Positions 1 to 64,000 of a DNA stretch of 64,000 bases are shown here, one piece after another. The position numbers and the translations under genes were made by a program. The notes under the pieces were generated by a model. It was not told where the DNA came from. It saw nothing but the letters and a program-made list of their open reading frames with translations, and ran no database searches. Positions within the stretch are counted from its first letter, which is position 1, and every line of letters starts with the position of its first letter. Source of the DNA: a virus; IMG/VR virus record IMGVR_UViG_3300017917_005124, positions 1 through 64,000 of that record; one strand, given 5' to 3'.

Positions 1-2
1 AA

Positions 3-1583
3 ACAGCAACTCAAACATTAACCAATAAAACTGCTGTAACATTTTCTGGTGGAACTTTATCTGGAGGTACTATTTTCTCAGGTTCAACGAACCTTTATAA
101 TATTTTCCAAAAGATTGGTGATGTAGATGGGGTTGTGAATGTAAATGCAGGAACAAACATAACAACTGGCGGAACTGCAACAAGTCCAATAATAAATGTA
201 GCAAATTCTCCTTCTGTAAATAACATAACATTCTCTGGAGCTGCAATTGGAGGGAATGTCCAAGCTGATGCTGGGAGGTTTATTTCTTTAAGTGCAACAA
301 CGCTGTCAGGCGGAACAATTCTTTCTGGAGGAACAAATCTTTATGATATTTTCTTGACTTTAGGAGATTTATCTGGAACTTCAGTTTCCGCAGGCTCAAA
401 CATAAGTATTCAGCAGTCTGGAAATGACTATATTGTTTCAGTAGTTGATTCGCCAAGTTTAAATCAACTAACAGCATCTGGACTAACAACAATTAATTCT
501 AATCTTGTAGTAACAGGAGATACAACTCTAAAGGCAATCTCAGCAACAACTTATTATACAGAAGAGTATATTCAATTTAATCCATCGTATACCGCTGGAA
601 CTGTTAGCGAAGGTAGAATGTATTGGGATGAAAATAATCAAACTGTAAGCATTGGTCTTCACAATGATGTTTCTATGCAACTAGGTCAAGAAACATATTA
701 CTTAATTAAAAATCAGAGTGGAGCAACAATTCAGAATGGTAGAGTTGTAAGAGCTGCTGGTACACTCGGTTCTTCTGGTCGTATTTTAGGCCAATATATG
801 ATTGCTGATGGAACAATTCCAGCAAAATATACTCTTGGTATTGCAATTGAGGATATTATTAATGGTGATGATGGGTATGTTACAGAATTTGGATTAGTTA
901 GAGGAATAAATACAACTGGTTCATTATATGGAGAAACGTGGGCTAATGGAGATGTGTTATGGGTTTCTCCAACAGTTTCTGGTGGTCTTACTAATGTTGA
1001 GCCACAATTTCCAAGTCTTAAGATTGAAATGGCAATGGTAGTAAATGCTGCTGCAAATGGTACAATTTTCGTAAGACCTCATAGATACCCATCAACAAAT
1101 GAAATTCAGGATATAATTTCTTCTGGTAAGACAAATAATTCAATACTTCAATATAGCTCAACATTAAGTGGATATACAAATACAACAACTCCAATATTAA
1201 CCTCAATTAGTGCAACAACAATATCTGGAGGTACAGTTTATTCTGGTTCAACAAATTTGTACGATATTTTTGAGCCAATAAATAAGAGTCCTTATAATAC
1301 ATTTATTTTAACAGCAGGGACAAGCTATAGTTTCACTGGAGCTGTAAATAGTCTTTCTGTTAATAAAACAATAGGTTCTTCTACGCAAGTTAATTTGCCA
1401 TCAAACCCTTCTGTTAATGATTTTTATGTAGTTAAAGATAGAAAGGGAGATTCTAATATAAACCCAATTACTATTTCTGGAGGAACTAAGACAATTGATG
1501 GAAATATAAGTTATTTGATTAAATCAAATAATAAACCATCATTAACTTTTTTATTTGATGGTTCAGAATATATAATAATATAA
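3..1583 (+). CDS. Virion fibre-like protein, 5'-partial
   Basis: Frame is open from position 3 (TATQTLTNKT...). Gly/Ser/Thr-rich with recurring LSGGTIxSGxTNLYDIF modules; C-terminal ...VVKDRKGDSNINPITI... domain typical of phage fibres. Confidence 0.6.
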   Translation, partial: TATQTLTNKTAVTFSGGTLSGGTIFSGSTNLYNIFQKIGDVDGVVNVNAGTNITTGGTATSPIINVANSPSVNNITFSGAAIGGNVQADAGRFISLSATTLSGGTILSGGTNLYDIFLTLGDLSGTSVSAGSNISIQQSGNDYIVSVVDSPSLNQLTASGLTTINSNLVVTGDTTLKAISATTYYTEEYIQFNPSYTAGTVSEGRMYWDENNQTVSIGLHNDVSMQLGQETYYLIKNQSGATIQNGRVVRAAGTLGSSGRILGQYMIADGTIPAKYTLGIAIEDIINGDDGYVTEFGLVRGINTTGSLYGETWANGDVLWVSPTVSGGLTNVEPQFPSLKIEMAMVVNAAANGTIFVRPHRYPSTNEIQDIISSGKTNNSILQYSSTLSGYTNTTTPILTSISATTISGGTVYSGSTNLYDIFEPINKSPYNTFILTAGTSYSFTGAVNSLSVNKTIGSSTQVNLPSNPSVNDFYVVKDRKGDSNINPITISGGTKTIDGNISYLIKSNNKPSLTFLFDGSEYIII

Positions 1584-4500
1584 TAAATTTTTAATATTTA
1601 TAGATATGAGTTTTATATTAAATAATCAAGTATCGTTTTCAGATTCACCAAATCTTGATGCCTTCGGTAGATTAAGAGTTAGTGAGCCTATTTCTTTATT
1701 TTCATCAACACATGTATTCGATAGTGGATACACTTATTATGAGACTTATTTAAGTGGTGGAAGTATAACTTACAATCAAAGTAAATCAGAAGTTCAATTT
1801 AATGTCACTTCTAATGGCAATAGAGTTTTAAGAGAACAACATGGTTATAATAATTATCAACCTGGTAAGGGTCAGCTTATACTTTTGACTGGAGTTTTTG
1901 GAACATCTGTATCAAATACAAGGAAGAGAATTGGTTATTATAACGATGATGATGGTTTATTTTTCGAATTAAGTGGAAATACGTTTGGTGTTGTATTAAG
2001 AACGTCAACAAGCGGCTCACCTGTCGATACCTTCATTCCTCAGAGTAACTGGAATTTAGATACACTCAATACAGGAAGTACATTAAATCCAAGTGGTTTT
2101 CACTTAGACATAACAAAAACACAAATATTCATAATAAATTTTCAGTGGCTTGGAGTTGGAAGGGTGGTCTATGCACTTGACCTTGACGGAGTCATAGTTC
2201 CAGTTCATGAAATTTTAAATGCAAACAATAAGACTTCTGTCTATATGAAGACAGCAAATCTTCCAGTAAGGTATGAAGTAACATCTCAGGGAGGCTCAGA
2301 CTCTACATTTAAGCACATTTGTTCATCTGTTATTTCAGAAGGTGGATTTACCCCACTTCCATATACAAGTGCTGTTTCTAATGGATTAACAACCAGAACA
2401 TTTTCAACAAGACAATCTGTAATTTCTGTTAGACTATCAAACACCTTCAATGGTCAAATAAATAGAGTAAACGTTGAACCTTTGGAGACAGAAATAGCAA
2501 CAACAACAAATTCTGTAAATGCATATTGGGAGCTTATATTGCAGAAGGGATATTTAGGAGAAACAAACTTAGGAGGCTCTCCAACTTGGACGCAATTAGC
2601 AGGTTCTCCAATTGAGTTTTCTGTAAATGGAACAACAACAACGGGTGGAACTGTTTTAGATTCAGGATATATAGTTGCTACAACTCAGGCTGGAGCAAAA
2701 AATGCTGTATCTATTCTTGCAAGCAAGAATTTGATGGCATTAAATTACAGTGGAACATCTTCAGATTTTTTACACTTAGTTGTTACTCCAGATGTAAGTT
2801 CATCTTGGGCTGGAAAAATTAAATTAAGAACACTATATTAATATGGCATTTAGTTATTTATATAATAAGCAGGTTTATCCAGCAGACTTATTCACATTAG
2901 TAAATGATGGTTTAGGTATAACTCCTTTATACATAGATTATGATATAAAGACATTTGATATTGCTATATGGTTTGAATCTGCATTAACTGTTCCACAACA
3001 ATCTGCATTAGATTCTATTGTTGCTAATATTGTTTATGTGGATAAGTCTGGGTATGCAGCATTTTCATTTATTACGGCAACAGAAGAGAATGCAGGTTCA
3101 TTAACAGCTAACACAATAGAATCTTCTTATACTTATGCTACTTATTTAAGCGGAGGTACAATTTATTCGGGTGGAACGAATCTTTATGATATATTTTTAA
3201 CATCATCAGATGGAAATGATATAACAAGAGTTCAGCCAGGAACAAATATAACAACTGGTGGGACAGATAATTTCCCAACTGTAAGTTTGGTTGCATCTCC
3301 ATCTGTAAATAACATAACATTCTCTGGAGCTGCAACAGGTGGAAATGTTTTTGCAACTCAATTAAGCGGTGGGACAATATACTCAGGTTCAACAAATCTT
3401 TATGATATATTCTCAACTGGAACTGGAGACACAACAAGAATTCAACCTGGCTCAAACATAACAACAGGTGGTACAGATAATTTTCCAATAGTAAATTTGA
3501 CCGCATCTCCTTCTGTGAATAACATTACATTCTCTGGAGCTGCGATTGGTGGAACCGTTCAAGCTGGTTCTGGGAGTTTCACATCGCTTTCAGGTGGAAC
3601 ACTAAGTGGTGGAATCATCTATTCTGGTGGAACCAACTTGTATGATATTTTCTTGGGAATTAATGATGATTATGTTAAAAATATAGTAACTGTTGGTCAG
3701 GGTGGACTTGTTGATTTCTCTTCAATAAAAGATGCTGTCGATTCAATTACAGCAGCAACAACATCAAACCCATATGTAGTTAGTGTTGGTCCTGGTATGT
3801 ATATTGAAGATACCATTACAATGAAACCTGGAATATCAGTTGTAGCAAATTCACTTGGAAGTGTATTGGTTATTCCATCGGTAAGTACAAATACTATAGT
3901 TGTTGGGGCAGATGGCTCCTCAATTGTTAATTTGATATTAACAAACGCAAGTGGAGCGGGAGGAAAAGCTGTTTATCACAATGGAACTGGAGGAACTGGA
4001 TTCTTAATCAAGGATTGTAATTTTAATGGAAATGAGACTCAAGTTCATTGTTACGGAACTTCAGCGACATCAATTGTTTATATTGACAGATGTAGTGTAA
4101 CTGGAAATAACACTTATGGATTTAGAGTTGATAATACAGGAACAACTACTTCGCAAATTATATTTACTAACGGTACATATAAAGATACTTCATTACCTGT
4201 TACAACAGATTTTTTCACAGTAATGGGAACTGGCTCTACATGTACAATTACAAATTCTACATTTAGAGTCGCTCAATCAACAGGTTCAACATTCTTAAAA
4301 GCTGAAGATGGTGCGAATGTCAGGATTATAGGCTCAAGTATTAGAGGGTTTGAAAATACAATTCAATGTTTATCTGGCGGTGGTGCTTGTAATTTAATTT
4401 TTGATTCTGTAGGTATCTCTGAATCCACAAACGACATTTTTATAGAAAATCCAGGTACAACAGGTTATTTTAATGGTGTAGCAGATTTTTCTAAAATCTC

Positions 4501-7044
4501 AATAGCTGAAGATAGTCCATTTTTTATCACAAAAACAGACCCGCAGATTATTACTGTTGCAAGTAAGGGAGAGGATTTTACATCTATTGCTGATGCTGTT
4601 AATTTTATTACAAACGCATCTGATAATAATAGATTTTTAATTAAAGTTGGTGCTGGAACATTTGTAGAACCATTAATTGACCTTTCTACAAAGCCATATA
4701 TTTCTATTGTAGGTTCATCAATTCAAACAACACTAATTATTCCTGATGGAAATCACCATGTGATTAGTATGGGTAGTTACAATGAGATTTCATTCTTGAG
4801 TATAAGTGGGGCAACAACTGGTTATGCTGGAATTGCTGCTCTTGATAGTGGAGACTTTTCTCAAGCTCACAAGATTTCAATGCAAGATTGTGATACTGGT
4901 ATATTAATAACATCATCATCACAACCAACTTATTTTTATGGTGAATACATAGACTTAAATGGTGTTTATAGTTGTGGAGTTAGAGTGGAAGCTTCAAATG
5001 GAATCGAAGCATTTGCTAACTTAGAGAACTACTACAACTTACCAAGTGTAACTGGTGTAACTGGTACATATGTATCTGGCTCAGGGGCAACAGCTGATAT
5101 ATTAGCTTCTGGAAATCTTGGAGCTGGAGATGGGACTGCGTTTTATATTGAGGATGGTGCTAATATCACGATTAACTCAACATATGTAGATAGTTGGAGT
5201 AAGGGATTGCATATTGGGAATATAGGACTAGCATCTACATTTACAGCCCCATCAATTTCGCTTTATAACAATGCTACATATGATTTACAGGTAGAACATA
5301 TTTCAGCTAGTGGTACAATCTCAGGAAACTTAACGCAAACTAAGATAAATAACGCAAGTGCAAATGTGTCATGGTCATTCTTAGACCCATCAGATGGAAC
5401 ATATGAAATAACAAATAGGTTATACATGACATTTCCTAATTCTACTCACACAGATTTATCTACAATTATTGTTGAGGGAAGTACAATGGGTTTAATAGAG
5501 GGGGGAGTTTTGACATCTGGAACTGGATTTACAGTTAATGTATCTGCTGGGTTTGGTTACTTAGAGCAATTTCCATATAATGCAGTATTGCAGCGTGTTG
5601 ACTGGAATTCAACATTTATAAATTTATCAGCAAATACAGAGAATTTTATATATTTCAATCAAAATGAGACTTTGATTGCATCTCCATCAAATCCAGACAC
5701 AAAATATAATATTTTATTAGGAAGAGTTGTGACAAATTCAACATCAATAGAATTTATTTCACAATCTCCTCTTAGCGCTAGACATACTTCAAATAAGTAT
5801 TCTGATTTGTTTAGAGAAGCGTTAGGTCCTATTTATTCATCAGGGTCAATTACTTCTGAAGGAATAACTCCATTTACAATAGATGTAACTTCTGGTAAAT
5901 TCTACTATTCTACCAATGTATTTAACCCAGTAGGAGGGACTGGATTAACATTTAACACAGTATATAGAGATGGATTAGGGAGTCATGTTATAAGTGCTAC
6001 AACAATAGTTCCAAGTGGATATTATGATAATGGAAGCGGCACATTAGCTGCAACAACAGCTTCTGCATATACGAAGCATGCATTATATCTTATTGGGGAT
6101 GGTGCTTATGAAAAATACTATTTAGTCTATGGACAGAATGAATATAGTTCATTATTAGAGGTTGAGAATGCTGGATTGCCATTACCTCCTAGTTATTTTA
6201 CAAATGCTCTTACAATAATTGCAACAATAATTACACAACAAGGCGCATCTGGAATAACTGAAATTTTTGATAATCGACCAATTGTTGGATTTAGGTCTCA
6301 AGGTGTCAGCACAGCTGCAAGTACTCACGGAGAGTTGTTAGGTTTAGACGCAGACGACCATCAACAATATTTATTAGTAGATGGCTCAAGAGCTATGTCT
6401 GGAAATTTTAATGTTGGATTAAATCATATTATTAGTGCTGGTACAATAAATAATGTCACAATTCAAGCACATGCATCAAGACACTTGCCGAATGGAGCTG
6501 ACCCGCTTGCAACAGGAATCCCAGTAAGTATAAATAGTCAAAATACAGAAGGAAACGCTAATTCTTTTTCGAGGTCAAATCATACACATGCTCATGGAGT
6601 TCATAGTGGTGGCACTTCACATAGTGTAGTTGATTCTATTGAGAATGGATTTATGTCATCTACAGATAAGATTTATTTTGACACAATATCAGGTCAATTT
6701 AATACAAAGGCAAATTTGTCTGGAGCTACATTTACAGGTACGGTTCAAGCAACAACACTGTCAGGTGGAACGATTTTCTCAGGCGGAACGAATCTTTATG
6801 ACATATTCTCAACTGGAACTGGAGATATAACAAGAGTTCAGTCAGGAACTAATATAACAACTGGTGGGACAGATAATTTCCCAACTGTAAGTTTGGTTGC
6901 ATCTCCATCTGTAAATAACATAACATTCTCTGGAGCTGCAATTGGAGGGAATGTCCAAGCTGATGCTGGGAGGTTTACTTCTTTAAGTGCAACAACACTG
7001 TCAGGTGGAACAATTCTTTCAGGCGGAACGAATCTTTATGATAT
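213..7044 (+). repeat. Dispersed fibre-module repeats
   Basis: 3245-3335 is identical to 6851-6941 (91 nt) and 213-282 is identical to 6908-6977 (70 nt); further diverged copies near 3360-3650. Confidence 0.85.
1606..2841 (+). CDS. Putative virion structural protein (beta-rich)
   Basis: 411-aa ORF with the DAFGRLRVSEP N-terminal motif and QWLGVGRV, lying between fibre genes. Confidence 0.5.
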   Translation: MSFILNNQVSFSDSPNLDAFGRLRVSEPISLFSSTHVFDSGYTYYETYLSGGSITYNQSKSEVQFNVTSNGNRVLREQHGYNNYQPGKGQLILLTGVFGTSVSNTRKRIGYYNDDDGLFFELSGNTFGVVLRTSTSGSPVDTFIPQSNWNLDTLNTGSTLNPSGFHLDITKTQIFIINFQWLGVGRVVYALDLDGVIVPVHEILNANNKTSVYMKTANLPVRYEVTSQGGSDSTFKHICSSVISEGGFTPLPYTSAVSNGLTTRTFSTRQSVISVRLSNTFNGQINRVNVEPLETEIATTTNSVNAYWELILQKGYLGETNLGGSPTWTQLAGSPIEFSVNGTTTTGGTVLDSGYIVATTQAGAKNAVSILASKNLMALNYSGTSSDFLHLVVTPDVSSSWAGKIKLRTLY

Positions 7045-7900
7045 ATTCTCAACGGGTGGTCCAGGCGGGACATCAACATATGTGCAACCAGGTACGAATA
7101 TAATAACTGGTGGAACAGCGAATAATCCAATTGTTTCAGTTGTAAGTTCACCTTCTTTTAATAATTTAACTATATCTGGATTGACATCATCTTCTGGTGG
7201 AGCTATTTTTGCTAATCTTTCTGGAACAAGTATTTTTTCAGGAAGCACAAACCTGCAATCAATATTCAATTTGTTTAGTGCAGCAGATACAACGAAGGCA
7301 AATTTATCTGGAGCTACATTTACAGGACAAGTTAATATTCCAACTTTATCAGCAACAACCTTGAGTGCAACAACATCTGTGTTCACAAGTTCATTCAGAT
7401 TCCCAGTTTCGCCTGTTGCTGGTTTTATATTGACTTCTGATGCGAGTGGTAATGCAACTTGGCAACCATCCCCTACATCAGGAAGTGGTACAACTAAGCT
7501 GGATATACAATCTGTATCAACAGCTACAACAACAACAGCGACAGCGGCTTTAGTTGATGTTCCTGGAATGGTTTTGGCAGCAAGAAATCTTGGGTCGTCT
7601 GCAACTACTTATATTATAAATTTTGCTGGAACATTTTCTAATAACAATAACGCAGGTAACTCAACAATTAGAGCGACATTAAATGGAGTTCAAATTCCAG
7701 GCTCTCCAGTTATGACATTTACAAATGCTGGTGCATCAATGGCTACAGCTCAAAGAAATATAGCCTTAGTTTGTGTAGCAACTGGAGTAAAAAATGGAGA
7801 TGTAATAAAAATTCAGATGTCAGCATCAACTGGGACTTTAACAGCACAGGCTGGTAAGTCACTTTCAATAATAGGAACTTTAAATGCAAATATAGTTTAA
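2843..7900 (+). CDS. Large tail fibre/tailspike with two putative pectin-lyase-like beta-helix regions
   Basis: 1685 aa. Two beta-helix cap motifs (DFSSIKDAVDSI...VSVGPGMY and DFTSIADAVNFI...IKVGAGTF), His-rich fibre motifs (DDHQQYL, HASRH, NHTHAH) and the shared SGGTNLYDIF modules. Confidence 0.6.
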   Translation: MAFSYLYNKQVYPADLFTLVNDGLGITPLYIDYDIKTFDIAIWFESALTVPQQSALDSIVANIVYVDKSGYAAFSFITATEENAGSLTANTIESSYTYATYLSGGTIYSGGTNLYDIFLTSSDGNDITRVQPGTNITTGGTDNFPTVSLVASPSVNNITFSGAATGGNVFATQLSGGTIYSGSTNLYDIFSTGTGDTTRIQPGSNITTGGTDNFPIVNLTASPSVNNITFSGAAIGGTVQAGSGSFTSLSGGTLSGGIIYSGGTNLYDIFLGINDDYVKNIVTVGQGGLVDFSSIKDAVDSITAATTSNPYVVSVGPGMYIEDTITMKPGISVVANSLGSVLVIPSVSTNTIVVGADGSSIVNLILTNASGAGGKAVYHNGTGGTGFLIKDCNFNGNETQVHCYGTSATSIVYIDRCSVTGNNTYGFRVDNTGTTTSQIIFTNGTYKDTSLPVTTDFFTVMGTGSTCTITNSTFRVAQSTGSTFLKAEDGANVRIIGSSIRGFENTIQCLSGGGACNLIFDSVGISESTNDIFIENPGTTGYFNGVADFSKISIAEDSPFFITKTDPQIITVASKGEDFTSIADAVNFITNASDNNRFLIKVGAGTFVEPLIDLSTKPYISIVGSSIQTTLIIPDGNHHVISMGSYNEISFLSISGATTGYAGIAALDSGDFSQAHKISMQDCDTGILITSSSQPTYFYGEYIDLNGVYSCGVRVEASNGIEAFANLENYYNLPSVTGVTGTYVSGSGATADILASGNLGAGDGTAFYIEDGANITINSTYVDSWSKGLHIGNIGLASTFTAPSISLYNNATYDLQVEHISASGTISGNLTQTKINNASANVSWSFLDPSDGTYEITNRLYMTFPNSTHTDLSTIIVEGSTMGLIEGGVLTSGTGFTVNVSAGFGYLEQFPYNAVLQRVDWNSTFINLSANTENFIYFNQNETLIASPSNPDTKYNILLGRVVTNSTSIEFISQSPLSARHTSNKYSDLFREALGPIYSSGSITSEGITPFTIDVTSGKFYYSTNVFNPVGGTGLTFNTVYRDGLGSHVISATTIVPSGYYDNGSGTLAATTASAYTKHALYLIGDGAYEKYYLVYGQNEYSSLLEVENAGLPLPPSYFTNALTIIATIITQQGASGITEIFDNRPIVGFRSQGVSTAASTHGELLGLDADDHQQYLLVDGSRAMSGNFNVGLNHIISAGTINNVTIQAHASRHLPNGADPLATGIPVSINSQNTEGNANSFSRSNHTHAHGVHSGGTSHSVVDSIENGFMSSTDKIYFDTISGQFNTKANLSGATFTGTVQATTLSGGTIFSGGTNLYDIFSTGTGDITRVQSGTNITTGGTDNFPTVSLVASPSVNNITFSGAAIGGNVQADAGRFTSLSATTLSGGTILSGGTNLYDIFSTGGPGGTSTYVQPGTNIITGGTANNPIVSVVSSPSFNNLTISGLTSSSGGAIFANLSGTSIFSGSTNLQSIFNLFSAADTTKANLSGATFTGQVNIPTLSATTLSATTSVFTSSFRFPVSPVAGFILTSDASGNATWQPSPTSGSGTTKLDIQSVSTATTTTATAALVDVPGMVLAARNLGSSATTYIINFAGTFSNNNNAGNSTIRATLNGVQIPGSPVMTFTNAGASMATAQRNIALVCVATGVKNGDVIKIQMSASTGTLTAQAGKSLSIIGTLNANIV

Positions 7901-7901
7901 T

Positions 7902-8693
7902 ATGGATATTTATAATTTTAATATAGCACAATATAATGTAGACCAGATTATAAATGAGGTTTACTTACAAATGAATAAAAGATTAGTTGCTACATATGAA
8001 GGTCAATTAATTGATGGGTATTTTACTGGATATGAAAGTTCTGTTGAGTTTGGGTTCTATATAAATTTAACAATTGAAGAACAAAGTTTATTAAATAATA
8101 TTATATTAAATTATGTTTATAACCCGAAATATGAAGACGATAAAAGGTTTAAAATAAATAATTCTTTTGAAGACCCAAGGTCTATTGATTATGATATAAT
8201 GGGTTTTCATAAAAAAAGAACTATAACTTCAGGTGAACTAAGGAAGGTAGAATATTTTAGAAATTATGACCACTTAACAAAAACTTATTCTGACTTAATT
8301 GTTGTAGAGCTTAGGGAATATTTCAGAAATGAAATAGGTATAGCTCAATATAGAAATCAAACATCAAAGTGGATTTTAAATGATGATACAGAGGGATTGG
8401 TTATTAATTACTCTAAGTATTATTCTCCAGAGGAGGGAATTCAGGAAGGTATAGATAGAAGAACGAATATGATTTCTTCTGCTAAAATTTCATTACTTAA
8501 TGAACTTGCTATTATTTATGGAGAACCAGCAAATCAAAATTATGCATTTGACTTGTTAACTAGTGTTAAGGCTGAAATTGAATATTTTATACAGGGATAT
8601 ACTCAACCTCTTAGAGATTCTATAAATTCTTCTACAAAGCCATATTTAAACTCGACAATAAAAAATGCAATTTTACAACAATTAATATTTTAA
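7902..8693 (+). CDS. Hypothetical protein, possibly fibre-associated
   Basis: 263-aa ORF starting 1 nt after the fibre gene. Confidence 0.6.
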   Translation: MDIYNFNIAQYNVDQIINEVYLQMNKRLVATYEGQLIDGYFTGYESSVEFGFYINLTIEEQSLLNNIILNYVYNPKYEDDKRFKINNSFEDPRSIDYDIMGFHKKRTITSGELRKVEYFRNYDHLTKTYSDLIVVELREYFRNEIGIAQYRNQTSKWILNDDTEGLVINYSKYYSPEEGIQEGIDRRTNMISSAKISLLNELAIIYGEPANQNYAFDLLTSVKAEIEYFIQGYTQPLRDSINSSTKPYLNSTIKNAILQQLIF

Positions 8694-8697
8694 TAAT

Positions 8698-9240
8698 ATG
8701 AAAACATTAATTATAACATTAATAATTACTATAGTACTTGGTTTATTTGTATCTAAAACTTTTAGATATGGATTTTTGACGTTATTAGGTTCTTTTTTGG
8801 TATTTACTCCAATTATATTAATAGGAATATTATATAATGTACCATATTCTCTTTATATGCCTTTTAAAGAAAAGGATTGGAAAGTATTTTTTAAGATATG
8901 GTGGAAGACTATAGATGGTACTTATGCTTTCTTAGGAGATTGTATGTATGAAGGGTTTGCTGAGAGATATGATGAACTTGGAAATGTTTGGGGAGAGTGG
9001 CTTGAAGATTCTGTTACTATGAATGAAAAAACAACGTTTGGTGACAAGCAGACTACTATATCAGCCTCAATTGGATATCTTGAATTTAATAAAATGTTTA
9101 TGTTTAAGAGAGGTCATAACTTAAGTAAGGCTTTAAATTGGGCATTTAGACAAAAAAGACATGCAATCGGTTCTTGGGAGAAAAAAATAGCTCTTAAGGA
9201 GCTTGAAGATAAAAATTTGCATGGAAATATAAAAAGATAG
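8698..9240 (+). CDS. Hypothetical membrane protein
   Basis: Two N-terminal hydrophobic segments. Confidence 0.55.
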   Translation: MKTLIITLIITIVLGLFVSKTFRYGFLTLLGSFLVFTPIILIGILYNVPYSLYMPFKEKDWKVFFKIWWKTIDGTYAFLGDCMYEGFAERYDELGNVWGEWLEDSVTMNEKTTFGDKQTTISASIGYLEFNKMFMFKRGHNLSKALNWAFRQKRHAIGSWEKKIALKELEDKNLHGNIKR

Positions 9241-9280
9241 AATAATATTCTTTTAACTCTATTTATAGAAAAATATAATC

Positions 9281-9589
9281 ATGATAATTGGAACTGGAAC
9301 TACTGTTTATGAGCAAATACTTTCTGTAAGTGAGGATAATTATCCAGTTACAGGTGCTACTTTTGATGTGTCATTATATAATAATGGATTTTTTGATTCT
9401 GGCACCACAGTTAATATTGTTTTATCAGACGAATCAAGAGGTGTTTATACTGCTATTTGGTCAGCATCTACTATTGGAAACTATCAATTATATGCTAAAA
9501 ATAACTTAACATCTGTTATATTTATTTCTGATTTAGTAATAGTAAAAACTGATGAAGAGATTAGTACAAATGTTTATATAGGATTATGA
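9281..9589 (+). CDS. Small beta-rich hypothetical protein
   Basis: 102-aa ORF preceded by TATTTATA at 9260-9267. Confidence 0.55.
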   Translation: MIIGTGTTVYEQILSVSEDNYPVTGATFDVSLYNNGFFDSGTTVNIVLSDESRGVYTAIWSASTIGNYQLYAKNNLTSVIFISDLVIVKTDEEISTNVYIGL

Positions 9590-9635
9590 TAATATAATTA
9601 TTTATTATTTTTTTTTAAAAAATACAATTTACCCC

Positions 9636-9643
9636 TATTTATA
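9636..9643 (+). promoter_or_regulatory. Putative late promoter motif TATTTAT(A/T), representative copy
   Basis: Also at 9260, 25441, 27170, 30060, 32196, 35760, 40183, 48324, 57698 and 28910-28917 (minus strand), each 10-20 nt before a start codon. Confidence 0.55.
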
Positions 9644-9656
9644 TAAAATCGGGTAA

Positions 9657-12600
9657 ATGATAGATAAAAAAATGTTTGAATATACTAGGTGTGCAAAGGA
9701 CCCAGTATATTTTCTTAATAATTATGGTTTTGTATTTGATGCTAAAAAGAAAAAGGTAGACAAGATGACTTGTTTCCCTTATCAAGAATCGTGTGTACAA
9801 AAGTTTCATAAGGAACAAAATAATATAATACTTAAGTCAAGACAATGTCTTCCTGAAGATACTTTTGTTGATACTCCAGATGGGCCAAAACCAATTCAAG
9901 ATTTTAAAATTGGAGATTTTGTGTATTCTTATAATCTTGAAACAGGTCAAGTTGAAATGGATACAGTCGCTGACTCTTGGCTTAGTGGGGATAGACAATG
10001 TGTTAAATTAAAACTAAAAGATTCAAGAAATATTGAAGTTGGAGAGAATCATCCATTTTGGATTGTAAACAAACAGGCTTGGATAAAAGCTAAAGACCTT
10101 GATATTAATGATGAAATACTGGATGCTAATATAGGGTTTGGTGATGTGAATGTAAGTGATGAAGAAATAAAAATACTTGCCTATCTAATTACAGATGGGT
10201 GTACTAATAAGCAAGTAAAATTTACTAATAATAATATTGATTATCTATCTGAGTTTGAAGATAGTGTTAATATATGTTTCCCTGATTTAGAGATTAGAAA
10301 AAGTCCTAAATTAAATGGATATGATTATTATCCTCACCAAAAACATGGAGTAAGTACTTTAAATCCAATAATAGAGTGGTGTGAGAACAAGGGTATAGCT
10401 AATAAAAAGACAGAGTTTAAAAATTTACCAGAAGAAGTTTTTTATTGGGACAAAAATTCCGTATCTCTATTGGTTAATAGAATATTTGCTGGAGACGGAT
10501 GGATTTCTATTTTAAAAAAAACTGGAAATAAAAGATTAGAGCTGGGATTGGGCTCCCCATCACTCGTTTTTTTAGAACAAATTAAAATGTTGCTTAAAAA
10601 ATATAATATAAAAGGCAATATTTATGAAGTTAAAAATATGAAACTTCAGCAAAATAAATTTTATAAACTTAGAATAACTCACTCAAAAAGTGTATCTAAA
10701 TTTATAAATGAAATTGGAATTTATAAGAAAATAAATCAAGAACATCTTGATATTATAAATAATAGAGTTCATGATGTAAAAAACACATCTATTGTTAGAA
10801 AAATAGAGAAAACAGAAACCAAAAAGTGTTATGACATATCTGTTACAAAAAACGAAAATTTTTTAATTAATGGTTTGTTGGTTCACAATACTGGTCTCTC
10901 AGTTGTTACTGCTGGATATGTTGCGTGGAGGCTTATGTTTAGATATGATGAGAAAATACTTATCATTGCCAATGATGGAGCAGGAGCTGTTCGTTTTCTC
11001 GATACTGTTAAGCAATTTATTGAATATACACCAGATTGGATGAAACCAGATTCTGTTGAGACAGAAAATCAAAAGAAAATAATGTTTTCAAACAATTCTT
11101 ATGCTGAAGCTAAGGCATCAAGCCCTAATGCTGGTCGTGGAGATTCGCTTACAATGCTCATTCTTGATGAGACCGCCTTCATCAAGGATGCTGAGGCAAT
11201 TTGGATGGGCGCTGGTATGGCGCTTTCAGCTACTGGTGGTAAGTGTATAATGATTTCATGTGTGCCAGAGGGTACGATGGTATTTACTGATAATGGAATC
11301 AAAGAGATAGGTCAATTTGTTGATAAGAAAAAAAATGGTGGTTATGAAATAGATGAATATAGTGTATATGGAAAAGATAGGCTAAGGAAAGGTAATTTGT
11401 TTTTTAATAACGGTGAACATGATACAAAAATAATAACTACTACAAATTCAATATTTGAGGGAACATTTTCACATAAATTATGGGCATGTAAAAATGGGGT
11501 TTATGATTGGTACAAGACGGAGGAATTAGAGGTAGGTGATTATGTATCTGTACAATATGGCATGGAGTCTTGGGGTGGCAATGATTTTGTAATGGATTTT
11601 AAACCAACTATTAGTAATAAGATGTCAAATAAATTTAATCCTGATAGGATTACAAAAGAAATTTCTTATTTAATTGGATTGTATATTAGTGAAGGTTCTG
11701 TTTATAAAAAATATAATGAAAATAAAGAGTTTATAGGAGGCAGTGTTACGATTACATGTGGTGACGATATATCTAAAGCAATTAAAGATATTGGACTCTC
11801 ATACTCATGTCATGATGGATTACATTATTCAATAGGTTCAAAAAATTTAATTGAGTTTTTGGAATATATTGGTTTTGATTTATCTAAGAAGGCTAGAGAA
11901 AAAGAAATTCCAAAGAGGTTGTTTGAAATGTCTAGAGAGAATATAATTTATATGCTCAGGGGAATTTTTGATGGTGACGGATATTCAAGAAAAGATAAGG
12001 GATATATTGGTATTGGAATGAACTCAAAAAAATTAATACAACAACTAAGGATGTTGTTATTAAATTTTGGTATTTTAACTGATTATAGTGAGGTTTGGAC
12101 TAAAAAAACAAAAAAAGTTAACATAGAGACATTAAATTTTAGAATATCTGCAAATGCAGAGTTTTCTAAGATATTTTATGATAATATAGGTTTTAATTTT
12201 GATAGAAAGCAAAAAAATAAATTAATTTTGGAAAATTATAATTTAAAAAGAAATTCTCCAAATGATATAATACCATTCTCATTAAATTTAATTAAGAGAG
12301 TAATTAGTGAAAGTGGTCTTAAAATAAAAAATTTTAAGGATGCAGGCATATTTATTAATTCGATAGTAAATTCGAGATTAGAATATAAAACGCAACATGT
12401 AAGTAGAAAATTGTTTTTAAAAGTATTTGAAATTTGTAAAAATAAAATTTCAAATGAAACTATAGTTGAAGTAGAAAAGTGTTTATCATCAAATTTAATT
12501 TGGAATAAAATAAATAAGATAGAAAAGTCTAAAAAAGAAACTTATGATTTTTCTTTACCAAATAATGATGAAGATTTTTGGGCTCACTCTGTTATATATA

Positions 12601-15023
12601 ATGGTGTGTTAGGCCATCAAACGCCAAATGGTACTGGTAACCTGTACTACAAGACATGGGTTGATGCTGTAAATAATGATAACAAATTTAATGGCACAAT
12701 GGTTCATTGGACAGAGAATCCAAACAGTTCTGTTAATCTTGAATGGAAAATAAGCCCAACTGGAGAAAAAGTGCCTTGGAGCCCATGGTATGAGGACCAG
12801 TGTAAGAGGCTTAATTGGGACTCTGTTAAGATTGCTCAAGAGCTTGACCTGTCATTTGAAGGTTCCAAGAGGCTTGCTGTTGACCCAGAGCTTGTCACCA
12901 AGTATCATGCTAAAGTTATGGCTGATAGTAATGCTGAGGGGTATATGAGATTTGACTACATGGAGAAAGAAAATCCGACAGAGTTTGCAAAGATTGTTAC
13001 CGACATCACAAATATGACAATATTTAAGAGGCCAGAAGAGGGTAGGCAGTACATCATAGGATGTTTACCTCCTGATGAAAAAGTTTTGACAGATAGTGGA
13101 TTGATGAATATTCAAGATGTTACTGTTGATGATAAATTAGTTAGTGAGAATGGTGATTATGTTGATATAATTAATAAGCAAATATACCAAGTTATTGATG
13201 AGGATATATTTGAGATGAAAATGGATAACACTTTTAGAACAACAACATTTACAAAGGAGCATCCAATTTTAATTAGTAAACCAAATTTGAAAAGAAATTA
13301 CAACAAAAATCATAATAAGTATAGATTTAATGAAAGATATTGGGATTTTGATTTTAATTACACAAGAATGGAAGATGTTGAAATTGGTGACTGGATTAAA
13401 GTTCCTAATGTGTATAAAAAGGAAATAAAAAATATTTATAATGATAAATGGAAAATAAGCGAATCTGTTAGGTCTGATTTTGAGTTTGAATCACCATTGT
13501 TAGAAGATGACTTTTGGTGGTTTATTGGAATGTGGCTAGGAGATGGATGGTTAGGAAAAAATAATTATTCACATACAATATCAATATGTTTTGATAAAAA
13601 TCATGAGGGCTACATTGAAAAATGCGAAGATATTATTAAACGATTATTTAAGCGTTCTCCATCTTTTGTTGATAAAGGTAGTACATATGAATTAGTTTTT
13701 AATTCTAAATTTTTGTACTATTTTATATTAGAAAATTTCGGTCAATACTCACATGGAAAAAAAATACCAGAATGGGTTAAATTTATATCAAATGAATATA
13801 AAAAAGAATTGATTAGAGGTTATTTTGATAGTGATGGATGTTGGGTTAAGATAAATAAAAATGGAATTTTAAATTCAAAAGTAAGTTTTGTTAGTATTAA
13901 TCTGGAGTTGCTTGAATCAATACAAGATATTATTTTCTCTCTTGGTATTATTTCATCTCTAAGTAAGTTGCGAGATAAAAAAACGGCAATAACTCTTAAC
14001 AGAGAGTGTAAGCAAAAAGAAACATACAATTTAACATTATCAAATAATGATAGTTTAGAGTTGATAAATTTAATTTATAAACATGATGATATTAAGTTAA
14101 ATAAATTTAGTTTTAATGATTTTAATATTAAGAATAATAGAATTATTAGCTCTTGTCATTTTGATGAAGATAAACAATTTATTTATTTTAGAGTCAAAAA
14201 AATAAGTAAATCTAAATTTACTGGCAATGTTTATAATTTTGAGTGTGACACACACACATTTATGTGTCATCATATAACGACACATAATTGTGACGTTGCT
14301 AGAGGTGATGGACAGGATTACTCGACAATACAAGTTCTTGATGTTGATACGCTTGAGCAAGTTGCGGAATACAGAGAAAAAGTTTCTCCAGACCTTTTTC
14401 CTTTTGTGATTAATTATGTAGCAAGAATGTATAACATGGCCTATGTTGTAATAGAGGCCAATTCATTTGGTCTTGGTGTATGTTTTGATATAAGAGATAA
14501 ATTTAAATACCCAAGAAATAGATTATATTTTTCTAAGAATATAAAAGATATACATGTAAGGCATTATAGTTATAAGGTGAATGAGGGAACTGAAATTCCA
14601 GGATTCCAAACAACAAGAAAAACTAGAGTATTATTAATTAAGGCAATTATAGAACATATGAGAGAGGGTTCATTAATTTTGCATTCTAAGAAGTTGATGG
14701 CCGAATTTCAAACTTTTGTTATGAATGGAGATAAACCAGAACATGAGCCAGGATTTAATGATGACCTTATTCTCGCTCTTGGTCTTGCACTTTATATTAG
14801 AGACACTGAGTTTGAAAATGTAACATCAAGTACAGAAATGTATAAGAGCATGCTTAGTGCTATGATGCTTAATTCTAATTCTAGCTCTGGAAAATTACCA
14901 GACCCAAACAAAAAAATAGATTTACCAAAAGGTGGTGCTGGTTTGTATATTTTCAATGGTACAAATAACATGAATAATATAGAAAATTCAGACCCAGATG
15001 ATTTAAGTTGGCTTATGGGATAA
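9657..15023 (+). CDS. terL: Terminase large subunit (T4 gp17-like) with three cis inteins; about 577 aa after splicing
   Basis: Walker A LKSRQ|TGLS, Walker B LILDETAF, coupling motif IS|TPNG, nuclease IIG|CDVARG and NDDLILA; lies immediately upstream of the portal. Confidence 0.95.
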   Translation: MIDKKMFEYTRCAKDPVYFLNNYGFVFDAKKKKVDKMTCFPYQESCVQKFHKEQNNIILKSRQCLPEDTFVDTPDGPKPIQDFKIGDFVYSYNLETGQVEMDTVADSWLSGDRQCVKLKLKDSRNIEVGENHPFWIVNKQAWIKAKDLDINDEILDANIGFGDVNVSDEEIKILAYLITDGCTNKQVKFTNNNIDYLSEFEDSVNICFPDLEIRKSPKLNGYDYYPHQKHGVSTLNPIIEWCENKGIANKKTEFKNLPEEVFYWDKNSVSLLVNRIFAGDGWISILKKTGNKRLELGLGSPSLVFLEQIKMLLKKYNIKGNIYEVKNMKLQQNKFYKLRITHSKSVSKFINEIGIYKKINQEHLDIINNRVHDVKNTSIVRKIEKTETKKCYDISVTKNENFLINGLLVHNTGLSVVTAGYVAWRLMFRYDEKILIIANDGAGAVRFLDTVKQFIEYTPDWMKPDSVETENQKKIMFSNNSYAEAKASSPNAGRGDSLTMLILDETAFIKDAEAIWMGAGMALSATGGKCIMISCVPEGTMVFTDNGIKEIGQFVDKKKNGGYEIDEYSVYGKDRLRKGNLFFNNGEHDTKIITTTNSIFEGTFSHKLWACKNGVYDWYKTEELEVGDYVSVQYGMESWGGNDFVMDFKPTISNKMSNKFNPDRITKEISYLIGLYISEGSVYKKYNENKEFIGGSVTITCGDDISKAIKDIGLSYSCHDGLHYSIGSKNLIEFLEYIGFDLSKKAREKEIPKRLFEMSRENIIYMLRGIFDGDGYSRKDKGYIGIGMNSKKLIQQLRMLLLNFGILTDYSEVWTKKTKKVNIETLNFRISANAEFSKIFYDNIGFNFDRKQKNKLILENYNLKRNSPNDIIPFSLNLIKRVISESGLKIKNFKDAGIFINSIVNSRLEYKTQHVSRKLFLKVFEICKNKISNETIVEVEKCLSSNLIWNKINKIEKSKKETYDFSLPNNDEDFWAHSVIYNGVLGHQTPNGTGNLYYKTWVDAVNNDNKFNGTMVHWTENPNSSVNLEWKISPTGEKVPWSPWYEDQCKRLNWDSVKIAQELDLSFEGSKRLAVDPELVTKYHAKVMADSNAEGYMRFDYMEKENPTEFAKIVTDITNMTIFKRPEEGRQYIIGCLPPDEKVLTDSGLMNIQDVTVDDKLVSENGDYVDIINKQIYQVIDEDIFEMKMDNTFRTTTFTKEHPILISKPNLKRNYNKNHNKYRFNERYWDFDFNYTRMEDVEIGDWIKVPNVYKKEIKNIYNDKWKISESVRSDFEFESPLLEDDFWWFIGMWLGDGWLGKNNYSHTISICFDKNHEGYIEKCEDIIKRLFKRSPSFVDKGSTYELVFNSKFLYYFILENFGQYSHGKKIPEWVKFISNEYKKELIRGYFDSDGCWVKINKNGILNSKVSFVSINLELLESIQDIIFSLGIISSLSKLRDKKTAITLNRECKQKETYNLTLSNNDSLELINLIYKHDDIKLNKFSFNDFNIKNNRIISSCHFDEDKQFIYFRVKKISKSKFTGNVYNFECDTHTFMCHHITTHNCDVARGDGQDYSTIQVLDVDTLEQVAEYREKVSPDLFPFVINYVARMYNMAYVVIEANSFGLGVCFDIRDKFKYPRNRLYFSKNIKDIHVRHYSYKVNEGTEIPGFQTTRKTRVLLIKAIIEHMREGSLILHSKKLMAEFQTFVMNGDKPEHEPGFNDDLILALGLALYIRDTEFENVTSSTEMYKSMLSAMMLNSNSSSGKLPDPNKKIDLPKGGAGLYIFNGTNNMNNIENSDPDDLSWLMG
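9846..10889 (+). mobile_element. TerL intein 1 (348 aa, LAGLIDADG)
   Basis: CLPEDT...LLVHN|T with LAYLITDG and RIFAGDG motifs; inserted in Walker A. Confidence 0.93.
11259..12620 (+). mobile_element. TerL intein 2 (454 aa, LAGLIDADG, C-terminal Gln)
   Basis: CVPEGT...VLGHQ|T with IGLYISEG and LRGIFDGDG motifs. Confidence 0.92.
13062..14288 (+). mobile_element. TerL intein 3 (409 aa, LAGLIDADG)
   Basis: CLPPDE...ITTHN|C with IGMWLGDG and IRGYFDSDG motifs; next to the first nuclease Asp. Confidence 0.93.
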
Positions 15024-15081
15024 GGTTATCTAACTATTTAATTTATAGAAAGAAATATATATATTTAAAAAAAGCATTTAA

Positions 15082-17124
15082 ATGGCAAATGAAGATAAAA
15101 ATGATTTAAGTATTTTTAGTGGTGTTAACAACGCCATTAATAAAAATAAGCGAAGAACACCTGTGGTTCAAAATCCTGGTGTTGTGCAAAATGTTGGAGA
15201 TGGATTGCGTCAGCGTCAAGGTAATAATATAGAACATGTTCAACAGCAATTCTTAGATTGGCAAGTCAATAAAATTGCTAATGACCTATATACTAGAACT
15301 ATATATTATGATACAGATAGGTTAGTTGCTTATGGTGATTTTAGAGCTATGGACCAATCTCCAGAGATTGCGGCAGCCTTAAATATAATGAGAGATGAAT
15401 GTATTACTAGGGGTGAGAAAGGTAAGATACTTGATATATTTTCAGAGAATTCTAGGGTTAAGACGGTTCTTGAAGATTTATTTTATAACAGATTAGATAT
15501 TGATTTTGCACTTAAGCTTTGGATTCGTGAGCTTCTTAAATATGGAGATTTATTTTTACAACTTCACATTGATAAGGAAGAAGGTATATATGGAGTAATG
15601 GCTTTGCCTTCTGATGAAATGCATAGAGAAGAGGGTTATGAGGGTAGGACTGATGATGTAAGGTTTAAGTGGGAGACTACTGGTGACATATTTGAAGATT
15701 GGCAAGTTGCTCACTTTAGATTGCTTGAGGATGTTAGAAAATTACCATATGGACGCTCTATACTAGACCCAGCTAGAAAACTTTGGAAACAACTTCAGCT
15801 TGCTGAAGATTCTATGTTGGTATACCGTATAACAAGAGCTCCAGAGAGGCGTGTTTTTTATATTGATGTAGGAAATCTTGAACATGCTGATGTATCTCAA
15901 TTTATTCAACAATTTCAAATTCAGCTCAAGAAACAGCCAATAGTTGACCAAAGAACAGGGAATATAAACTTGAAGTACAATCCAATGAATGTGACAGAGG
16001 ATTATTTTATTCCAATGAGGGCTGATAGGTCATCAAGAATCGAAACATTGCCAGGAGCTTCAAATCTTGGAGACATTCAAGATATTGAATATCTCCAAAA
16101 TAAATTATTCGCCTCACTTCAAGTTCCTAAGAATTACTTGAACTATGGGGAATCACTCCCAGGAGGCTCAACATTATCTCAGCAAGACCTTAGATTTGCT
16201 CGTACAATTAATACAATACAACAAGCAGTTCTTGCAGAGCTTAAGAGGATTGCAAATATTCATCTGTACTTTAATGGGTTTAAGGATGATATTGATAATT
16301 TTACATTAACACTTAACAATCCTTCTACACAACAGGAGTTACTTAAGCTTGAGACGATGAAGGCACGTCTTGAGGTATTTAAGGAAATGTTCTCTGCTGA
16401 AGCAACGTCACCAGTATCTTATGTATGGGCAATGGAAAATATTTTAGGATTTTCTAAGAGTGAGATTAAACTTATTCTTAAGCAGAAAAAGGTTGAAAAG
16501 AAAATTTTCGCTGAAATTGATTCTGCTGTTGAAATGTATAAGAAAATAGGATTATTTAGAGAACTTGATGATAAATATGAAATAGAAGGGGCTGAAGAAA
16601 TGATGATGGCTCAACAATCAGGAGAAGAAGCTGAAGGTGCTGGCGGAGATGTTGGTGGCGGAGGTGGAGGCCTTGGTGGAGCATTTGGAGGCGCTGGAGA
16701 ACTTGACCTAGGTGCAGATACTGGAGCTGAAGTAGGGGCTGAAGCAGGCGGTGCTGAACCTGAAGCAGGGGCTGAAGCAGCTCCAATAGCGGAGTATAAA
16801 TTTAGAAAAGTTCAAAATATTTCTGATAATTATGTAGAAAAAATGTTAAATGAATTACTTGGAAGTGATGAAAATAAATCTATCAAAAAAGTAGAAGACA
16901 ATGCTTTAATTAAAAGGAGTGAGTCAATGAATTTTGAATCTAAAAAATTAATTAGCAATATTAAAAATGGACTATCAAAAAGAGGTTTTAGGGAAACAAT
17001 ACAAGAGGGTTATTTTATCGAGACATCAAAAAATCCACTTGTAGATAACTCTGAAAAATTAAATAGTGATAACAATCAATTAATGAGTGAGATAGAAACT
17101 TATTTAAAAAATAGAAAAAAATAA
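15082..17124 (+). CDS. Portal protein (T4 gp20-like) with acidic Gly-rich linker and C-terminal extension
   Basis: LAEDSMLVYRITRAPERRVFYIDVGNL, EDYFIP, IETLPGASNLG. Confidence 0.93.
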   Translation: MANEDKNDLSIFSGVNNAINKNKRRTPVVQNPGVVQNVGDGLRQRQGNNIEHVQQQFLDWQVNKIANDLYTRTIYYDTDRLVAYGDFRAMDQSPEIAAALNIMRDECITRGEKGKILDIFSENSRVKTVLEDLFYNRLDIDFALKLWIRELLKYGDLFLQLHIDKEEGIYGVMALPSDEMHREEGYEGRTDDVRFKWETTGDIFEDWQVAHFRLLEDVRKLPYGRSILDPARKLWKQLQLAEDSMLVYRITRAPERRVFYIDVGNLEHADVSQFIQQFQIQLKKQPIVDQRTGNINLKYNPMNVTEDYFIPMRADRSSRIETLPGASNLGDIQDIEYLQNKLFASLQVPKNYLNYGESLPGGSTLSQQDLRFARTINTIQQAVLAELKRIANIHLYFNGFKDDIDNFTLTLNNPSTQQELLKLETMKARLEVFKEMFSAEATSPVSYVWAMENILGFSKSEIKLILKQKKVEKKIFAEIDSAVEMYKKIGLFRELDDKYEIEGAEEMMMAQQSGEEAEGAGGDVGGGGGGLGGAFGGAGELDLGADTGAEVGAEAGGAEPEAGAEAAPIAEYKFRKVQNISDNYVEKMLNELLGSDENKSIKKVEDNALIKRSESMNFESKKLISNIKNGLSKRGFRETIQEGYFIETSKNPLVDNSEKLNSDNNQLMSEIETYLKNRKK

Positions 17125-17125
17125 T

Positions 17126-17380
17126 ATGATTGAAAGACGATATTATGAAGCTTGGAATATAAATGACCACTATGAGATTAAACAAGAGGTTTTGCTTTTG
17201 CTTGATGAGCTTGAAAATTTTGATAAGAAGTTAAAAAAATTTTTAGGACCTAAAAAAGTAAAAGTAGCAGGTGCACATGCTAGAAAAAGTTGCAGGTCAA
17301 TGGAAAAAATATTAGAACAAATAAAGAAAAAAATTCAAATGACGAAGCAGGATTATGAGTCAGATTATGAAGATTATTAG
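17126..17380 (+). CDS. Histone H1-like (Hc1-family-like) small protein
   Basis: KVAGAHARKSCRSMEKIL resembles the KAAGxRARKxSxxLEKL signature of Hc1-type proteins. Confidence 0.55.
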   Translation: MIERRYYEAWNINDHYEIKQEVLLLLDELENFDKKLKKFLGPKKVKVAGAHARKSCRSMEKILEQIKKKIQMTKQDYESDYEDY

Positions 17381-17400
17381 ATATATATTTTTTTTATTTT

Positions 17401-17440
17401 AAAAAAGACTTTCATTAAATTTATGAAAGTCTTTTTTTTT
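17401..17440 (+). terminator. Intrinsic terminator
   Basis: AAAAAAGACTTTCAT-loop-ATGAAAGTC followed by a T run. Confidence 0.8.
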
Positions 17441-17473
17441 GTTTATAATTTGTTTTTAAATTAAAATTATTTT

Positions 17474-17507
17474 TTTGAAACAAATTTAATTATTTTAAGT
17501 ATATTTG
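17474..17507 (+). promoter_or_regulatory. Bacteroidota-type sigma promoter (-33 TTTG, -7 TAnnTTTG) upstream of dnaE
   Basis: TATATTTG at 17500-17507. The same -7 motif occurs at 44917, 49473, 50654, 52065, 58749 and 60314, mostly ahead of replication genes. Confidence 0.6.
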
Positions 17508-17545
17508 TATGTTGATTAATATCTATTTTAAAAATAATTCATAAA

Positions 17546-19651
17546 ATGTACATAGTATTTGATACTGAGACAACAGGCAAGGCAAAGAGTTTTAGTGCGC
17601 CTATAACTGATTTTAATAATTGGCCAAGGATGGTTCAAATTGCTTGGAAATTATTTGATAGAAATGGTGTTGAATTAGATTCTCAGAATTTAATAATTAA
17701 ACCTCAAGGATATATAATTCCTGATGAGGCAATAAAGATTCATAGAATCACAAACGAAAGAGCTAAGTCTGAAGGTGTTTTATTAAGAGTTGCTCTTGAG
17801 AAGTTTGGAGAAGCAATTAGAAATAGTAAATACTTAATTGCGCACAATATAACATTTGATGAAAATGTTGTTGGTTGTGAGCTTCTTAGAGAAGGTATGC
17901 ATAATTATATTCAAGATATTATGCATATTGATACAATGACACGTACAACTGAGTTTGTGGGAATTCCAAATAAAATGGGAAGAAGTGGATTTAAATATCC
18001 TTCTATGACTGAGCTTCATCATAAATTATTTGGCAAAGGCTTTGAAGATGCGCATGATGCACTTGCTGACGTTACAGCTCTTGCTAATTGTTTCTTTAAG
18101 TTACAAGAATTGGGTATTTTAGGATTTAAAGAAAATGATGATGACATTAGTTTAAGTTCACTTTCTGAGTTTGCTAAAGATAAAGCTTCTAGTGTTATAT
18201 TAAATAAAAATATACCATTTACAGCTCTTGGTGTACACACATTCCATTCAATACTTGAAGGCGCTGGCTCAGTTGATGAATATATAAAATTAGCTCAATC
18301 ATTAGGTCATACTTCTATGGCAATAACAGATAATTCAACTTTATCTGGAACATTTGAATTTTATAATAAATGTAAATCCAAAGGCATAAAGCCTGTGTTT
18401 GGTATAGAAATGTTATTAAATGATAATATTGGTATTTATTTTGATAATAAATCTTTTGAGGGAGATAATTTTAAAATTAAAATTTTTATAAAAGATGAGA
18501 AGGGTTATTGCAATTTAAATCACTTATTATATCTTGCAAATACAGAAGGATACTATAATAAGGAGGGTAGAATAAAAACTGAATGGCTCCTTAAGTATAA
18601 GGAGGGGCTATTGGTTTCTACATCTGGACTAGATAGTAAACTTGCAAGCATGGTTCTTAGAGGTAAAGAAAATGATGCTGAAAATTATGTTAATATGCTT
18701 AGGGCTGAATTCCAAGATGACCTCATAATAGAGCTAAAGTTCAGTAAATTTGCTAACCAAAAACAATACAATAATTTCTTGCTTAAGATGATGAGAAAGT
18801 ATAATATTATGCCAGTCTTGAGTAATGATACATATTACCCAACAAAAGATGATTCTATTTTGCAAGATGTTGTAACAGCTATTAAGCAGCATAGAACAAT
18901 TTCTTCCTGTTCTCTTAAGGAAAATAGAGAGCTTTGGTATTTTAGTAGCGATGATTTTAAAAATATTAACATAAAATATGGTTTTAATTACCCAGATGAA
19001 TTTATTGAATTATGTATGCAAAATACATTAAAGGTTGCAGATAAGTGTAATTTTAAATTTGATACTGGCTCTGAAAAATATCCTAGATATGAACCTACTG
19101 AAGATATTATAAAATATTTTGGCACCGATATCCCAGAAGAGATTATAAAAAAACTTTCATTTGCAAAGTTGAGGCAAAAAATTAAGAAGTACCAAGAGAA
19201 TGGTATTGTTGAAATGACGGATGAAAAAATTAAAGAGTATGTTGACCGTCTTAATTATGAGATTGAAGTTATTGAATCTAAGAAGATGCTTGACTACTTC
19301 CTTGTAAACTGGGAAATTATAAATTACTACAGAAAGCAAGGATTTTCCATTGGTCCTGCTAGGGGATGTTTTTTGCCTGGGAGTAGGGTTAAGATGGCTG
19401 ATGGCATGTATGCTCCAATAGATACAATTGAGATTGGAGATAGGGTGATTGATGCCTTTGGGGATGAGAGAGAAGTGATTGATACATTGGAATATGATAT
19501 TGATGAAGACATTATTGAGCTTGAGTTTGATGATGGAAGAATCATTGAGTGTACACTTGACCATGAGATTCTTACAGAGAATCGTGGATGGGTTCATGCA
19601 AAGGATTTGACAGAAGAAGATGAAATTGTTGATATAAATAAAGCAAGATGA
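17546..19651 (+). CDS. dnaE: DNA polymerase III alpha fragment 1: DEDDh exonuclease + PHP + split intein N-half 1
   Basis: FDTETTG, AHNITFD and HDALAD exonuclease motifs; PHP HTFHS and AITD; ...IGPARG then CFLPGS...CTLDH intein N-half. Confidence 0.93.
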   Translation: MYIVFDTETTGKAKSFSAPITDFNNWPRMVQIAWKLFDRNGVELDSQNLIIKPQGYIIPDEAIKIHRITNERAKSEGVLLRVALEKFGEAIRNSKYLIAHNITFDENVVGCELLREGMHNYIQDIMHIDTMTRTTEFVGIPNKMGRSGFKYPSMTELHHKLFGKGFEDAHDALADVTALANCFFKLQELGILGFKENDDDISLSSLSEFAKDKASSVILNKNIPFTALGVHTFHSILEGAGSVDEYIKLAQSLGHTSMAITDNSTLSGTFEFYNKCKSKGIKPVFGIEMLLNDNIGIYFDNKSFEGDNFKIKIFIKDEKGYCNLNHLLYLANTEGYYNKEGRIKTEWLLKYKEGLLVSTSGLDSKLASMVLRGKENDAENYVNMLRAEFQDDLIIELKFSKFANQKQYNNFLLKMMRKYNIMPVLSNDTYYPTKDDSILQDVVTAIKQHRTISSCSLKENRELWYFSSDDFKNINIKYGFNYPDEFIELCMQNTLKVADKCNFKFDTGSEKYPRYEPTEDIIKYFGTDIPEEIIKKLSFAKLRQKIKKYQENGIVEMTDEKIKEYVDRLNYEIEVIESKKMLDYFLVNWEIINYYRKQGFSIGPARGCFLPGSRVKMADGMYAPIDTIEIGDRVIDAFGDEREVIDTLEYDIDEDIIELEFDDGRIIECTLDHEILTENRGWVHAKDLTEEDEIVDINKAR
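19367..19648 (+). mobile_element. Split intein 1, N-half (94 aa, acidic)
   Basis: Cys1, block B CTLDH, then a stop; no C-terminal splicing block in frame. Confidence 0.9.
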
Positions 19652-20102
19652 AAGAAAGGGATTATAATCAAATAGATGCACTAAAATATTTGGTGGAAAC
19701 TGGACCTACGCATACAAATGAATGGACTGAAGCTGGTATGTATAATATATTGTCTAAAGTTATATTAGAAAGTGCGAGGAGATATAAAAAACAAGAGCTT
19801 GATAAATTAATCCAAGAAGCATCAAATTATTAAACAGGAAACACAAAACCTCAAGTAGGTCTAATTTTAGAAAATTGAGACTATATTTTATTTTAGATAA
19901 TAAATATTTAATTGAAGTTAAGGGTTATGGTCCGTGGGCAGATATAGCTAATATTAGCAAAAAAAATGAGGCTGCTAAGGTTTGGTGTAAAGAAAATAGT
20001 ATGAGATATAGACTTGTTGAGTTTAAAGATATTGGTAATCATTGGTATAAAAAGGCGAGAAATAAACATAAAGAATTAAATAATGGCGAAATTAAAGAGT
20101 AG
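19648..20102 (+). pseudogene. Decayed PD-(D/E)XK (TnsA-like) free-standing endonuclease
   Basis: Broken into two frames. FILDNKYLIEVKG...KKNEAAKVWCKEN aligns with FVVENKYMIECKP...KKEAAEKFCNTN of the 48342 gene, but the PD motif is missing. Confidence 0.65.
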
Positions 20103-20577
20103 AAAAATTAGAAAATATACAGGAAAAGTTCATGACTTAACTGTTGAAGAAACTCATTCATATAATATTGAGGGTTTAGGGGTTCATAATTCTGCTGCAG
20201 GAAGTTTGCTCTCTTGGTGTCTTGACATCACAAAGATTGACCCAATAAGATTTGACCTTTATTTTGAGCGTTTTCTTAATCCAGAGAGGAACTGCCTCAC
20301 ATCAAACTGTAATGTGATGCTTAAAGATGGCTCTTATAAAAATATTGTAGATGTTGAGGTTGGTGACCCTGTTCAGACTGAGCATGGACTTGGAACACTG
20401 GTTCAAAAGCATGAGAGAGAGCTTAGAGAAGATGAGAGTGTTTATGAGCTTGAAACTGAAGATGGAGCAAAGGTTCAGTTAACAGGTTGTCATATTGTTC
20501 CTGTGTTTAGAGAAGGTAAGAGAATAGAGGTTCGTGTTGATGAAATATTGGAGACCGACCAATTATTTGTATTTTAA
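20083..20577 (+). CDS. dnaE: DnaE fragment 2: IntC1 (36 aa) + 34-aa extein + IntN2 (94 aa)
   Basis: ...GLGVHN|[34 protein letters not shown]|CLTSNC...LTGCH; extein is 20191-20292. Confidence 0.93.
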
Positions 20578-20593
20578 AAAATTTAATTTGATT

Positions 20594-21288
20594 ATGAAAA
20601 AATATTTAGATATTAAGACTATTAAAGTTTCTAATTTAGTTGCTGAGTATATGATAAAGAAGTTTTTTCAAGAAAACTCTCCATCTCTTTTTAAGAAAGA
20701 GTTTGTAAAAATTTTTGAAATAGAAAAATTAATTAATGATTATCTGAGGCAAATTGATGAAGATGAAGTTAATTTATATATTAAAGAGCATAGAAAATTA
20801 GACTATAAATCAAGACCTTGTTTTGCTTTTATTTCTGATAATTTAACAAATCCACTTAGATTATATTTAGACCAACACACAGAAGGCGAAAGTGTTTGTG
20901 TTGATGATTTTTCCTTAGCAAGTGATTATTATACACAAGATTTAGAAACAAATAAGAATATAATGGATGTGAAATAGATAGAAGTGGTGTTTATGATTAT
21001 AAAAACAAAAAACTATATATTCCAGATTTTATTAATAGAAAGTTAAAGATTTTTATTGAGTTTAACGGTGATTATTGGCATTGTAATCCATGTATATTTA
21101 AAAAAGAATATTATAATACAGTTAAAAAAATGACTGCTGAAGAAATTTGGAATAAAGATAAATTTAGAAACGAAAGAATTAAGAAATTGACTGGATGTTG
21201 TTATTTGGTTGTTTGGGAAAATGATTGGAATAAAAACAAAGAAGAGGTTAAACAGATTTTAATAAAATTTTTAAATGAAAAAAAATAA
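20594..21288 (+). pseudogene. Frameshifted Vsr/EDxHD-like free-standing endonuclease
   Basis: ORF 20594-20977 plus a startless -1 frame 20956-21288 reading YIPDFINRKLKIFIEFNGDYWHCNP...VVWENDW. Confidence 0.8.
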
Positions 21289-22882
21289 AATAAAATCAAT
21301 AAAAAAAATTGATTATAAAGGAGTAGTTTACGACCTTTCTTTTAATAAAGATAATTTATTTTTTACTTCAAGTAATACTTTAAGTGAAGGTACTCAACTA
21401 TCTGTTTTAGTGCACAATAGCTCACCAGATATTGATATTGACTTTATGACTGGAACTGATGATATTACAAATAACTTTTTATATGAGAAATATGGAAGAG
21501 AGCGTGTGATGTCTGTTGGAACATTTGGAACATTTTCTGAGAAGAATACTATTAAGGATGTTGTTAGAGCATATCAAGGAAAGGATGCTACTGGATTTGG
21601 TTCAGATGTATTTGCGTTAACTGAGGAGATGCCAGACTTCCTTAAGTACAACGATACACTTGAGCACTGGTTCGAGACATGGCCAGATAATCCAGAATGT
21701 AGTCCTAGAGTTAGAAACTGGATTAAAGACCCTAAGAATAAAGAAATAATAGAAGTTGCACTTAAGCTTCAAGGTAATATAAGAGGTGTGGGTCAACATG
21801 CTGCTGGTATAGTAATTACTCCGAGTGAGTCTTGGAACTATGTTCCTACTAATATAATCGCATCAAACGAAAATATTGTTACAGCATTTCAAGAGGCTGA
21901 TAAATCTGGAAAAGACCTTAGTGCTCTTGGGATTTTAAAATTAGACAGACTTAAATTAGAAACTCTAAATGTAATCAAGGAGGCTATTGAGATTGTAAAG
22001 AAAAATAAGGGTATAGATATATCTGATAAAGTTGACTACGTTGACCTTGAGGATGAAAATTTATTCATTGAGCTTAGACTTGGGCTTAACCATGGTATAT
22101 TTCAGTTTGAGAGTAGTGGTATGAATAACTTAATAAGAGGAATGCAGGTTGAGAAGTTTGAAGAGCTTGTTGCATGTAATGCGCTCTATAGACCAGGTCC
22201 AATGGGAATTGGTGCCCACGAGGAGTTTATCACAAATAAATTTAATCCTGAAAAAATTAAATTGGTCCACCCAGCTCTTGAGCCAATTCTTAGAGAGACA
22301 AATGGAGTACTTGTATTTCAGGAGCAACTAATGTTTATTGCTGATAGAATTGGTGGAATGGGTCTTGGTAAGGGTGATAACCTTAGAAGATACATGGATA
22401 AGGCGAGTAAGATTATTGCTCGACACTCTGCAGGAGAAAAGCTTACTGAAGAAGAGTTAAACAATAGCAACTGGAAAGGGTTTCAACAATATTGGAATAT
22501 GTTCCTTGAGGGAGCTGCTGCTCAAGGGTATGATACTGCGGAGGTCGATAAAATTAAGGATTGGGTAATCCAATATCTTGGATATTCATTCAATAAGTGC
22601 TTAACAGAAAATCATAAAGTAATTTCTGAGGATAGAGGCGAGATTAACATTCTTGATGTGAAGATTGGAGAGAAAGTTCTTGGATATAATCCCGAAACTG
22701 GCGAGGATGAGTTTAATCAAGTTAAGGATATTCATCATAATGGCAGGAAAAAGGTTTACAGGATTAAAACGAAGTCTGGAAAAATATTAGAATGTACTGA
22801 AGACCATAAGATTATGACAGAAAGTGGGATGAAAACTTTAAAGGAGGTTAGAGAAAATAAATTAAAAATCAAAATTGTATGA
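21275..22882 (+). CDS. dnaE: DnaE fragment 3: IntC2 (48 aa) + catalytic palm/fingers (393 aa) + IntN3 (94 aa)
   Basis: VLVHN|SSPDIDIDF, GQHAAGIVI, LKLDRL, GIFQFES, ALYRPGPM, GYSFNK|CLTENH...CTEDH. Confidence 0.95.
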   Translation: MKKNKIKSIKKIDYKGVVYDLSFNKDNLFFTSSNTLSEGTQLSVLVHNSSPDIDIDFMTGTDDITNNFLYEKYGRERVMSVGTFGTFSEKNTIKDVVRAYQGKDATGFGSDVFALTEEMPDFLKYNDTLEHWFETWPDNPECSPRVRNWIKDPKNKEIIEVALKLQGNIRGVGQHAAGIVITPSESWNYVPTNIIASNENIVTAFQEADKSGKDLSALGILKLDRLKLETLNVIKEAIEIVKKNKGIDISDKVDYVDLEDENLFIELRLGLNHGIFQFESSGMNNLIRGMQVEKFEELVACNALYRPGPMGIGAHEEFITNKFNPEKIKLVHPALEPILRETNGVLVFQEQLMFIADRIGGMGLGKGDNLRRYMDKASKIIARHSAGEKLTEEELNNSNWKGFQQYWNMFLEGAAAQGYDTAEVDKIKDWVIQYLGYSFNKCLTENHKVISEDRGEINILDVKIGEKVLGYNPETGEDEFNQVKDIHHNGRKKVYRIKTKSGKILECTEDHKIMTESGMKTLKEVRENKLKIKIV

Positions 22883-23366
22883 TACAAATTGGAGTTATAT
22901 GTATTTCTACTCCTATTATAGATAATGATTATAACTTATCTATAAAATGGAACATTTGAATAAGATACCAGAACATGTGTTTTCTGGAATTAATAAAGAA
23001 GGTTTTTTAAAATATGTTGAGGATGTATTTATAAAAATAGAAAATTTAGATGAAATACATATTCCAGCTGCAATTTCATTTTTGAAGATTAAGTTTTTAA
23101 ATGGAAATATTGATTTTGAATCAGGCGCATTGATGATAAAAAGTCAATGTAAAAAGTAAGTTTTAATAAATCTCATACTACGCAATCCAAAAACTCGTCA
23201 TGCAACACCTAAAAGTGATATGCAGAAAAATAATTTGGAGAGAGATGAAAGAAAGCGTAATTTTGTAAAAGAAAATTTAGAATACGAACTCATTGAAGTA
23301 TGGGAAAATGATATAATTAATAATATTGAAAAAGTAAAAATATGCTTGAACAATTTGAAGAAATAG
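22879..23366 (+). pseudogene. Decayed Vsr-like endonuclease remnant
   Basis: Short ORF from ATG 22879, then ORF 22947-23159, then past its stop in the same frame NPKTR...RDERK...YELIEVWENDI, the C-terminal Vsr-like motifs; the catalytic core is absent. Confidence 0.65.
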
Positions 23367-24430
23367 TTGAATTTGAAGAAATAGGTGAAGTAGAAACTTA
23401 TGACCTTGAAATAGAATCTAAACATCATAATTTTTATGCTAATGGAATTTGTGTGTCTAATAGTCACTCACTTTCCTATTCATATCTTGCAATGCAAACG
23501 CTTTATTTAAAGCACTATTACCCTACAGAATTTTACACAGCTCTTCTAAATCACCCAAAATCTGGAACTAAGGAAAAGCAACAAGCGTGGATTGCGTCTG
23601 CGATTTCATCAGCAATGTCTAAGGGAATTATAATCAAGAGACCATCTAGAAAGTCAGGATGGGAGTGGACAATGACAGGAGACCATGAAATATCAATGGG
23701 GTTCTCTGGAATCAATGGATTGGGTACTATAGCTTATGAGGAAATGCTTCAACTTATAGATGAAATTCCAGTAGAAAATGGTCAACCTAAGAAGACTCTT
23801 GAGACTGTAAATATGAGTACATTTATGAGACTGCCGTTTAGTAAATTCAATAAAGGTGCGTTTACATCTTGTGTTAAGGCTGGTGTCTTTGATGACTGGA
23901 GCGAGTCAAGAGAGCAATTGCTTGCAATTAAGCAGAAAAAGAAAAAGAAAGTAATAGCAAACCAAGGTGTATTATTTGATATGAATGACTCTTCTTTTGA
24001 TATACCTATGCAAAAAGATGATGTTAATTATCCACCTACTTCTGATTTAACAAAGAGGTCTGAATTTATTGATGTATGTAATTTTGACCTTGAAAAAATA
24101 AAATATATTCTTGATATTAAGAGTGATGTAAATAATAGAGCTAAGAGAGAAAAGCCAGTTGATACTATAATTAATTTTGATGAAAATGATTACTATATTT
24201 TTGTTGTTGAGACATTTAGGCTTATGCAAAGTAAATCTGGAAAACAATATTTAACTATGAAAGTTGGCGATGGAATTAGTCATACTACAATTAGAGCATT
24301 TGAGCCAACTGTAAATGACCTCTTACCTATTTTGGTTACAAATGGTATTTATGTTGGTGAGTTTGAAAAAAATGACAAGGGGTATATCAATTTTAAGAGA
24401 GGAACCAGAATAGTAAGAGTTGATAAATAA
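23342..24430 (+). CDS. dnaE: DnaE fragment 4: IntC3 (40 aa, acidic) + C-terminal 322 aa
   Basis: YDLEI...NFYANGICVSN|SHSLSYSYLAMQTLYLKHYYPTEFYTALLN; HhH-like GFSGINGLG; OB-like C-terminus. Confidence 0.93.
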   Translation: MLEQFEEIVEFEEIGEVETYDLEIESKHHNFYANGICVSNSHSLSYSYLAMQTLYLKHYYPTEFYTALLNHPKSGTKEKQQAWIASAISSAMSKGIIIKRPSRKSGWEWTMTGDHEISMGFSGINGLGTIAYEEMLQLIDEIPVENGQPKKTLETVNMSTFMRLPFSKFNKGAFTSCVKAGVFDDWSESREQLLAIKQKKKKKVIANQGVLFDMNDSSFDIPMQKDDVNYPPTSDLTKRSEFIDVCNFDLEKIKYILDIKSDVNNRAKREKPVDTIINFDENDYYIFVVETFRLMQSKSGKQYLTMKVGDGISHTTIRAFEPTVNDLLPILVTNGIYVGEFEKNDKGYINFKRGTRIVRVDK

Positions 24431-24468
24431 ATTATATAGTTTGCTTGTTAAAAAATATATAAATAAAA

Positions 24469-24960
24469 ATGATTAACATATACACAGACGGAGCCTGCAA
24501 GGAAAATTCAAGGGATAATGGAACTCCAAGTGGATTAGGTGGTTGGGCATATGTAATTCTTGACCAGGAGCCAGGAAGAAATATGGAAATTGCACTCTCT
24601 GATTCAGACTTTGTAGATGGAACTACAAACCAGGAAATGGAAATAGTTGCTGTAGCAAAGGCTTTTGAGGCACTTGTCGGATATAAGATTGATGATAAGG
24701 TGATTTTATACTCAGATAGTGCCTATGTGATAAATTGCTTCAAGGATAGATGGTACGACAAGTGGAATTCCAACGGTTGGCTAAATAGTAAGGGAAATCC
24801 AGTAGAAAATCGTGAATCTTGGGAAATAGCGATAGATTTAGTCAATAGATTTGACGTAACTTTTTTTCATATTAAGAGAAACTCAACAAAATATATTTCA
24901 ATGGTCGATGAAATGGCGAAGAAGGCTTCTAAGAAACAAACCAGCCAAGAATCGTTATAG
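24469..24960 (+). CDS. rnhA: Ribonuclease HI
   Basis: IYTDGAC, TTNQEMEI, YSDSAYV, W...GW...VEN, VDEMAK. Confidence 0.9.
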   Translation: MINIYTDGACKENSRDNGTPSGLGGWAYVILDQEPGRNMEIALSDSDFVDGTTNQEMEIVAVAKAFEALVGYKIDDKVILYSDSAYVINCFKDRWYDKWNSNGWLNSKGNPVENRESWEIAIDLVNRFDVTFFHIKRNSTKYISMVDEMAKKASKKQTSQESL

Positions 24961-25339
24961 CAGTACTAAATAGTATAGAAAGTATTGCCACTACAGTCTT
25001 AGCTTTTATTTTAAAAGTCTTCAAGTCTTCTATTTCAATTCTATCTTTAATTTTTTCTTCTCTTATACTTTTAAGCTCACTTTCAAGTGTTTTTATTTCT
25101 TCGTTTGAAATCTTTATATCTTGAAGCGCCTTTTTCATATCTCTAAGGTCATCTGGATTTACAACTTTTTCTAAGTTCTCTTTCCAAATTTTTATATCTT
25201 GAAGAGCGTGTTTCATTCCGCCTATTCGAGTCATTTCAAGATTTGTCTCATGAAGAGAAGATGCGAGGTTGTCAATTTTATCTTCCATTTTTTGAAGTTG
25301 TTGCAAAATTAACACATTGTTGTTTTCGTTTCCTGTCAT
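24929..25339 (-). CDS. Coiled-coil protein with C-terminal transmembrane helix (possibly holin-related)
   Basis: Heptad-rich body followed by VVAILSILFSTAITILGWFVS. Confidence 0.5.
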   Translation of the reverse strand: MTGNENNNVLILQQLQKMEDKIDNLASSLHETNLEMTRIGGMKHALQDIKIWKENLEKVVNPDDLRDMKKALQDIKISNEEIKTLESELKSIREEKIKDRIEIEDLKTFKIKAKTVVAILSILFSTAITILGWFVS

Positions 25340-25468
25340 GATATTTTTGTTTAATAATTTAAAATAAACCTCTTTATAATATATATATTAGTTTTTTAAA
25401 AAAACATAATTTTTATGTTATAAAAACTCTTTTTATTTAATATTTATTTAAAAAGATATTGTATAAGT

Positions 25469-26296
25469 ATGAAAAAGCACTTAATAGAAGAATCACTAAA
25501 GAAAATGAAAAATATTGTTGAAGCAAGGATTAATGAAGCTCCAACACAACAGGCTTCAGCACAACAGGCTCCAACACAACAGGCTCCAGCACAGCAGGCT
25601 CCAGCACAACAAGCTCCAGCGCAGCAAGCTCCAGCACAGCAAGACCCGCAAAGAGACCAAAAAATAGCTAAAAATATTGATGTCACAATGGACCAAGCTA
25701 TGAATACAGTAGTTGCAAAATTACCTAGTATATTAGCTAATTTTGCAAAAACAAGTGGAGATAAAGACGGTTCTATTGATGCACCTGGTGTATACGACAA
25801 CAATCAAGTACAACAGCCACAGACGCAGGCACAACAGCCACAAGCAATAAAGGAGGGTGTTGTTTCTGAGATAACATTTGATGAAAGTAAGTTTATGCAA
25901 TGTGTGGATGGTGGTCTTAATGAAGGTGGAATACTTGGTTTAGCTATGTCGGCTCCAGCTATTTTAAAATATGGTGGTCAAGCTTCTAAGTGGATTGGTA
26001 AGAAAATGGATTCTCAATGGCTTCAGAAGTGGGGAAATAAAACTGCAGAGGCTGGTGAAAAACTTCATCATAAATATATTCACACAATAGAAAAGGTTTT
26101 AAAGCCACTTATGCCAAATGCAACTCCAGAACAATTACATAAGGCCGCAAATGGTGTATTCTTAGGTGCTGTTGGTGTTCTTTTTGCAGGGAGTCTAGCA
26201 CATCCAGGTATGTTAACTGGAATAAAGGGTGCAGAGCTTGGTCAAGAGGCTATTGCAGCACTTCAAAAATCTTTACCTTCTCTTGGGTTTGCGTAA
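25469..26296 (+). CDS. Hypothetical virion-associated protein with Gln/Ala/Pro repeats
   Basis: 275 aa, (APAQQ)n repeats, hydrophobic C-terminal half, preceded by TATTTATT. Confidence 0.6.
   Translation: MKKHLIEESLKKMKNIVEARINEAPTQQASAQQAPTQQAPAQQAPAQQAPAQQAPAQQDPQRDQKIAKNIDVTMDQAMNTVVAKLPSILANFAKTSGDKDGSIDAPGVYDNNQVQQPQTQAQQPQAIKEGVVSEITFDESKFMQCVDGGLNEGGILGLAMSAPAILKYGGQASKWIGKKMDSQWLQKWGNKTAEAGEKLHHKYIHTIEKVLKPLMPNATPEQLHKAANGVFLGAVGVLFAGSLAHPGMLTGIKGAELGQEAIAALQKSLPSLGFA
25538..25642 (+). repeat. 15-nt coding tandem repeat, 7 copies (APxQQ)
   Basis: GCTCCAGCACAACAG-like units. Confidence 0.9.
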
Positions 26297-26763
26297 TGGC
26301 AAAGAAAAATACATATAGAAGTCTTCTAAGGAAAGCGGTTTGTAAGGCTAAATTTGCAGCTAATCCAGCTGCATCAAAGGCTAAAAAAAAGAAGAGACTT
26401 GAAAGTTCTGCTAAGAAGATGTCTAATAAGATGACTAATCCAGAAAAAATATTTTCTGAGATGATGATTGAATTGGATGTTGAATTTGAGTCTCAAAAAA
26501 TTATTGATAATAAAATTTTTGATTTTTATATACCTTCTAAAAATTTAATAGTAGAGGTTCATGGTGATTATTGGCATAGCAATCCATTAATATACGAAGG
26601 TAAGGAGCTGAATAAGATACAAGTAAGAAATCAAAAAAATGATTTATTTAAAGAAACTCTAGCTAAGGGCATGGGATTTGATATTGAGGTGGTTTGGGAA
26701 TATGACCTTAAAAATAATTATAATGAACAAATAGAAAGGTTTAAAAAAATTTTAAAAAAATGA
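26296..26763 (+). CDS. Vsr/DUF559-like endonuclease, apparently intact
   Basis: MTNPE...FDFYIPSKNLIVEVHGDYWHSNP...VVWEYDL with a basic N-terminus. Confidence 0.8.
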   Translation: MAKKNTYRSLLRKAVCKAKFAANPAASKAKKKKRLESSAKKMSNKMTNPEKIFSEMMIELDVEFESQKIIDNKIFDFYIPSKNLIVEVHGDYWHSNPLIYEGKELNKIQVRNQKNDLFKETLAKGMGFDIEVVWEYDLKNNYNEQIERFKKILKK

Positions 26764-27128
26764 ATAATTCAATTAGAAAAATAATTAGAGAAGAGGTGTA
26801 TAGGGTGGTACAAGAAATTGGCGAGGACCCACTTCAAATAAATAAAGACATTATTGCCTCGAATGAAGAGCAAATAAAAGAGCTTGAGGCTGAGCTTAAA
26901 TTTAGACAAAACGACATGAGGGTTCAGGGATTGGAGCCTCAAGAAAAAAAAGCTAGAATTGAAAGGGCTGATTTAGTAAAGAAAAGGTTGGAGCTAGCTA
27001 AGAGTGAGCTTGAATTAGCAAAGCAATCTGGAATTAGCATAACTCAAATGCAACAAAGTCAATCTAGCTCTGAAGAACAATCTCAAACTCAAGATGTATC
27101 TCAAAGTCAAGTTAAGACTCAGATATAA
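26760..27128 (+). CDS. Coiled-coil hypothetical protein
   Basis: ATGA overlap with the upstream gene; N-terminal IRKIIREE motif. Confidence 0.6.
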   Translation: MNNSIRKIIREEVYRVVQEIGEDPLQINKDIIASNEEQIKELEAELKFRQNDMRVQGLEPQEKKARIERADLVKKRLELAKSELELAKQSGISITQMQQSQSSSEEQSQTQDVSQSQVKTQI

Positions 27129-27196
27129 TAAAATGTTTTTTTTATTTAATTTACTTTTTTTTTAACTTATATTTATTAAAAATAAAAAAAGTAAAT

Positions 27197-28108
27197 ATGA
27201 ATAATGAATCAATAATGTTAGGGGGGAACTCTGAAAGAAATGATAACCTAAGGCCAGTTAATACTGGAACAAATGTGCCTACTGAAGAAGTTCAAGTAAA
27301 TAAAACTTCTCAAGATATTGCAAAGGAGCATAATATACCTGAACAATATCTTGATACAGAATTTACAGTTCCAACGGAAAGAGTAGAATTGCCATCTAAG
27401 GGAGTTTTTTATCCTAACAATAAATCTTATGTAACTATTAAGTATCTTACTGCAGAGGAGGATGATATTCTTTATTCATCAGACCTTATTAAATCAGGAA
27501 AGGTTTTAGATGTTCTTCTTGATAAGTCAGTATTAGACAAAGACCTTAGACCAGAAGATATGTTATCTGGTGATAGAAACTTTATACTTATTGAAATGAG
27601 AAAAACTGGGCTTGGCTCAGATTATATGCCAGGTGAAATATCATGTCCGTCATGTGGTCAATCTCATAAGCCAACAATAGACCTTGATAAATTAAGTGCT
27701 AAGTACATTGAAATTATGCCAGACCAATTAGGTGAATATGAAGTTCAATTACCTATAATTAAGGCTAATTTAAAATTTAGATTACTTAATGGAAAGGATG
27801 AAAAGAGATTATCTAAGATTTCAGAAAATAAAACTGGAAATCCTGGTGGAATTAAAGTATCTAAGGTTATTACTGAAAAATACTTAATGCAAATAATGGA
27901 GGTTAATGGAAATAGAGATAAGTTGCATATAAAGAAGTTTATTAGTATTATGCCAATGAAGGACTCAGCATTTTTCAGAGAATATCTCAGAAGAATAGAG
28001 CCAGGATTAGACCTTTCTTATGATTTCGATTGTCCAAATTGTGGACATGTTGACTCAAGAGATATTCCGATTACACCAAAGCTGTTCTATCCTGATTTGG
28101 AGCAGTAA
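27197..28108 (+). CDS. Baseplate hub assembly protein (T4 gp26-like)
   Basis: VELPSKG, LTAEEDDIL, GDRNFIL and two CPxCG motifs. Confidence 0.75.
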   Translation: MNNESIMLGGNSERNDNLRPVNTGTNVPTEEVQVNKTSQDIAKEHNIPEQYLDTEFTVPTERVELPSKGVFYPNNKSYVTIKYLTAEEDDILYSSDLIKSGKVLDVLLDKSVLDKDLRPEDMLSGDRNFILIEMRKTGLGSDYMPGEISCPSCGQSHKPTIDLDKLSAKYIEIMPDQLGEYEVQLPIIKANLKFRLLNGKDEKRLSKISENKTGNPGGIKVSKVITEKYLMQIMEVNGNRDKLHIKKFISIMPMKDSAFFREYLRRIEPGLDLSYDFDCPNCGHVDSRDIPITPKLFYPDLEQ

Positions 28109-28751
28109 TTTTATTAGATTTCCAATTGTTTTCTTTCGCACAAAGCGGTTGAAAATTGCTGTAGTGATTTAATGATATAAGTTCAGCTTCATCTTTTGCG
28201 GATGAGGCTGGAATTATATGGTCAAGCTGCCACCTTTTTTCGGTTTCGCTGTATAATCCATGATTCGACCAATTCATCCAAGGTTCAAATTGATTTTCTA
28301 TGTGAATTTTAAATTCTTCAAATGTGTAGCCTAAGATTTGTGCTGTCTTGCTCGATTTTTTGTATCCCTGATTTTTAAAGTACTGAGATATAAGTCCACG
28401 AATATTTTCTTTGAGTTTAAAAAGTGAATTTTTTGCCTTTTTTAATTGATATTTTTCGTTTAATTTTTTTCTGTTGTTAATTCTATATAGTTTGTCTAGA
28501 TTTTTCTTTTTTTCCTTTCCTTCATCGCTATTTCTGTATTCTTTTATTTTGTTACAACATTCTTCTTTATTTTCGTTATAATATTTTGACGAATATTCTT
28601 TTCTAGCCTCTGTATTTTCTGAATAATATTTTTTGAGTCGATATTTCTCGCATTCAATGCAAGAATTTCTGTATTTACCAATATCTTTTCTGAAGTAAAA
28701 TCCAGATAATTCCTTTTCTAAATTACATCTTTTGCAAGTCTTTATCTCCAT
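28071..28751 (-). CDS. HNH-type free-standing endonuclease with N-terminal zinc ribbon
   Basis: CKRC...CIEC; MNWSNHG...WQLDHIIP...HYSNFQPLCAKEN. Confidence 0.8.
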   Translation of the reverse strand: MEIKTCKRCNLEKELSGFYFRKDIGKYRNSCIECEKYRLKKYYSENTEARKEYSSKYYNENKEECCNKIKEYRNSDEGKEKKKNLDKLYRINNRKKLNEKYQLKKAKNSLFKLKENIRGLISQYFKNQGYKKSSKTAQILGYTFEEFKIHIENQFEPWMNWSNHGLYSETEKRWQLDHIIPASSAKDEAELISLNHYSNFQPLCAKENNWKSNKITAPNQDRTALV

Positions 28752-28890
28752 TTTCACTCTTATTTAATTCGCTCATTATTATTTGCCTTATTTTAACAGA
28801 CATTCCAATTAATTCTTTATCACACTGCTTTGAGAACTTTTCTTTAATTTCTTTTGGAAGTCTAATAATTATTTCTGCATCATTTTTCAT
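28723..28890 (-). CDS. Ribbon-helix-helix (Arc/CopG-like) protein, 55 aa, absent from the ORF track
   Basis: MKNDAEIIIRLPKEIKEKFSKQCDKELIGMSVKIRQIIMSELNK...; TATTTATA 19 nt upstream; overlaps the HNH start. Confidence 0.7.
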   Translation of the reverse strand: MKNDAEIIIRLPKEIKEKFSKQCDKELIGMSVKIRQIIMSELNKSENGDKDLQKM

Positions 28891-28986
28891 TTTGTATAGC
28901 TTTTGTTAATATAAATATTCAAAAAAAATAAGAAATACTATTTATAAAACAAAATGATAATACTATATTTAATAAACTATTTTTAG

Positions 28987-30042
28987 ATGGATGAAGAAAA
29001 TTTTAATATTGAAAACTTTAAAGGTAGATTAGTTGATGATGATTTTTCAAAATCTATAAATGAATTAAAAGAAAAATTTGAAGAAAATACTGAAGAGGTT
29101 AGAAGATTATCTGCTTTAATCCATCAAGAAAAGCAAGATAAGCACATAGAAAGGCCTTTTGAGATGTTATTTATCCCATCACGAGGTTTATTTTATGAAT
29201 CAAAAGAAAACTACTTACTTTTAAATCAATTGACTTACATTGAGGAGAATCTCCTCACAAGTGAATTCCTTGTAGAGTCTGGAAAGGCTATGGAATTTGT
29301 TCTTAAGAATATTCTTGTTGAGCAGAATGTGAAGCCATCAGAATTATTAGCTGGAGACGTTCAAGCTATTGGCTTATTTCTTCGCTCGTTTGCATATGGA
29401 GATAAAATTGACTTAGAGTTTGATTGTCAAAATTGTGGATTTAAAGAGGAAGTTCCAGTTAGGCTATCATCTTTTCAAATGAAAGATATTATAGTTCCTC
29501 CAGAAAATGGTTTAATACCAATGCTTCTAGATGGAACAGAATTAGTATTTAGATTCAAGCCTCTTACTTATTTTGAAGATGTTGGAATGTCTAAGGCAAA
29601 AATAAGCAATATTGATAGGATAATATACATGACTAAATCCATAAATGGATGTGAAGATAAGAATGTAATAGCTCAGATAATAAAAAAATTAAAACTTCCT
29701 GAAATAAGGAGAGTTAAAAAATTTATTGAGAAGGCAATGCCAGGAGTTGATGCTGTTGTTAGGCATAATTGTAGTTCATGTGGAAGAATGAATGTATATA
29801 ATTTAGGAGGGGCTCATAGTTTCTTGTCATTCCCATCTTCGTTTAGAGAAAATGTTGAAGAAGAATGTTTTCTAGTGTCTTATTATGGAAAGGGAGTTAG
29901 TCTTGAGTATGCCAAGAAGATGTCTGTTACAGAAAGGCGTTGGCTACTAAATAGAATTAATGAAGAGCTTACTAAAAAGAGGGAAGCGGAAGAAAAATCT
30001 TACAGACAAGCTAAGGCTAAATCAAAGGGTAGAGGTAGGTGA
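28987..30042 (+). CDS. Second gp26-like baseplate hub protein with gp51-like C-terminal tail
   Basis: IPSRG, LTYIEENLL, GDVQAI, CQNC and CSSC; tail EECFLVSYY...KMSVTERRWLL. Confidence 0.65.
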   Translation: MDEENFNIENFKGRLVDDDFSKSINELKEKFEENTEEVRRLSALIHQEKQDKHIERPFEMLFIPSRGLFYESKENYLLLNQLTYIEENLLTSEFLVESGKAMEFVLKNILVEQNVKPSELLAGDVQAIGLFLRSFAYGDKIDLEFDCQNCGFKEEVPVRLSSFQMKDIIVPPENGLIPMLLDGTELVFRFKPLTYFEDVGMSKAKISNIDRIIYMTKSINGCEDKNVIAQIIKKLKLPEIRRVKKFIEKAMPGVDAVVRHNCSSCGRMNVYNLGGAHSFLSFPSSFRENVEEECFLVSYYGKGVSLEYAKKMSVTERRWLLNRINEELTKKREAEEKSYRQAKAKSKGRGR

Positions 30043-30084
30043 TATTTAAAAAAATGACCTATTTATTATAAAAGTGTTTTTGTA

Positions 30085-31587
30085 ATGGATAATCAAGATA
30101 AAAAACTTAAAAAATTAAGAGAAGATAGTAGTGAAATATTTAATGAACTATTTGGTTTTGGAAAAAAGAAGGATAATAGTAATATAAGTTATGAAAATAA
30201 TGATATAATTATAGATACACAACTTAGATTAATTATAAAAAAAACAAAAAGTACAATTGAAAAGCCTTTGCCTACTGCTGGTAAGTGGTCTCAATTGGAT
30301 TGGAATAACCCTGAAATAAATTGGCTTGAAGACGCTGAGTTTAAGGCTCAATCAGCATCTGTTAATAATGACCTAAAAATAGAACAGTTTAGAAATTGTA
30401 TTTGGCAGAGTGGCGATTTTAGAGGTGGTAAATTTATTGGAGGAGAATTTAATGGTGGAACATTTGTTGGTCAATTTGGTCCAGGAGCTAAGTGGAATGT
30501 AAGTCCATTTAATTTTATAGATGGTACAACCAAGGAGAATGAAACAATTCTAGGTCTTCCAAATATTACAAACTTAAATAAAGATAGATTTAAATTTAAT
30601 ATAATATCCGTGGTTCCAGGAAATGATATCATCATCAATTTATCAAATGGAATAACTCATAAGATTAGTGTAATAAAAAGGTTGGATGATAAAAATTCTT
30701 TTTTTTCATATAAGGTTACAAATGGGGTTAGTAAGGAAGAAAAAGTTATTAATGTTAGATGGAGTCAAATTAGAGGTCAAAATGCAACAGAGTTTCAAAA
30801 TAATGTCACATTTGGAACAAATATAATTCCAGGTGTTTTTACAAAATTTTTAATGCTACCATTCGAGGGAGCTGTAAAGAATGTTAAAATAGACTCAAGT
30901 ACAAATTTCGAGCAGCCACAGTGGTCGGAAAAAGAGGAGACACCAGCAGACCTATCTAAAAAACAAGTTAGCTATGAATTATCTAAGCTTCCACTTGGAA
31001 TACCTTCAATACCAAGGAAAGGGGAGGGAAAAAATACGATAGGCAGTGTCTATTTTAATTTTCCATCATCAGTAGAACAAAAGGGTTTTAATGATGTGGT
31101 GAAAGCTCTTGAAAAAAACTGGCTTAGCGCTTATATAAAAAAGGTTAAATCCGCTCTTGAAAATGGTGTTGTGAAGCAAATACCACCTCAGTATCCATAT
31201 TTATCTAATTTATTAAGTTCAAATAACATTTCAGAATCTCCTATAAAAAAAGCGGAACCATTACAGCCAGCCGCTCCAATTATTGACCAAGACACGCATA
31301 ATGCTATGTTAGGTATTGAGAATTTTTTAAAATACTTCGTTGGAACAATGGTTAGAAGGTTTAGGAAGTCTGGAGCTGAAAAAGGTCTATATGATGTAGA
31401 AGATACTGTTGGTAGAAGTGCAATAAAAAATAAGTTAAAATCATTGTTATTACCAACTTCAAGTCAACCAGTTAAATCAAAAAAAGTAAAAAAAAATACA
31501 CAACCTGCAGCGGTTAACAGACTTAATATACCTGAGTCAATAAATTTATTGGAGTCTATTAAAGATATTTTGTCAAAAAAAATGTAA
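30085..31587 (+). CDS. Hypothetical protein with short (xxGxF/W) pentapeptide run
   Basis: 500 aa; WQSGDFRGGKFIGGEFNGGTF. Confidence 0.6.
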   Translation: MDNQDKKLKKLREDSSEIFNELFGFGKKKDNSNISYENNDIIIDTQLRLIIKKTKSTIEKPLPTAGKWSQLDWNNPEINWLEDAEFKAQSASVNNDLKIEQFRNCIWQSGDFRGGKFIGGEFNGGTFVGQFGPGAKWNVSPFNFIDGTTKENETILGLPNITNLNKDRFKFNIISVVPGNDIIINLSNGITHKISVIKRLDDKNSFFSYKVTNGVSKEEKVINVRWSQIRGQNATEFQNNVTFGTNIIPGVFTKFLMLPFEGAVKNVKIDSSTNFEQPQWSEKEETPADLSKKQVSYELSKLPLGIPSIPRKGEGKNTIGSVYFNFPSSVEQKGFNDVVKALEKNWLSAYIKKVKSALENGVVKQIPPQYPYLSNLLSSNNISESPIKKAEPLQPAAPIIDQDTHNAMLGIENFLKYFVGTMVRRFRKSGAEKGLYDVEDTVGRSAIKNKLKSLLLPTSSQPVKSKKVKKNTQPAAVNRLNIPESINLLESIKDILSKKM

Positions 31588-31638
31588 CATTTTTAAATAT
31601 ATTGCGTATAATAAAAAAGAACCAATAAAAAAAATGTT

Positions 31639-32136
31639 ATGAACTCAGTTATTAAATTATTTCTTATCATATTAAAAGTTTTAAACTTTTTACTTTTTGT
31701 AATGCCAAGTAGATTTTCTCTCTTGGTTTTGTTTGGCTACAATTTTGCTATTTACTTATACTTTGGAGCTTGGAGTATAGAGACAGTTCAACAAACTCTG
31801 GGATATGATTCTATTGCCTATAAGCTATTTCTTTTGTTTGTAGAATTTCCAATTTTCTGGTCATTTATATGTTGTTTCGCAGACGCAAAGATGGCCTCAA
31901 GTCACAGAGCTGGGACAATAAGTTCAGCGCTTGATAGTGCAATTGCATATAGAAACGGTCAAATGAGTAATAAAACTCCGCAGAAGGCTTTTGATATTTT
32001 AAGAAAAACTTCTAATTTAGACGTTATGAAGGCAAATGAAAATAACCCAACATTTGAACAGGCTATAATGGGTTTTAATGCAAAGTACGGCAATTCAAGT
32101 CCTACAAAAGTCTTTAATGAGTTTACAAAAAAATAA
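31639..32136 (+). CDS. Hypothetical membrane protein
   Basis: Three hydrophobic segments in the N-terminal half. Confidence 0.6.
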   Translation: MNSVIKLFLIILKVLNFLLFVMPSRFSLLVLFGYNFAIYLYFGAWSIETVQQTLGYDSIAYKLFLLFVEFPIFWSFICCFADAKMASSHRAGTISSALDSAIAYRNGQMSNKTPQKAFDILRKTSNLDVMKANENNPTFEQAIMGFNAKYGNSSPTKVFNEFTKK

Positions 32137-32155
32137 AAATAATAATATATAAGTT

Positions 32156-32189
32156 AAAAGTCACCTTTAATTTGGGTGGCTTTTTTTTT
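32156..32189 (+). terminator. Intrinsic terminator
   Basis: GTCACC-loop-GGTGGC followed by T9. Confidence 0.7.
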
Positions 32190-32218
32190 ATTCTTTATTT
32201 ATTAATAAAGAATAAAAT

Positions 32219-35200
32219 ATGGCTGATAATATGGATGAAAACATCAAGAAGGCAAAAGCCTATAAAGATAGTCTTGATGCAATTAATAAATCAATAGAGA
32301 CTCAGACAAGTAGATTTGGAACATTGGCTAACGAGGTGGGTATTGCATTCGGTGCATGGAATTCTCAAACAAAAAAAACTCAAGCTGATAGACTTGAAGA
32401 GATTAGATTAACAGAAGAAGCTACAAAATCAGTAAAAAGTCAGTCAGATGTAGTTCAAGGTCTGATTAATGCTGAGCTTAAATTAGGTGATGCTTTTAAG
32501 AAAAATAAGACAAGTGCTGAAATGTTTTCAGATGTATTATCTTCTCTTAATGCTGGAGACTTAGCTGGTCAATATTCTAATATAAACGACATTCAAAAAA
32601 AGATTTATGAGCTTGAAAAGGATAAAAAAGATTTAAGTTCTGAACAGTTAGATGAGTTAGAAAAGTTAAGTGGTATATCTAAAAAATATAGAGAAGAGAC
32701 AGAAGATTTTAATAAAAAAAATGAAAAGAATTTTGAAGAATGGCTTGAGACAAATGAAAAGATACAAGACATTTTTGAAAACCTACCAGATAAATTAAAT
32801 TCAACTGCTGAAAAAATGGAGTTCATCAAAAACCTTCAAGAAAGAGGTGCTGATGAGGCCGAGAGACTTGTAGCAGCAGGTATAATAACAAACGAAGCTG
32901 CTCAAAAACTATTGGGTGAAACTCAGAAATTAGTAGAATATAGAGAGACTTTGTCTGATTTACAAGCGGAGTCAGCGAATCAATTAAAGACTGAAACTAG
33001 TTTACTTAAAAGAATAGGTAATGTGGCTAAGGATAATTCTGAAAACGCATTTAAGGGTATTTATGATAGCATGAAGGAAACTAATCAAGCTATTAAAGAT
33101 GCACAAAGAGATTTTGGTACTTCATTTGATGGCATGAGTGTTCAGATGGCTGGATTAACAAGTGAGGCTGCAAGATTTGGTATGTCAACAAAAGACACTG
33201 TACAAATGATGGGTCAACTTGGTGATGAACTTAAGACAACTGATACAAAATATTTAGCATCAGCAACTGAACATTTTGTCGCAATTCAGAAGGCAACTGG
33301 TATTTCTTCAGAAGAAGTTACAACAATTGCTGGAGAGATGATGCGTGCTGGTAAGTCTGCTGAACAAGTTGAAGGATTTATGGATGAATCTAATAAGATT
33401 GCAAAGAAATTTGGCGTAAACACCAAGAAAGTGCTACAAGGTGTTTCTAGGAACGTTGATAAGATGCGTCAAATGGGCTTTCAAGGAGGAGAAGAATCAT
33501 TAGCAAGAATGGCTGCAAGAGCAGAGAGGCTTAATATGGATATGGATGAAATGTTCGATGTTGCTAAAAAGGCCAGAAACATAGAGGGTGCTATGGAAAT
33601 GGCATCTGAACTTCAACTTGCAGGAGGTTCTTTTGCTAACATAAATCCTATGGACTTATTATCTGCGGCAAGAAAAGGTCCTGAAGAACTTCAAAAGATA
33701 CTAACTCAGATGGGTGGAGATATCGGTAATTTCAATAAAGAGACTGGGGAACTTGAGTTTGATGCTGTTGATTCAGATAGGCTTCAGATGGTCGCTGATG
33801 CCACTGGTCAAACAGTTGACTCAATACAAAAAGGCCTTCAAAAGGCAGCTGCAGATAATGCTAAGCTTGATGTTCTTGGTCTTGACTCATCTATTGGTGA
33901 AGACGCTAAGAATTTCTTAACAGACATGACAACAATGAAAGATGGTCAATTGGAGGTTAGTCCTGAATTGTCAGATTTAGCATCTGGTGCTGGTATAGAT
34001 ATCTCAAATGTTGATGACCTTAAGAATTTGAGTGAAGAAGATACAAAGAAATTAATGGCAGCTAAGGCTGATAAAGAAAAGTCAATTGAGGAGCAAGCTT
34101 TGGCAAATCAGTCTTTTGAAGAAAGTATGAAAGCTTTTAAAGATTCAGTTATGAGTTTGTTTACTGTATTTCAGCCATTTTTAGATGGAATAACTGGGTT
34201 TATTCAAGGTTTAACAAAATTTGGACCTGTAGGTCAAATTTTGGGGGCTGCAATTGTTGGGCTTGTTGCATTTGGTCCGAAAATAATAGGAGGATTTCAA
34301 ACGTTTAGAGATTCAGCTAGTTCTGTTGTTGATGGGTTTAAAGGATTTGCATCTGGATTAAAAAATGGAGAAGGGTTTTTAGGAAAAGTAAAAGGTGGAT
34401 TAAGTGGTGCTTTTGGTAAAAAAGAAGCTCTTCCAGGCGCAGATAGTAAGGATGCTACTCCTGGGAAAAGTGGAGGAGGTCTTCAATCTCTTGCTGAGGG
34501 CCTTAAGGCTATGGGTGACCCTAAAGTATTTGCTGGTATTGGTGCTGTTGCACTTGCTGCTCCAGCACTTGTATTAATGCTTGCAGGAATTCCAACTCTC
34601 CTTCTTATGGCGGGAGTTGGAGCATTAGGTAAGCTTGTTGAGGCTGGATTCAAGGCAACGGCAAGTGGTATATCAGCAATGGGAGAAGCTAAGGGTGTTC
34701 TTAAGGGGGCACTCGCAATGGTTATTGTTGGAGCATCACTAATTCCATTTGCACTTGCGCTCCAGATGATGGCATCAGTTGAGTGGTCTACGATAGGTAT
34801 GATGGTAGTTGGTATTGTTGCTCTTGCTGGAATAACTGCTTTACTAGGGTTTATTGCACCACTAATGCTTATGGGGGCACTTGCTCTAGCGGCATCTAGT
34901 GTTGGTTTATTGGTTTTTAGTGCAGCAATAATGGTATTTGCAACTGCATCTCAGATGATGCAAGGAATATCTTTTGATTGGCTTGGAGACCTGGGATGGA
35001 ATCTACTTGTTGCATCTCCTGGATTGTTGCTAGGAGGTCTTGCACTTATGGTTGCTGCCCCAGCTCTTATTTTAGGTTCACTTGGATTAATGGCACTTGG
35101 AGTTGCAGCACAGGCCCTTTCTGGAATTGATTGGACTACATTTTCAGGTATAGGACCAGCACTATCAAGTCTATCATTGGGTCTTATTGCATTTTCTCTT

Positions 35201-35608
35201 GCTGGACTTGTTTTTGCAAATCCTATAACTCTACTTGGGATGCTTTTAATGATTGGAAATCTTGGAATGCTTGCTGCAATAATGGCTCCACTTTCTTTAT
35301 CCTTAAATTCTGGAGCAGATGGTCTTGAGAGATTTTCTGATGGATTAACAAAGCTTCAAGCTGCAGCAAATAGTCTTGATTTTGAAAGACTTGAGGCACT
35401 TAAGGAGTTGTCTGTTGGTATGGCTTCTGGAAGTGGTGGAGGCATAGGTGGAGAAATACAGAAGATAGCTGAAGCCCTCGCTGCATTGACAAACAATTCT
35501 GGAGGAAATGGAAAAGGTGGCGGAAATAAGAAGATTGAGATTGATTTAAAGTTGAACGGGAGGAGAGTGCAAGAAATTTTGATTGATGACACATCAATCG
35601 TGTCATAA
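32219..35608 (+). CDS. Tail tape measure protein
   Basis: 1129 aa; helical Ala/Gly-rich with a long hydrophobic C-terminal third; ends IEIDLKLNGRRV; tail/baseplate context. Confidence 0.8.
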   Translation: MADNMDENIKKAKAYKDSLDAINKSIETQTSRFGTLANEVGIAFGAWNSQTKKTQADRLEEIRLTEEATKSVKSQSDVVQGLINAELKLGDAFKKNKTSAEMFSDVLSSLNAGDLAGQYSNINDIQKKIYELEKDKKDLSSEQLDELEKLSGISKKYREETEDFNKKNEKNFEEWLETNEKIQDIFENLPDKLNSTAEKMEFIKNLQERGADEAERLVAAGIITNEAAQKLLGETQKLVEYRETLSDLQAESANQLKTETSLLKRIGNVAKDNSENAFKGIYDSMKETNQAIKDAQRDFGTSFDGMSVQMAGLTSEAARFGMSTKDTVQMMGQLGDELKTTDTKYLASATEHFVAIQKATGISSEEVTTIAGEMMRAGKSAEQVEGFMDESNKIAKKFGVNTKKVLQGVSRNVDKMRQMGFQGGEESLARMAARAERLNMDMDEMFDVAKKARNIEGAMEMASELQLAGGSFANINPMDLLSAARKGPEELQKILTQMGGDIGNFNKETGELEFDAVDSDRLQMVADATGQTVDSIQKGLQKAAADNAKLDVLGLDSSIGEDAKNFLTDMTTMKDGQLEVSPELSDLASGAGIDISNVDDLKNLSEEDTKKLMAAKADKEKSIEEQALANQSFEESMKAFKDSVMSLFTVFQPFLDGITGFIQGLTKFGPVGQILGAAIVGLVAFGPKIIGGFQTFRDSASSVVDGFKGFASGLKNGEGFLGKVKGGLSGAFGKKEALPGADSKDATPGKSGGGLQSLAEGLKAMGDPKVFAGIGAVALAAPALVLMLAGIPTLLLMAGVGALGKLVEAGFKATASGISAMGEAKGVLKGALAMVIVGASLIPFALALQMMASVEWSTIGMMVVGIVALAGITALLGFIAPLMLMGALALAASSVGLLVFSAAIMVFATASQMMQGISFDWLGDLGWNLLVASPGLLLGGLALMVAAPALILGSLGLMALGVAAQALSGIDWTTFSGIGPALSSLSLGLIAFSLAGLVFANPITLLGMLLMIGNLGMLAAIMAPLSLSLNSGADGLERFSDGLTKLQAAANSLDFERLEALKELSVGMASGSGGGIGGEIQKIAEALAALTNNSGGNGKGGGNKKIEIDLKLNGRRVQEILIDDTSIVS

Positions 35609-35781
35609 AAATTATTTTAATTTTTATTGATAAATAATGTATAATTTAGGAGCTATTACTTCTATTGCATGATTATATAATTTTTCAACCAACTCTTTGT
35701 TTATGCAAAATGTTAAATTTTTTAAAATATAATTTTGTTTATATTTTTTTTTATATTATTATTTATAATAAACTATAATTA

Positions 35782-38700
35782 ATGGAAGATAGGTTCCCAC
35801 TTTTTGACCCAAATGATGATGCCGCAAGACAGGAAGAAAAACTTAGGTCATATTACGAAGAATTTTCTGCAAACGCAAGAAAAAGACTTATTTCTAAGAC
35901 AATAATTAGACCAACAACTGTTTATGATATTTTATATCCTCAAACAAGAAACGAATTATTGTCTAAGAATATTCCATTTAATACAAATCTTGAGGAAGAT
36001 TCTAAGTTAATAAGAGATAGACAGATTTCTAAGTTAATAGAAGGTCAAAGAGATGTTGATAAGCAAGCTGATGATTTTAGAAAATCATTGCTTGCTAGAA
36101 ATAAGATTCATGAAGATAATGAAAAATTATTGAGAGATTCAGAATCTTTTAGGGAAAATTTATTATCAAAAAATAACCCAATAAGCTCAAATGTAGAAAA
36201 AGATTCTGAATTTATTAGAAATAATAACCTTTCTAAAAATAGAATTAACTTATCTTCTAGTGATGATATGAGTGAGAAAAGTTCTTCATATAGAGCAAAA
36301 AACTCATCAAGAAATGTAGATAAAGAACAAGATTTGCTTAAGTACAGTGAAGAAATAAGAAATCAATTTAGAAAAAATGATATTCACAAAAATGTTTCTA
36401 GTGAATATAAAATTGAAAAAGAGTCAGAGGTATTTAGGAGAAATAATTTAAATAAAAATTCAAGTATCAAATTAAATAATATTGATAAGTTATCGAGTGA
36501 TAAAAGACAGCAGGAGCTATCAAAAAATGCTACAAAAAAAATAAATCTTGAAGAGTTTTCTAAGGATTTTAGGAGCTCAGATATCTCAAAAAATAATGGT
36601 ATTGAATTTGATTTACTTAAATATTCTGAAGATATAAGAAATCAGTTTAGAAAAAATGATATAAATAAAAATTCATATAAAAAAAATGATTTAGAAAAAG
36701 AAAGTAATTTTTTTAGAAAAAATAACACATCTAAAAATGTCAATGACAATAGTGACTTAGAAAAAGATTCTGAAATTTATAGAAATAGTAATTTATCAAA
36801 AAATACAAATGATTCTAATAATTTAAACATAGAAGATATAGCTTCCGAGAGAAGGGGTGATAATTTATCTAAAAATAAAAATAAGAAGATAGATTTAGAA
36901 AATTACTCCATAAACTTTAGAAAGGAGGATATGTCTCTTAATACTTCGAAAATAAGCGACATAGAGAGTGAATCTAAATTATATAGAAGTGATGAACTTT
37001 CAAAGAATAAAACTAAATCTGGAAATTTAGAGATAGACTCTATTCCATTTAGAGAATCTGACCTTTCATTTAATAAATTTAAAAAAACTAATCTAGAAGA
37101 GGACTCAAAAGATTTTAGAAATGAAGATTTGTCTAAAAATAAAAATAAGAAGATAGACCTTGATGTATATTCTGTTGATTTTAGAAAAGAAGATTTGTCG
37201 CTAAATAAGCCGAAATTCAGCGACCTAGAAAAAGACTCTACTCCATTTAGAAATAGCGACCTTTCATTTAATAAGCCGAAATTCAGCGACCTAGAAAAAG
37301 ACTCTGTGTCATTTAGAAATAGCGACCTTTCATTTAATAAGCCGAAATTCAGCGACCTAGAAAAAGACTCTGTGTCATTCAGGGAAGATGACCTTTCATT
37401 TAATAAGCCGAAGCTAAGTAATTTGGAAGTTGACTCAGTTCCATTCAGGGAAGGTGACCTTTCATTTAATAAGCCGAAGTTAAGTAATTTGGAAGTTGAC
37501 TCAGTTCCATTCAGGGAAGGTGACCTTTTATTTAATAAGCCGAAATTTAGCGACCTAGAAAAGGATTCAACGCCTTATTTGTATAATAATTTATCATCAA
37601 ATGTTCCTAAGTTTAGCGACTTAGAAAAAGATTCTGTTCCATTTAGAGAAGATGACTTATCATCAAATGTTCCAAGTTATTTGGATTTATTTGTTTACTC
37701 AAATGATTTTAGGAATGATAATTTATCATCAAATGTTCCTACTACTGGTGATTTATTAACAGACTCAGTTCCGTTTAGAAATAGTGACTTAGCAAATAAT
37801 ACTCCAAGTGTATCAAATATAGCTTCTGATTCAGTTGATTTTAGAAAAGATTTACTTTCTAAAAATAAACCTTTTATAACTGACCTACTTTCTGACTCTT
37901 CTTCATTTAGGGATGATGCTAAATCCAAAAACAATGGCTTTGGATTGCTTGGTGTAAATATTCAAGGAGCTGGAACAAAAGCATTTCTAGGTATTTCTAG
38001 AGTTTTTACTCAAGGTATTTTAGTTAGGCAATTACTTTTTTCAAAGAATAAATCAAAAAATCAAAACTTATTGCTTGATTCAGAGATTCCAAGAAGTAAT
38101 AATATAAGAGTTAATAGATGGAATTTAAATGGTAATGCATATGACTCAACTTCAGAAAATTATGTACTTGCAGATATTATGCAAGGACCATTTAATGGTA
38201 AGATAGTTGATTATTCTAGAATTAGCAACACTAATTCACCGACAGCAAATGCTATTTTTGCGAATGATAATTATATTATAAATGTTGGTGCAAATTTGCA
38301 ATTACTTTATGGTACTTCTAATTCTATCGGCACTCCTTTACCTGGAACAAACAATAAAATGGACTTTCCAAGAGGTAGAAAAGATAGAAAAATAAATAAT
38401 GGTGTTTTTTCTGTTGACTCTTTAAATCCAAAGGGTGGCTGGTTCGGCCCTTCTACATATAATAGAAATACTTGGATTGATTTTTTACAAGGAGGTGTAA
38501 CCAGTGATATAAGAGCTTATAACCAACAAAGAAATGCTTTTAATTTATACGGATATCAACCTGGAAACCCTAATACTATACAAAAACTTAAGAGTTATAC
38601 ACAAGATGGATTTCAAGATTTAATAAGTTTAACTATAGGTGATTTTAGTGCAGACTTCCAATCAAGAACTTTAACAACTCCTAATTCTGTAATACAAAGC

Positions 38701-40143
38701 AATAAGGGAGCTTATTATGATGGTGGAAATTCTGATATTGATATATTAAGGCCAACAGCTTCTGGTGTAGAAATCGGTTCTGCCGAATCTATGATGGCCA
38801 AGACTGTGATAGGAAACCCGTTTCAAGATAAAGATTTCTTAGAGGGAAGAAGAGGGGTTAGGCATATAGTTGATACAATTAAAAAGAGCGACATTCCTCT
38901 TGCTAAAAACTATGACCCACAAAATAACAGAGCCTATATAACTGGGTTAAATAAAGATGGTTCTGCAAAGATATCAAGACAAAGATTTACTATTGCAAAT
39001 CCATATGCTCCTGGTAATTCTGGTAAATTAATATTTTTTATAAAAAATTATTCTAGTGGGGACCAGTTTTATTTCCCTCCATATATTAAGAGTATCTCAA
39101 ATACGGAGAGTGCTAATTGGAATTCTACAAATTTTCTAGGAAGACCAGAGGCTATGTATACATATAATAATTCAAGTAGAGAAGCGTCTATTTCTTTTTA
39201 TGTATTAACTGATTATACTCAAAGGGTTGATATAGGAAGGGATTGGGAATCTGAGTCTATGAATAAATTGTCAGTTAACATTAGTGGTCATTTTACTACA
39301 ACTGATGTTTCTGAAAATAAAAAAAGAAAACTAAAAGAACAGGAGCTTAATAAATTAAAGCAGGAACAAACAAAAAATATATCTGAATCTAAAAAAAAGC
39401 TAGAAGAAAATTCTAATCAAATAGATAATATAAAATCGAAAACAAAAGAAATAGATGGTAATGGAAATGTTAACGAACAAGTAAAAGAAGAAAAAAATAA
39501 AGAAAAACAAGAAGAGCGTCAAGAAAAATTAAATAAGTTAGAGACAGAAACAGCTGCCTTAAGTGAACAAATAAAAAATCAACAAAAAGAATTAAGTAGT
39601 GTAAGTGAAAAAATAGGGACAACAACGGGAAATTTTAATAGATTAACAAATTACTCCACATCAAATAATGTTGGTAAAAATGTTTATGGTTTAAATATAA
39701 ATGATTTACAACGAAATGGAAGTGAAATAGTAAGTAAGCCAGAAGAAACGGTAAAACGTATAAATACTATGAAATCTAATTTAATGTTTCAACCTGCTTA
39801 TTTTTCTGGTGACAAGATTGATTTTGTTAGAAAAATAGAATTTTTATCAAAACTCACAAGACCTTCAGCAAATGATGATGGTTCAAATACTGGTTTCTCA
39901 TTTATAAAACCACCAATTTGTCACATACATCTTGGTGATTGGTGGAATCATGACATAGTTGTTAATAGTGTCAGTTATGATTATGCAGATGCTCCATGGA
40001 CTTTGGATGAGGGTAGAGTGCAGCCAATGTGGGCTCTTGTTACTATAAGTTTTAATGTCATTGGACCATTTAAGGCACATAATTCTAGACCACCACTCTC
40101 AACTGACCCTGGAGGAATGTTTAGTCCTATTAATGGACTTTAA
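35782..40143 (+). CDS. Tail/baseplate protein: long 22-aa repeat region plus tube-initiator-like C-terminal domain
   Basis: FPPYIKSISNTESANWNSTNFLGRPEAMYTYNNSSR...PPICHIHLGDW...PMWALVTISFNVIG. Confidence 0.6.
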   Translation: MEDRFPLFDPNDDAARQEEKLRSYYEEFSANARKRLISKTIIRPTTVYDILYPQTRNELLSKNIPFNTNLEEDSKLIRDRQISKLIEGQRDVDKQADDFRKSLLARNKIHEDNEKLLRDSESFRENLLSKNNPISSNVEKDSEFIRNNNLSKNRINLSSSDDMSEKSSSYRAKNSSRNVDKEQDLLKYSEEIRNQFRKNDIHKNVSSEYKIEKESEVFRRNNLNKNSSIKLNNIDKLSSDKRQQELSKNATKKINLEEFSKDFRSSDISKNNGIEFDLLKYSEDIRNQFRKNDINKNSYKKNDLEKESNFFRKNNTSKNVNDNSDLEKDSEIYRNSNLSKNTNDSNNLNIEDIASERRGDNLSKNKNKKIDLENYSINFRKEDMSLNTSKISDIESESKLYRSDELSKNKTKSGNLEIDSIPFRESDLSFNKFKKTNLEEDSKDFRNEDLSKNKNKKIDLDVYSVDFRKEDLSLNKPKFSDLEKDSTPFRNSDLSFNKPKFSDLEKDSVSFRNSDLSFNKPKFSDLEKDSVSFREDDLSFNKPKLSNLEVDSVPFREGDLSFNKPKLSNLEVDSVPFREGDLLFNKPKFSDLEKDSTPYLYNNLSSNVPKFSDLEKDSVPFREDDLSSNVPSYLDLFVYSNDFRNDNLSSNVPTTGDLLTDSVPFRNSDLANNTPSVSNIASDSVDFRKDLLSKNKPFITDLLSDSSSFRDDAKSKNNGFGLLGVNIQGAGTKAFLGISRVFTQGILVRQLLFSKNKSKNQNLLLDSEIPRSNNIRVNRWNLNGNAYDSTSENYVLADIMQGPFNGKIVDYSRISNTNSPTANAIFANDNYIINVGANLQLLYGTSNSIGTPLPGTNNKMDFPRGRKDRKINNGVFSVDSLNPKGGWFGPSTYNRNTWIDFLQGGVTSDIRAYNQQRNAFNLYGYQPGNPNTIQKLKSYTQDGFQDLISLTIGDFSADFQSRTLTTPNSVIQSNKGAYYDGGNSDIDILRPTASGVEIGSAESMMAKTVIGNPFQDKDFLEGRRGVRHIVDTIKKSDIPLAKNYDPQNNRAYITGLNKDGSAKISRQRFTIANPYAPGNSGKLIFFIKNYSSGDQFYFPPYIKSISNTESANWNSTNFLGRPEAMYTYNNSSREASISFYVLTDYTQRVDIGRDWESESMNKLSVNISGHFTTTDVSENKKRKLKEQELNKLKQEQTKNISESKKKLEENSNQIDNIKSKTKEIDGNGNVNEQVKEEKNKEKQEERQEKLNKLETETAALSEQIKNQQKELSSVSEKIGTTTGNFNRLTNYSTSNNVGKNVYGLNINDLQRNGSEIVSKPEETVKRINTMKSNLMFQPAYFSGDKIDFVRKIEFLSKLTRPSANDDGSNTGFSFIKPPICHIHLGDWWNHDIVVNSVSYDYADAPWTLDEGRVQPMWALVTISFNVIGPFKAHNSRPPLSTDPGGMFSPINGL
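37204..37570 (+). repeat. 66-nt coding tandem repeat (NKPKFSDLEKDSxPFRxxDLSF)
   Basis: Units start at 37204, 37270, 37336, 37402, 37468 and 37534; degenerate copies extend over about 35930-38100. Confidence 0.9.
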
Positions 40144-40205
40144 ATTCTTTAATTATTTGTATTTAACATTTTTAATTCTTATTATTTATATTAAAACATA
40201 ATAAT

Positions 40206-40511
40206 ATGCCTTATAACTTTTATAATCTACTAAAGACTGATGACTATCTTAAGGATATGCCAGTAATTTCTATAAAAAAAAGAACTACTGATAAATCAGT
40301 GTTATATAATAAGCAAATAAATAGATTAGATACAATTGCTGGTAATATTTATAAGGATGAAACGCTTTGGAGATTAATACTATGGGCTAATCAGGAATAT
40401 TTTTTAGAATTCGACATTCCAGATAATACAGTAATAAGGGTTCCATATCCATTACAAGATGTTATGAATGAGGTTCAAACAAAAATAATATCTAAATCAG
40501 ATAGAGCATAA
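40206..40511 (+). CDS. Baseplate wedge protein (gp53/LysM-like)
   Basis: RLDTIAGNIYKDETLWRLILWAN...IPDNTVIRVP. Confidence 0.75.
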   Translation: MPYNFYNLLKTDDYLKDMPVISIKKRTTDKSVLYNKQINRLDTIAGNIYKDETLWRLILWANQEYFLEFDIPDNTVIRVPYPLQDVMNEVQTKIISKSDRA

Positions 40512-43500
40512 TGGGAAGAGAATATCCGCAACCTTTTAGTATGAAAGATTTGTTCATTGATGTAAAGCTTGAGGCTTATGTCAAGGGAACTACTTTTGAT
40601 TTTCTTGGTAGAAAGTTGTTTAGTACTCAATTCTTGAGAGAAGGAATTGGATTTGGTATAACAAATATTGAAATTGAGGTAAATACATCGCTACAGCCTA
40701 TTGTTACAGTTACTATGAAAGATATGTATGGTTTAACTGTGTTTGGAGGTCAAAGTAGAAATGATGATTACGACAATCAATCTTATGACTATAGTGTTTT
40801 GTTTGATTGGCCTCCTCCTAAGTTTTTGTTCTCATTTAAAGGATATTTGGGAAAACCAGTTAGTTGGCTTTTAAATCTAAAGAGGACAACAACAAACTTT
40901 AACTCAAGTGATGGTAGTTATGAAATTAAGTGTGAATTTGTGCCAAATCAGTGGGGTTTCTTTGCGGATTTGCCAATGCTTTTTTTATTGGCAGCAAAGG
41001 CAATGAGGAGAGATAGAGTTGGAAATTCACCTGCAAATCCAGCATATGTAACAAGTGTGTTTGATTTAATTAAAATAGGTAAACAAGTAGAGGTAAAAAC
41101 GAAAGATACTACCAAGGAGTTTGATGAATTAATTAAACAACTGGGGTCATTAAAATCAAATATAGCTGGAACTCTAGTTAGTTCTAAGGTTGTGGGTTTT
41201 GGTGATGAAATAACAGGAGTTGTTAATAATATTCCAATTAAGGGTTTTAAAAAAATAACTATACCAAAACTTGAAGACTTTGATAGTTCAGTTAATACTG
41301 AAGAGAAAGTGAATCTTAAGATATCAGACCCAACTTCTTTATCGAAGGTAAACACCTATATGCTTCTTCACTTGAAGATTGATGGTAAATATTATCATAA
41401 TTTTTCTATTCCTAGTTATAGTAGTCTCCAGCCTAATGAATCAAATACATCAATTGCTAAAAATCAAACAATAGAAGGTATTAATAAAAATATAAGGCTT
41501 ATTGAAGATGAAATAAAAAGAAGAGTATATAATTCTTCAAAAAGCAAGTTAAAAAAAATAACTATTGGAGAGATTTTCTCTCAACTTGCTAAGGATGCTG
41601 CTTTTATTATTGGAAATATAATAGAATCTGGATTAAAGGGTTATAATAATAATGTTGACTCAAGAAGTCAAAATGAAAAAAATTTAATAGGTCAATCATT
41701 TCCGCTAATGATAAAAGATAATGGAGAAGAAGTTCCAGCTACTACTGAGAACTTTGGAGACGACCTTGGAGTGGATAAATATGAAATGGATTTTGTTAGA
41801 AAATTCATAAATGCTATTAGTGAGGGGATTGCAAAGGATTTGATTGATGATAATGATTCTAATCTGTCTGATGATAGTACTTTAAAGAATAGGATTAATA
41901 ATATGGAAATAATTAAAGGCAATCCATATAAGCCATTCTATAGAGATATAGCAACAAATATTTTAGTCAGAGGAGGTATAGCTGGTTTTGTAACTAGAAG
42001 TAATGACCCTAATAAGCCAGGTGATTATGCTAATGATTTTGTTGACTTTTATTTTGATAGAGAAGGTGCTGATGATTTAATTGCACTAGCTGAGTTAGAT
42101 TCTAAAAATATAACTGATGGTATATTATCTCAAATGTCGGATGTTGATATACTTTCTTTGAAAAGATTTTGTAAGTTTTTCGGTAGGTTTTATCAAGAAA
42201 ATGGAGAATATTTAATTGAAAGAGATAAAGATGGAAATACTTCTAAGGGAGCTGAGATAACAAGTGCTGACCAAGCCTCGACATATAAAGTAATAATGGA
42301 GGATTCTCCTGAAGTGACTTTAACGTTTGAGCAATTGTTTAAAGAGTTAAAAAAGGGTAATATAGACTTTAGCTCAAATAAAACAGGTGGATTGGTTTTA
42401 CCTGCAGAAGAGTTGGAAGAGGATTCTGAGTTTTCCACATCTCAAGTACCTAGTTCAATAGACCCTATTCAATTTATTGATGATGAAGAATATACAGCAA
42501 AAAAAATAATAAATAACGGAATAGCATATACAAAACCTTTAAATAATAGTGATAGATATTGGTATGTAGTTTTTGAGGGAAATGATAACGTTAAGGCGCA
42601 AGAAGCAAACTCATCTCCATCGGATTCTGAAAGCAAAGGTTCAGAAAGGGATGAGAGTCAAGATGAGCCAGTGGGATATTTGCCAATAAACGCAGTAAAA
42701 GATTCTGAACAAAAAGAGTTAGGGTATTATAAACTTTTTAATGATAGACAGAGTCAGTTTTTACTTGTATCTTATGATAAATTAAAAAACCCAGAATCTT
42801 CTTTTTATGATAAAGATGAAAGTTCTGGATTTCAAAATTATTTATTTACAAAAAAAATATATGAAAGTAAGGAAGAAGCTATTTATGAAGGTAAAAAACC
42901 TGGTGAATACGCTATTGCTGGAGAAATAGGTATGACTGTTTTTTCTAATTTTGATGGTGATACATTTGGGGAAGATGGTCTTGTTTTCGACATGTTTTCA
43001 AATACAAGACAAAGTATAAGTCAAAGAGTTTTTATTAAGCATATTTGTAAATTAATATTGCAAAATATAAATAAACTTGAAGAAGAGAGAAATCAGGTTA
43101 TAGGCTCAGTTTTAGGTAAAGCAGCAGAACAGGAAGTTGCATTATATAAGCAAATGCATACTTTGTTTCATCAGTGGGAAGTTTTGTCATACGCATCAAA
43201 TAAAAAAAGTGATTCACAAAAAGTTGACGGATTAATTGATGAATTAGAAGAAAAATATGGAGGTTCACATAATGATATAACTTCATCTGAGGATGTAAAT
43301 GGATTGCCAGATGGTGCCTTTGTATATGAATTTCCTCTTCAGAGGATAAATGGAGTTAAAGGAGGTAAGCCTATACAGGTTAGAAATTCTTTAATAAATC
43401 TTGAGCCATTATATAAATTAAATGGAGACACTTCTGTTTTAAATATAATACAACAAATTTGCACGAAGAATAATTTCTTATTTATTCCAATACCTGGAAA

Positions 43501-44884
43501 TGCATCTTATATGAATGTGTCAGATTTATATTCTCCAAGTCAAATGCACGCTAGTATAGATGTTAGAAATTTCTTTCATGTATTATTTACTCCAACACCA
43601 GAATCTAGAGCTAAGACTAAAAATAATGGAGCACCTTTAGCGTTAAGTGAGAATCATAAAAATTATGATACAAATTCTTTTGCTATAAAATATGGACATC
43701 CAGACAATCAAATTGTAAGTAATATACAAGTTGGCACTGATGATAACAAAGTTACTGCAGAGAGTATTGTAAATTTGCAAAGATTAGCGGATAATGAAAA
43801 TCAAAATAAAGTTGTAACTACTGATTGTTCCACATTACCAGTTCTTGAAGGTCGTTCATATAAAGCTACTATTGATATGATTGGTAATGCTCAAGTGTAT
43901 CCTATGCAATTCTTTTTTCTTGAGAATTCACCTTTATTTGGAGGTCTTTATCAGGTTATGGATGTAAAGCATTCAATTACGCCTAATGATATGAAAACAT
44001 CAGTTGGAGGTATGAGAATGAGATTTGTTGATAGTGGCTATGGTTCAATAAAACCAGTCACACTTGAGACTTTAGAAGGTTTAGGTAAATTAGAAGAACC
44101 TGTTGCGTTTTCTAAGGATGAAAAAGAGAAAATTAGAGAGATTAACGACTCAACATCAACAACAGGTTTTATGAATAATAAATCTACAAAATTATCAAAA
44201 TCAGCAGCAAAAATAATAAAAAAATCATCAACAGAAGAAGATGCAACTGAGGCTATAATTAAATTTTTAGAAGGAGGATACTTCCATCCAGCTCATGCTT
44301 GGGATTCTAAAAAAAATAAAATTAAAAGAGGATATACTATTATGCGCAATAGTAGTGAAACTCTTTTTGGTATAGATAGAAAAAAAGGTGAGTGGATTAA
44401 ATCTTCAAAAGGAAGGGCTTTTTGGGAAAAAATAGATACTATATCTGGTTATGGCTCTTATTCAGATACAAATTGGTTAAAAACAACTAGACAATGGGAT
44501 ATTAAAAATAAACCATTAAAAAACAGCGCTTGGGGTTATAACCACTTTCCAGATAAATCAGAAATATCTTCTCTATTAACAGAAGCTAAAAATATGATAA
44601 AAGAAAGATTTGATAAATATATTAAATTAAACTTTTCAAATCATCCTTTAAAAAAAATAATTTTAGAAGATGGTAGGCTTATTTTTATGTTCTATAGGGC
44701 TACGTGGAATGGGAGTGGGTTTTTTGCTAAATACGCATCAAATATCAAGAGAGTATATGATAGTGGAGAAAGAAATGTTGATAAATTAATAGAAGCTGAT
44801 TTAGATTATAGATATAAGACTAAAAAGGGGGAATTTAAGCAAGGTGTTATTGATATGAAGTATATGATAGATTATAATCCTTGA
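40511..44884 (+). CDS. Baseplate hub-like protein with putative C-terminal GH108-like lysozyme
   Basis: Hub-like SYKATIDMIGNAQVYPMQFF...GLYQVMDVKHSITP; C-terminal FLEGGY...ETLFGIDR. Confidence 0.55.
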   Translation: MGREYPQPFSMKDLFIDVKLEAYVKGTTFDFLGRKLFSTQFLREGIGFGITNIEIEVNTSLQPIVTVTMKDMYGLTVFGGQSRNDDYDNQSYDYSVLFDWPPPKFLFSFKGYLGKPVSWLLNLKRTTTNFNSSDGSYEIKCEFVPNQWGFFADLPMLFLLAAKAMRRDRVGNSPANPAYVTSVFDLIKIGKQVEVKTKDTTKEFDELIKQLGSLKSNIAGTLVSSKVVGFGDEITGVVNNIPIKGFKKITIPKLEDFDSSVNTEEKVNLKISDPTSLSKVNTYMLLHLKIDGKYYHNFSIPSYSSLQPNESNTSIAKNQTIEGINKNIRLIEDEIKRRVYNSSKSKLKKITIGEIFSQLAKDAAFIIGNIIESGLKGYNNNVDSRSQNEKNLIGQSFPLMIKDNGEEVPATTENFGDDLGVDKYEMDFVRKFINAISEGIAKDLIDDNDSNLSDDSTLKNRINNMEIIKGNPYKPFYRDIATNILVRGGIAGFVTRSNDPNKPGDYANDFVDFYFDREGADDLIALAELDSKNITDGILSQMSDVDILSLKRFCKFFGRFYQENGEYLIERDKDGNTSKGAEITSADQASTYKVIMEDSPEVTLTFEQLFKELKKGNIDFSSNKTGGLVLPAEELEEDSEFSTSQVPSSIDPIQFIDDEEYTAKKIINNGIAYTKPLNNSDRYWYVVFEGNDNVKAQEANSSPSDSESKGSERDESQDEPVGYLPINAVKDSEQKELGYYKLFNDRQSQFLLVSYDKLKNPESSFYDKDESSGFQNYLFTKKIYESKEEAIYEGKKPGEYAIAGEIGMTVFSNFDGDTFGEDGLVFDMFSNTRQSISQRVFIKHICKLILQNINKLEEERNQVIGSVLGKAAEQEVALYKQMHTLFHQWEVLSYASNKKSDSQKVDGLIDELEEKYGGSHNDITSSEDVNGLPDGAFVYEFPLQRINGVKGGKPIQVRNSLINLEPLYKLNGDTSVLNIIQQICTKNNFLFIPIPGNASYMNVSDLYSPSQMHASIDVRNFFHVLFTPTPESRAKTKNNGAPLALSENHKNYDTNSFAIKYGHPDNQIVSNIQVGTDDNKVTAESIVNLQRLADNENQNKVVTTDCSTLPVLEGRSYKATIDMIGNAQVYPMQFFFLENSPLFGGLYQVMDVKHSITPNDMKTSVGGMRMRFVDSGYGSIKPVTLETLEGLGKLEEPVAFSKDEKEKIREINDSTSTTGFMNNKSTKLSKSAAKIIKKSSTEEDATEAIIKFLEGGYFHPAHAWDSKKNKIKRGYTIMRNSSETLFGIDRKKGEWIKSSKGRAFWEKIDTISGYGSYSDTNWLKTTRQWDIKNKPLKNSAWGYNHFPDKSEISSLLTEAKNMIKERFDKYIKLNFSNHPLKKIILEDGRLIFMFYRATWNGSGFFAKYASNIKRVYDSGERNVDKLIEADLDYRYKTKKGEFKQGVIDMKYMIDYNP

Positions 44885-44930
44885 TATATTTTAGTAGCTT
44901 AATTAATTTTTTTTATTATATTTGCAATAT

Positions 44931-46553
44931 ATGTTTATAGTTTGCAAAATAATAGTTGATAATAAGGAGTTAGAATCTAATTTAAAAGGTTTTCTAAGAG
45001 GTTATCCAGTTGATATAAGTTGCAACTCATCAATAGATGAACATTTAAATATGCCAATATTATTTGTAGGGTGGGATTTGGTTAAGAGAATATTCCCACT
45101 TCAAAAAATACATGATAATAAGGTTAATGAAAATATTGAATGGACATATAATGAATCTGAGTGTAATGAAATAGATAAAGAAGGGTTTTATAGTAATATA
45201 GAAGAATTTGTTAATAGAAATTTGAAATCTTGGCTCCCATCTAATTTTATATTATACGATTATATAATTCATGGAGAATTAATTAAATTTATAGAAGCAA
45301 ATATAAATAATGAAATAAAGACTTATGTTCATTATAATAATGGTGCTATTTACATGAGAAATGGAGATAATGATTACATTATTAATACCAAGAGTTTGTG
45401 GATGTTTGATGATGACTATAGAAACACAATAACAAATGTTTTAAATAGTACTAATTGTATGGTGTATTCATATAATGGGATTGAGGATTATGTAAATCTT
45501 GACACATTAGGGAATTTAGTTTCATTAGACATTTTAAGATGGATTAAATTTGGAGTAGAGACACCTATAAAGTATTTTCAAATAATACCAAATATTGATA
45601 TAAGTAAATATATACCATTCTTGATGAGTAAGATTGTAATGAATTCTCTTGAATTAAATAATCAAGAGTTGATATATTTCAATAGAATGTGTCAGAGAGA
45701 TAAGATAACTAGGTGGATGTCTAGTAGATATTTATCATTTTCTTATGATTTTAAAAAGAATTTAAACTTTATATTTAGAGAAAATGCTAAGCTAGCAAAA
45801 ATAAACTATTCAAGTAAGAGGACTATAACAGGTAGAATAACATCAATTGATAAGTATAATCCACAGAATCTATCTAAGACTAATGAAGATAGGTCTATGA
45901 TAATTTCTAGATTTACAGGGGGAAAAGTATATCAATTTGATTATACTTCATTTGAAGCAAGGATATCTTTGTATTTGAGTGAAGATGAAGAATTTATAGA
46001 GAATTATTATGATAAAGACCTTCACTTAGAGACTGCTATGTTAATATTCGATGTCTTTGAACCAACAGAAGAGCAGAGGGAAATAGCAAAATTAGTAAAT
46101 CACTCTGTGTTATATGGAGCAGGCGAAGCTACTATACTAAGTAAGCTACAATCTTTACCAAATCCTATTGAAAAAATGATAATTGTTAAAGAGTTTTTAG
46201 CTCCTATATTTAAAAAATCTAAGGAGTTAATGGAATTATCAGAAAAATATGGATATATAATAAATAAATGGGGTTCAATAATAAAGCCAGAAAAATCATA
46301 CGCTGGATTTAATAATTATATACAATCAACAGCTTCTGAAATAATTGTAGATAAAGTTATTGAAATAAAGGAATTATTAATAAACTGCAGAAGTCAATTT
46401 ATGTTTCAAGTGCATGATTCATTAGTTTTTGACATTCATCCAGAAGAAAATTATCTTATTGAAAAAATATATAAAATAATGTCTTATCATAGAAATATGA
46501 TTTTTTCTGTAGATTATAAGTCAGGTTCTAATTTTAAAGACCTACATTATTAG
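44931..46553 (+). CDS. Family A DNA polymerase-like protein without a recognisable exonuclease domain
   Basis: TITGR, motif A FDYTSFEAR, DLH, motif B REIAKLVNHSVLYG, NYIQSTA, motif C QVHDSLVF. Confidence 0.85.
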   Translation: MFIVCKIIVDNKELESNLKGFLRGYPVDISCNSSIDEHLNMPILFVGWDLVKRIFPLQKIHDNKVNENIEWTYNESECNEIDKEGFYSNIEEFVNRNLKSWLPSNFILYDYIIHGELIKFIEANINNEIKTYVHYNNGAIYMRNGDNDYIINTKSLWMFDDDYRNTITNVLNSTNCMVYSYNGIEDYVNLDTLGNLVSLDILRWIKFGVETPIKYFQIIPNIDISKYIPFLMSKIVMNSLELNNQELIYFNRMCQRDKITRWMSSRYLSFSYDFKKNLNFIFRENAKLAKINYSSKRTITGRITSIDKYNPQNLSKTNEDRSMIISRFTGGKVYQFDYTSFEARISLYLSEDEEFIENYYDKDLHLETAMLIFDVFEPTEEQREIAKLVNHSVLYGAGEATILSKLQSLPNPIEKMIIVKEFLAPIFKKSKELMELSEKYGYIINKWGSIIKPEKSYAGFNNYIQSTASEIIVDKVIEIKELLINCRSQFMFQVHDSLVFDIHPEENYLIEKIYKIMSYHRNMIFSVDYKSGSNFKDLHY

Positions 46554-46679
46554 TTAAATAATTTATAATTAAAAAAAATTTTAAAAATTTTCATTTTTTT
46601 TTATTTTTTACTTGATTTTAGAAATCAAATTTCTTATTATTAAATATAATAATTTTAAAAAAAATAAATAAAAACAATT

Positions 46680-47090
46680 ATGGGAAATTTTAAAATGAAA
46701 ATTGAGAAAAAGGTAGGTAAAAGAACTTACGAATTTACTGTAGAGGGTGAGAATCTTCATGAGGCAGTTATGGAATCTAAAAAACTTTCTTTCTATGATG
46801 TTAATAGTTGTGGGTGTTGCGGTAGTCATGATTTAATTCTTGATGCTCATATAGCTAAAAATAAGTTTAAATATACAACTGTTAAGTGTAATAATTGTAG
46901 AGCTTCTGTAAATTTCGGACAACAACAGGAAGATAAAGATATTTTTTATCTAAAAATGAGAGATAAGGTTGGTGGTACTGGAAAAGAGGTGGATTGGAAT
47001 CCAGCTCCAGTTGATGTGAATGCTCCTGCACAACAAGTTGCACAACAACAAGTTAATAATTATGCACAACAAGCACAACAAAGACAATAA
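46680..47090 (+). CDS. Small zinc-binding hypothetical protein
   Basis: CGCC and CNNC motifs; Gln-rich tail. Confidence 0.6.
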   Translation: MGNFKMKIEKKVGKRTYEFTVEGENLHEAVMESKKLSFYDVNSCGCCGSHDLILDAHIAKNKFKYTTVKCNNCRASVNFGQQQEDKDIFYLKMRDKVGGTGKEVDWNPAPVDVNAPAQQVAQQQVNNYAQQAQQRQ

Positions 47091-47115
47091 TTAAAAATCA
47101 TTTAATCTTATAACT

Positions 47116-48234
47116 ATGGCAAAAAAGAAAGTAAATCTACCAGAAGGGTTTGAGGAAGTGGGTGGTAAAATCATTCGCTCCGTATCTGGAGAAGAATATA
47201 TTAAAGAAGGTAGCGATTTAGTATGTACTTCAACAGGAGAGGTTTTTGAAGAATCAAAGGATGATTCCAATATAGAAACTCCTAAAATAAAGAAAAAATT
47301 TACTAAGCTTGGTGATTACAAGGCTAAAATTAACTTTAAGGATGTGAAATATAAACCACAAGAGTGGATTAATATGTCACAGGCCTTTAAAGAGGTGACA
47401 AGACTTCCAGGAATTCCGATTTGTGGAGTGATACAGGCGATAGGTAAGTCTAACTCAGGTAAAACAACATTAGCTTTAGAAGCGGCAGCTAACGCACAAA
47501 AACAAGGCACACTTCCAGTTTTTATTATTACCGAAAATAAATTTAGCTTTGAAAGAGCTGAAGCTATGGGTATTGATTTTGAAGAAGCTATTGTATATAA
47601 TGGTGTTTCTACAATCGAGGAAGGGTGTAATCTAGTTAGAGAAACGATTGAGTCTCAAGAAAAAGGAGAATTACCTTATGATTTATTATTTATCTGGGAT
47701 TCTATCGGAGCAACACCATCTAAGGCTGAGTTGTCTAAAAAAGAAGATGGAGGTTCAGGTGGTGGTATGATGGTTACAGCCAGAGTATTAAGGGAGGAAA
47801 TTACAAGATATATTGGTCCTAAAATAAACTCAACCAGACTAGAAAGTTACCCTTATAATTCAACCCTTATAATTGTTAATCATGCTTATGTGTCTCCTCC
47901 AGCTCATCCAATGGGTCAACCAACTTTAGAGCCATATGGTGGAGATGCTATTTATTTAGCGTCTTCTTTAGTGTTTAGAATGGGTGGGATTAAAACTAGA
48001 CCATCAATGGTAACAGCTGTTAAAGATAAAGTTGAAGTTGCATTTGCCTCAAAAACATCTATTGTTGTTGAAAAAAATCACGTAACAAATATATCCTCTA
48101 AAGGTAAGATACTTTGTACGGACCAAGGTTTTATAATGGATGACAAAAAATCTATTGATAGCTATAAAGATGAGTATAAAACTGGGTGGGACCTGAAATT
48201 TGATAAATATTGGGATTCAGTTAGTGATGAATAA
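47116..48234 (+). CDS. RecA/UvsX-like recombinase
   Basis: GKSNSGKTT, ITENKF, IWDSIG, VNH, PYGG. Confidence 0.85.
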   Translation: MAKKKVNLPEGFEEVGGKIIRSVSGEEYIKEGSDLVCTSTGEVFEESKDDSNIETPKIKKKFTKLGDYKAKINFKDVKYKPQEWINMSQAFKEVTRLPGIPICGVIQAIGKSNSGKTTLALEAAANAQKQGTLPVFIITENKFSFERAEAMGIDFEEAIVYNGVSTIEEGCNLVRETIESQEKGELPYDLLFIWDSIGATPSKAELSKKEDGGSGGGMMVTARVLREEITRYIGPKINSTRLESYPYNSTLIIVNHAYVSPPAHPMGQPTLEPYGGDAIYLASSLVFRMGGIKTRPSMVTAVKDKVEVAFASKTSIVVEKNHVTNISSKGKILCTDQGFIMDDKKSIDSYKDEYKTGWDLKFDKYWDSVSDE

Positions 48235-48240
48235 ATTTTA

Positions 48241-48269
48241 AAACCCACATTTAATGTGGGTTTTTTTTT
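48241..48269 (+). terminator. Intrinsic terminator
   Basis: AAACCCACAT-TTA-ATGTGGG followed by T9. Confidence 0.8.
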
Positions 48270-48341
48270 GTCTCATTAAAATTTTATTTGAATGTTTTGA
48301 TGCTGGAATTATTTTTTTTAAAATATTTATAAATAAAAGTT

Positions 48342-49472
48342 ATGGAAAAAAAATTTAATAGAAATTGTCCTCAATGTAAAAGTGAGCTAATTTATACGAA
48401 TATAAAAAATAGAAATCAAGCTGAAAAGCATCAAAAAAAATGTAAAAAATGCATCAATTCAAAAAATATTGAAAAAAATAGAATTAAAATGCAGTCTAAA
48501 TATTTAATATTTGATGATATAAGAAATAAAGAAATTATTGATATTTTTAATGAAATTGGTAGTAATTGGAAAGTTTTTAGAAAGGAGGTAATTCCTGTTT
48601 TTAATAAATTTAAAAAAGAAACTAAAACAATAATACTTTGTAGAAATTGTCCTGAATGTAATATAGAATTATTTTATTCTGATGAAATAAGTGTTAAAAA
48701 TGCAAATAAAAAAAAATCTTTATGTAAACCTTGCAGCAAAAAAGGAGAAAAAAACTCTTTTTTTGGAAAAAAACATACACAAGAATCTTTAATAAAAAGG
48801 TCTAATTCTTTAGAAACTTCTGATTCTTGGAAAAAATTTATTGAATATAAAAAAAGCGAAGAGTATAGAGGTAATTTGTCAAAATCTATGTCTGGAGAAA
48901 ATAATCCAGCATTTAATAGAGGGAAGTTGATAGATATATGGGCAAAAAAATATGGAATAGAAGAGGCGGAAATAAGACATAAAAATTGGATAGATAAGTT
49001 ATCTAATTCATTTACAGGTGAAAAAAATCATATGTATGGAAAGCCTTCTCCTGTTGGTTCTGGCAATGGCTGGTCTGGTTGGTATAATGGGTGGTACTTC
49101 AGAAGTTTAAGAGAACTTTCTTATATGATTACTGAAATTGAAGATAAAAACTTAAAATGGGAAAATGGGGAATTAAAAAAATATAAAATATCTTATATTG
49201 ATTGGGATGGTAAAAACAGAAATTATTTCCCTGATTTTGTAGTTGAAAATAAATACATGATTGAATGTAAGCCTAATAATTTAATCAATTCAAAGTCAGT
49301 AATCTGCAAAAAAGAAGCGGCAGAAAAATTTTGTAATACTAATAATTTAGAATATATAATTGTGGAGCCAAAAATATTGTCTAAAGAAGAAATAGAGAAT
49401 TTGTATTATTCAGGAAAAATTAAATTTTTACCAAAATATGAAGAAAAGTTTTTAAAGTATATTGAAAAATAG
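48342..49472 (+). CDS. Free-standing homing endonuclease (CxxC ribbons + NUMOD3-like + TnsA-like PD-(D/E)XK)
   Basis: Repeated RNCPxC, GEKNSFFGKKHT, FRSLRE, YFPDFVVENKYMIECKP. Confidence 0.8.
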   Translation: MEKKFNRNCPQCKSELIYTNIKNRNQAEKHQKKCKKCINSKNIEKNRIKMQSKYLIFDDIRNKEIIDIFNEIGSNWKVFRKEVIPVFNKFKKETKTIILCRNCPECNIELFYSDEISVKNANKKKSLCKPCSKKGEKNSFFGKKHTQESLIKRSNSLETSDSWKKFIEYKKSEEYRGNLSKSMSGENNPAFNRGKLIDIWAKKYGIEEAEIRHKNWIDKLSNSFTGEKNHMYGKPSPVGSGNGWSGWYNGWYFRSLRELSYMITEIEDKNLKWENGELKKYKISYIDWDGKNRNYFPDFVVENKYMIECKPNNLINSKSVICKKEAAEKFCNTNNLEYIIVEPKILSKEEIENLYYSGKIKFLPKYEEKFLKYIEK

Positions 49473-49538
49473 TATTTTTGTTGTTAAATAATATAACATC
49501 ATTATTTTTTTTTATAAAATAAAATAAAATAAATTAGA

Positions 49539-50612
49539 ATGAAAACTATAGAAAAAAATAAAACATTTCGAACAATAATTATTGATGGGAATTGGAATCT
49601 TAAGAGGAACTATCTTCCTCCTCACAGAAAGGTTTTAACAGGTAACAATGGAAAACTATGCGGAGGCACATATGGATTCTTGGATAGCACAAAAGCAGTA
49701 ATAAATAAGATAATTCCAGACAGAGTCGTTGTTGCTTGGGATGGTTTTCATGCTGGAAAAATGAGATACAATCTCTATAAGGGATATAAGGCAAAGAGAG
49801 AAAAGGATTGGGAGAGTGAGACTAGAGTTTTAGCTACAGATGGAATAGGTAGTCAGGAAGATAATGAGAAATTTCAATTATTAGTTCAAAAAATAGAGGT
49901 TCAAACATATTTGGAGGAACTTTTTATTAGACAGATGGAAGCTGACTATGTTGAGGCTGATGATTTAATTGCCTATTATATAATGGAGAGTAAAAATCCA
50001 AATGAGCACATCTATATATTTAGTAGAGACCAAGACTTCTATCAGTTAATATCAGAAAAAGTCTCAATTATAAGCCCAGACAGTTTTGAGATAATGACGA
50101 TACATAACTTTAAGGAAAAAATGGGTTTTTGTGTTGATAACGCTCTCTTAGTGAAGTGTATTGAGGGTGATGATAGCGATGAAATTACTGGGATAGGAGG
50201 AGTTAAGAGAGCAACTTTATTAGAGCATTTTCCAGCTTTTGCTGATGAGAAATATACATATAGAAGACTTATTGATGAAGCTTGCGCAATTCAAGATGCA
50301 AGAATTGGTGGAAAGCCAAAGAAAAAAAGACTCTCAAAGCTTGATACTATAATAGAATCAGAAACTATTGTATATAGAAATGCTGTGCTTATGAATCTCA
50401 AAAAGCCATTTTTAAACCAAGAAGCAATAGACCTTGTTAAATCGGTAATTGTTCAACCTCTTGACTCAGATAGAAGTATAGAAACAGCGATGGAAATGTT
50501 TATGAAGGACGGTTTTAATAGATTTATTGGAGATAATTATATTAGTCATTTTTTTGGGCCATTTTATAATTTAAAAGCTAAAGAAAAGGAATATGAAAAT
50601 AGTTTATTTTAA
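49539..50612 (+). CDS. 5'-3' exonuclease / flap endonuclease (T4 RNase H-like)
   Basis: IIDGN, AWDG, YKAKR, EADDLIA, SRDQDFYQL, GDDSDEITGIGGV. Confidence 0.9.
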   Translation: MKTIEKNKTFRTIIIDGNWNLKRNYLPPHRKVLTGNNGKLCGGTYGFLDSTKAVINKIIPDRVVVAWDGFHAGKMRYNLYKGYKAKREKDWESETRVLATDGIGSQEDNEKFQLLVQKIEVQTYLEELFIRQMEADYVEADDLIAYYIMESKNPNEHIYIFSRDQDFYQLISEKVSIISPDSFEIMTIHNFKEKMGFCVDNALLVKCIEGDDSDEITGIGGVKRATLLEHFPAFADEKYTYRRLIDEACAIQDARIGGKPKKKRLSKLDTIIESETIVYRNAVLMNLKKPFLNQEAIDLVKSVIVQPLDSDRSIETAMEMFMKDGFNRFIGDNYISHFFGPFYNLKAKEKEYENSLF

Positions 50613-50681
50613 AAAAAAATAAAAAAAAATTTTTCTTATTTAAGTTTTAATTTTACATTTGCACTATAACTAAAAATAAAC

Positions 50682-52067
50682 ATGGCAGATTTTAATAACA
50701 GTACATTTAATTCTTTTTTGCAGGAGGATGAGGATGATAGAGAATTGGGTGTACATTATCAAAATAAGTTAATTAATGTATTTTGTAATGATAGGTCTGG
50801 ATTTTCTGAGCAAATAATAGATGTTCTTAAGAGTGATTATTTTGATGCATACCAAAAAATTCTTATTGAGCACGCTTTAAAGTATTATAAAGATAGAAGT
50901 ACTATTATAAGGTTTGATACCCTTAGGGATAGAGTTTGTTTTAATGAGAAAGGTATAGTTAAGGAACATCTACTTGGTTTAATTGACAAAATTGAAGAAA
51001 TAAAAGTTGAAGATAAAGCTGAGGTTCAGGAAACATCTACAGAATTTTTTGTTAAGAGAAATATGCGTGAGGCTATTCTTAGAGCAGCATCAAATTGGAA
51101 GAAAAATAAGTGGGATAGTATTTTGAAGGATTTTGAAGATGCTCTTAAAGCTGGGCAACCTAAAGATACTGGTCATGATTATTTTAGAGATGTAAATAAA
51201 AGACTCTCAAAAGATTTTAGGATACCAATACCTTGTATGAATGGTCTTGATGAGTTAATTAGTGGTGGTCTATCTCCAGGTGAACTTGGAGTTGTGATTG
51301 CTCCACCTGGAGGAGGAAAATCAATGGCTCTTGTTAAATTCGCATCAACTGCATTACTTGCAGGAAAGAAAGTTGTATACTACACCCTTGAGTTATCAGA
51401 AGAAGTTGTAGGACAAAGATTCGATGCCTGTATAAATGATATAGGACTTAAGCATGTATGGGATTATCCAGAATATATATCAGAAAAGCTTGCAGACCTT
51501 GCAGAATTGGGTGGTGGATTAAAAATTAAAGAGTTTCTTGAGGGTAGTGTAACTGTTAATACTATAAAGGCGCATTTAAAAACTCTTGAAATAGAAGGTT
51601 TTATTCCTGATGTAATATTTGTTGACTACCTTGGGCTTATGAAGCCTCTTGGTTCATATGCAGAAAAGAGACATGCTTTAACAGATGTAGCTGAGGGGCT
51701 TAGGAATATTGCAAATAACATGAGGGTACCAATTTGGTCTGCTCATCAGACAAACAGAACAGCTATTCAAGAAGAGAAAATTAATACTTCACATATTGGA
51801 GAATCTCTTGGTATTATAGCAACTGTTGACCTTGCTCTTGGAATTGGTAGGCCAGATGAGATGAAGGATGAAAATCAAGCTATGCTTGGAATAATAAAAA
51901 ATAGGCTTGGGCAAGATGGTATTTATAGGCTTATGATATTTGACACAAGAAGAGTTTTTCTTGAATTTGCAAATGAAAACGAAAATGGGATAGCTCAAAC
52001 TTCTTCTTCGTATGTTGAGCCAGATTTGAATGAAATAAGTCTTTTTTTAGAACATAAAAATAATTAA
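50682..52067 (+). CDS. Replicative DnaB/gp41-like helicase
   Basis: APPGGGKS, YTLELSE, FVDYLGLM, SAHQTNR, KNRLG. Confidence 0.92.
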   Translation: MADFNNSTFNSFLQEDEDDRELGVHYQNKLINVFCNDRSGFSEQIIDVLKSDYFDAYQKILIEHALKYYKDRSTIIRFDTLRDRVCFNEKGIVKEHLLGLIDKIEEIKVEDKAEVQETSTEFFVKRNMREAILRAASNWKKNKWDSILKDFEDALKAGQPKDTGHDYFRDVNKRLSKDFRIPIPCMNGLDELISGGLSPGELGVVIAPPGGGKSMALVKFASTALLAGKKVVYYTLELSEEVVGQRFDACINDIGLKHVWDYPEYISEKLADLAELGGGLKIKEFLEGSVTVNTIKAHLKTLEIEGFIPDVIFVDYLGLMKPLGSYAEKRHALTDVAEGLRNIANNMRVPIWSAHQTNRTAIQEEKINTSHIGESLGIIATVDLALGIGRPDEMKDENQAMLGIIKNRLGQDGIYRLMIFDTRRVFLEFANENENGIAQTSSSYVEPDLNEISLFLEHKNN

Positions 52068-52394
52068 ATTTGCCTAAATTTTAATAGTATAGGTGTTATT
52101 GAAAAATAATTTAAAAATTTTCATGAATTATAAAATTTGTTATTTATTTATTAAAAAGAAAAAAAATATGAATGAATTGATACAAGAAAATAAGAATATG
52201 ATTTTATTAAAAAATAATCTTGAATCATTTCCACACATCTATTCATATTTTAATAATTTGTATTTAAAAAAAGAAAAAGAGACATAGTTAAGTATGTTAT
52301 TTTTAAATTTAATTTGGTATAATTTTATACTGAAATAGGATTTGTCGTCTAAAAAATTTTAAAAAGTAAAATAAAAAAGTAAAATAAAAATAAA

Positions 52395-53399
52395 ATGAAT
52401 GTAGAAAAAAAAGAAGTAAATTTTATTGAACCGATTCTTAAGCCTAATGATAATAGGTTTGTATTATTCCCAATCCAACATGATGACATTTGGCAATTCT
52501 ATAAGAAATCGGAGGCTAGCTTTTGGACTGCTGAGGAAATAGACCTCCTTCAAGACCTTAAGGATTGGGAAAATCTTAATGAAAATGAGAGATATTTTAT
52601 AAAAAATGTTTTAGCTTTTTTTGCGGCATCAGATGGTATAGTAAATGAAAATTTAGCAGAAAATTTTGTAAGCGAAGTTCAATATACTGAAGCGAAGTTT
52701 TTTTATGGTTTTCAGATTATGATGGAAAATATACACTCTGAGACTTACTCTTTATTAATTGACACTTATGTTGCAAAGGATAAAGATGAGAAGGATAGGT
52801 TGTTTAATGCAATAGAGACAATACCCGCTGTTAAGAAGAAGGCTGAGTGGGCTCTTAATTGGATTGAATCAGATAGTTTTGCTGAAAGGCTTATTGCATT
52901 TGCAGCAGTTGAGGGTATTTTCTTTTCTGGCTCATTTTGTTCTATTTTTTGGCTTAAGAAAAGGGGTTTGATGCCAGGACTTAGCTTTTCTAATGAGCTT
53001 ATATCAAGAGATGAGGGGTTACATTGTGATTTTGCTGTTCACTTACACAATAATCACCTTGTTAATAAGGTGCCAGAATCAAGAATTAGAGAGATAATAG
53101 AATCTGCTCTTGAGATTGAGAAAGAATTTATCACAGAATCTTTACCAGTAAGTCTTATTGGAATGAATTCTAAGTTGATGTCAGATTATCTTGAATATGT
53201 TGCTGATAGACTTATGATTGATTTGAAGTGTGCTCCTATATATAAAACTGAAAATCCTTTTGATTTTATGTCAAATATTGCTCTTGAAAATAAGACGAAC
53301 TTTTTCGAGAAAAGAGTTGCTGAGTATGCTAAGTCTGGAGTGGGAAGAAGCGTTGAAGATAATAAGCTATCTTTTGATGGTGATGATGATGATTTTTAA
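52395..53399 (+). CDS. nrdB: Ribonucleotide reductase class Ia beta subunit
   Basis: [45 protein letters not shown]. Confidence 0.97.
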
Positions 53400-53422
53400 A
53401 CAAACAATACAAACAATATAAA

Positions 53423-56400
53423 ATGAAAGTAATTAAGAGAGATGGCTCAGAAGAGGGTGTGAAATTTGATAAAATTTCAGCGAGAATAAAAAAACAAACT
53501 TACGGATTAGATTCTGAATTTATAGATTATCTTGAGGTATCTAAGAAGGTTATTTCTGGTGTATATGATGGTGTTACATCTAAGGAACTTGATAACCTTG
53601 CGGCAGAGACAGCGGCTGCAATGACAAGGATTCACCCAGACTATTCAATACTTGCAGCAAGAATTGCAATATCCTCACTAAAGAAAGAAACAAAGAAAAG
53701 CTTCAAGGAGACTATAGAAGATTTGTATAATCACATTAGCAAAGAAACAAATCAACATGCTCCAATGGTGTCAGAGGAATTATATAATCTAGTTCAAAAT
53801 CATCACAAGAAAATAGAATCAATGATTGTTCATGATAGAGATTTTGATTTTGAGTATTTTGGGTATAAGACTCTTGAAAGGTCTTACTTATTGAAAATAG
53901 ATAATAAGATAGTAGAAACACCACAACACTTGTATTTAAGAGTTGCTCTTGGGATATGGGGAGATAATTTTGAACAAGCTCAAAAGACTTATGAGCTTTT
54001 ATCAACTGGAGAATTTACTCATGCTACACCAACATTGTTCAACTCAGGAACTCAGAAACCACAGTTATCTTCATGTTTTCTTGTTGGAAACAAAGGTGAT
54101 GATATTGATGGGTTATTTGATACATTAAAGGATGTTGCTAAGATTTCTAAGTGGGCTGGAGGAATTGGTCTACATGTTCATGATGTAAGGGCTAGAGGTT
54201 CTTATATTAAGGGCACAGGAGGTAAGTCAGATGGTCTTTTGCCTATGATGAAAACTTATAACGAAGTTGCAAAGTGGATAAATCAATGTTTTGCTCCAGA
54301 AACACTTATTTATACAAATGATGGAGTCAAGAGAATTGAGGACTTAAAAGAAGGAGAGCTTGTTTTAACTAAGGATGGAAAATATTGTGAAGTTGGAGAG
54401 GTTATGAGTTATAATCAAGTTGGAGGTATGCTTGAAATTGAAACAAAATCAACGTTAAAACCCCTTAGACTAACTGATGAGCACCCTTTATTCGCATTTA
54501 AAAATACATACAATAGAATTGGACGCTCAAATGATGAGTACATAAATCAATTAGAAAAAGGAATAATATCTCCTAGCTGGATTGACAGTGGTGAATTAAA
54601 AGTTGGAGATTTTATTGGAAAAGCAATACCTAAAGAAGTTATTGATGTGGAATTTTTTTCTGAGGAAGATGCATTTATTTATGGTTTATTACTTGGAGAT
54701 GGTCATATAAGCGGATATGAAGTAGGTATATCTTTTAATGAAATAACTAATTCTGATAGTTTATTTATTGTAAGAAATTACTTAGTTGATAGAGATATTA
54801 AATTTTGGGAAGCAAAAAGTGAATCTGAATTTTATTTACAAATTAGATTTTCTTTGAGTAATTTACCTTGGTTAAATGAAGATTTGCTATATGATGAACA
54901 AGGAAATAAAAGGTTACATAATTCTTTATCTCACTTACCTCTAAATAAGAGTTTGCAAATAATTAATGGATTAATTAAATCAGATGGGGGTGTGTATAGA
55001 AGAAATGAAATTCATTTTTATAATACCTCAGAAGTTTTGGTAGAAAATTTATCTTATCAAATTTTGAGATTTAAAGTTCCGACCTATGGTTCTTGGGTTG
55101 AGCGAGAAAATAATAGTAAATACATTTTAGAACATGGATGTAAAAAAGAGCTCACATTATCTTGCGACCTTAGAATCCCTGCCTTCAAAGAATTATCTGA
55201 AATACTTAATATAGAACAGGTTGAGCGTAAAAATTGGATTGTTTGGGATGGTATTTTATATACAAGAATAACATCAGTTAAAATGATTGAGGATTATAAT
55301 GGGAGAGTTTATGATTTAAAAATAAAAGAAAATTTTGAAGACCCATCCTATACATTATCTTCCGCATTGGTTCACAATGGAGGAAAGCGAAAAGGTTCTT
55401 TTGCGGTATATCTTGAGCCATGGCACCTGGATGTAGAGGAGTTTATAGATTTGCGAAAAAACCACGGTAAAGAAGAAGTTAGGGCGAGGGATTTGTTTTT
55501 AGCTCTTTGGATTCCTGATTTATTTATGAAAAGAGTTCAAGATGACTTAGAGTGGACATTAATGTGTCCTAATGAGTGTCCAGGCCTTTCTGATGTGTAT
55601 GATATTTATCCAGAATATGATGAGGAAGGTGAAATAACAAATTCTGAAGAAGTAAATTTAGCATTTACTGAATTGTATGAAAAGTATGAGCTAGAGAATA
55701 AAGGTAGAAAAACTATTAAGGCAAGAGAACTTTGGGCCAAGATACTTGATGCTCAGATTGAAACTGGAACCCCATATGTTTTATACAAAGATGCTGCAAA
55801 TAAAAAGAGCAATCAAAAAAATATAGGAACCATCAAGTCTTCGAATTTATGTACAGAAATAATGGAAGTTTCAACTCCAGAAGAACAAGCTGTATGTAAC
55901 TTAGCTTCTATAGCTCTTCCTAAGATGGTTGTTATTCCTCAAGGAAAAGTTAAATCTAAAGACAAATCCTTGAGAGGATATGATTTCCAAAGGCTATATG
56001 AAGTTGCATATCAAACAGCAGTCAATCTTAATAGAGTAATTGATATTAACTGGTATCCAACAGAAGAGACAAGAAGGTCAAATATGAGACACAGACCTAT
56101 TGGGATAGGTGTTCAGGGCTTAGCTGATACATTTGCTATGCTTGGGTTACCTTTTGAATCTGATGCAGCCAAAAAGCTTAATAAGGATATTTTTGAGACA
56201 ATCTACTTTGCAGCTATGACAGCTTCAAATGATATGTCCAAGAAATCATATAGAGCCGAATCAGCTTCTACTGAAGATGTTAGCTTCACAATTGGGGCGT
56301 ACTCAACTTTTGTTGGCTCTCCATTGTCTGAAGGAAAATTCCAATTTGATATGTGGGGAATTGATGAGTCAATGCTTTCTGGTCTTTGGGATTGGTCTAA

Positions 56401-57097
56401 GCTTAGAAAATCAGTGGTTAAGTATGGTGTGAAAAACTCATTATTGCTTGCTCCAATGCCAACAGCATCTACAGCTCAAATTCTTGGAAACAATGAGTGC
56501 TTCGAGCCATATACAAATAACATTTATAAGAGAAATACTCTTTCTGGGGAATTTGTTGTTGTAAATAGGCACTTGGTTGAAGATTTAATAAACATTGACC
56601 TTTGGAATGATGAGATAAGAATAAAAATCATTCAAAACAATGGTTCAATTCAAACTATTGCAGAAATTCCTGCAGAAATACGTGAGGCCTACAAGACGGT
56701 TTGGGAGATGAAGGCAAGTAACTTAATTGATATGGCTGCAGATAGAGGGGCATTTATTTGTCAATCTCAGTCTATGAATTTATTTATTAGAGATGCAAAT
56801 GTAGCTAAGTTAAATAAAGCATTATTCTACGCTTGGTCTAAGGGTCTTAAAACTGGAATGTATTACCTTAGAAGTAATGCTCAATCTGAGGCTAAGAAGT
56901 CTCTTGGAGAAAACATATCATCAGAAGTGTCTGAGTCAATTACAACTGAATCAGTAGCGCCTGCGATGATTCAAGCAATGGTTTCTAATATTATTGAGAC
57001 ACCTTCAGTAGAACTATCAGATGCTGAGTCTGAGGCGATGAGAGGTTTGACTTGTAGTTTGGATTCTCCTGAAAATTGTGATTCCTGCGGTGCGTAG
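53423..57097 (+). CDS. nrdA: Ribonucleotide reductase class Ia alpha subunit with intein
   Basis: ATP cone VIKRDG, HATPTLFN, SSCF, SNLCTEI, AVCNLAS, MPTASTAQI, KTGMYYLR, C-terminal CDSC. Confidence 0.97.
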   Translation: MKVIKRDGSEEGVKFDKISARIKKQTYGLDSEFIDYLEVSKKVISGVYDGVTSKELDNLAAETAAAMTRIHPDYSILAARIAISSLKKETKKSFKETIEDLYNHISKETNQHAPMVSEELYNLVQNHHKKIESMIVHDRDFDFEYFGYKTLERSYLLKIDNKIVETPQHLYLRVALGIWGDNFEQAQKTYELLSTGEFTHATPTLFNSGTQKPQLSSCFLVGNKGDDIDGLFDTLKDVAKISKWAGGIGLHVHDVRARGSYIKGTGGKSDGLLPMMKTYNEVAKWINQCFAPETLIYTNDGVKRIEDLKEGELVLTKDGKYCEVGEVMSYNQVGGMLEIETKSTLKPLRLTDEHPLFAFKNTYNRIGRSNDEYINQLEKGIISPSWIDSGELKVGDFIGKAIPKEVIDVEFFSEEDAFIYGLLLGDGHISGYEVGISFNEITNSDSLFIVRNYLVDRDIKFWEAKSESEFYLQIRFSLSNLPWLNEDLLYDEQGNKRLHNSLSHLPLNKSLQIINGLIKSDGGVYRRNEIHFYNTSEVLVENLSYQILRFKVPTYGSWVERENNSKYILEHGCKKELTLSCDLRIPAFKELSEILNIEQVERKNWIVWDGILYTRITSVKMIEDYNGRVYDLKIKENFEDPSYTLSSALVHNGGKRKGSFAVYLEPWHLDVEEFIDLRKNHGKEEVRARDLFLALWIPDLFMKRVQDDLEWTLMCPNECPGLSDVYDIYPEYDEEGEITNSEEVNLAFTELYEKYELENKGRKTIKARELWAKILDAQIETGTPYVLYKDAANKKSNQKNIGTIKSSNLCTEIMEVSTPEEQAVCNLASIALPKMVVIPQGKVKSKDKSLRGYDFQRLYEVAYQTAVNLNRVIDINWYPTEETRRSNMRHRPIGIGVQGLADTFAMLGLPFESDAAKKLNKDIFETIYFAAMTASNDMSKKSYRAESASTEDVSFTIGAYSTFVGSPLSEGKFQFDMWGIDESMLSGLWDWSKLRKSVVKYGVKNSLLLAPMPTASTAQILGNNECFEPYTNNIYKRNTLSGEFVVVNRHLVEDLINIDLWNDEIRIKIIQNNGSIQTIAEIPAEIREAYKTVWEMKASNLIDMAADRGAFICQSQSMNLFIRDANVAKLNKALFYAWSKGLKTGMYYLRSNAQSEAKKSLGENISSEVSESITTESVAPAMIQAMVSNIIETPSVELSDAESEAMRGLTCSLDSPENCDSCGA
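54287..55378 (+). mobile_element. NrdA intein (364 aa, LAGLIDADG) followed by Gly
   Basis: WINQ|CFAPET...LTDEHP...YGLLLGDG...NGLIKSDG...ALVHN|GGKRKG. Confidence 0.9.
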
Positions 57098-57140
57098 CTT
57101 ATAGATTATATCTTGATTGTTGTTTAATCTGTGGTTTTTA

Positions 57141-57187
57141 AAAATTCCATACTTTTATAATAAAATATAAAGGTATGGAATTTTTTT
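57141..57187 (+). terminator. Intrinsic terminator after nrdA
   Basis: AAAATTCCATAC...GTATGGAA followed by T7. Confidence 0.7.
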
Positions 57188-57456
57188 ATGTACTTAAAAG
57201 TAAAAAAATAAAGGATTAGACATGCTTAAATTATAAGGAGAAACTAAGGAGAAAATTCCAGATTCAATAAAAGGAAAAGCTTTCTATTTATAAATTAAGA
57301 AAGAAAGGTCATCAAACAGTTGAATAGAGATTTAGAAAACTTATATAAAATTACGTAAGTTTTTTGAACGGTTGGGATAAATATATAAATTTATTTTAAT
57401 GTTATTTATTTGATTTATAAAAAACATTTTCTTATATTTTTATAAAATTAGAAATC

Positions 57457-57648
57457 ATGAAAAAACCAAAAAGCAAAGAAAAGCAAATAGCAGCAAATAA
57501 GAGAGGCGCTAAGAGAAGTGAAAGACTTAGGGATTCTAGAAAAAAGGTAGCCAAAAAAAGAGAAGAGCTGATAAATAAAAGAAAGGCAGAGAAAGAAAAG
57601 TTTCTTAAATTTATGATGAAATTAGAAGAGGCTAGAAATAGGGCTTAG
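57457..57648 (+). CDS. Small basic hypothetical protein
   Basis: 63 aa, Lys/Arg-rich, followed by a terminator. Confidence 0.55.
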   Translation: MKKPKSKEKQIAANKRGAKRSERLRDSRKKVAKKREELINKRKAEKEKFLKFMMKLEEARNRA

Positions 57649-57656
57649 TATGTTTT

Positions 57657-57695
57657 AAAAAAAGGTATTTGATGTATTCAAATACCTTTTTTTTT
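57657..57695 (+). terminator. Intrinsic terminator
   Basis: AAAAGGTATTTGA-loop-TCAAATACC followed by T9. Confidence 0.8.
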
Positions 57696-57722
57696 ACTAT
57701 TTATAATAAAGTATTTTCTAAA

Positions 57723-58034
57723 ATGAAAGAATTAAGAGAAGAAATATTGTGTGTCTTAAAAAATGCGCTTTTAAGTGAAGAAGTTTCTGTGCCACAAAAT
57801 ACTGAAACTCAAAATGTGAAACCAAAATCTCAAGCTATAAGATTCAATCCTGGTCTTGAAAATGAATATATTGTTACATTTTCAGAAAGAGGATTTTTGA
57901 TTGATAATACAAGAATGAGTTTTGAGGAAATAGAAAATGCCTTATCTAAGGAGTATTTTATAACACTAAAAGGCGGAACTGTTTTAGACTTAGTTAAAAT
58001 GCAACAGATTTTAAAATATAAAGATAGGTATTGA
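57723..58034 (+). CDS. Hypothetical protein (start re-assigned to ATG 57723)
   Basis: The ORF-track start lies inside the terminator; TATTTATA at 57698 precedes ATG 57723. Confidence 0.6.
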   Translation: MKELREEILCVLKNALLSEEVSVPQNTETQNVKPKSQAIRFNPGLENEYIVTFSERGFLIDNTRMSFEEIENALSKEYFITLKGGTVLDLVKMQQILKYKDRY

Positions 58035-58035
58035 G

Positions 58036-58683
58036 ATGGATATAAGAGATGAGATAAGAAGTATATTAAAAGAGGTTTTTTCAGAAGCAGCTCCTACAAA
58101 GCATTATAAAGATAGAGTTGAGGGTAGATTAAAAAGTACTGAATACACGAGACCAACATTCAATTATAATGAAGTTGAAAATCAAATTAATATTCTTAAG
58201 AATACGAATTTTGACCCCCAAGAGTCATTTGCAATTTTTTTAAAATCATTCCCAGTCACTTATGCTTCTAAGGACCCATATGATGATAAAATATCAGTTG
58301 GAGATGAGCTTTGGGCTGTAGTAAGAAGTAATGAGATTACCACTATTTTCTTCAGAAACTCAAGTCAAAGAAATGTACCAGTAAAGGGGGTTGATAATAC
58401 ATTGGAAATAAAGACTCTATATAAAAATTATGTAGAAAAAGAAAAGAATCAAGATGGGACTGTAGACTTTTCTATTTATTCAAAAAATCAATCAAATAGA
58501 AGAGGTCCTGGTAGAAAAAAAATAGAAATTGACTTACCTATTGTAGATATTGATGGTTCTAAGTGGTATATTGACCAAGAAAATGAGAAGATAATATTTG
58601 TAAAAAATACAAAAAAAGAGATATCTTTTGATAATCTAAAGGAAGAGTATTTAGAAAAGATAATAGACGCTGTGACTTCATAA
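58036..58683 (+). CDS. Hypothetical protein
   Basis: 215 aa; N-terminal IRSILKE motif. Confidence 0.6.
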   Translation: MDIRDEIRSILKEVFSEAAPTKHYKDRVEGRLKSTEYTRPTFNYNEVENQINILKNTNFDPQESFAIFLKSFPVTYASKDPYDDKISVGDELWAVVRSNEITTIFFRNSSQRNVPVKGVDNTLEIKTLYKNYVEKEKNQDGTVDFSIYSKNQSNRRGPGRKKIEIDLPIVDIDGSKWYIDQENEKIIFVKNTKKEISFDNLKEEYLEKIIDAVTS

Positions 58684-58708
58684 AAAAATAAATTTATTTT
58701 TTTTTTAA

Positions 58709-58746
58709 AAAATAGACTCTTTAATTTGTTTAAGAGTCTATTTTTG
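58709..58746 (+). terminator. Hairpin terminator overlapping the -33 element of the next promoter
   Basis: AAAATAGACTCTT...AAGAGTCTATTTT; TTTG at 58725 and TATATTTG at 58749 (20-nt spacer). Confidence 0.6.
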
Positions 58747-58779
58747 TTTATATTTGCATATAACATAAAATATGTAGTA

Positions 58780-59145
58780 ATGGATAGTGAATTGAAAGAA
58801 GATAGTGGTTTTAAAGGGGTTTTTCCTGGTACAGCAAATAATCAAAAAGATAGTAATTTGAGTGCATTAGAATCTGTAGAGTCTAAACAAAATAGCGGTG
58901 TGACTAACGATTCTAAGACTTATATTAAGTTAGAGACAAAAAATTCCCAAGGTCAATTATCAGGTGTTCTTGAAATTGATTTAATTAGTTTTAGAGAAAA
59001 AGGGCAAGAGAGCAGATATCTTTCTATAAATACATTAGGTTCAGATTCTATTGGCGAATCTAGCAATACTATTATATCAATAGACAACGAATTGGATTTT
59101 AATAGATTTAAAAAATTCATTTCAGAATTAAATTGGAATGATTAA
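58780..59145 (+). CDS. Hypothetical protein
   Basis: ATG 58780 lies downstream of the TAnnTTTG promoter. Confidence 0.6.
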   Translation: MDSELKEDSGFKGVFPGTANNQKDSNLSALESVESKQNSGVTNDSKTYIKLETKNSQGQLSGVLEIDLISFREKGQESRYLSINTLGSDSIGESSNTIISIDNELDFNRFKKFISELNWND

Positions 59146-59154
59146 TTTTGTATC

Positions 59155-60045
59155 ATGAAGTTGGAAGAAAATTTAAATAAAGATAGCATTTCTTTAAAGA
59201 ATTATTTTAAAGAAGTAAGAAAACTAGAGTTATTAGGTGCTAAAGAACAAATAGAGCTTGCTACACAGGCTAAAAATGGTGATAGCATAGCTATGAAAAA
59301 GCTAATAGAAAGTAATTTAAGGTTTGTATTAAGGGTTGCAAAAGAGTATTCTTACACAGGAATCCCATTAGAAGACTTAATCCAAGAGGGTAATTTTGGA
59401 ATTATAAAGGCAGTAGAAAAGTTTGACGAGAGTAAGGGGTTAAATTTTATTTCTTATGCGGTATGGTGGATTAGACAATCTATAATGCAATCTGCGTATG
59501 ACAATGGGAATGCTGTAAGGTTGCCTGTTAATAGAATTAATATTATAAACAAAGTATCTAAGGCTAATGAGATTTTATCCAAAGAGCTTGGTAGAGAACC
59601 ATCTCCAAGTGAGATTATTGATTTTTATAAAAAGGAAGAAAATGGAGAATTTCAAATAACTGAGAAAGATATTAGAAGTTCGTATTCAGATGGTAATTAT
59701 AGTGTTTCATTAAATTCGACTATAACAGAGGAATCAGGCTCAATAGAGTTACATGAATTAATTGAAGGTGATGGTTTTAGTGAATTAGAGAATGATGTTA
59801 ATAAAGATTCTCTTAAGTTTGAAATTGATGAAGTTCTTGATGGGTTATCTAAGAGAGAATCAGATATTCTTAAAATGTATTTTGGAATAGGTGATAAAAA
59901 GGAAATGACTTTAGCTGAGATTGGTGAAGAGATAGGTATAACAAATGAGAGGGTTAGGCAAATTAAGGAGTTTGCTTTAAAAAAATTAAGAACATACAAT
60001 AATAGTTGTAAATTAAAAGAGTTTTTAAGTTGTCAAATAAAATGA
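59155..60045 (+). CDS. Sigma70-family factor, Bacteroidota SigA/RpoD-like (regions 1.2-4)
   Basis: SNLRFV, DLIQEGNFG, FISYAVWWIRQSI, VRLPVN, TLAEIG...ERVRQIKE. Confidence 0.92.
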   Translation: MKLEENLNKDSISLKNYFKEVRKLELLGAKEQIELATQAKNGDSIAMKKLIESNLRFVLRVAKEYSYTGIPLEDLIQEGNFGIIKAVEKFDESKGLNFISYAVWWIRQSIMQSAYDNGNAVRLPVNRINIINKVSKANEILSKELGREPSPSEIIDFYKKEENGEFQITEKDIRSSYSDGNYSVSLNSTITEESGSIELHELIEGDGFSELENDVNKDSLKFEIDEVLDGLSKRESDILKMYFGIGDKKEMTLAEIGEEIGITNERVRQIKEFALKKLRTYNNSCKLKEFLSCQIK

Positions 60046-60305
60046 AAGATATTAAGGTTGAATATTACAAAATGGTTTGCGATAAGAAATTGGGAGATAA
60101 CAGTATTATACCAAAAAATCAAAATTTAATTTTAATAAAAGAAGATAATGATGGAATGTTTTTTTTTGAAACATACATTGATGAGTATAAAAAGTTGTTT
60201 TGGGCAAATAAAAATGAAGTAGTATTTATGGAATCTATAATTGAAAAATGGGAAGATGAAAAAATAAATAAAATAAATAAATATATTAATGGTGAGTTTT
60301 TATAA
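60042..60305 (+). CDS. Hypothetical protein
   Basis: ATGA overlap with the sigma gene stop. Confidence 0.55.
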   Translation: MKDIKVEYYKMVCDKKLGDNSIIPKNQNLILIKEDNDGMFFFETYIDEYKKLFWANKNEVVFMESIIEKWEDEKINKINKYINGEFL

Positions 60306-60349
60306 AAATTTATTATCTTTGTTGGTGTTTAAAAAATAAAAATAAAAAT

Positions 60350-61174
60350 ATGAATTTAAATTTGAATCTGAATCTTAAGAAGCCGTTAGTATTCTTAAAA
60401 GTAGCCACCACTGGTAATGAGCCAGTTGATAAAAAACAAACAAAAAGAGATAGGATTATTGAATTATCTATTACAAGAATTGAGGCTGATAGGCAAACTG
60501 TAAAAACTGGAACAAGGCTTATAAATCCTGGATTTCCTATACCTATTGAATCAACTATGATTAATGGAATTAAAGATGAAGATGTTGTTAATATGCCTAA
60601 GTTTGAGGATATTGCACAAAATATTTATTCATTTATTGGCGATGCTGATTTTGCTGGGTTTGGAATAATAAATTTTGATTTAAAATTTTTAACTGAAGAA
60701 TTCAATAAAGCTGGAATAGATTTTAATATTTATGGTAGAAAAATTATAGATTTAAGTGAGATATTCTATAAAATGGAAAAGAGAGATTTTAGAGCAGCAG
60801 CATCAATTTTTGCAAATAAAGACTTTGATAGTTCGCCAATTTCTTCTCAAACAGCAAATTTAGCGTCTATAGAAATTTTTAATGGAATGGTGTCTAAATA
60901 TTCACACATTGAAGCTTTCTCAAATGCAAATCCTGACATCTTGGATGATGAGTTTAATAAAATAAAAAAGGCTTTGGATGTGCAAAATCTTATAGTTCTT
61001 AATAGTGATAAGAGGCCAGTGTTTAATTTTGGAAAATACAAAAATTTATTAGTTGCAGATATGATGATTAGTGACCCAGAATATTATGATTGGTTTGTAA
61101 ATGTTTCTGATTTACCTTCAGATACTAAAAAAATAGTCAAAAAGATAGTTGAAAAAGCTAAATCACTAAATTAA
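60350..61174 (+). CDS. DnaQ/epsilon-like DEDDh-fold protein with degenerate active site
   Basis: KPLVFLKVATTG...DRIIELS...LINP...FDLKFL...FNFGKYK; the ExoI Asp and Glu are replaced by Lys and Ala. Confidence 0.75.
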   Translation: MNLNLNLNLKKPLVFLKVATTGNEPVDKKQTKRDRIIELSITRIEADRQTVKTGTRLINPGFPIPIESTMINGIKDEDVVNMPKFEDIAQNIYSFIGDADFAGFGIINFDLKFLTEEFNKAGIDFNIYGRKIIDLSEIFYKMEKRDFRAAASIFANKDFDSSPISSQTANLASIEIFNGMVSKYSHIEAFSNANPDILDDEFNKIKKALDVQNLIVLNSDKRPVFNFGKYKNLLVADMMISDPEYYDWFVNVSDLPSDTKKIVKKIVEKAKSLN

Positions 61175-61177
61175 TTT

Positions 61178-62683
61178 ATGTCAAAAAAGAAATTAGACCA
61201 ATCTGTTACTGGGCAACTTGATATGTTGGAAGCTTTGGGGCAATCTAAATCTGTTAGTTATACAGAGGAGCAAGAGAAGTTTATTTGTTATGATGGCCAA
61301 GATTCAATTGTATTGGCTGCAACTGCTGGAAGTGGTAAATCATTTAGTTGTGTTCAAAGATTAAAGACTCTTGTGGAGAGAGGGGTAGACCCAAACAAGA
61401 TAATTTTCTTTAGTTTCACAAAGGCTGCTACTGATGAGTTAAGAGAAAGAGTTGAATCAGCTGGTATTTTAGTTAGAGATAAGGTTTATAAAGGAGAAGG
61501 TGTAACTATAACAACTATTCATGCATTTACAAATAGCTTGCTTTTAAAAATGGGTAAGTTTAAAGAGACTGCTACTTTTGGTGATTTTATTAATTGGTTT
61601 AAAGTTGAGTATAAGCCAAGTAATCATGCGACAAGAGAGGCTAAGGAGGCATATTACGATTTAATTTCAAATATGTACGAAGATTCTGATAGAATATCCT
61701 CAGAAATCAGCTCCTTCAAACTTCAATCTGCTGAAAATATAAAAGCTCCAGTTCCTGAATTTTATAGTGACTATAGGAAATTTTTAAAAGAAAAGAGAAA
61801 GAGGGATTTTTCTGACATGTTAATTGAGGTTCGTGATTTGCTTCTTGAAAATATTTGGATTAAGAGATTTAGAGGTCAATATGATTATATATTTATTGAC
61901 GAGTATCAAGATACTAGTACGATACAACTTCAAATACTACTGTCTTTAAATGCTAAATTTTATTACATGATTGGAGACAGAAATCAAAGTATATATGGAT
62001 ATAGTGGAGCAAATTGTAATAAACTTGAAGAGATGTTAAAGAAAAGGAGACAAGTTAAAGAAATGACTTTATCCGTAAATTTCAGAAGCGATGAGTCTAT
62101 TGTTGAAAATTCTAATAAATACTCTTCTTTGAAAGCAATTTCAAGTAGCAAAGATTATGGTTCTGTTAATAAGCATATCATGATTAGGTTAGATGATTTA
62201 ATTGAATTACTTAAGCAACCAGGTGAGATTGTGGTTCTAGTCAGAACAAATGAAATAATTAAAAAAATGGAAAAGGAATTGTTGAAAAGAAAAGTTCCTA
62301 TGAGATATTTTAATTTTATAAATAAAGAGGATATTAGTGATTTTAAAAATGGTAATATCAATACTCACTTAAGAGGTAAATTAAATAATTTCAAGGCTTA
62401 CTTTGAAAATGATGCTCAGACAATTGCTTTCATAGAAAGATTTAAAAATTCGCCTAAGTTTATAACAACTATTCACAAGAGTAAGGGTCGTGAATTTGAT
62501 GAATGTGTAGTTGTTAATTCTATATCTCCAGAAGTCCTTCAAGAATGTGGTATATATGATAAGCTTGGAAAGAAAAGGCTCGAAAGAGTTTCTTTTACAG
62601 ATAAGGATGAAGAATCAAGAAATATTCATTATGTAGCCGTCTCAAGGAGTAAACATAAGTTGCATTTTATGATTTATGAATAA
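61178..62683 (+). CDS. Compact UvrD/Rep-family SF1 helicase
   Basis: ATAGSGKS, SFTKAA, TIHAF, IDEYQD, GDRNQSIYGY, NFRS, TIHKSKGREFD, YVAVSR. Confidence 0.92.
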   Translation: MSKKKLDQSVTGQLDMLEALGQSKSVSYTEEQEKFICYDGQDSIVLAATAGSGKSFSCVQRLKTLVERGVDPNKIIFFSFTKAATDELRERVESAGILVRDKVYKGEGVTITTIHAFTNSLLLKMGKFKETATFGDFINWFKVEYKPSNHATREAKEAYYDLISNMYEDSDRISSEISSFKLQSAENIKAPVPEFYSDYRKFLKEKRKRDFSDMLIEVRDLLLENIWIKRFRGQYDYIFIDEYQDTSTIQLQILLSLNAKFYYMIGDRNQSIYGYSGANCNKLEEMLKKRRQVKEMTLSVNFRSDESIVENSNKYSSLKAISSSKDYGSVNKHIMIRLDDLIELLKQPGEIVVLVRTNEIIKKMEKELLKRKVPMRYFNFINKEDISDFKNGNINTHLRGKLNNFKAYFENDAQTIAFIERFKNSPKFITTIHKSKGREFDECVVVNSISPEVLQECGIYDKLGKKRLERVSFTDKDEESRNIHYVAVSRSKHKLHFMIYE

Positions 62684-64000
62684 AAAAAATATTATGAATT
62701 ATGAAAAAAATATAAATGAAATTATTCATAAAGTATCTTTAGAGGAAGGTTTTAATGTTTGTTTGGATAATAAAGAAATTGATGAAAAAATTTTCATTAT
62801 AAAAAATGAGTTATCAAAAAAGTATAACATACTAAATTTTGACAAAGAAAATTCTTTTGACATAAATTTAGATTATAAAATTTCTACAATAAAAGAATTA
62901 ACTAATAATAAAAATTTTCAAAATAAGTCATTTGGAGAGGTTATGAGTCCGTTGGATTCACTTATAACTCCAATGATGAATACGTTGCCAAAAGAAGTCT
63001 GGAGCAATCCTAATCTTAAGTGGCTTGATTCATGTGCTGGTATAGGAAATTTTCAATCTATTATAATAAGTAGGTTAATGGATGGGCTAGTTAATTGGGA
63101 GCCAGACCAAGAAAAAAGGTATAATCATATTATAGGCAATATGATTTATCTAGGAGAGCTTCAAGCTAAAAATTCATTTATTAATTTTATTTTATTTAGT
63201 AGAAATGAAAGTATTGTTAATATGTATAATGATGATTTTTTGGATAAAAAATTTGAAAAGCATATGCATGATGAGTGGGGGGTTGATGGTTTTGATATAA
63301 TTATAGGAAATCCACCTTTTAATAGTGCTTCGGTTGGAGCTTTTGGAAAAAGGGATTTGTGGGATAAATTTGTAATTAAAAGCATTGATTTATTAAATAA
63401 AAATGGATTTTTAGTTTTGGTCCATCCACCTAAGTGGAGAATGCCAGAACATAAATTATTTGATATTTTTAAGAAAAATAATTTAATATACTTAGAAATA
63501 CACTCAAAATTTGATGGTGATAAAATTTTTAAGGCTACCACAAGATATGATTTTTATTGTTTGCAAAAATGTTCTTATAATGGGAAAACAAAAGTTGTAG
63601 ATGAACTAGGAGTTTGTTCATATATAGATATAACAAAATGGGATTGGTTGCCTAATTATGAATTTGAAAGTATTAGTAGCATAATCACCAAAGAGTTCAA
63701 TAATAATTGTGAAATTATATATGACCGCTCTAAGTATGGAAATGAAAAGGAGTGGATGTCTAAAAAAAAGGATGAAAATCATATGCTACCTTGTGTATAT
63801 GGTATGTATAAAGATAGAACCTGTTCATATTTGTATTCATCAGAGGATAAAGGTCATTTTGGACAATCAAAATTAATTCTTGGTATTGGAGAGGTATTAT
63901 ATCCACTTATTGACTATAAGGGTGAATTCGGGCTGACAAATAATACATTTGCTATAGTTAGTGATGATTTAATTGTTTTAGAAAATATGAAACAAGCAAT
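62676..64000 (+). CDS. N6-adenine DNA methyltransferase (Eco57I-like), 3'-partial, absent from the ORF track
   Basis: Manual translation: FGEVMSP, WLDSCAGIGNF (motif I), FDIIIGNPPF (motif IV); start at 62676 or 62694. Confidence 0.88.
   Translation, partial: MNKKNIMNYEKNINEIIHKVSLEEGFNVCLDNKEIDEKIFIIKNELSKKYNILNFDKENSFDINLDYKISTIKELTNNKNFQNKSFGEVMSPLDSLITPMMNTLPKEVWSNPNLKWLDSCAGIGNFQSIIISRLMDGLVNWEPDQEKRYNHIIGNMIYLGELQAKNSFINFILFSRNESIVNMYNDDFLDKKFEKHMHDEWGVDGFDIIIGNPPFNSASVGAFGKRDLWDKFVIKSIDLLNKNGFLVLVHPPKWRMPEHKLFDIFKKNNLIYLEIHSKFDGDKIFKATTRYDFYCLQKCSYNGKTKVVDELGVCSYIDITKWDWLPNYEFESISSIITKEFNNNCEIIYDRSKYGNEKEWMSKKKDENHMLPCVYGMYKDRTCSYLYSSEDKGHFGQSKLILGIGEVLYPLIDYKGEFGLTNNTFAIVSDDLIVLENMKQA

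Follow-up and report, generated by a model that had tools for sequence, protein, structure and literature searches.

A phage DnaE-type polymerase gene in four pieces and the three split inteins predicted to join it

The 64,000-nt stretch of DNA analysed here (the window) comes from a large phage that has not been cultured. In it, a DnaE-type polymerase of the exonuclease-PHP-Pol III alpha kind is distributed over four plus-strand open reading frames between positions 17546 and 24430 (17546-19651, 20083-20577, 21275-22882 and 23342-24430). The question is how, or whether, these pieces become a single enzyme. The frames contribute 607, 34, 393 and 322 aa of polymerase (extein) sequence and carry intein halves in the order IntN1 / IntC1-IntN2 / IntC2-IntN3 / IntC3, with lengths of 94, 36, 94, 48, 94 and 40 aa, so that the unspliced polypeptides measure 701, 164, 535 and 362 aa. 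The first-pass annotation had assigned these pieces and halves, and its assignment is exact to the residue; its figure of about 1356 aa after intein removal likewise agrees with the extein sum of 1356 aa. Pieces 1, 2 and 3 cover the Pfam DNA_pol3_alpha profile consecutively (2-66, 66-99 and 99-259). The gaps between frames are 431-697 nt long. Both middle pieces, 2 and 3, have the form IntC-extein-IntN, and piece 2 donates only 34 residues. The features are collected in Table 1, in which L104 is an independent metagenome contig with the same four-piece gene.

Table 1. Features of the four-piece polymerase locus, in window coordinates.
Feature	Position	Strand	Description
Extein 1 (607 aa)	17546..19366	+	DnaQ-like exonuclease (N-terminal), PHP and first part of the palm; Pfam RNase_T, PHP, DNA_pol3_alpha 2-66
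IntN1 (94 aa + stop)	19367..19651	+	N-half of split intein 1; Cys1, TxxH; net charge -19
g1a small ORF (61 aa)	19648..19833	+	without known family; without L104 counterpart
Homing endonuclease 1 remnant	19875..20102	+	C-terminal ~70 aa of a PD-(D/E)xK-like protein of 275-344 aa
IntC1 (36 aa)	20083..20190	+	C-half of split intein 1; HN then Ser; basic N-terminus
Extein 2 (34 aa)	20191..20292	+	Pol III alpha palm segment; Pfam DNA_pol3_alpha 66-99
IntN2 (94 aa + stop)	20293..20577	+	N-half of split intein 2; scores 37 bits with Pfam Intein_splicing, exceeding the cut-off
g2a ORF (127 aa from ATG)	20594..20977	+	no family assigned; without counterpart in L104 or L005
Vsr-like homing endonuclease 2 remnant	20998..21288	+	nuclease core in open frame
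IntC2 (48 aa)	21275..21418	+	C-half of split intein 2; HN then Ser; variable loop, blocks F-G
Extein 3 (393 aa)	21419..22597	+	catalytic Asp pair, remaining palm, finger; Pfam DNA_pol3_alpha 99-259, DNA_pol3_finger
IntN3 (94 aa + stop)	22598..22882	+	N-half of split intein 3, basic; Pfam Intein_splicing 37.5 bits
g3a small conserved ORF (70 aa)	22947..23159	+	at the same site in L025 and L104, 63% identity
Vsr-like homing endonuclease 3 remnant	23220..23366	+	C-terminal 48 aa of a protein of 312 aa
IntC3 (40 aa)	23342..23461	+	C-half of split intein 3, acidic; SN then Ser
Extein 4 (322 aa + stop)	23462..24430	+	C-terminal part, HhH motif; Pfam HHH_6 just below cut-off

The three junctions are fixed exactly, because the four extein segments adjoin in one frame, with 0 nt between them, in uninterrupted relatives (L002, L003, L004, L006, L007, L009 and some 60 others). 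Extein 1 ends at the point where the intein-free alleles run on into extein 2, which is 91-100% identical to its relatives, and extein 4 is directly joined to extein 3 in these alleles. At all three sites, the insertion is thus precise and in frame, as is required of a class 1 intein, and the earlier claim that intein removal restores conserved DnaE motifs exactly is confirmed at each junction.

The halves themselves resemble those of class 1 inteins. Cys1 is kept in all distinct IntN homologues (16 at site 1, 13 at site 2 and 9 at site 3), and TxxH is present in all three IntN halves, the one exception among the homologues being L037 at site 3, which has I for T. Each IntC begins at a conserved Met and ends in HN, HN or SN (inteins 1, 2 and 3, respectively) before a Ser. 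The terminal HN or SN and Ser+1 are conserved among the distinct IntC homologues examined (18, 12 and 5 for the three sites), with HN found in 18/18 for IntC1. In the alignments for intein 2, Cys1 and the block B T and H of IntN2 are invariant, as are Met1, YD and HN of IntC2. Cys1, TxxH, the Met of IntC and the HN or SN before Ser had been noted in the window alone, and their conservation in homologues now confirms them. Intein 3 departs from the usual pattern in having Ser for His before the terminal Asn, which counts somewhat against it; this SN is kept in all split alleles and in the contiguous ones, which must splice, and may be splicing-competent. A search of the halves against the Pfam Intein_splicing profile, proposed in the first-pass annotation, places pieces 2 and 3 above the cut-off but leaves pieces 1 and 4 below it. 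In other phages, contiguous mini-intein alleles of 131-146 aa occupy the same three sites, and these match solved inteins with E values of 4.5e-6 to 1e-9 at all three (Mtu RecA/NrdJ-1 for intein 1, Mja KlbA for intein 2 and gp41-1/Npu DnaE for intein 3). Cys1, TxxH, the terminal Asn with Ser+1 and homology to HINT domains are therefore all present, and the location of the halves on separate frames, in frame with the exteins and with conserved stops and Met starts, is that of split inteins.

It is likely, with a probability that we put at roughly 0.85, that the locus represents a 'fractured gene' broken three times, in which four open reading frames would be joined by three split inteins into one polymerase. 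The core of this reading is well supported at the sequence level: intein-free alleles exist, the catalytic residues are conserved, the pieces are under purifying selection, and L104 provides a further, independent case. The model begins with a DnaE-type gene that would have been invaded by three unrelated mini-inteins at three conserved palm/finger sites. Each mini-intein would then have been split by the free-standing gene of a homing endonuclease, leaving four frames on the same strand. The four polypeptides would be translated separately, and each IntN would pair with its own IntC to form a HINT domain. Class 1 splicing would then proceed in trans within each pair, via the Cys1 thioester, attack by Ser+1 and Asn cyclisation, and would yield the 1356-aa polymerase and the released intein halves. 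The endonuclease genes would subsequently have been cut by deletions, so that the cassettes could no longer home, and the phage would have been left relying on three trans-splicing reactions. The first-pass annotation had likewise proposed that the four genes depend on three distinct split inteins, and this core stands as a sequence-supported reading; its descriptions of the inteins as a co-evolved set, of the reactions as ordered and of the enzyme as essential are not supported. As to order, nothing in the sequence implies one, and the three reactions would be mutually independent.

It might be supposed that the intein halves act as docking 'clasps' that do not splice, and that the polymerase is a non-covalent complex of four chains. 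This is unlikely: Cys1, TxxH, the terminal Asn and Ser+1 are all present and conserved across homologues, and contiguous alleles with the same residues must splice if they are to give a working enzyme. Nor would a palm segment of 34 aa amid 130 aa of intein be easily accommodated in the active-site region unless the intein parts were excised.

Less probable still is that the gene is a decaying pseudogene whose pieces are not needed, with replication carried out by a family-A polymerase or a host enzyme. The window does encode a family-A polymerase (DNA_pol_A, 44922-46553), and decay is evident in the endonuclease genes of the gaps, both of which fit such a scenario. However, the frames of all four extein pieces and all six intein halves are intact, and deletions are confined to the endonuclease genes. 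Between the window and L104, dN/dS lies at 0.035-0.21 (0.04-0.21 for the intein halves and 0.035-0.095 for the exteins) at a dS of 0.4-1.6. By this measure, purifying selection constrains the intein halves no less than the polymerase, and the selection is long-term and has acted in the split state. The values for the endonuclease remnants (0.03-0.34 against L104) are uninformative, because L104 has intact partner genes and only short stretches can be compared. Selection on the gene is a different matter from the claim that the enzyme is essential, which is not upheld: this is a phage gene, and since the phage record is about 38% complete and encodes the family-A polymerase, a need for the DnaE-type enzyme is not proven.

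It is highly improbable that the gene is really continuous and that its breaks stem from errors of sequencing or assembly or from RNA introns, and no observation favours this reading. Many independent assemblies, from several data sources, show the same split points with their stops and Met starts, so that assembly errors do not account for the stops. The intervening DNA encodes in-frame intein halves under purifying selection, and the endonuclease remnants in the 431-697-nt gaps have intact homologues elsewhere. No Rfam match to a group I or II intron at E<=1 occurs in 17000-25000, and introns are rejected on that ground. The promoter/terminator scan is at background level; within the cluster it gives no terminator-like site on the plus strand, the sole such site (17401-17437) being upstream of piece 1. 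The start contexts of the IntC frames resemble those of other genes of the same phage.

The gaps link the locus to an earlier set of observations. Dassa, London, Stoddard, Schueler-Furman & Pietrokovski (2009) described 'fractured genes' in GOS data, among them the loci DnaE-1, DnaE-2 and DnaE-3 (PMC2677866). These are short read assemblies, each with one fracture and a gene 'in two'; they place three DnaE insertion points on separate fragments, and DnaE-1 has an extra in-frame C-intein part. The locus studied here shares with them the succession of N-extein-IntN, free-standing endonuclease (some Vsr-like) and IntC-C-extein on one strand, the overlap of the endonuclease 3' end with the start of IntC, the phage origin and DnaE as the host gene. 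It differs in being one complete gene with three fractures and two IntC-extein-IntN middle pieces, and in that its endonuclease genes are all truncated. The free-standing endonuclease gene between IntN and IntC is intact in L104 (344, 363 and 312 aa at the three sites) and L005 (373 aa), while all three in the window are remnants. Remnant 1 lacks the native start and the N-terminal ~270 aa, as judged by tblastn against the full-length genes of L017, L023 and L104, and overlaps the start of IntC1 by 20 nt; a weak Pfam TnsA-like match gives it a PD-(D/E)xK/TnsA-like look, with its family unsettled. Remnant 2 has no start codon before 21130, is 45% identical to residues 281-360 of the L005 protein and overlaps the start of IntC2 by 14 nt. 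Remnant 3 is 98% identical to the C-terminus of its L104 counterpart and overlaps the start of IntC3 by 25 nt. Endonucleases of fractured genes are of GIY-YIG or Vsr-like type, with the 3' end over IntC; in the window the Vsr-like type is represented by a core at site 2 and a tail at site 3. Relative to L104, the window has clean deletions of 838 nt at site 1 and 775 nt at site 3. The 2009 model includes later loss of the endonuclease, and the truncations in the window correspond to that step. Hairpins of the 2009 type upstream of the endonuclease genes were sought, but none of five folds goes beyond shuffled sequences (best z -1.9). The locus is, in short, the fractured-gene layout known since 2009, multiplied three-fold, and involves no new mechanism.

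The cassettes do not travel as a set. In other phages, each occurs alone, in pairs, as a contiguous mini-intein, or not at all, and the cassettes are far more alike between lineages than their host genes are (in L014, IntN1 is 89% identical and extein 1 47%). As they occur separately and exceed the host genes in similarity between lineages, they are best regarded as three independently mobile elements and not as the co-evolved set that had been suggested; their higher conservation indicates independent horizontal homing. The IntC1-extein 2-IntN2 protein is present full-length in about 20 clusters from JGI, ENA and Logan data. Taken together, the window and its relatives exhibit, at three sites of one gene, empty sites, contiguous mini-inteins, split inteins with an intact endonuclease, split inteins with a decayed one and split inteins that are endonuclease-free.

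Net charges of the IntN and IntC halves are -19/+3 in pair 1, -10/+4 in pair 2 and +2/-10 in pair 3; they are complementary inside each pair, a pattern with which the halves may reassemble, and the polarity is reversed in pair 3. Identity between halves is 23-33%. Given this divergence and the reversed charge of pair 3, mutual orthogonality of the three pairs is plausible. IntN1 and IntN2 are both acidic, and IntC1 and IntC2 are both basic, so that by charge alone pairs 1 and 2 might cross-pair. We infer from the sequences both splicing itself and the lack of cross-reaction.

Several other systems invite comparison. The cyanobacterial Ssp/Npu DnaE intein is also a natural split class 1 intein in Pol III alpha, with a split of roughly 100/36, and it sits in the same conserved finger motif as site 3; a contiguous site-3 allele matches the solved chain 7qil, named 'DnaE intein' without an organism given, with an E value of 8e-9. 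The cyanobacterial intein, however, sits before a Cys-Phe-Asn C-extein (PMC3585056), whereas motif alignment suggests that site 3 falls four residues downstream, after the equivalent of S-F-N-K. Site 3 also has Ser+1 where the cyanobacterial intein has Cys+1, its halves are adjacent (459 nt apart) and not at distant loci, and the gene has three inteins and not one; with its position after FNK, its Ser+1 and its neighboring halves, intein 3 does not belong to the cyanobacterial family. Like gp41-1, NrdJ-1 and IMPDH-1, the three inteins are small, naturally split, phage-derived and followed by Ser+1, and have halves of opposite net charge. The best solved match of intein 3 is gp41-1 (E 1e-9), and the matches of intein 1 include NrdJ-1. 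The similarity is only distant, though, and those inteins are found in other host genes, each of which is split once. Orthogonal split inteins have been used in engineered tandem trans-splicing, for example by Pinto et al. 2020 (PMC7090010); as in those designs, several polypeptides would here be joined in one pot by pairs that, to judge by sequence, should not cross-react. The middle pieces also have the IntC-cargo-IntN layout of SICLOPPS-type constructs, but cyclisation is not to be expected, because their two halves come from different inteins. Unlike these laboratory designs, the arrangement is natural and has been kept by selection in a phage genome. A literature search for natural genes that contain two, three or more split inteins yielded engineering papers only and no natural three-split case.

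Probably, the phage is permanently dependent on three concurrent trans-splicing reactions that do not cross-react, the trio would be a natural orthogonal set, and the locus and its relatives together preserve all the steps of the split-intein life cycle. If the three pairs do splice without cross-reaction, they would constitute small, mutually orthogonal split inteins shaped by natural selection, each with Cys1 and Ser+1, acting on a large multi-domain enzyme, which could be of use in multi-fragment protein ligation. The series of alleles, seen at population level and at three sites in a single gene, documents the gene-breaking model of 2009, and shows that a phage replication gene can become fixed as four pieces through the action of selfish elements.

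The source IMG/VR virus record, of which the window covers the first 64 kb, is 95,437 bp long, ~38% complete by estimate, and has a G+C content near 30%. On its + strand, four ORFs of 701, 164, 535 and 362 aa carry consecutive segments of DnaE. When these are cut at the first Cys of each N-terminal intein half (IntN) and after the last Asn of each C-terminal half (IntC), extein pieces of 607, 34, 393 and 322 aa remain (1356 aa), the same figures as in the first-pass annotation, along with IntN1-3 of 94 aa each and IntC1, IntC2 and IntC3 of 36, 48 and 40 aa. In Pfam searches, piece 1 matches an RNase_T-type exonuclease, the PHP domain and DNA_pol3_alpha positions 2-66, piece 2 matches positions 66-99, and piece 3 matches positions 99-259 and the finger domain; these are the only DNA_pol3_alpha matches in the record. 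Piece 4 has an HhH match slightly under the cut-off (23.3 vs 25.6 bits). Hint and intein models match the piece ends.

Among polymerase relatives drawn from IMG/VR and metagenome contigs, the exteins are contiguous, in one frame and with 0 nt between them, in loci L002, L003, L004, L006, L007 and L009 (67-93% identical exteins), and the same uninterrupted order, likewise with 0 nt gaps, occurs in some 60 further distinct loci. Across sites 1, 2 and 3, the uninterrupted allele L002 reads GPARG/SAAGS, NPERN/SPPDIDIDF and SFNK/SHS (slash, insertion point). Such alleles fix the ends of the elements, and the three junctions originally proposed are therefore exact. Site 2 lies immediately upstream of the catalytic Asp pair.

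Each IntN has Cys1 and a TxxH block, while IntC1 and IntC2 end in HN and IntC3 in SN, with Ser next in all three. These residues, already noted in the first-pass annotation, are kept throughout the distinct homologues compared (N/C halves: 16/18 at site 1, 13/12 at site 2, 9/5 at site 3), the sole exception being a T to I change in block B of one site-3 sequence. Intein 3 invariably ends in Ser-Asn, also in its contiguous alleles. The solved inteins that best match the contiguous alleles differ by site: at site 1 they are the Mtu RecA mini-intein and NrdJ-1 (E 4.5e-8), at site 2 the Mja MJ0781 intein (E 4.5e-6), and at site 3 gp41-1 and DnaE inteins (E 1e-9). The halves of the three inteins in the window are only 23-33% identical to one another. 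Judged by sequence, all three elements are inteins bearing every splicing residue, and they are three different inteins, as had been claimed.

The possibility that the split gene is a pseudogene is argued against by comparison with L104, the closest relative sharing its layout: the four exteins give dN/dS values of 0.035-0.095 and the six intein halves values of 0.04-0.21. As dS is 0.4-1.6, function has been maintained in the split gene and in its inteins across considerable divergence. A single + strand terminator-like site was found, located upstream of piece 1, and all four pieces could accordingly share one transcript. Folding revealed no significant hairpins, and an Rfam search of the polymerase region matched no family. 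The four pieces would be joined by trans-splicing.

L104 (metagenome contig JACCEA011321704.1, 33.5 kb) is an independent recurrence of the four-piece gene, with exteins 86-97% identical. Its halves are 1643, 1478 and 1534 nt apart at sites 1, 2 and 3, and its gap genes are intact: the first encodes 344 aa with a PD-(D/E)xK-like C-terminus, and the other two, of 363 aa and 312 aa, are Vsr-like. Every one of these endonuclease genes overlaps the start of the IntC ORF that follows it. Other contigs have different combinations: site 2 only, with a 373-aa Vsr-like gene (L001, L005 and others); site 1 only (L049, L112), in L015 and L016 without an endonuclease and with the halves 124 nt apart; sites 2 and 3 (L037, L038); sites 1 and 3 (L014/L025, L119); sites 1 and 2, running to the contig end (L017, L103); and site 3 split but site 1 occupied by a contiguous intein (L117). 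Full-length relatives of the 164-aa IntC1-ext2-IntN2 protein number ~20 (39-95% identity) across JGI, ENA and Logan data; like the other recurrence counts, this number is not a frequency, because the sample is biased by the choice of queries. Distant DnaE homologues (20-30% identity) have further large insertions at other positions in the extein-3 region; these probably represent extra inteins or fractures at sites unused in the window.

Coordinates of features (window positions unless a locus or record is named)
Feature	Position	Strand	Size	Remarks
Four-piece DnaE gene	17546-24430	+		
Deletion relative to L104, site 1	19884/19885		838 nt	
Vsr-like core, site 2	20998-21288			open frame, no start codon before 21130
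Deletion relative to L104, site 3	23180/23182		775 nt	
Site-1 contiguous mini-intein	L117 6022-6423		134 aa	
Site-2 contiguous mini-intein	L099 813-1250		146 aa	
Site-3 contiguous mini-inteins	L045 9828-10220; L077; L155		131-133 aa	
Insertions, extein-3 region	L018-L020 ~10142-12706; L022 9762-11864; L024 3621-8283			
Large terminase	9657-15023	+	1788 aa	Intein_splicing and PT-HINT matches, three LAGLIDADG_3 stretches
(A/P)-Q-Q-A-P repeat ORF	25469-26296	+		repeat tract near N-terminus
Cys/Ala/Gly-rich repeat ORF	25444-25803	-		complementary to preceding ORF
Vsr/DUF559-like endonuclease gene	26296-26763	+	155 aa	free-standing, outside any intein or visible host gene
Family-A DNA polymerase domain gene	44922-46553	+	543 aa	TTG start as listed
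NrdA (class I ribonucleotide reductase large subunit)	53423-57097	+	1224 aa	Hint/LAGLIDADG intein, ~residues 284-640
ClpC-like ATPase gene	G000:C1 (source record) ~69281-73501; L179 782-5002			fractured, past the window

In the window, the halves are only 431, 697 and 459 nt apart at sites 1, 2 and 3. DNA comparison with L104 reveals clean deletions at sites 1 and 3 that cost endonucleases 1 and 3 their start codons and ~250-270 N-terminal residues. Endonuclease 1 is reduced to its last ~70 codons (85% identical to L104) and endonuclease 3 to its last 48 (98%); at site 2, a Vsr-like core persists. Small ORFs with no assigned function (g1a, g2a and the conserved g3a) lie alongside these remnants. 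Fractured genes were defined from GOS reads by Dassa et al. 2009 (PMC2677866), who described three DnaE loci, each with a different insertion point and one carrying an extra in-frame C-intein part, and proposed a cycle from mini-intein through endonuclease invasion to endonuclease loss; the window gaps correspond to the last stage. At all three sites, contiguous mini-inteins have a short linker in place of the stop, endonuclease gene and Met of the split forms, and these alleles are direct intermediates in split-intein origin. Cyanobacterial DnaE inteins adjoin a downstream Cys-Phe-Asn extein (PMC3585056), and by motif alignment site 3 of the window is four residues further on. Literature searches for a natural gene bearing several split inteins yielded engineered systems alone.

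Other genes in the record also carry inteins. The terminase ORF apparently holds three contiguous ones, the middle of which seems by eye to end in HQ, not HN. The clpC-like gene is interrupted in the part encoding Walker A by a split intein with an atypical break point (N-half of 30 aa, C-half of ~143 aa ending in HN with Thr next); between the halves lies an intact 524-aa Vsr-like endonuclease gene. The Cys/Ala/Gly-rich ORF is probably a composition artefact. The family-A polymerase gene gives the phage a second polymerase, and replication may not depend on DnaE alone. No Shine-Dalgarno motifs were seen at gene starts window-wide (e.g. 17516-17545, 20053-20082); leaders are A/T-rich with a recurrent TATTTAT-like box, and the three IntC starts resemble those of other genes. 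Flavobacterium phage immuto and Microcystis phage Mel-JY01 encode portal proteins that share 39-41% identity with the one found here. A Bacteroidota-type host would fit both the leaders and the portal similarity to Flavobacterium phages.

The IntC-extein-IntN layout of pieces 2 and 3 is the one that serves for peptide cyclisation in the laboratory. Because a piece whose own halves cross-reacted would be destroyed, selection is expected to act against cross-reaction, and the three pairs are predicted to be orthogonal. Net charges (N/C) are -19/+3 for pair 1, -10/+4 for pair 2 and +2/-10 for pair 3; pair 3 is thus charge-reversed relative to the acidic N and basic C halves of the others, and discrimination between pairs 1 and 2 would have to rest on other contacts. 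There is no sign of any splicing order, contrary to the ordered reactions first proposed, and the suggestion of a co-evolved set does not hold up either. Between lineages, cassettes resemble each other much more closely than the genes that host them do: IntN1 and IntC1 of L014-L016 are 89% and 86% identical vs 47% for ext1 and 38% for ext4, IntN3 of L025 is 76% identical vs 58% for ext3, and IntN2 of L032 is 82% identical vs 40-57% for the exteins. Together with the free combination of sites among contigs, this indicates separate horizontal homing events, and the gene in the window is the union of three invasions rather than a co-evolved set.

Follow-up and report, generated by a model that had tools for sequence, protein, structure and literature searches.

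A gene for 34 DnaE residues flanked by halves of two split inteins in a phage polymerase encoded in four pieces

When a short peptide is preceded in one polypeptide by the C-terminal half of an intein (IntC) and followed by an N-terminal half (IntN), the order of the parts is that of SICLOPPS, the design by which peptides are made cyclic, and thus it may be asked what such a gene does when it is met in nature. Herein we consider a window of 64 kb, i.e. the whole stretch of DNA that was analysed, which belongs to an IMG/VR virus record of 95 kb and carries a gene of 164 codons built as IntC, 34 residues of polymerase and IntN. Does this gene close its 34 residues into a ring, or does it hand them over to a DNA polymerase? 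Our analysis favours the second answer: the gene is the second of four fragments of DnaE, and quite probably acts as a natural adapter for tandem trans-splicing that was produced by two selfish elements.

A polymerase gene in four consecutive pieces

The phage is an uncultured myovirus with a T4-like portal, and its nearest isolates by the portal protein, Microcystis phage Mel-JY01 and Flavobacterium phage immuto, reach only 39-41% identity. In the window, a DnaE-type Pol III alpha subunit is encoded in pieces by four consecutive ORFs of the + strand (17546-24430), and all four frames are intact (Table 1). The Pfam profile DNA_pol3_alpha runs through the first three of them unbroken, with profile positions 2-66 in piece 1, 66-99 in piece 2 and 99-259 in piece 3, which indicates that the extein becomes seamless after the intein parts are taken out. 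In fact the first two junctions, GPARG/SAAGS and NPERN/SSPDIDIDF (the slash marks the intein site), match those of the unbroken relatives L051-L080; these two and the third junction, YSFNK/SHSLSY, are contiguous in intein-free relatives, and the third is contiguous in the relative L002 as well. The four pieces are probably transcribed together, since no intrinsic terminator was found on the + strand between 17546 and 24430, and a single strong one, a terminator-like hairpin of 15 pairs with a T run at 17401-17437, lies just 5' of piece 1. A promoter scan performed no better than on shuffled sequences (47 sites against 41 expected), and a Shine-Dalgarno motif was not seen 5' of any start checked.

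Table 1. Positions in the window of the four dnaE pieces, their exteins and intein halves, and the remnants in the gaps
Feature	Position	Strand	Content and evidence
dnaE piece 1	17546-19651	+	exonuclease, PHP, palm start, then IntN1
Extein 1, 607 aa	17546-19366	+	ends GPARG; DnaQ-like exonuclease, PHP domain, palm start; Pfam RNase_T, PHP, DNA_pol3_alpha (profile 2-66)
IntN1, 94 aa	19367-19648	+	Cys1, TLDH; net charge -19; sequence boundaries; 54% identity to N part of L017 mini-intein
Gap 1 remnant, 75 aa	19875-20102	+	decayed homing endonuclease; 20-nt overlap with the 5' end of the 164-aa gene
dnaE piece 2, the 164-aa gene	20083-20577	+	IntC1, 34-aa extein 2, IntN2
IntC1, 36 aa	20083-20190	+	own Met, ends VHN; net charge +3; intein blocks F and G, profile 96-155, E 1.7e-5
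Extein 2, 34 aa	20191-20292	+	SAAGS...NPERN; DnaE palm; Pfam DNA_pol3_alpha 66-99, E 7.8e-12; gene residues 37-70
IntN2, 94 aa	20293-20574 (stop to 20577)	+	Cys1, TGCH at residue 64; net charge -10; sequence boundaries
Gap 2 remnant, 52 aa	21130-21288	+	endonuclease remnant; 45% identity over 38 aa, E 1e-9, to C-terminus of L002 endonuclease
dnaE piece 3	21275-22882	+	IntC2, remaining palm, fingers, IntN3
IntC2, 48 aa	21275-21418	+	ends VHN; net charge +4; partner of IntN2
Extra loop of IntC2	21365-21403	+	insertion relative to IntC1 and IntC3
Extein 3, 393 aa	21419-22597	+	starts SSPDIDIDF; remaining palm and fingers; Pfam DNA_pol3_alpha (profile 99-259), DNA_pol3_finger
IntN3, 94 aa	22598-22879	+	Cys1, TEDH; Pfam, sequence boundaries
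dnaE piece 4	23342-24430	+	IntC3, then HhH and C-terminal part
IntC3, 40 aa	23342-23461	+	ends VSN; net charge -10; Pfam, sequence boundaries
Extein 4, 322 aa	23462-24430	+	starts SHSLSY; HhH and DnaE C-terminal part; Pfam HHH_6

The second of the four genes is an ORF from ATG to TAA in which the intein share is about 79% by length. The preliminary description of this DNA had called it mostly intein, with only 34 residues of polymerase, and both its boundaries and the extent of the polymerase stretch agree with ours, the latter through the Pfam match of these residues; they lie directly 5' of the catalytic PDIDIDF motif. In the ORF, Pfam also returns Intein_splicing (E 3.8e-9) and Hint (E 1.5e-7). 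Moreover the layout of an IntC, 33 or 34 residues and an IntN is common to about 20 clusters at 90% identity, ranging down to 40% identity, and is found also in at least seven representatives of 50%-identity clusters, with lengths of 161-171 aa. A chance ORF was rejected on these Pfam matches and on the conservation of the layout across many clusters.

The residues on which splicing depends are conserved together with the layout, as VHN/S, Cys1 and the His of block B show no variation across the 21 sequences of the family alignment. The ratio dN/dS is 0.056 for IntC1 (against the relative L014), 0.06 for IntN2 (against L001) and 0.07 for IntN1, all of which are approximate because dS is near saturation (about 1.0-1.2); by this measure the intein halves are under purifying selection. 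The 34 residues between them are 91-94% identical to the unbroken relatives L051, L052 and L058, which argues that they are constrained as polymerase, and nothing suggests a second role. It might still be supposed that the fractured dnaE is a decaying pseudogene with the 164-aa ORF as a leftover, as the endonuclease genes are degraded in all three gaps. This reading was rejected on the dN/dS of about 0.06 on the intein halves, and the four intact frames and the conservation of the layout in many divergent relatives likewise speak against it; besides, the loss of an endonuclease with its split intein kept is just step III of a published model (PMC2677866), so that a pseudogene seems very improbable here.

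In two members of the family, P0042 and P0046 (125 and 141 aa), IntC1 and the 34-aa extein are followed by a short tail without Cys1 that resembles only the end of IntN2; this tail may be the remnant of a dead intein or a docking domain.

Partners of the intein halves and their distribution

In all six intein halves of the window the catalytic residues are kept, with Cys1 and TxxH in the N halves and an HN or SN end followed by Ser at +1 in the C halves; the IntC halves end in VHN/S (IntC1 and IntC2) and VSN/S (IntC3). For the 164-aa gene the first point to be settled is which halves belong together. In the relative L017 a contiguous mini-intein occupies the same GRG/S site; to the similarity of its N part to IntN1 (Table 1) comes a 54% identity of its C part and extein to IntC1 and extein of the window, and in the alignment with it IntN1 stops where IntC1 begins, at the canonical point of endonuclease insertion. 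Since L017 fuses both as one contiguous intein, IntN1 is the partner of IntC1. In L002-L013 only the IntN2/IntC2 pair is present, and the partner of IntN2 is IntC2. For example in L002 (5186-10860 of a 195-kb contig) dnaE is in two pieces only, with intein 2 alone and sites 1 and 3 uninterrupted, and its extein 2 and IntN2 together are 89% identical to those of the window.

The two halves carried by the 164-aa gene thus come from two inteins, inserted at GPARG/S (intein 1) and NPERN/S (intein 2), 34 codons apart in the palm; the N halves of these inteins are 32% identical and the C halves 44% (over 36 positions). Their occurrence in the best 80 IMG/VR loci shows that they are distributed independently among the relatives, which have neither, only intein 1, only intein 2 or both: 26 loci have neither, 21 only the split intein 1 and 18 only the split intein 2, intein 1 is contiguous in several of them, and exactly IntC1 plus IntN2 occurs in none of these 80. 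On the maximum-likelihood tree of extein 2 and IntN2, moreover, the rows with both inteins and those with intein 2 only interleave, with nine changes of which at least five are forced by supported branches, a result no different from that with shuffled labels. There are sister pairs in which IntN2 is nearly identical, such as P0023/L040, P0006/L004 and P0007/L008. As for the alleles of the window, IntC1 is 86% identical to that of L014, which has only intein 1, and IntN2 is 86% identical to that of L001, which has only intein 2; this suggests that their union in one chain needed no visible co-adaptation. Accordingly there are two ways to regard the pair: either IntC1 and IntN2 are intrinsically non-interfering, or an interference between them is tolerated.

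Charge, docking and the fate of the 34 residues

The preliminary description had pointed out that IntC1 and IntN2 are electrostatically compatible, and in fact our recount gave the same net charges as it had reported (+3 and -10). When the charges are taken locally, over the first 15 residues of IntC and residues 41-94 of IntN, they are +7 and -14 in pair 1, +6 and -8 in pair 2, and -6 and +8 in pair 3. Pairs 1 and 2 have therefore the same polarity, with an acidic N half and a basic C half, and pair 3 is reversed, a contrast that resembles the one between gp41-1 and Npu DnaE (bioRxiv 10.1101/546465). Because pairs 1 and 2 share their polarity, electrostatics cannot separate them, and any discrimination between them must be of a non-electrostatic kind. 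An electrostatic capture of IntC1 (+7) by IntN2 (-8) within one chain is plausible, the effective concentration in cis is high, and the linker of 34 residues is long enough for a closure of the SICLOPPS type.

It is on these features that the idea of a natural SICLOPPS rests, in which IntC1 and IntN2 would associate in the chain and release a head-to-tail cyclic 34-mer; this could arise in substantial amounts on the side, or could serve to regulate, and limit, the assembly of the polymerase. The order of the parts is correct for it, the peptide starts with Ser, and both Cys1 and Asn are present; a cross-reaction is conceivable from sequence, since it has been reported that charge alone does not set the orthogonality of natural split inteins (10.1101/546465). 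SICLOPPS, however, requires the cognate halves of one intein (PMC8114279), and here the halves come from different inteins and have each a known separate partner; phylogenetically distant split inteins, for their part, are orthogonal by default, as seen for 15 out of 16 in a 24 x 24 test (PMC7090010). Moreover, the same alleles occur singly in relatives, and intein 1 has been gained or lost at least five times with IntN2 unchanged, which leaves no indication that the halves were co-adapted or that a cyclic product was selected. The 34-mer itself is held close to the sequence of the unbroken DnaE, and cyclisation would destroy an essential fragment.

Structure prediction points to the same direction. 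In the AlphaFold2 model of the 164-aa ORF, made with its family alignment, IntN2 folds (pLDDT 70-85), and IntC1 and the extein stay at pLDDT 30-47; compared with PDB inteins, the model attains only a partial HINT fold, with a best E of 0.02 and a TM of about 0.5 (target-normalised) over 87-98 aligned columns. As a fold control we used a segment of L017 which holds the contiguous intein 1, 41 aa and a downstream non-cognate IntN. In the control model the intein reaches pLDDT 75-94 as far as the first IntC strands, the last strand being of low confidence, and forms a complete HINT fold, matching the gp41-1 structure 6qaz with E 3.8e-7 and TM 0.75 (target-normalised) over 119 columns. The alignments were shallow (21 and 23 rows), and the comparison of the two folds is imperfect, as the control has the topology N then C and the ORF is permuted. 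The predicted absence of docking between IntC1 and IntN2 in cis is hence supportive, not decisive.

Taken with the distribution of the inteins, a natural SICLOPPS appears quite improbable, and we found no supporting evidence for a cyclic 34-mer as a product or as a control step. It is similarly quite unlikely that IntC1 and IntN2 interact in one chain at all, whether by the self-splicing of a fraction to the cyclic 34-mer or as a non-productive intramolecular clamp. If it were true, the self-splicing version would be the first natural SICLOPPS, and in the other version the clamp, until displaced by IntN1 and IntC2, would hold the adapter in a soluble or silent state and would put the three ligations in order. 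To the SICLOPPS-like layout proposed in the preliminary description there is thus a part that stands, namely the order of the parts, and a part that is not supported, as the halves are not cognate, having different partners, sites and distributions, and stay undocked in the model. On the whole its observation is confirmed and its interpretation partly supported.

The same description had drawn attention to an extra loop in IntC2 that might set specificity. The loop exists: relative to IntC1 and IntC3, IntC2 contains the insertion TSSNTLSEGTQLS (Table 1). It is found as well in the IntC2 homologues of genomes free of intein 1, where it is usually longer and of variable sequence, so that IntC2 ranges over 48-60 aa against 48 here. 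A discriminator evolved against intein 1 would not be expected in genomes that have intein 2 only, and this role was therefore rejected; the loop is a tolerant, variable segment of the intein-2 family, which may contribute to specificity incidentally.

With the partners assigned as above, the trans-splicing adapter can be described as follows. Two different class-1 split inteins would have left the three genes on either side of their sites, after each had been broken by a free-standing gene for a homing endonuclease, now decayed. After translation, IntN1 on fragment 1 would capture IntC1, and IntC2 on fragment 3 would capture IntN2, and two independent trans-splicing reactions would follow, each with a thioester at Cys1, an attack by the Ser at +1 and the cyclisation of the terminal Asn. 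Ser37 of the 164-aa protein would receive extein 1 in the one, and in the other IntN2, captured by IntC2, would donate the 34-mer to Ser+1 of extein 3; pair 3, with its opposite polarity, would add extein 4, giving a DnaE of 607 + 34 + 393 + 322 = 1356 aa. A pairing of IntN1 with IntC2 would instead skip the 34 residues, as had been remarked before. The IntC-peptide-IntN order would be simply a by-product of two selfish elements inserted near each other, and we propose that self-cyclisation is avoided because the halves are intrinsically non-cognate, with no special adaptation. We infer that the fragments are actually spliced and that pairs 1 and 2 are orthogonal.

Another possibility to be weighed is that one or more of the intein pairs serve only as docking domains, and that the polymerase is assembled non-covalently. 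Such an assembly is known for a fragmented phage ribonucleotide reductase (PMC3045599); it would suit P0042 and P0046, with a Cys-less short tail in place of IntN2, and IntC3, which ends in SN and not in HN. The nucleophiles and the residues of blocks B and G are nevertheless all kept in the window, and VHN/S, Cys1 and the block B His do not vary in the family; furthermore, a palm piece of 34 residues that is only docked beside the catalytic aspartates seems unlikely to give an active polymerase. We regard a non-covalent assembly as quite improbable.

Fractured genes, gap endonucleases and engineered counterparts

Split-intein fractured genes, dnaE included, have been known since 2009, when a gene-breaking model was put forward for this class (PMC2677866), and the 164-aa gene most likely belongs to it. 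As in the published class, a phage gene for a DNA-replication enzyme is broken inside an intein: the interruption falls exactly at the intein and the extein is continuous, IntN is in frame after the N-extein and has Cys1 and TxxH, IntC starts at a Met of its own and ends in Asn before a nucleophile at +1, and all parts lie on one strand. The class also has an endonuclease, Vsr-like or of PD-(D/E)xK type, which occupies the gap and runs into the start of IntC; in the window only remnants stand in this place. The 164-aa gene differs from that class in three respects. The published genes are broken in two, whereas here three split inteins yield four genes; one of these genes is a micro-extein of 34 aa flanked on both sides; and the endonucleases are decayed, which corresponds to step III of the model. 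The same study described an extra in-frame IntC in a truncated DnaE-1 locus (PMC2677866), and this locus probably shows, cut short, the double arrangement found here too. In the papers searched, neither a natural gene of the form IntC, micro-extein and IntN nor a gene joined by three split inteins was described. Altogether the arrangement is a multiple instance of a known arrangement and not a new mechanism.

The gaps of the window and of its relatives appear to represent all the stages of the model: step I in the contiguous mini-intein, step II in the invasion by an endonuclease and step III in its loss. Intact gap endonucleases are found in the relatives L002 and L039, and gaps 1 and 2 of the window hold remnants only. 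In L002 an intact Vsr-like endonuclease of 373 aa lies between the halves of intein 2 and overlaps the start of IntC2 by 4 nt, and to its C-terminus the remnant in gap 2 is related (Table 1); another ORF of gap 2, 20597-20977, has no similarity to the L002 endonuclease. The ORF in gap 1 gives weak matches, one in Pfam to a TnsA-like N-terminal endonuclease domain (E 0.0056) and one, with 32% identity over 53 aa (E 0.004), to the gene of PD-(D/E)xK type and 336 aa which L039 has ahead of its IntC1.

Among engineered systems, SICLOPPS shares with the 164-aa gene the IntC-peptide-IntN order in one polypeptide and the nucleophile at position 1 of the peptide, which here runs from S37 to N70; it differs in that its halves come from one intein, whereas the halves here are non-cognate and cyclisation is not predicted. 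The closer analogue is the middle fragment of tandem protein trans-splicing, where a central peptide is supplied as IntC-A, peptide X and IntN-B (bioRxiv 10.1101/2020.01.31.925495) and for which orthogonal sets have been described (PMC7090010). In both cases a short central peptide has an IntC before it and an IntN after it that belong to different split inteins, and is inserted between an N fragment that ends in IntN-A and a C fragment that starts with IntC-B; in the window these partner fragments are encoded at 17546-19651 and 21275-22882. The phage version is distinguished by being natural and genetically encoded in a series of three inteins, by an orthogonality that is putative, and by both inteins being split at the canonical endonuclease site. 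A likeness exists also with the cyanobacterial DnaE of Ssp and Npu, where the replicative Pol III alpha is assembled through a class-1 intein that is split in nature and whose IntN is acidic and IntC basic; there, however, the insertion site is another one, and a single split gives two genes at distant loci of a cellular genome.

The value of the locus lies mainly in its use as a natural source and a test case of orthogonal split inteins. To ligate many fragments, or to place peptides within proteins, engineers have to rely on sets of split inteins free of cross-reaction, and here three pairs must work at once on one essential enzyme; in particular the non-cognate halves of the same polarity, tethered 34 residues apart, make up the most demanding test of orthogonality. 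Moreover the family is large: its divergent alleles are many, relatives with a single intein or with none exist, and it thus offers ready material on the specificity of split inteins beyond electrostatics.

Several further observations were made in the relatives and in the rest of the window. An ORF of L039 is another middle piece flanked on both sides, with IntC1, 41 aa and an IntN. A further intein site falls within the catalytic motif of DnaE, PDID/xDF, and is occupied at L017:5351-7672, at L039:6995-7690 and 8780-10828, in L016 and in P0022. The N part of this intein has about 146-152 aa, including a strand like that of block F, and its C part, in the next gene, has about 24-30 aa; by this long N part and short C part the natural split appears to fall between blocks F and G. 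In L039 the C part reads MNLLKAVKMDLSIYNTSFTLCSHN/CDF, and a Vsr-like endonuclease gene (7741-8823) lies between the halves. In L017 a short dnaE piece stands between two paralogous genes of about 540 aa, 7669-9303 (-) and 9998-11620 (+), each of which has a Vsr-like ECHG.YWH motif; one of them is encoded on the strand that does not carry dnaE, an unusual situation in fractured-gene loci. The phage of the window is itself unusually rich in inteins: its large terminase ORF (9657-15023, 1788 aa) contains at least one contiguous intein (Intein_splicing match at 9894-10889, E 3.5e-19) with further ones suggested by the sequence, and a weak intein match is seen at 55247-55336 within an ORF of 1234 aa.
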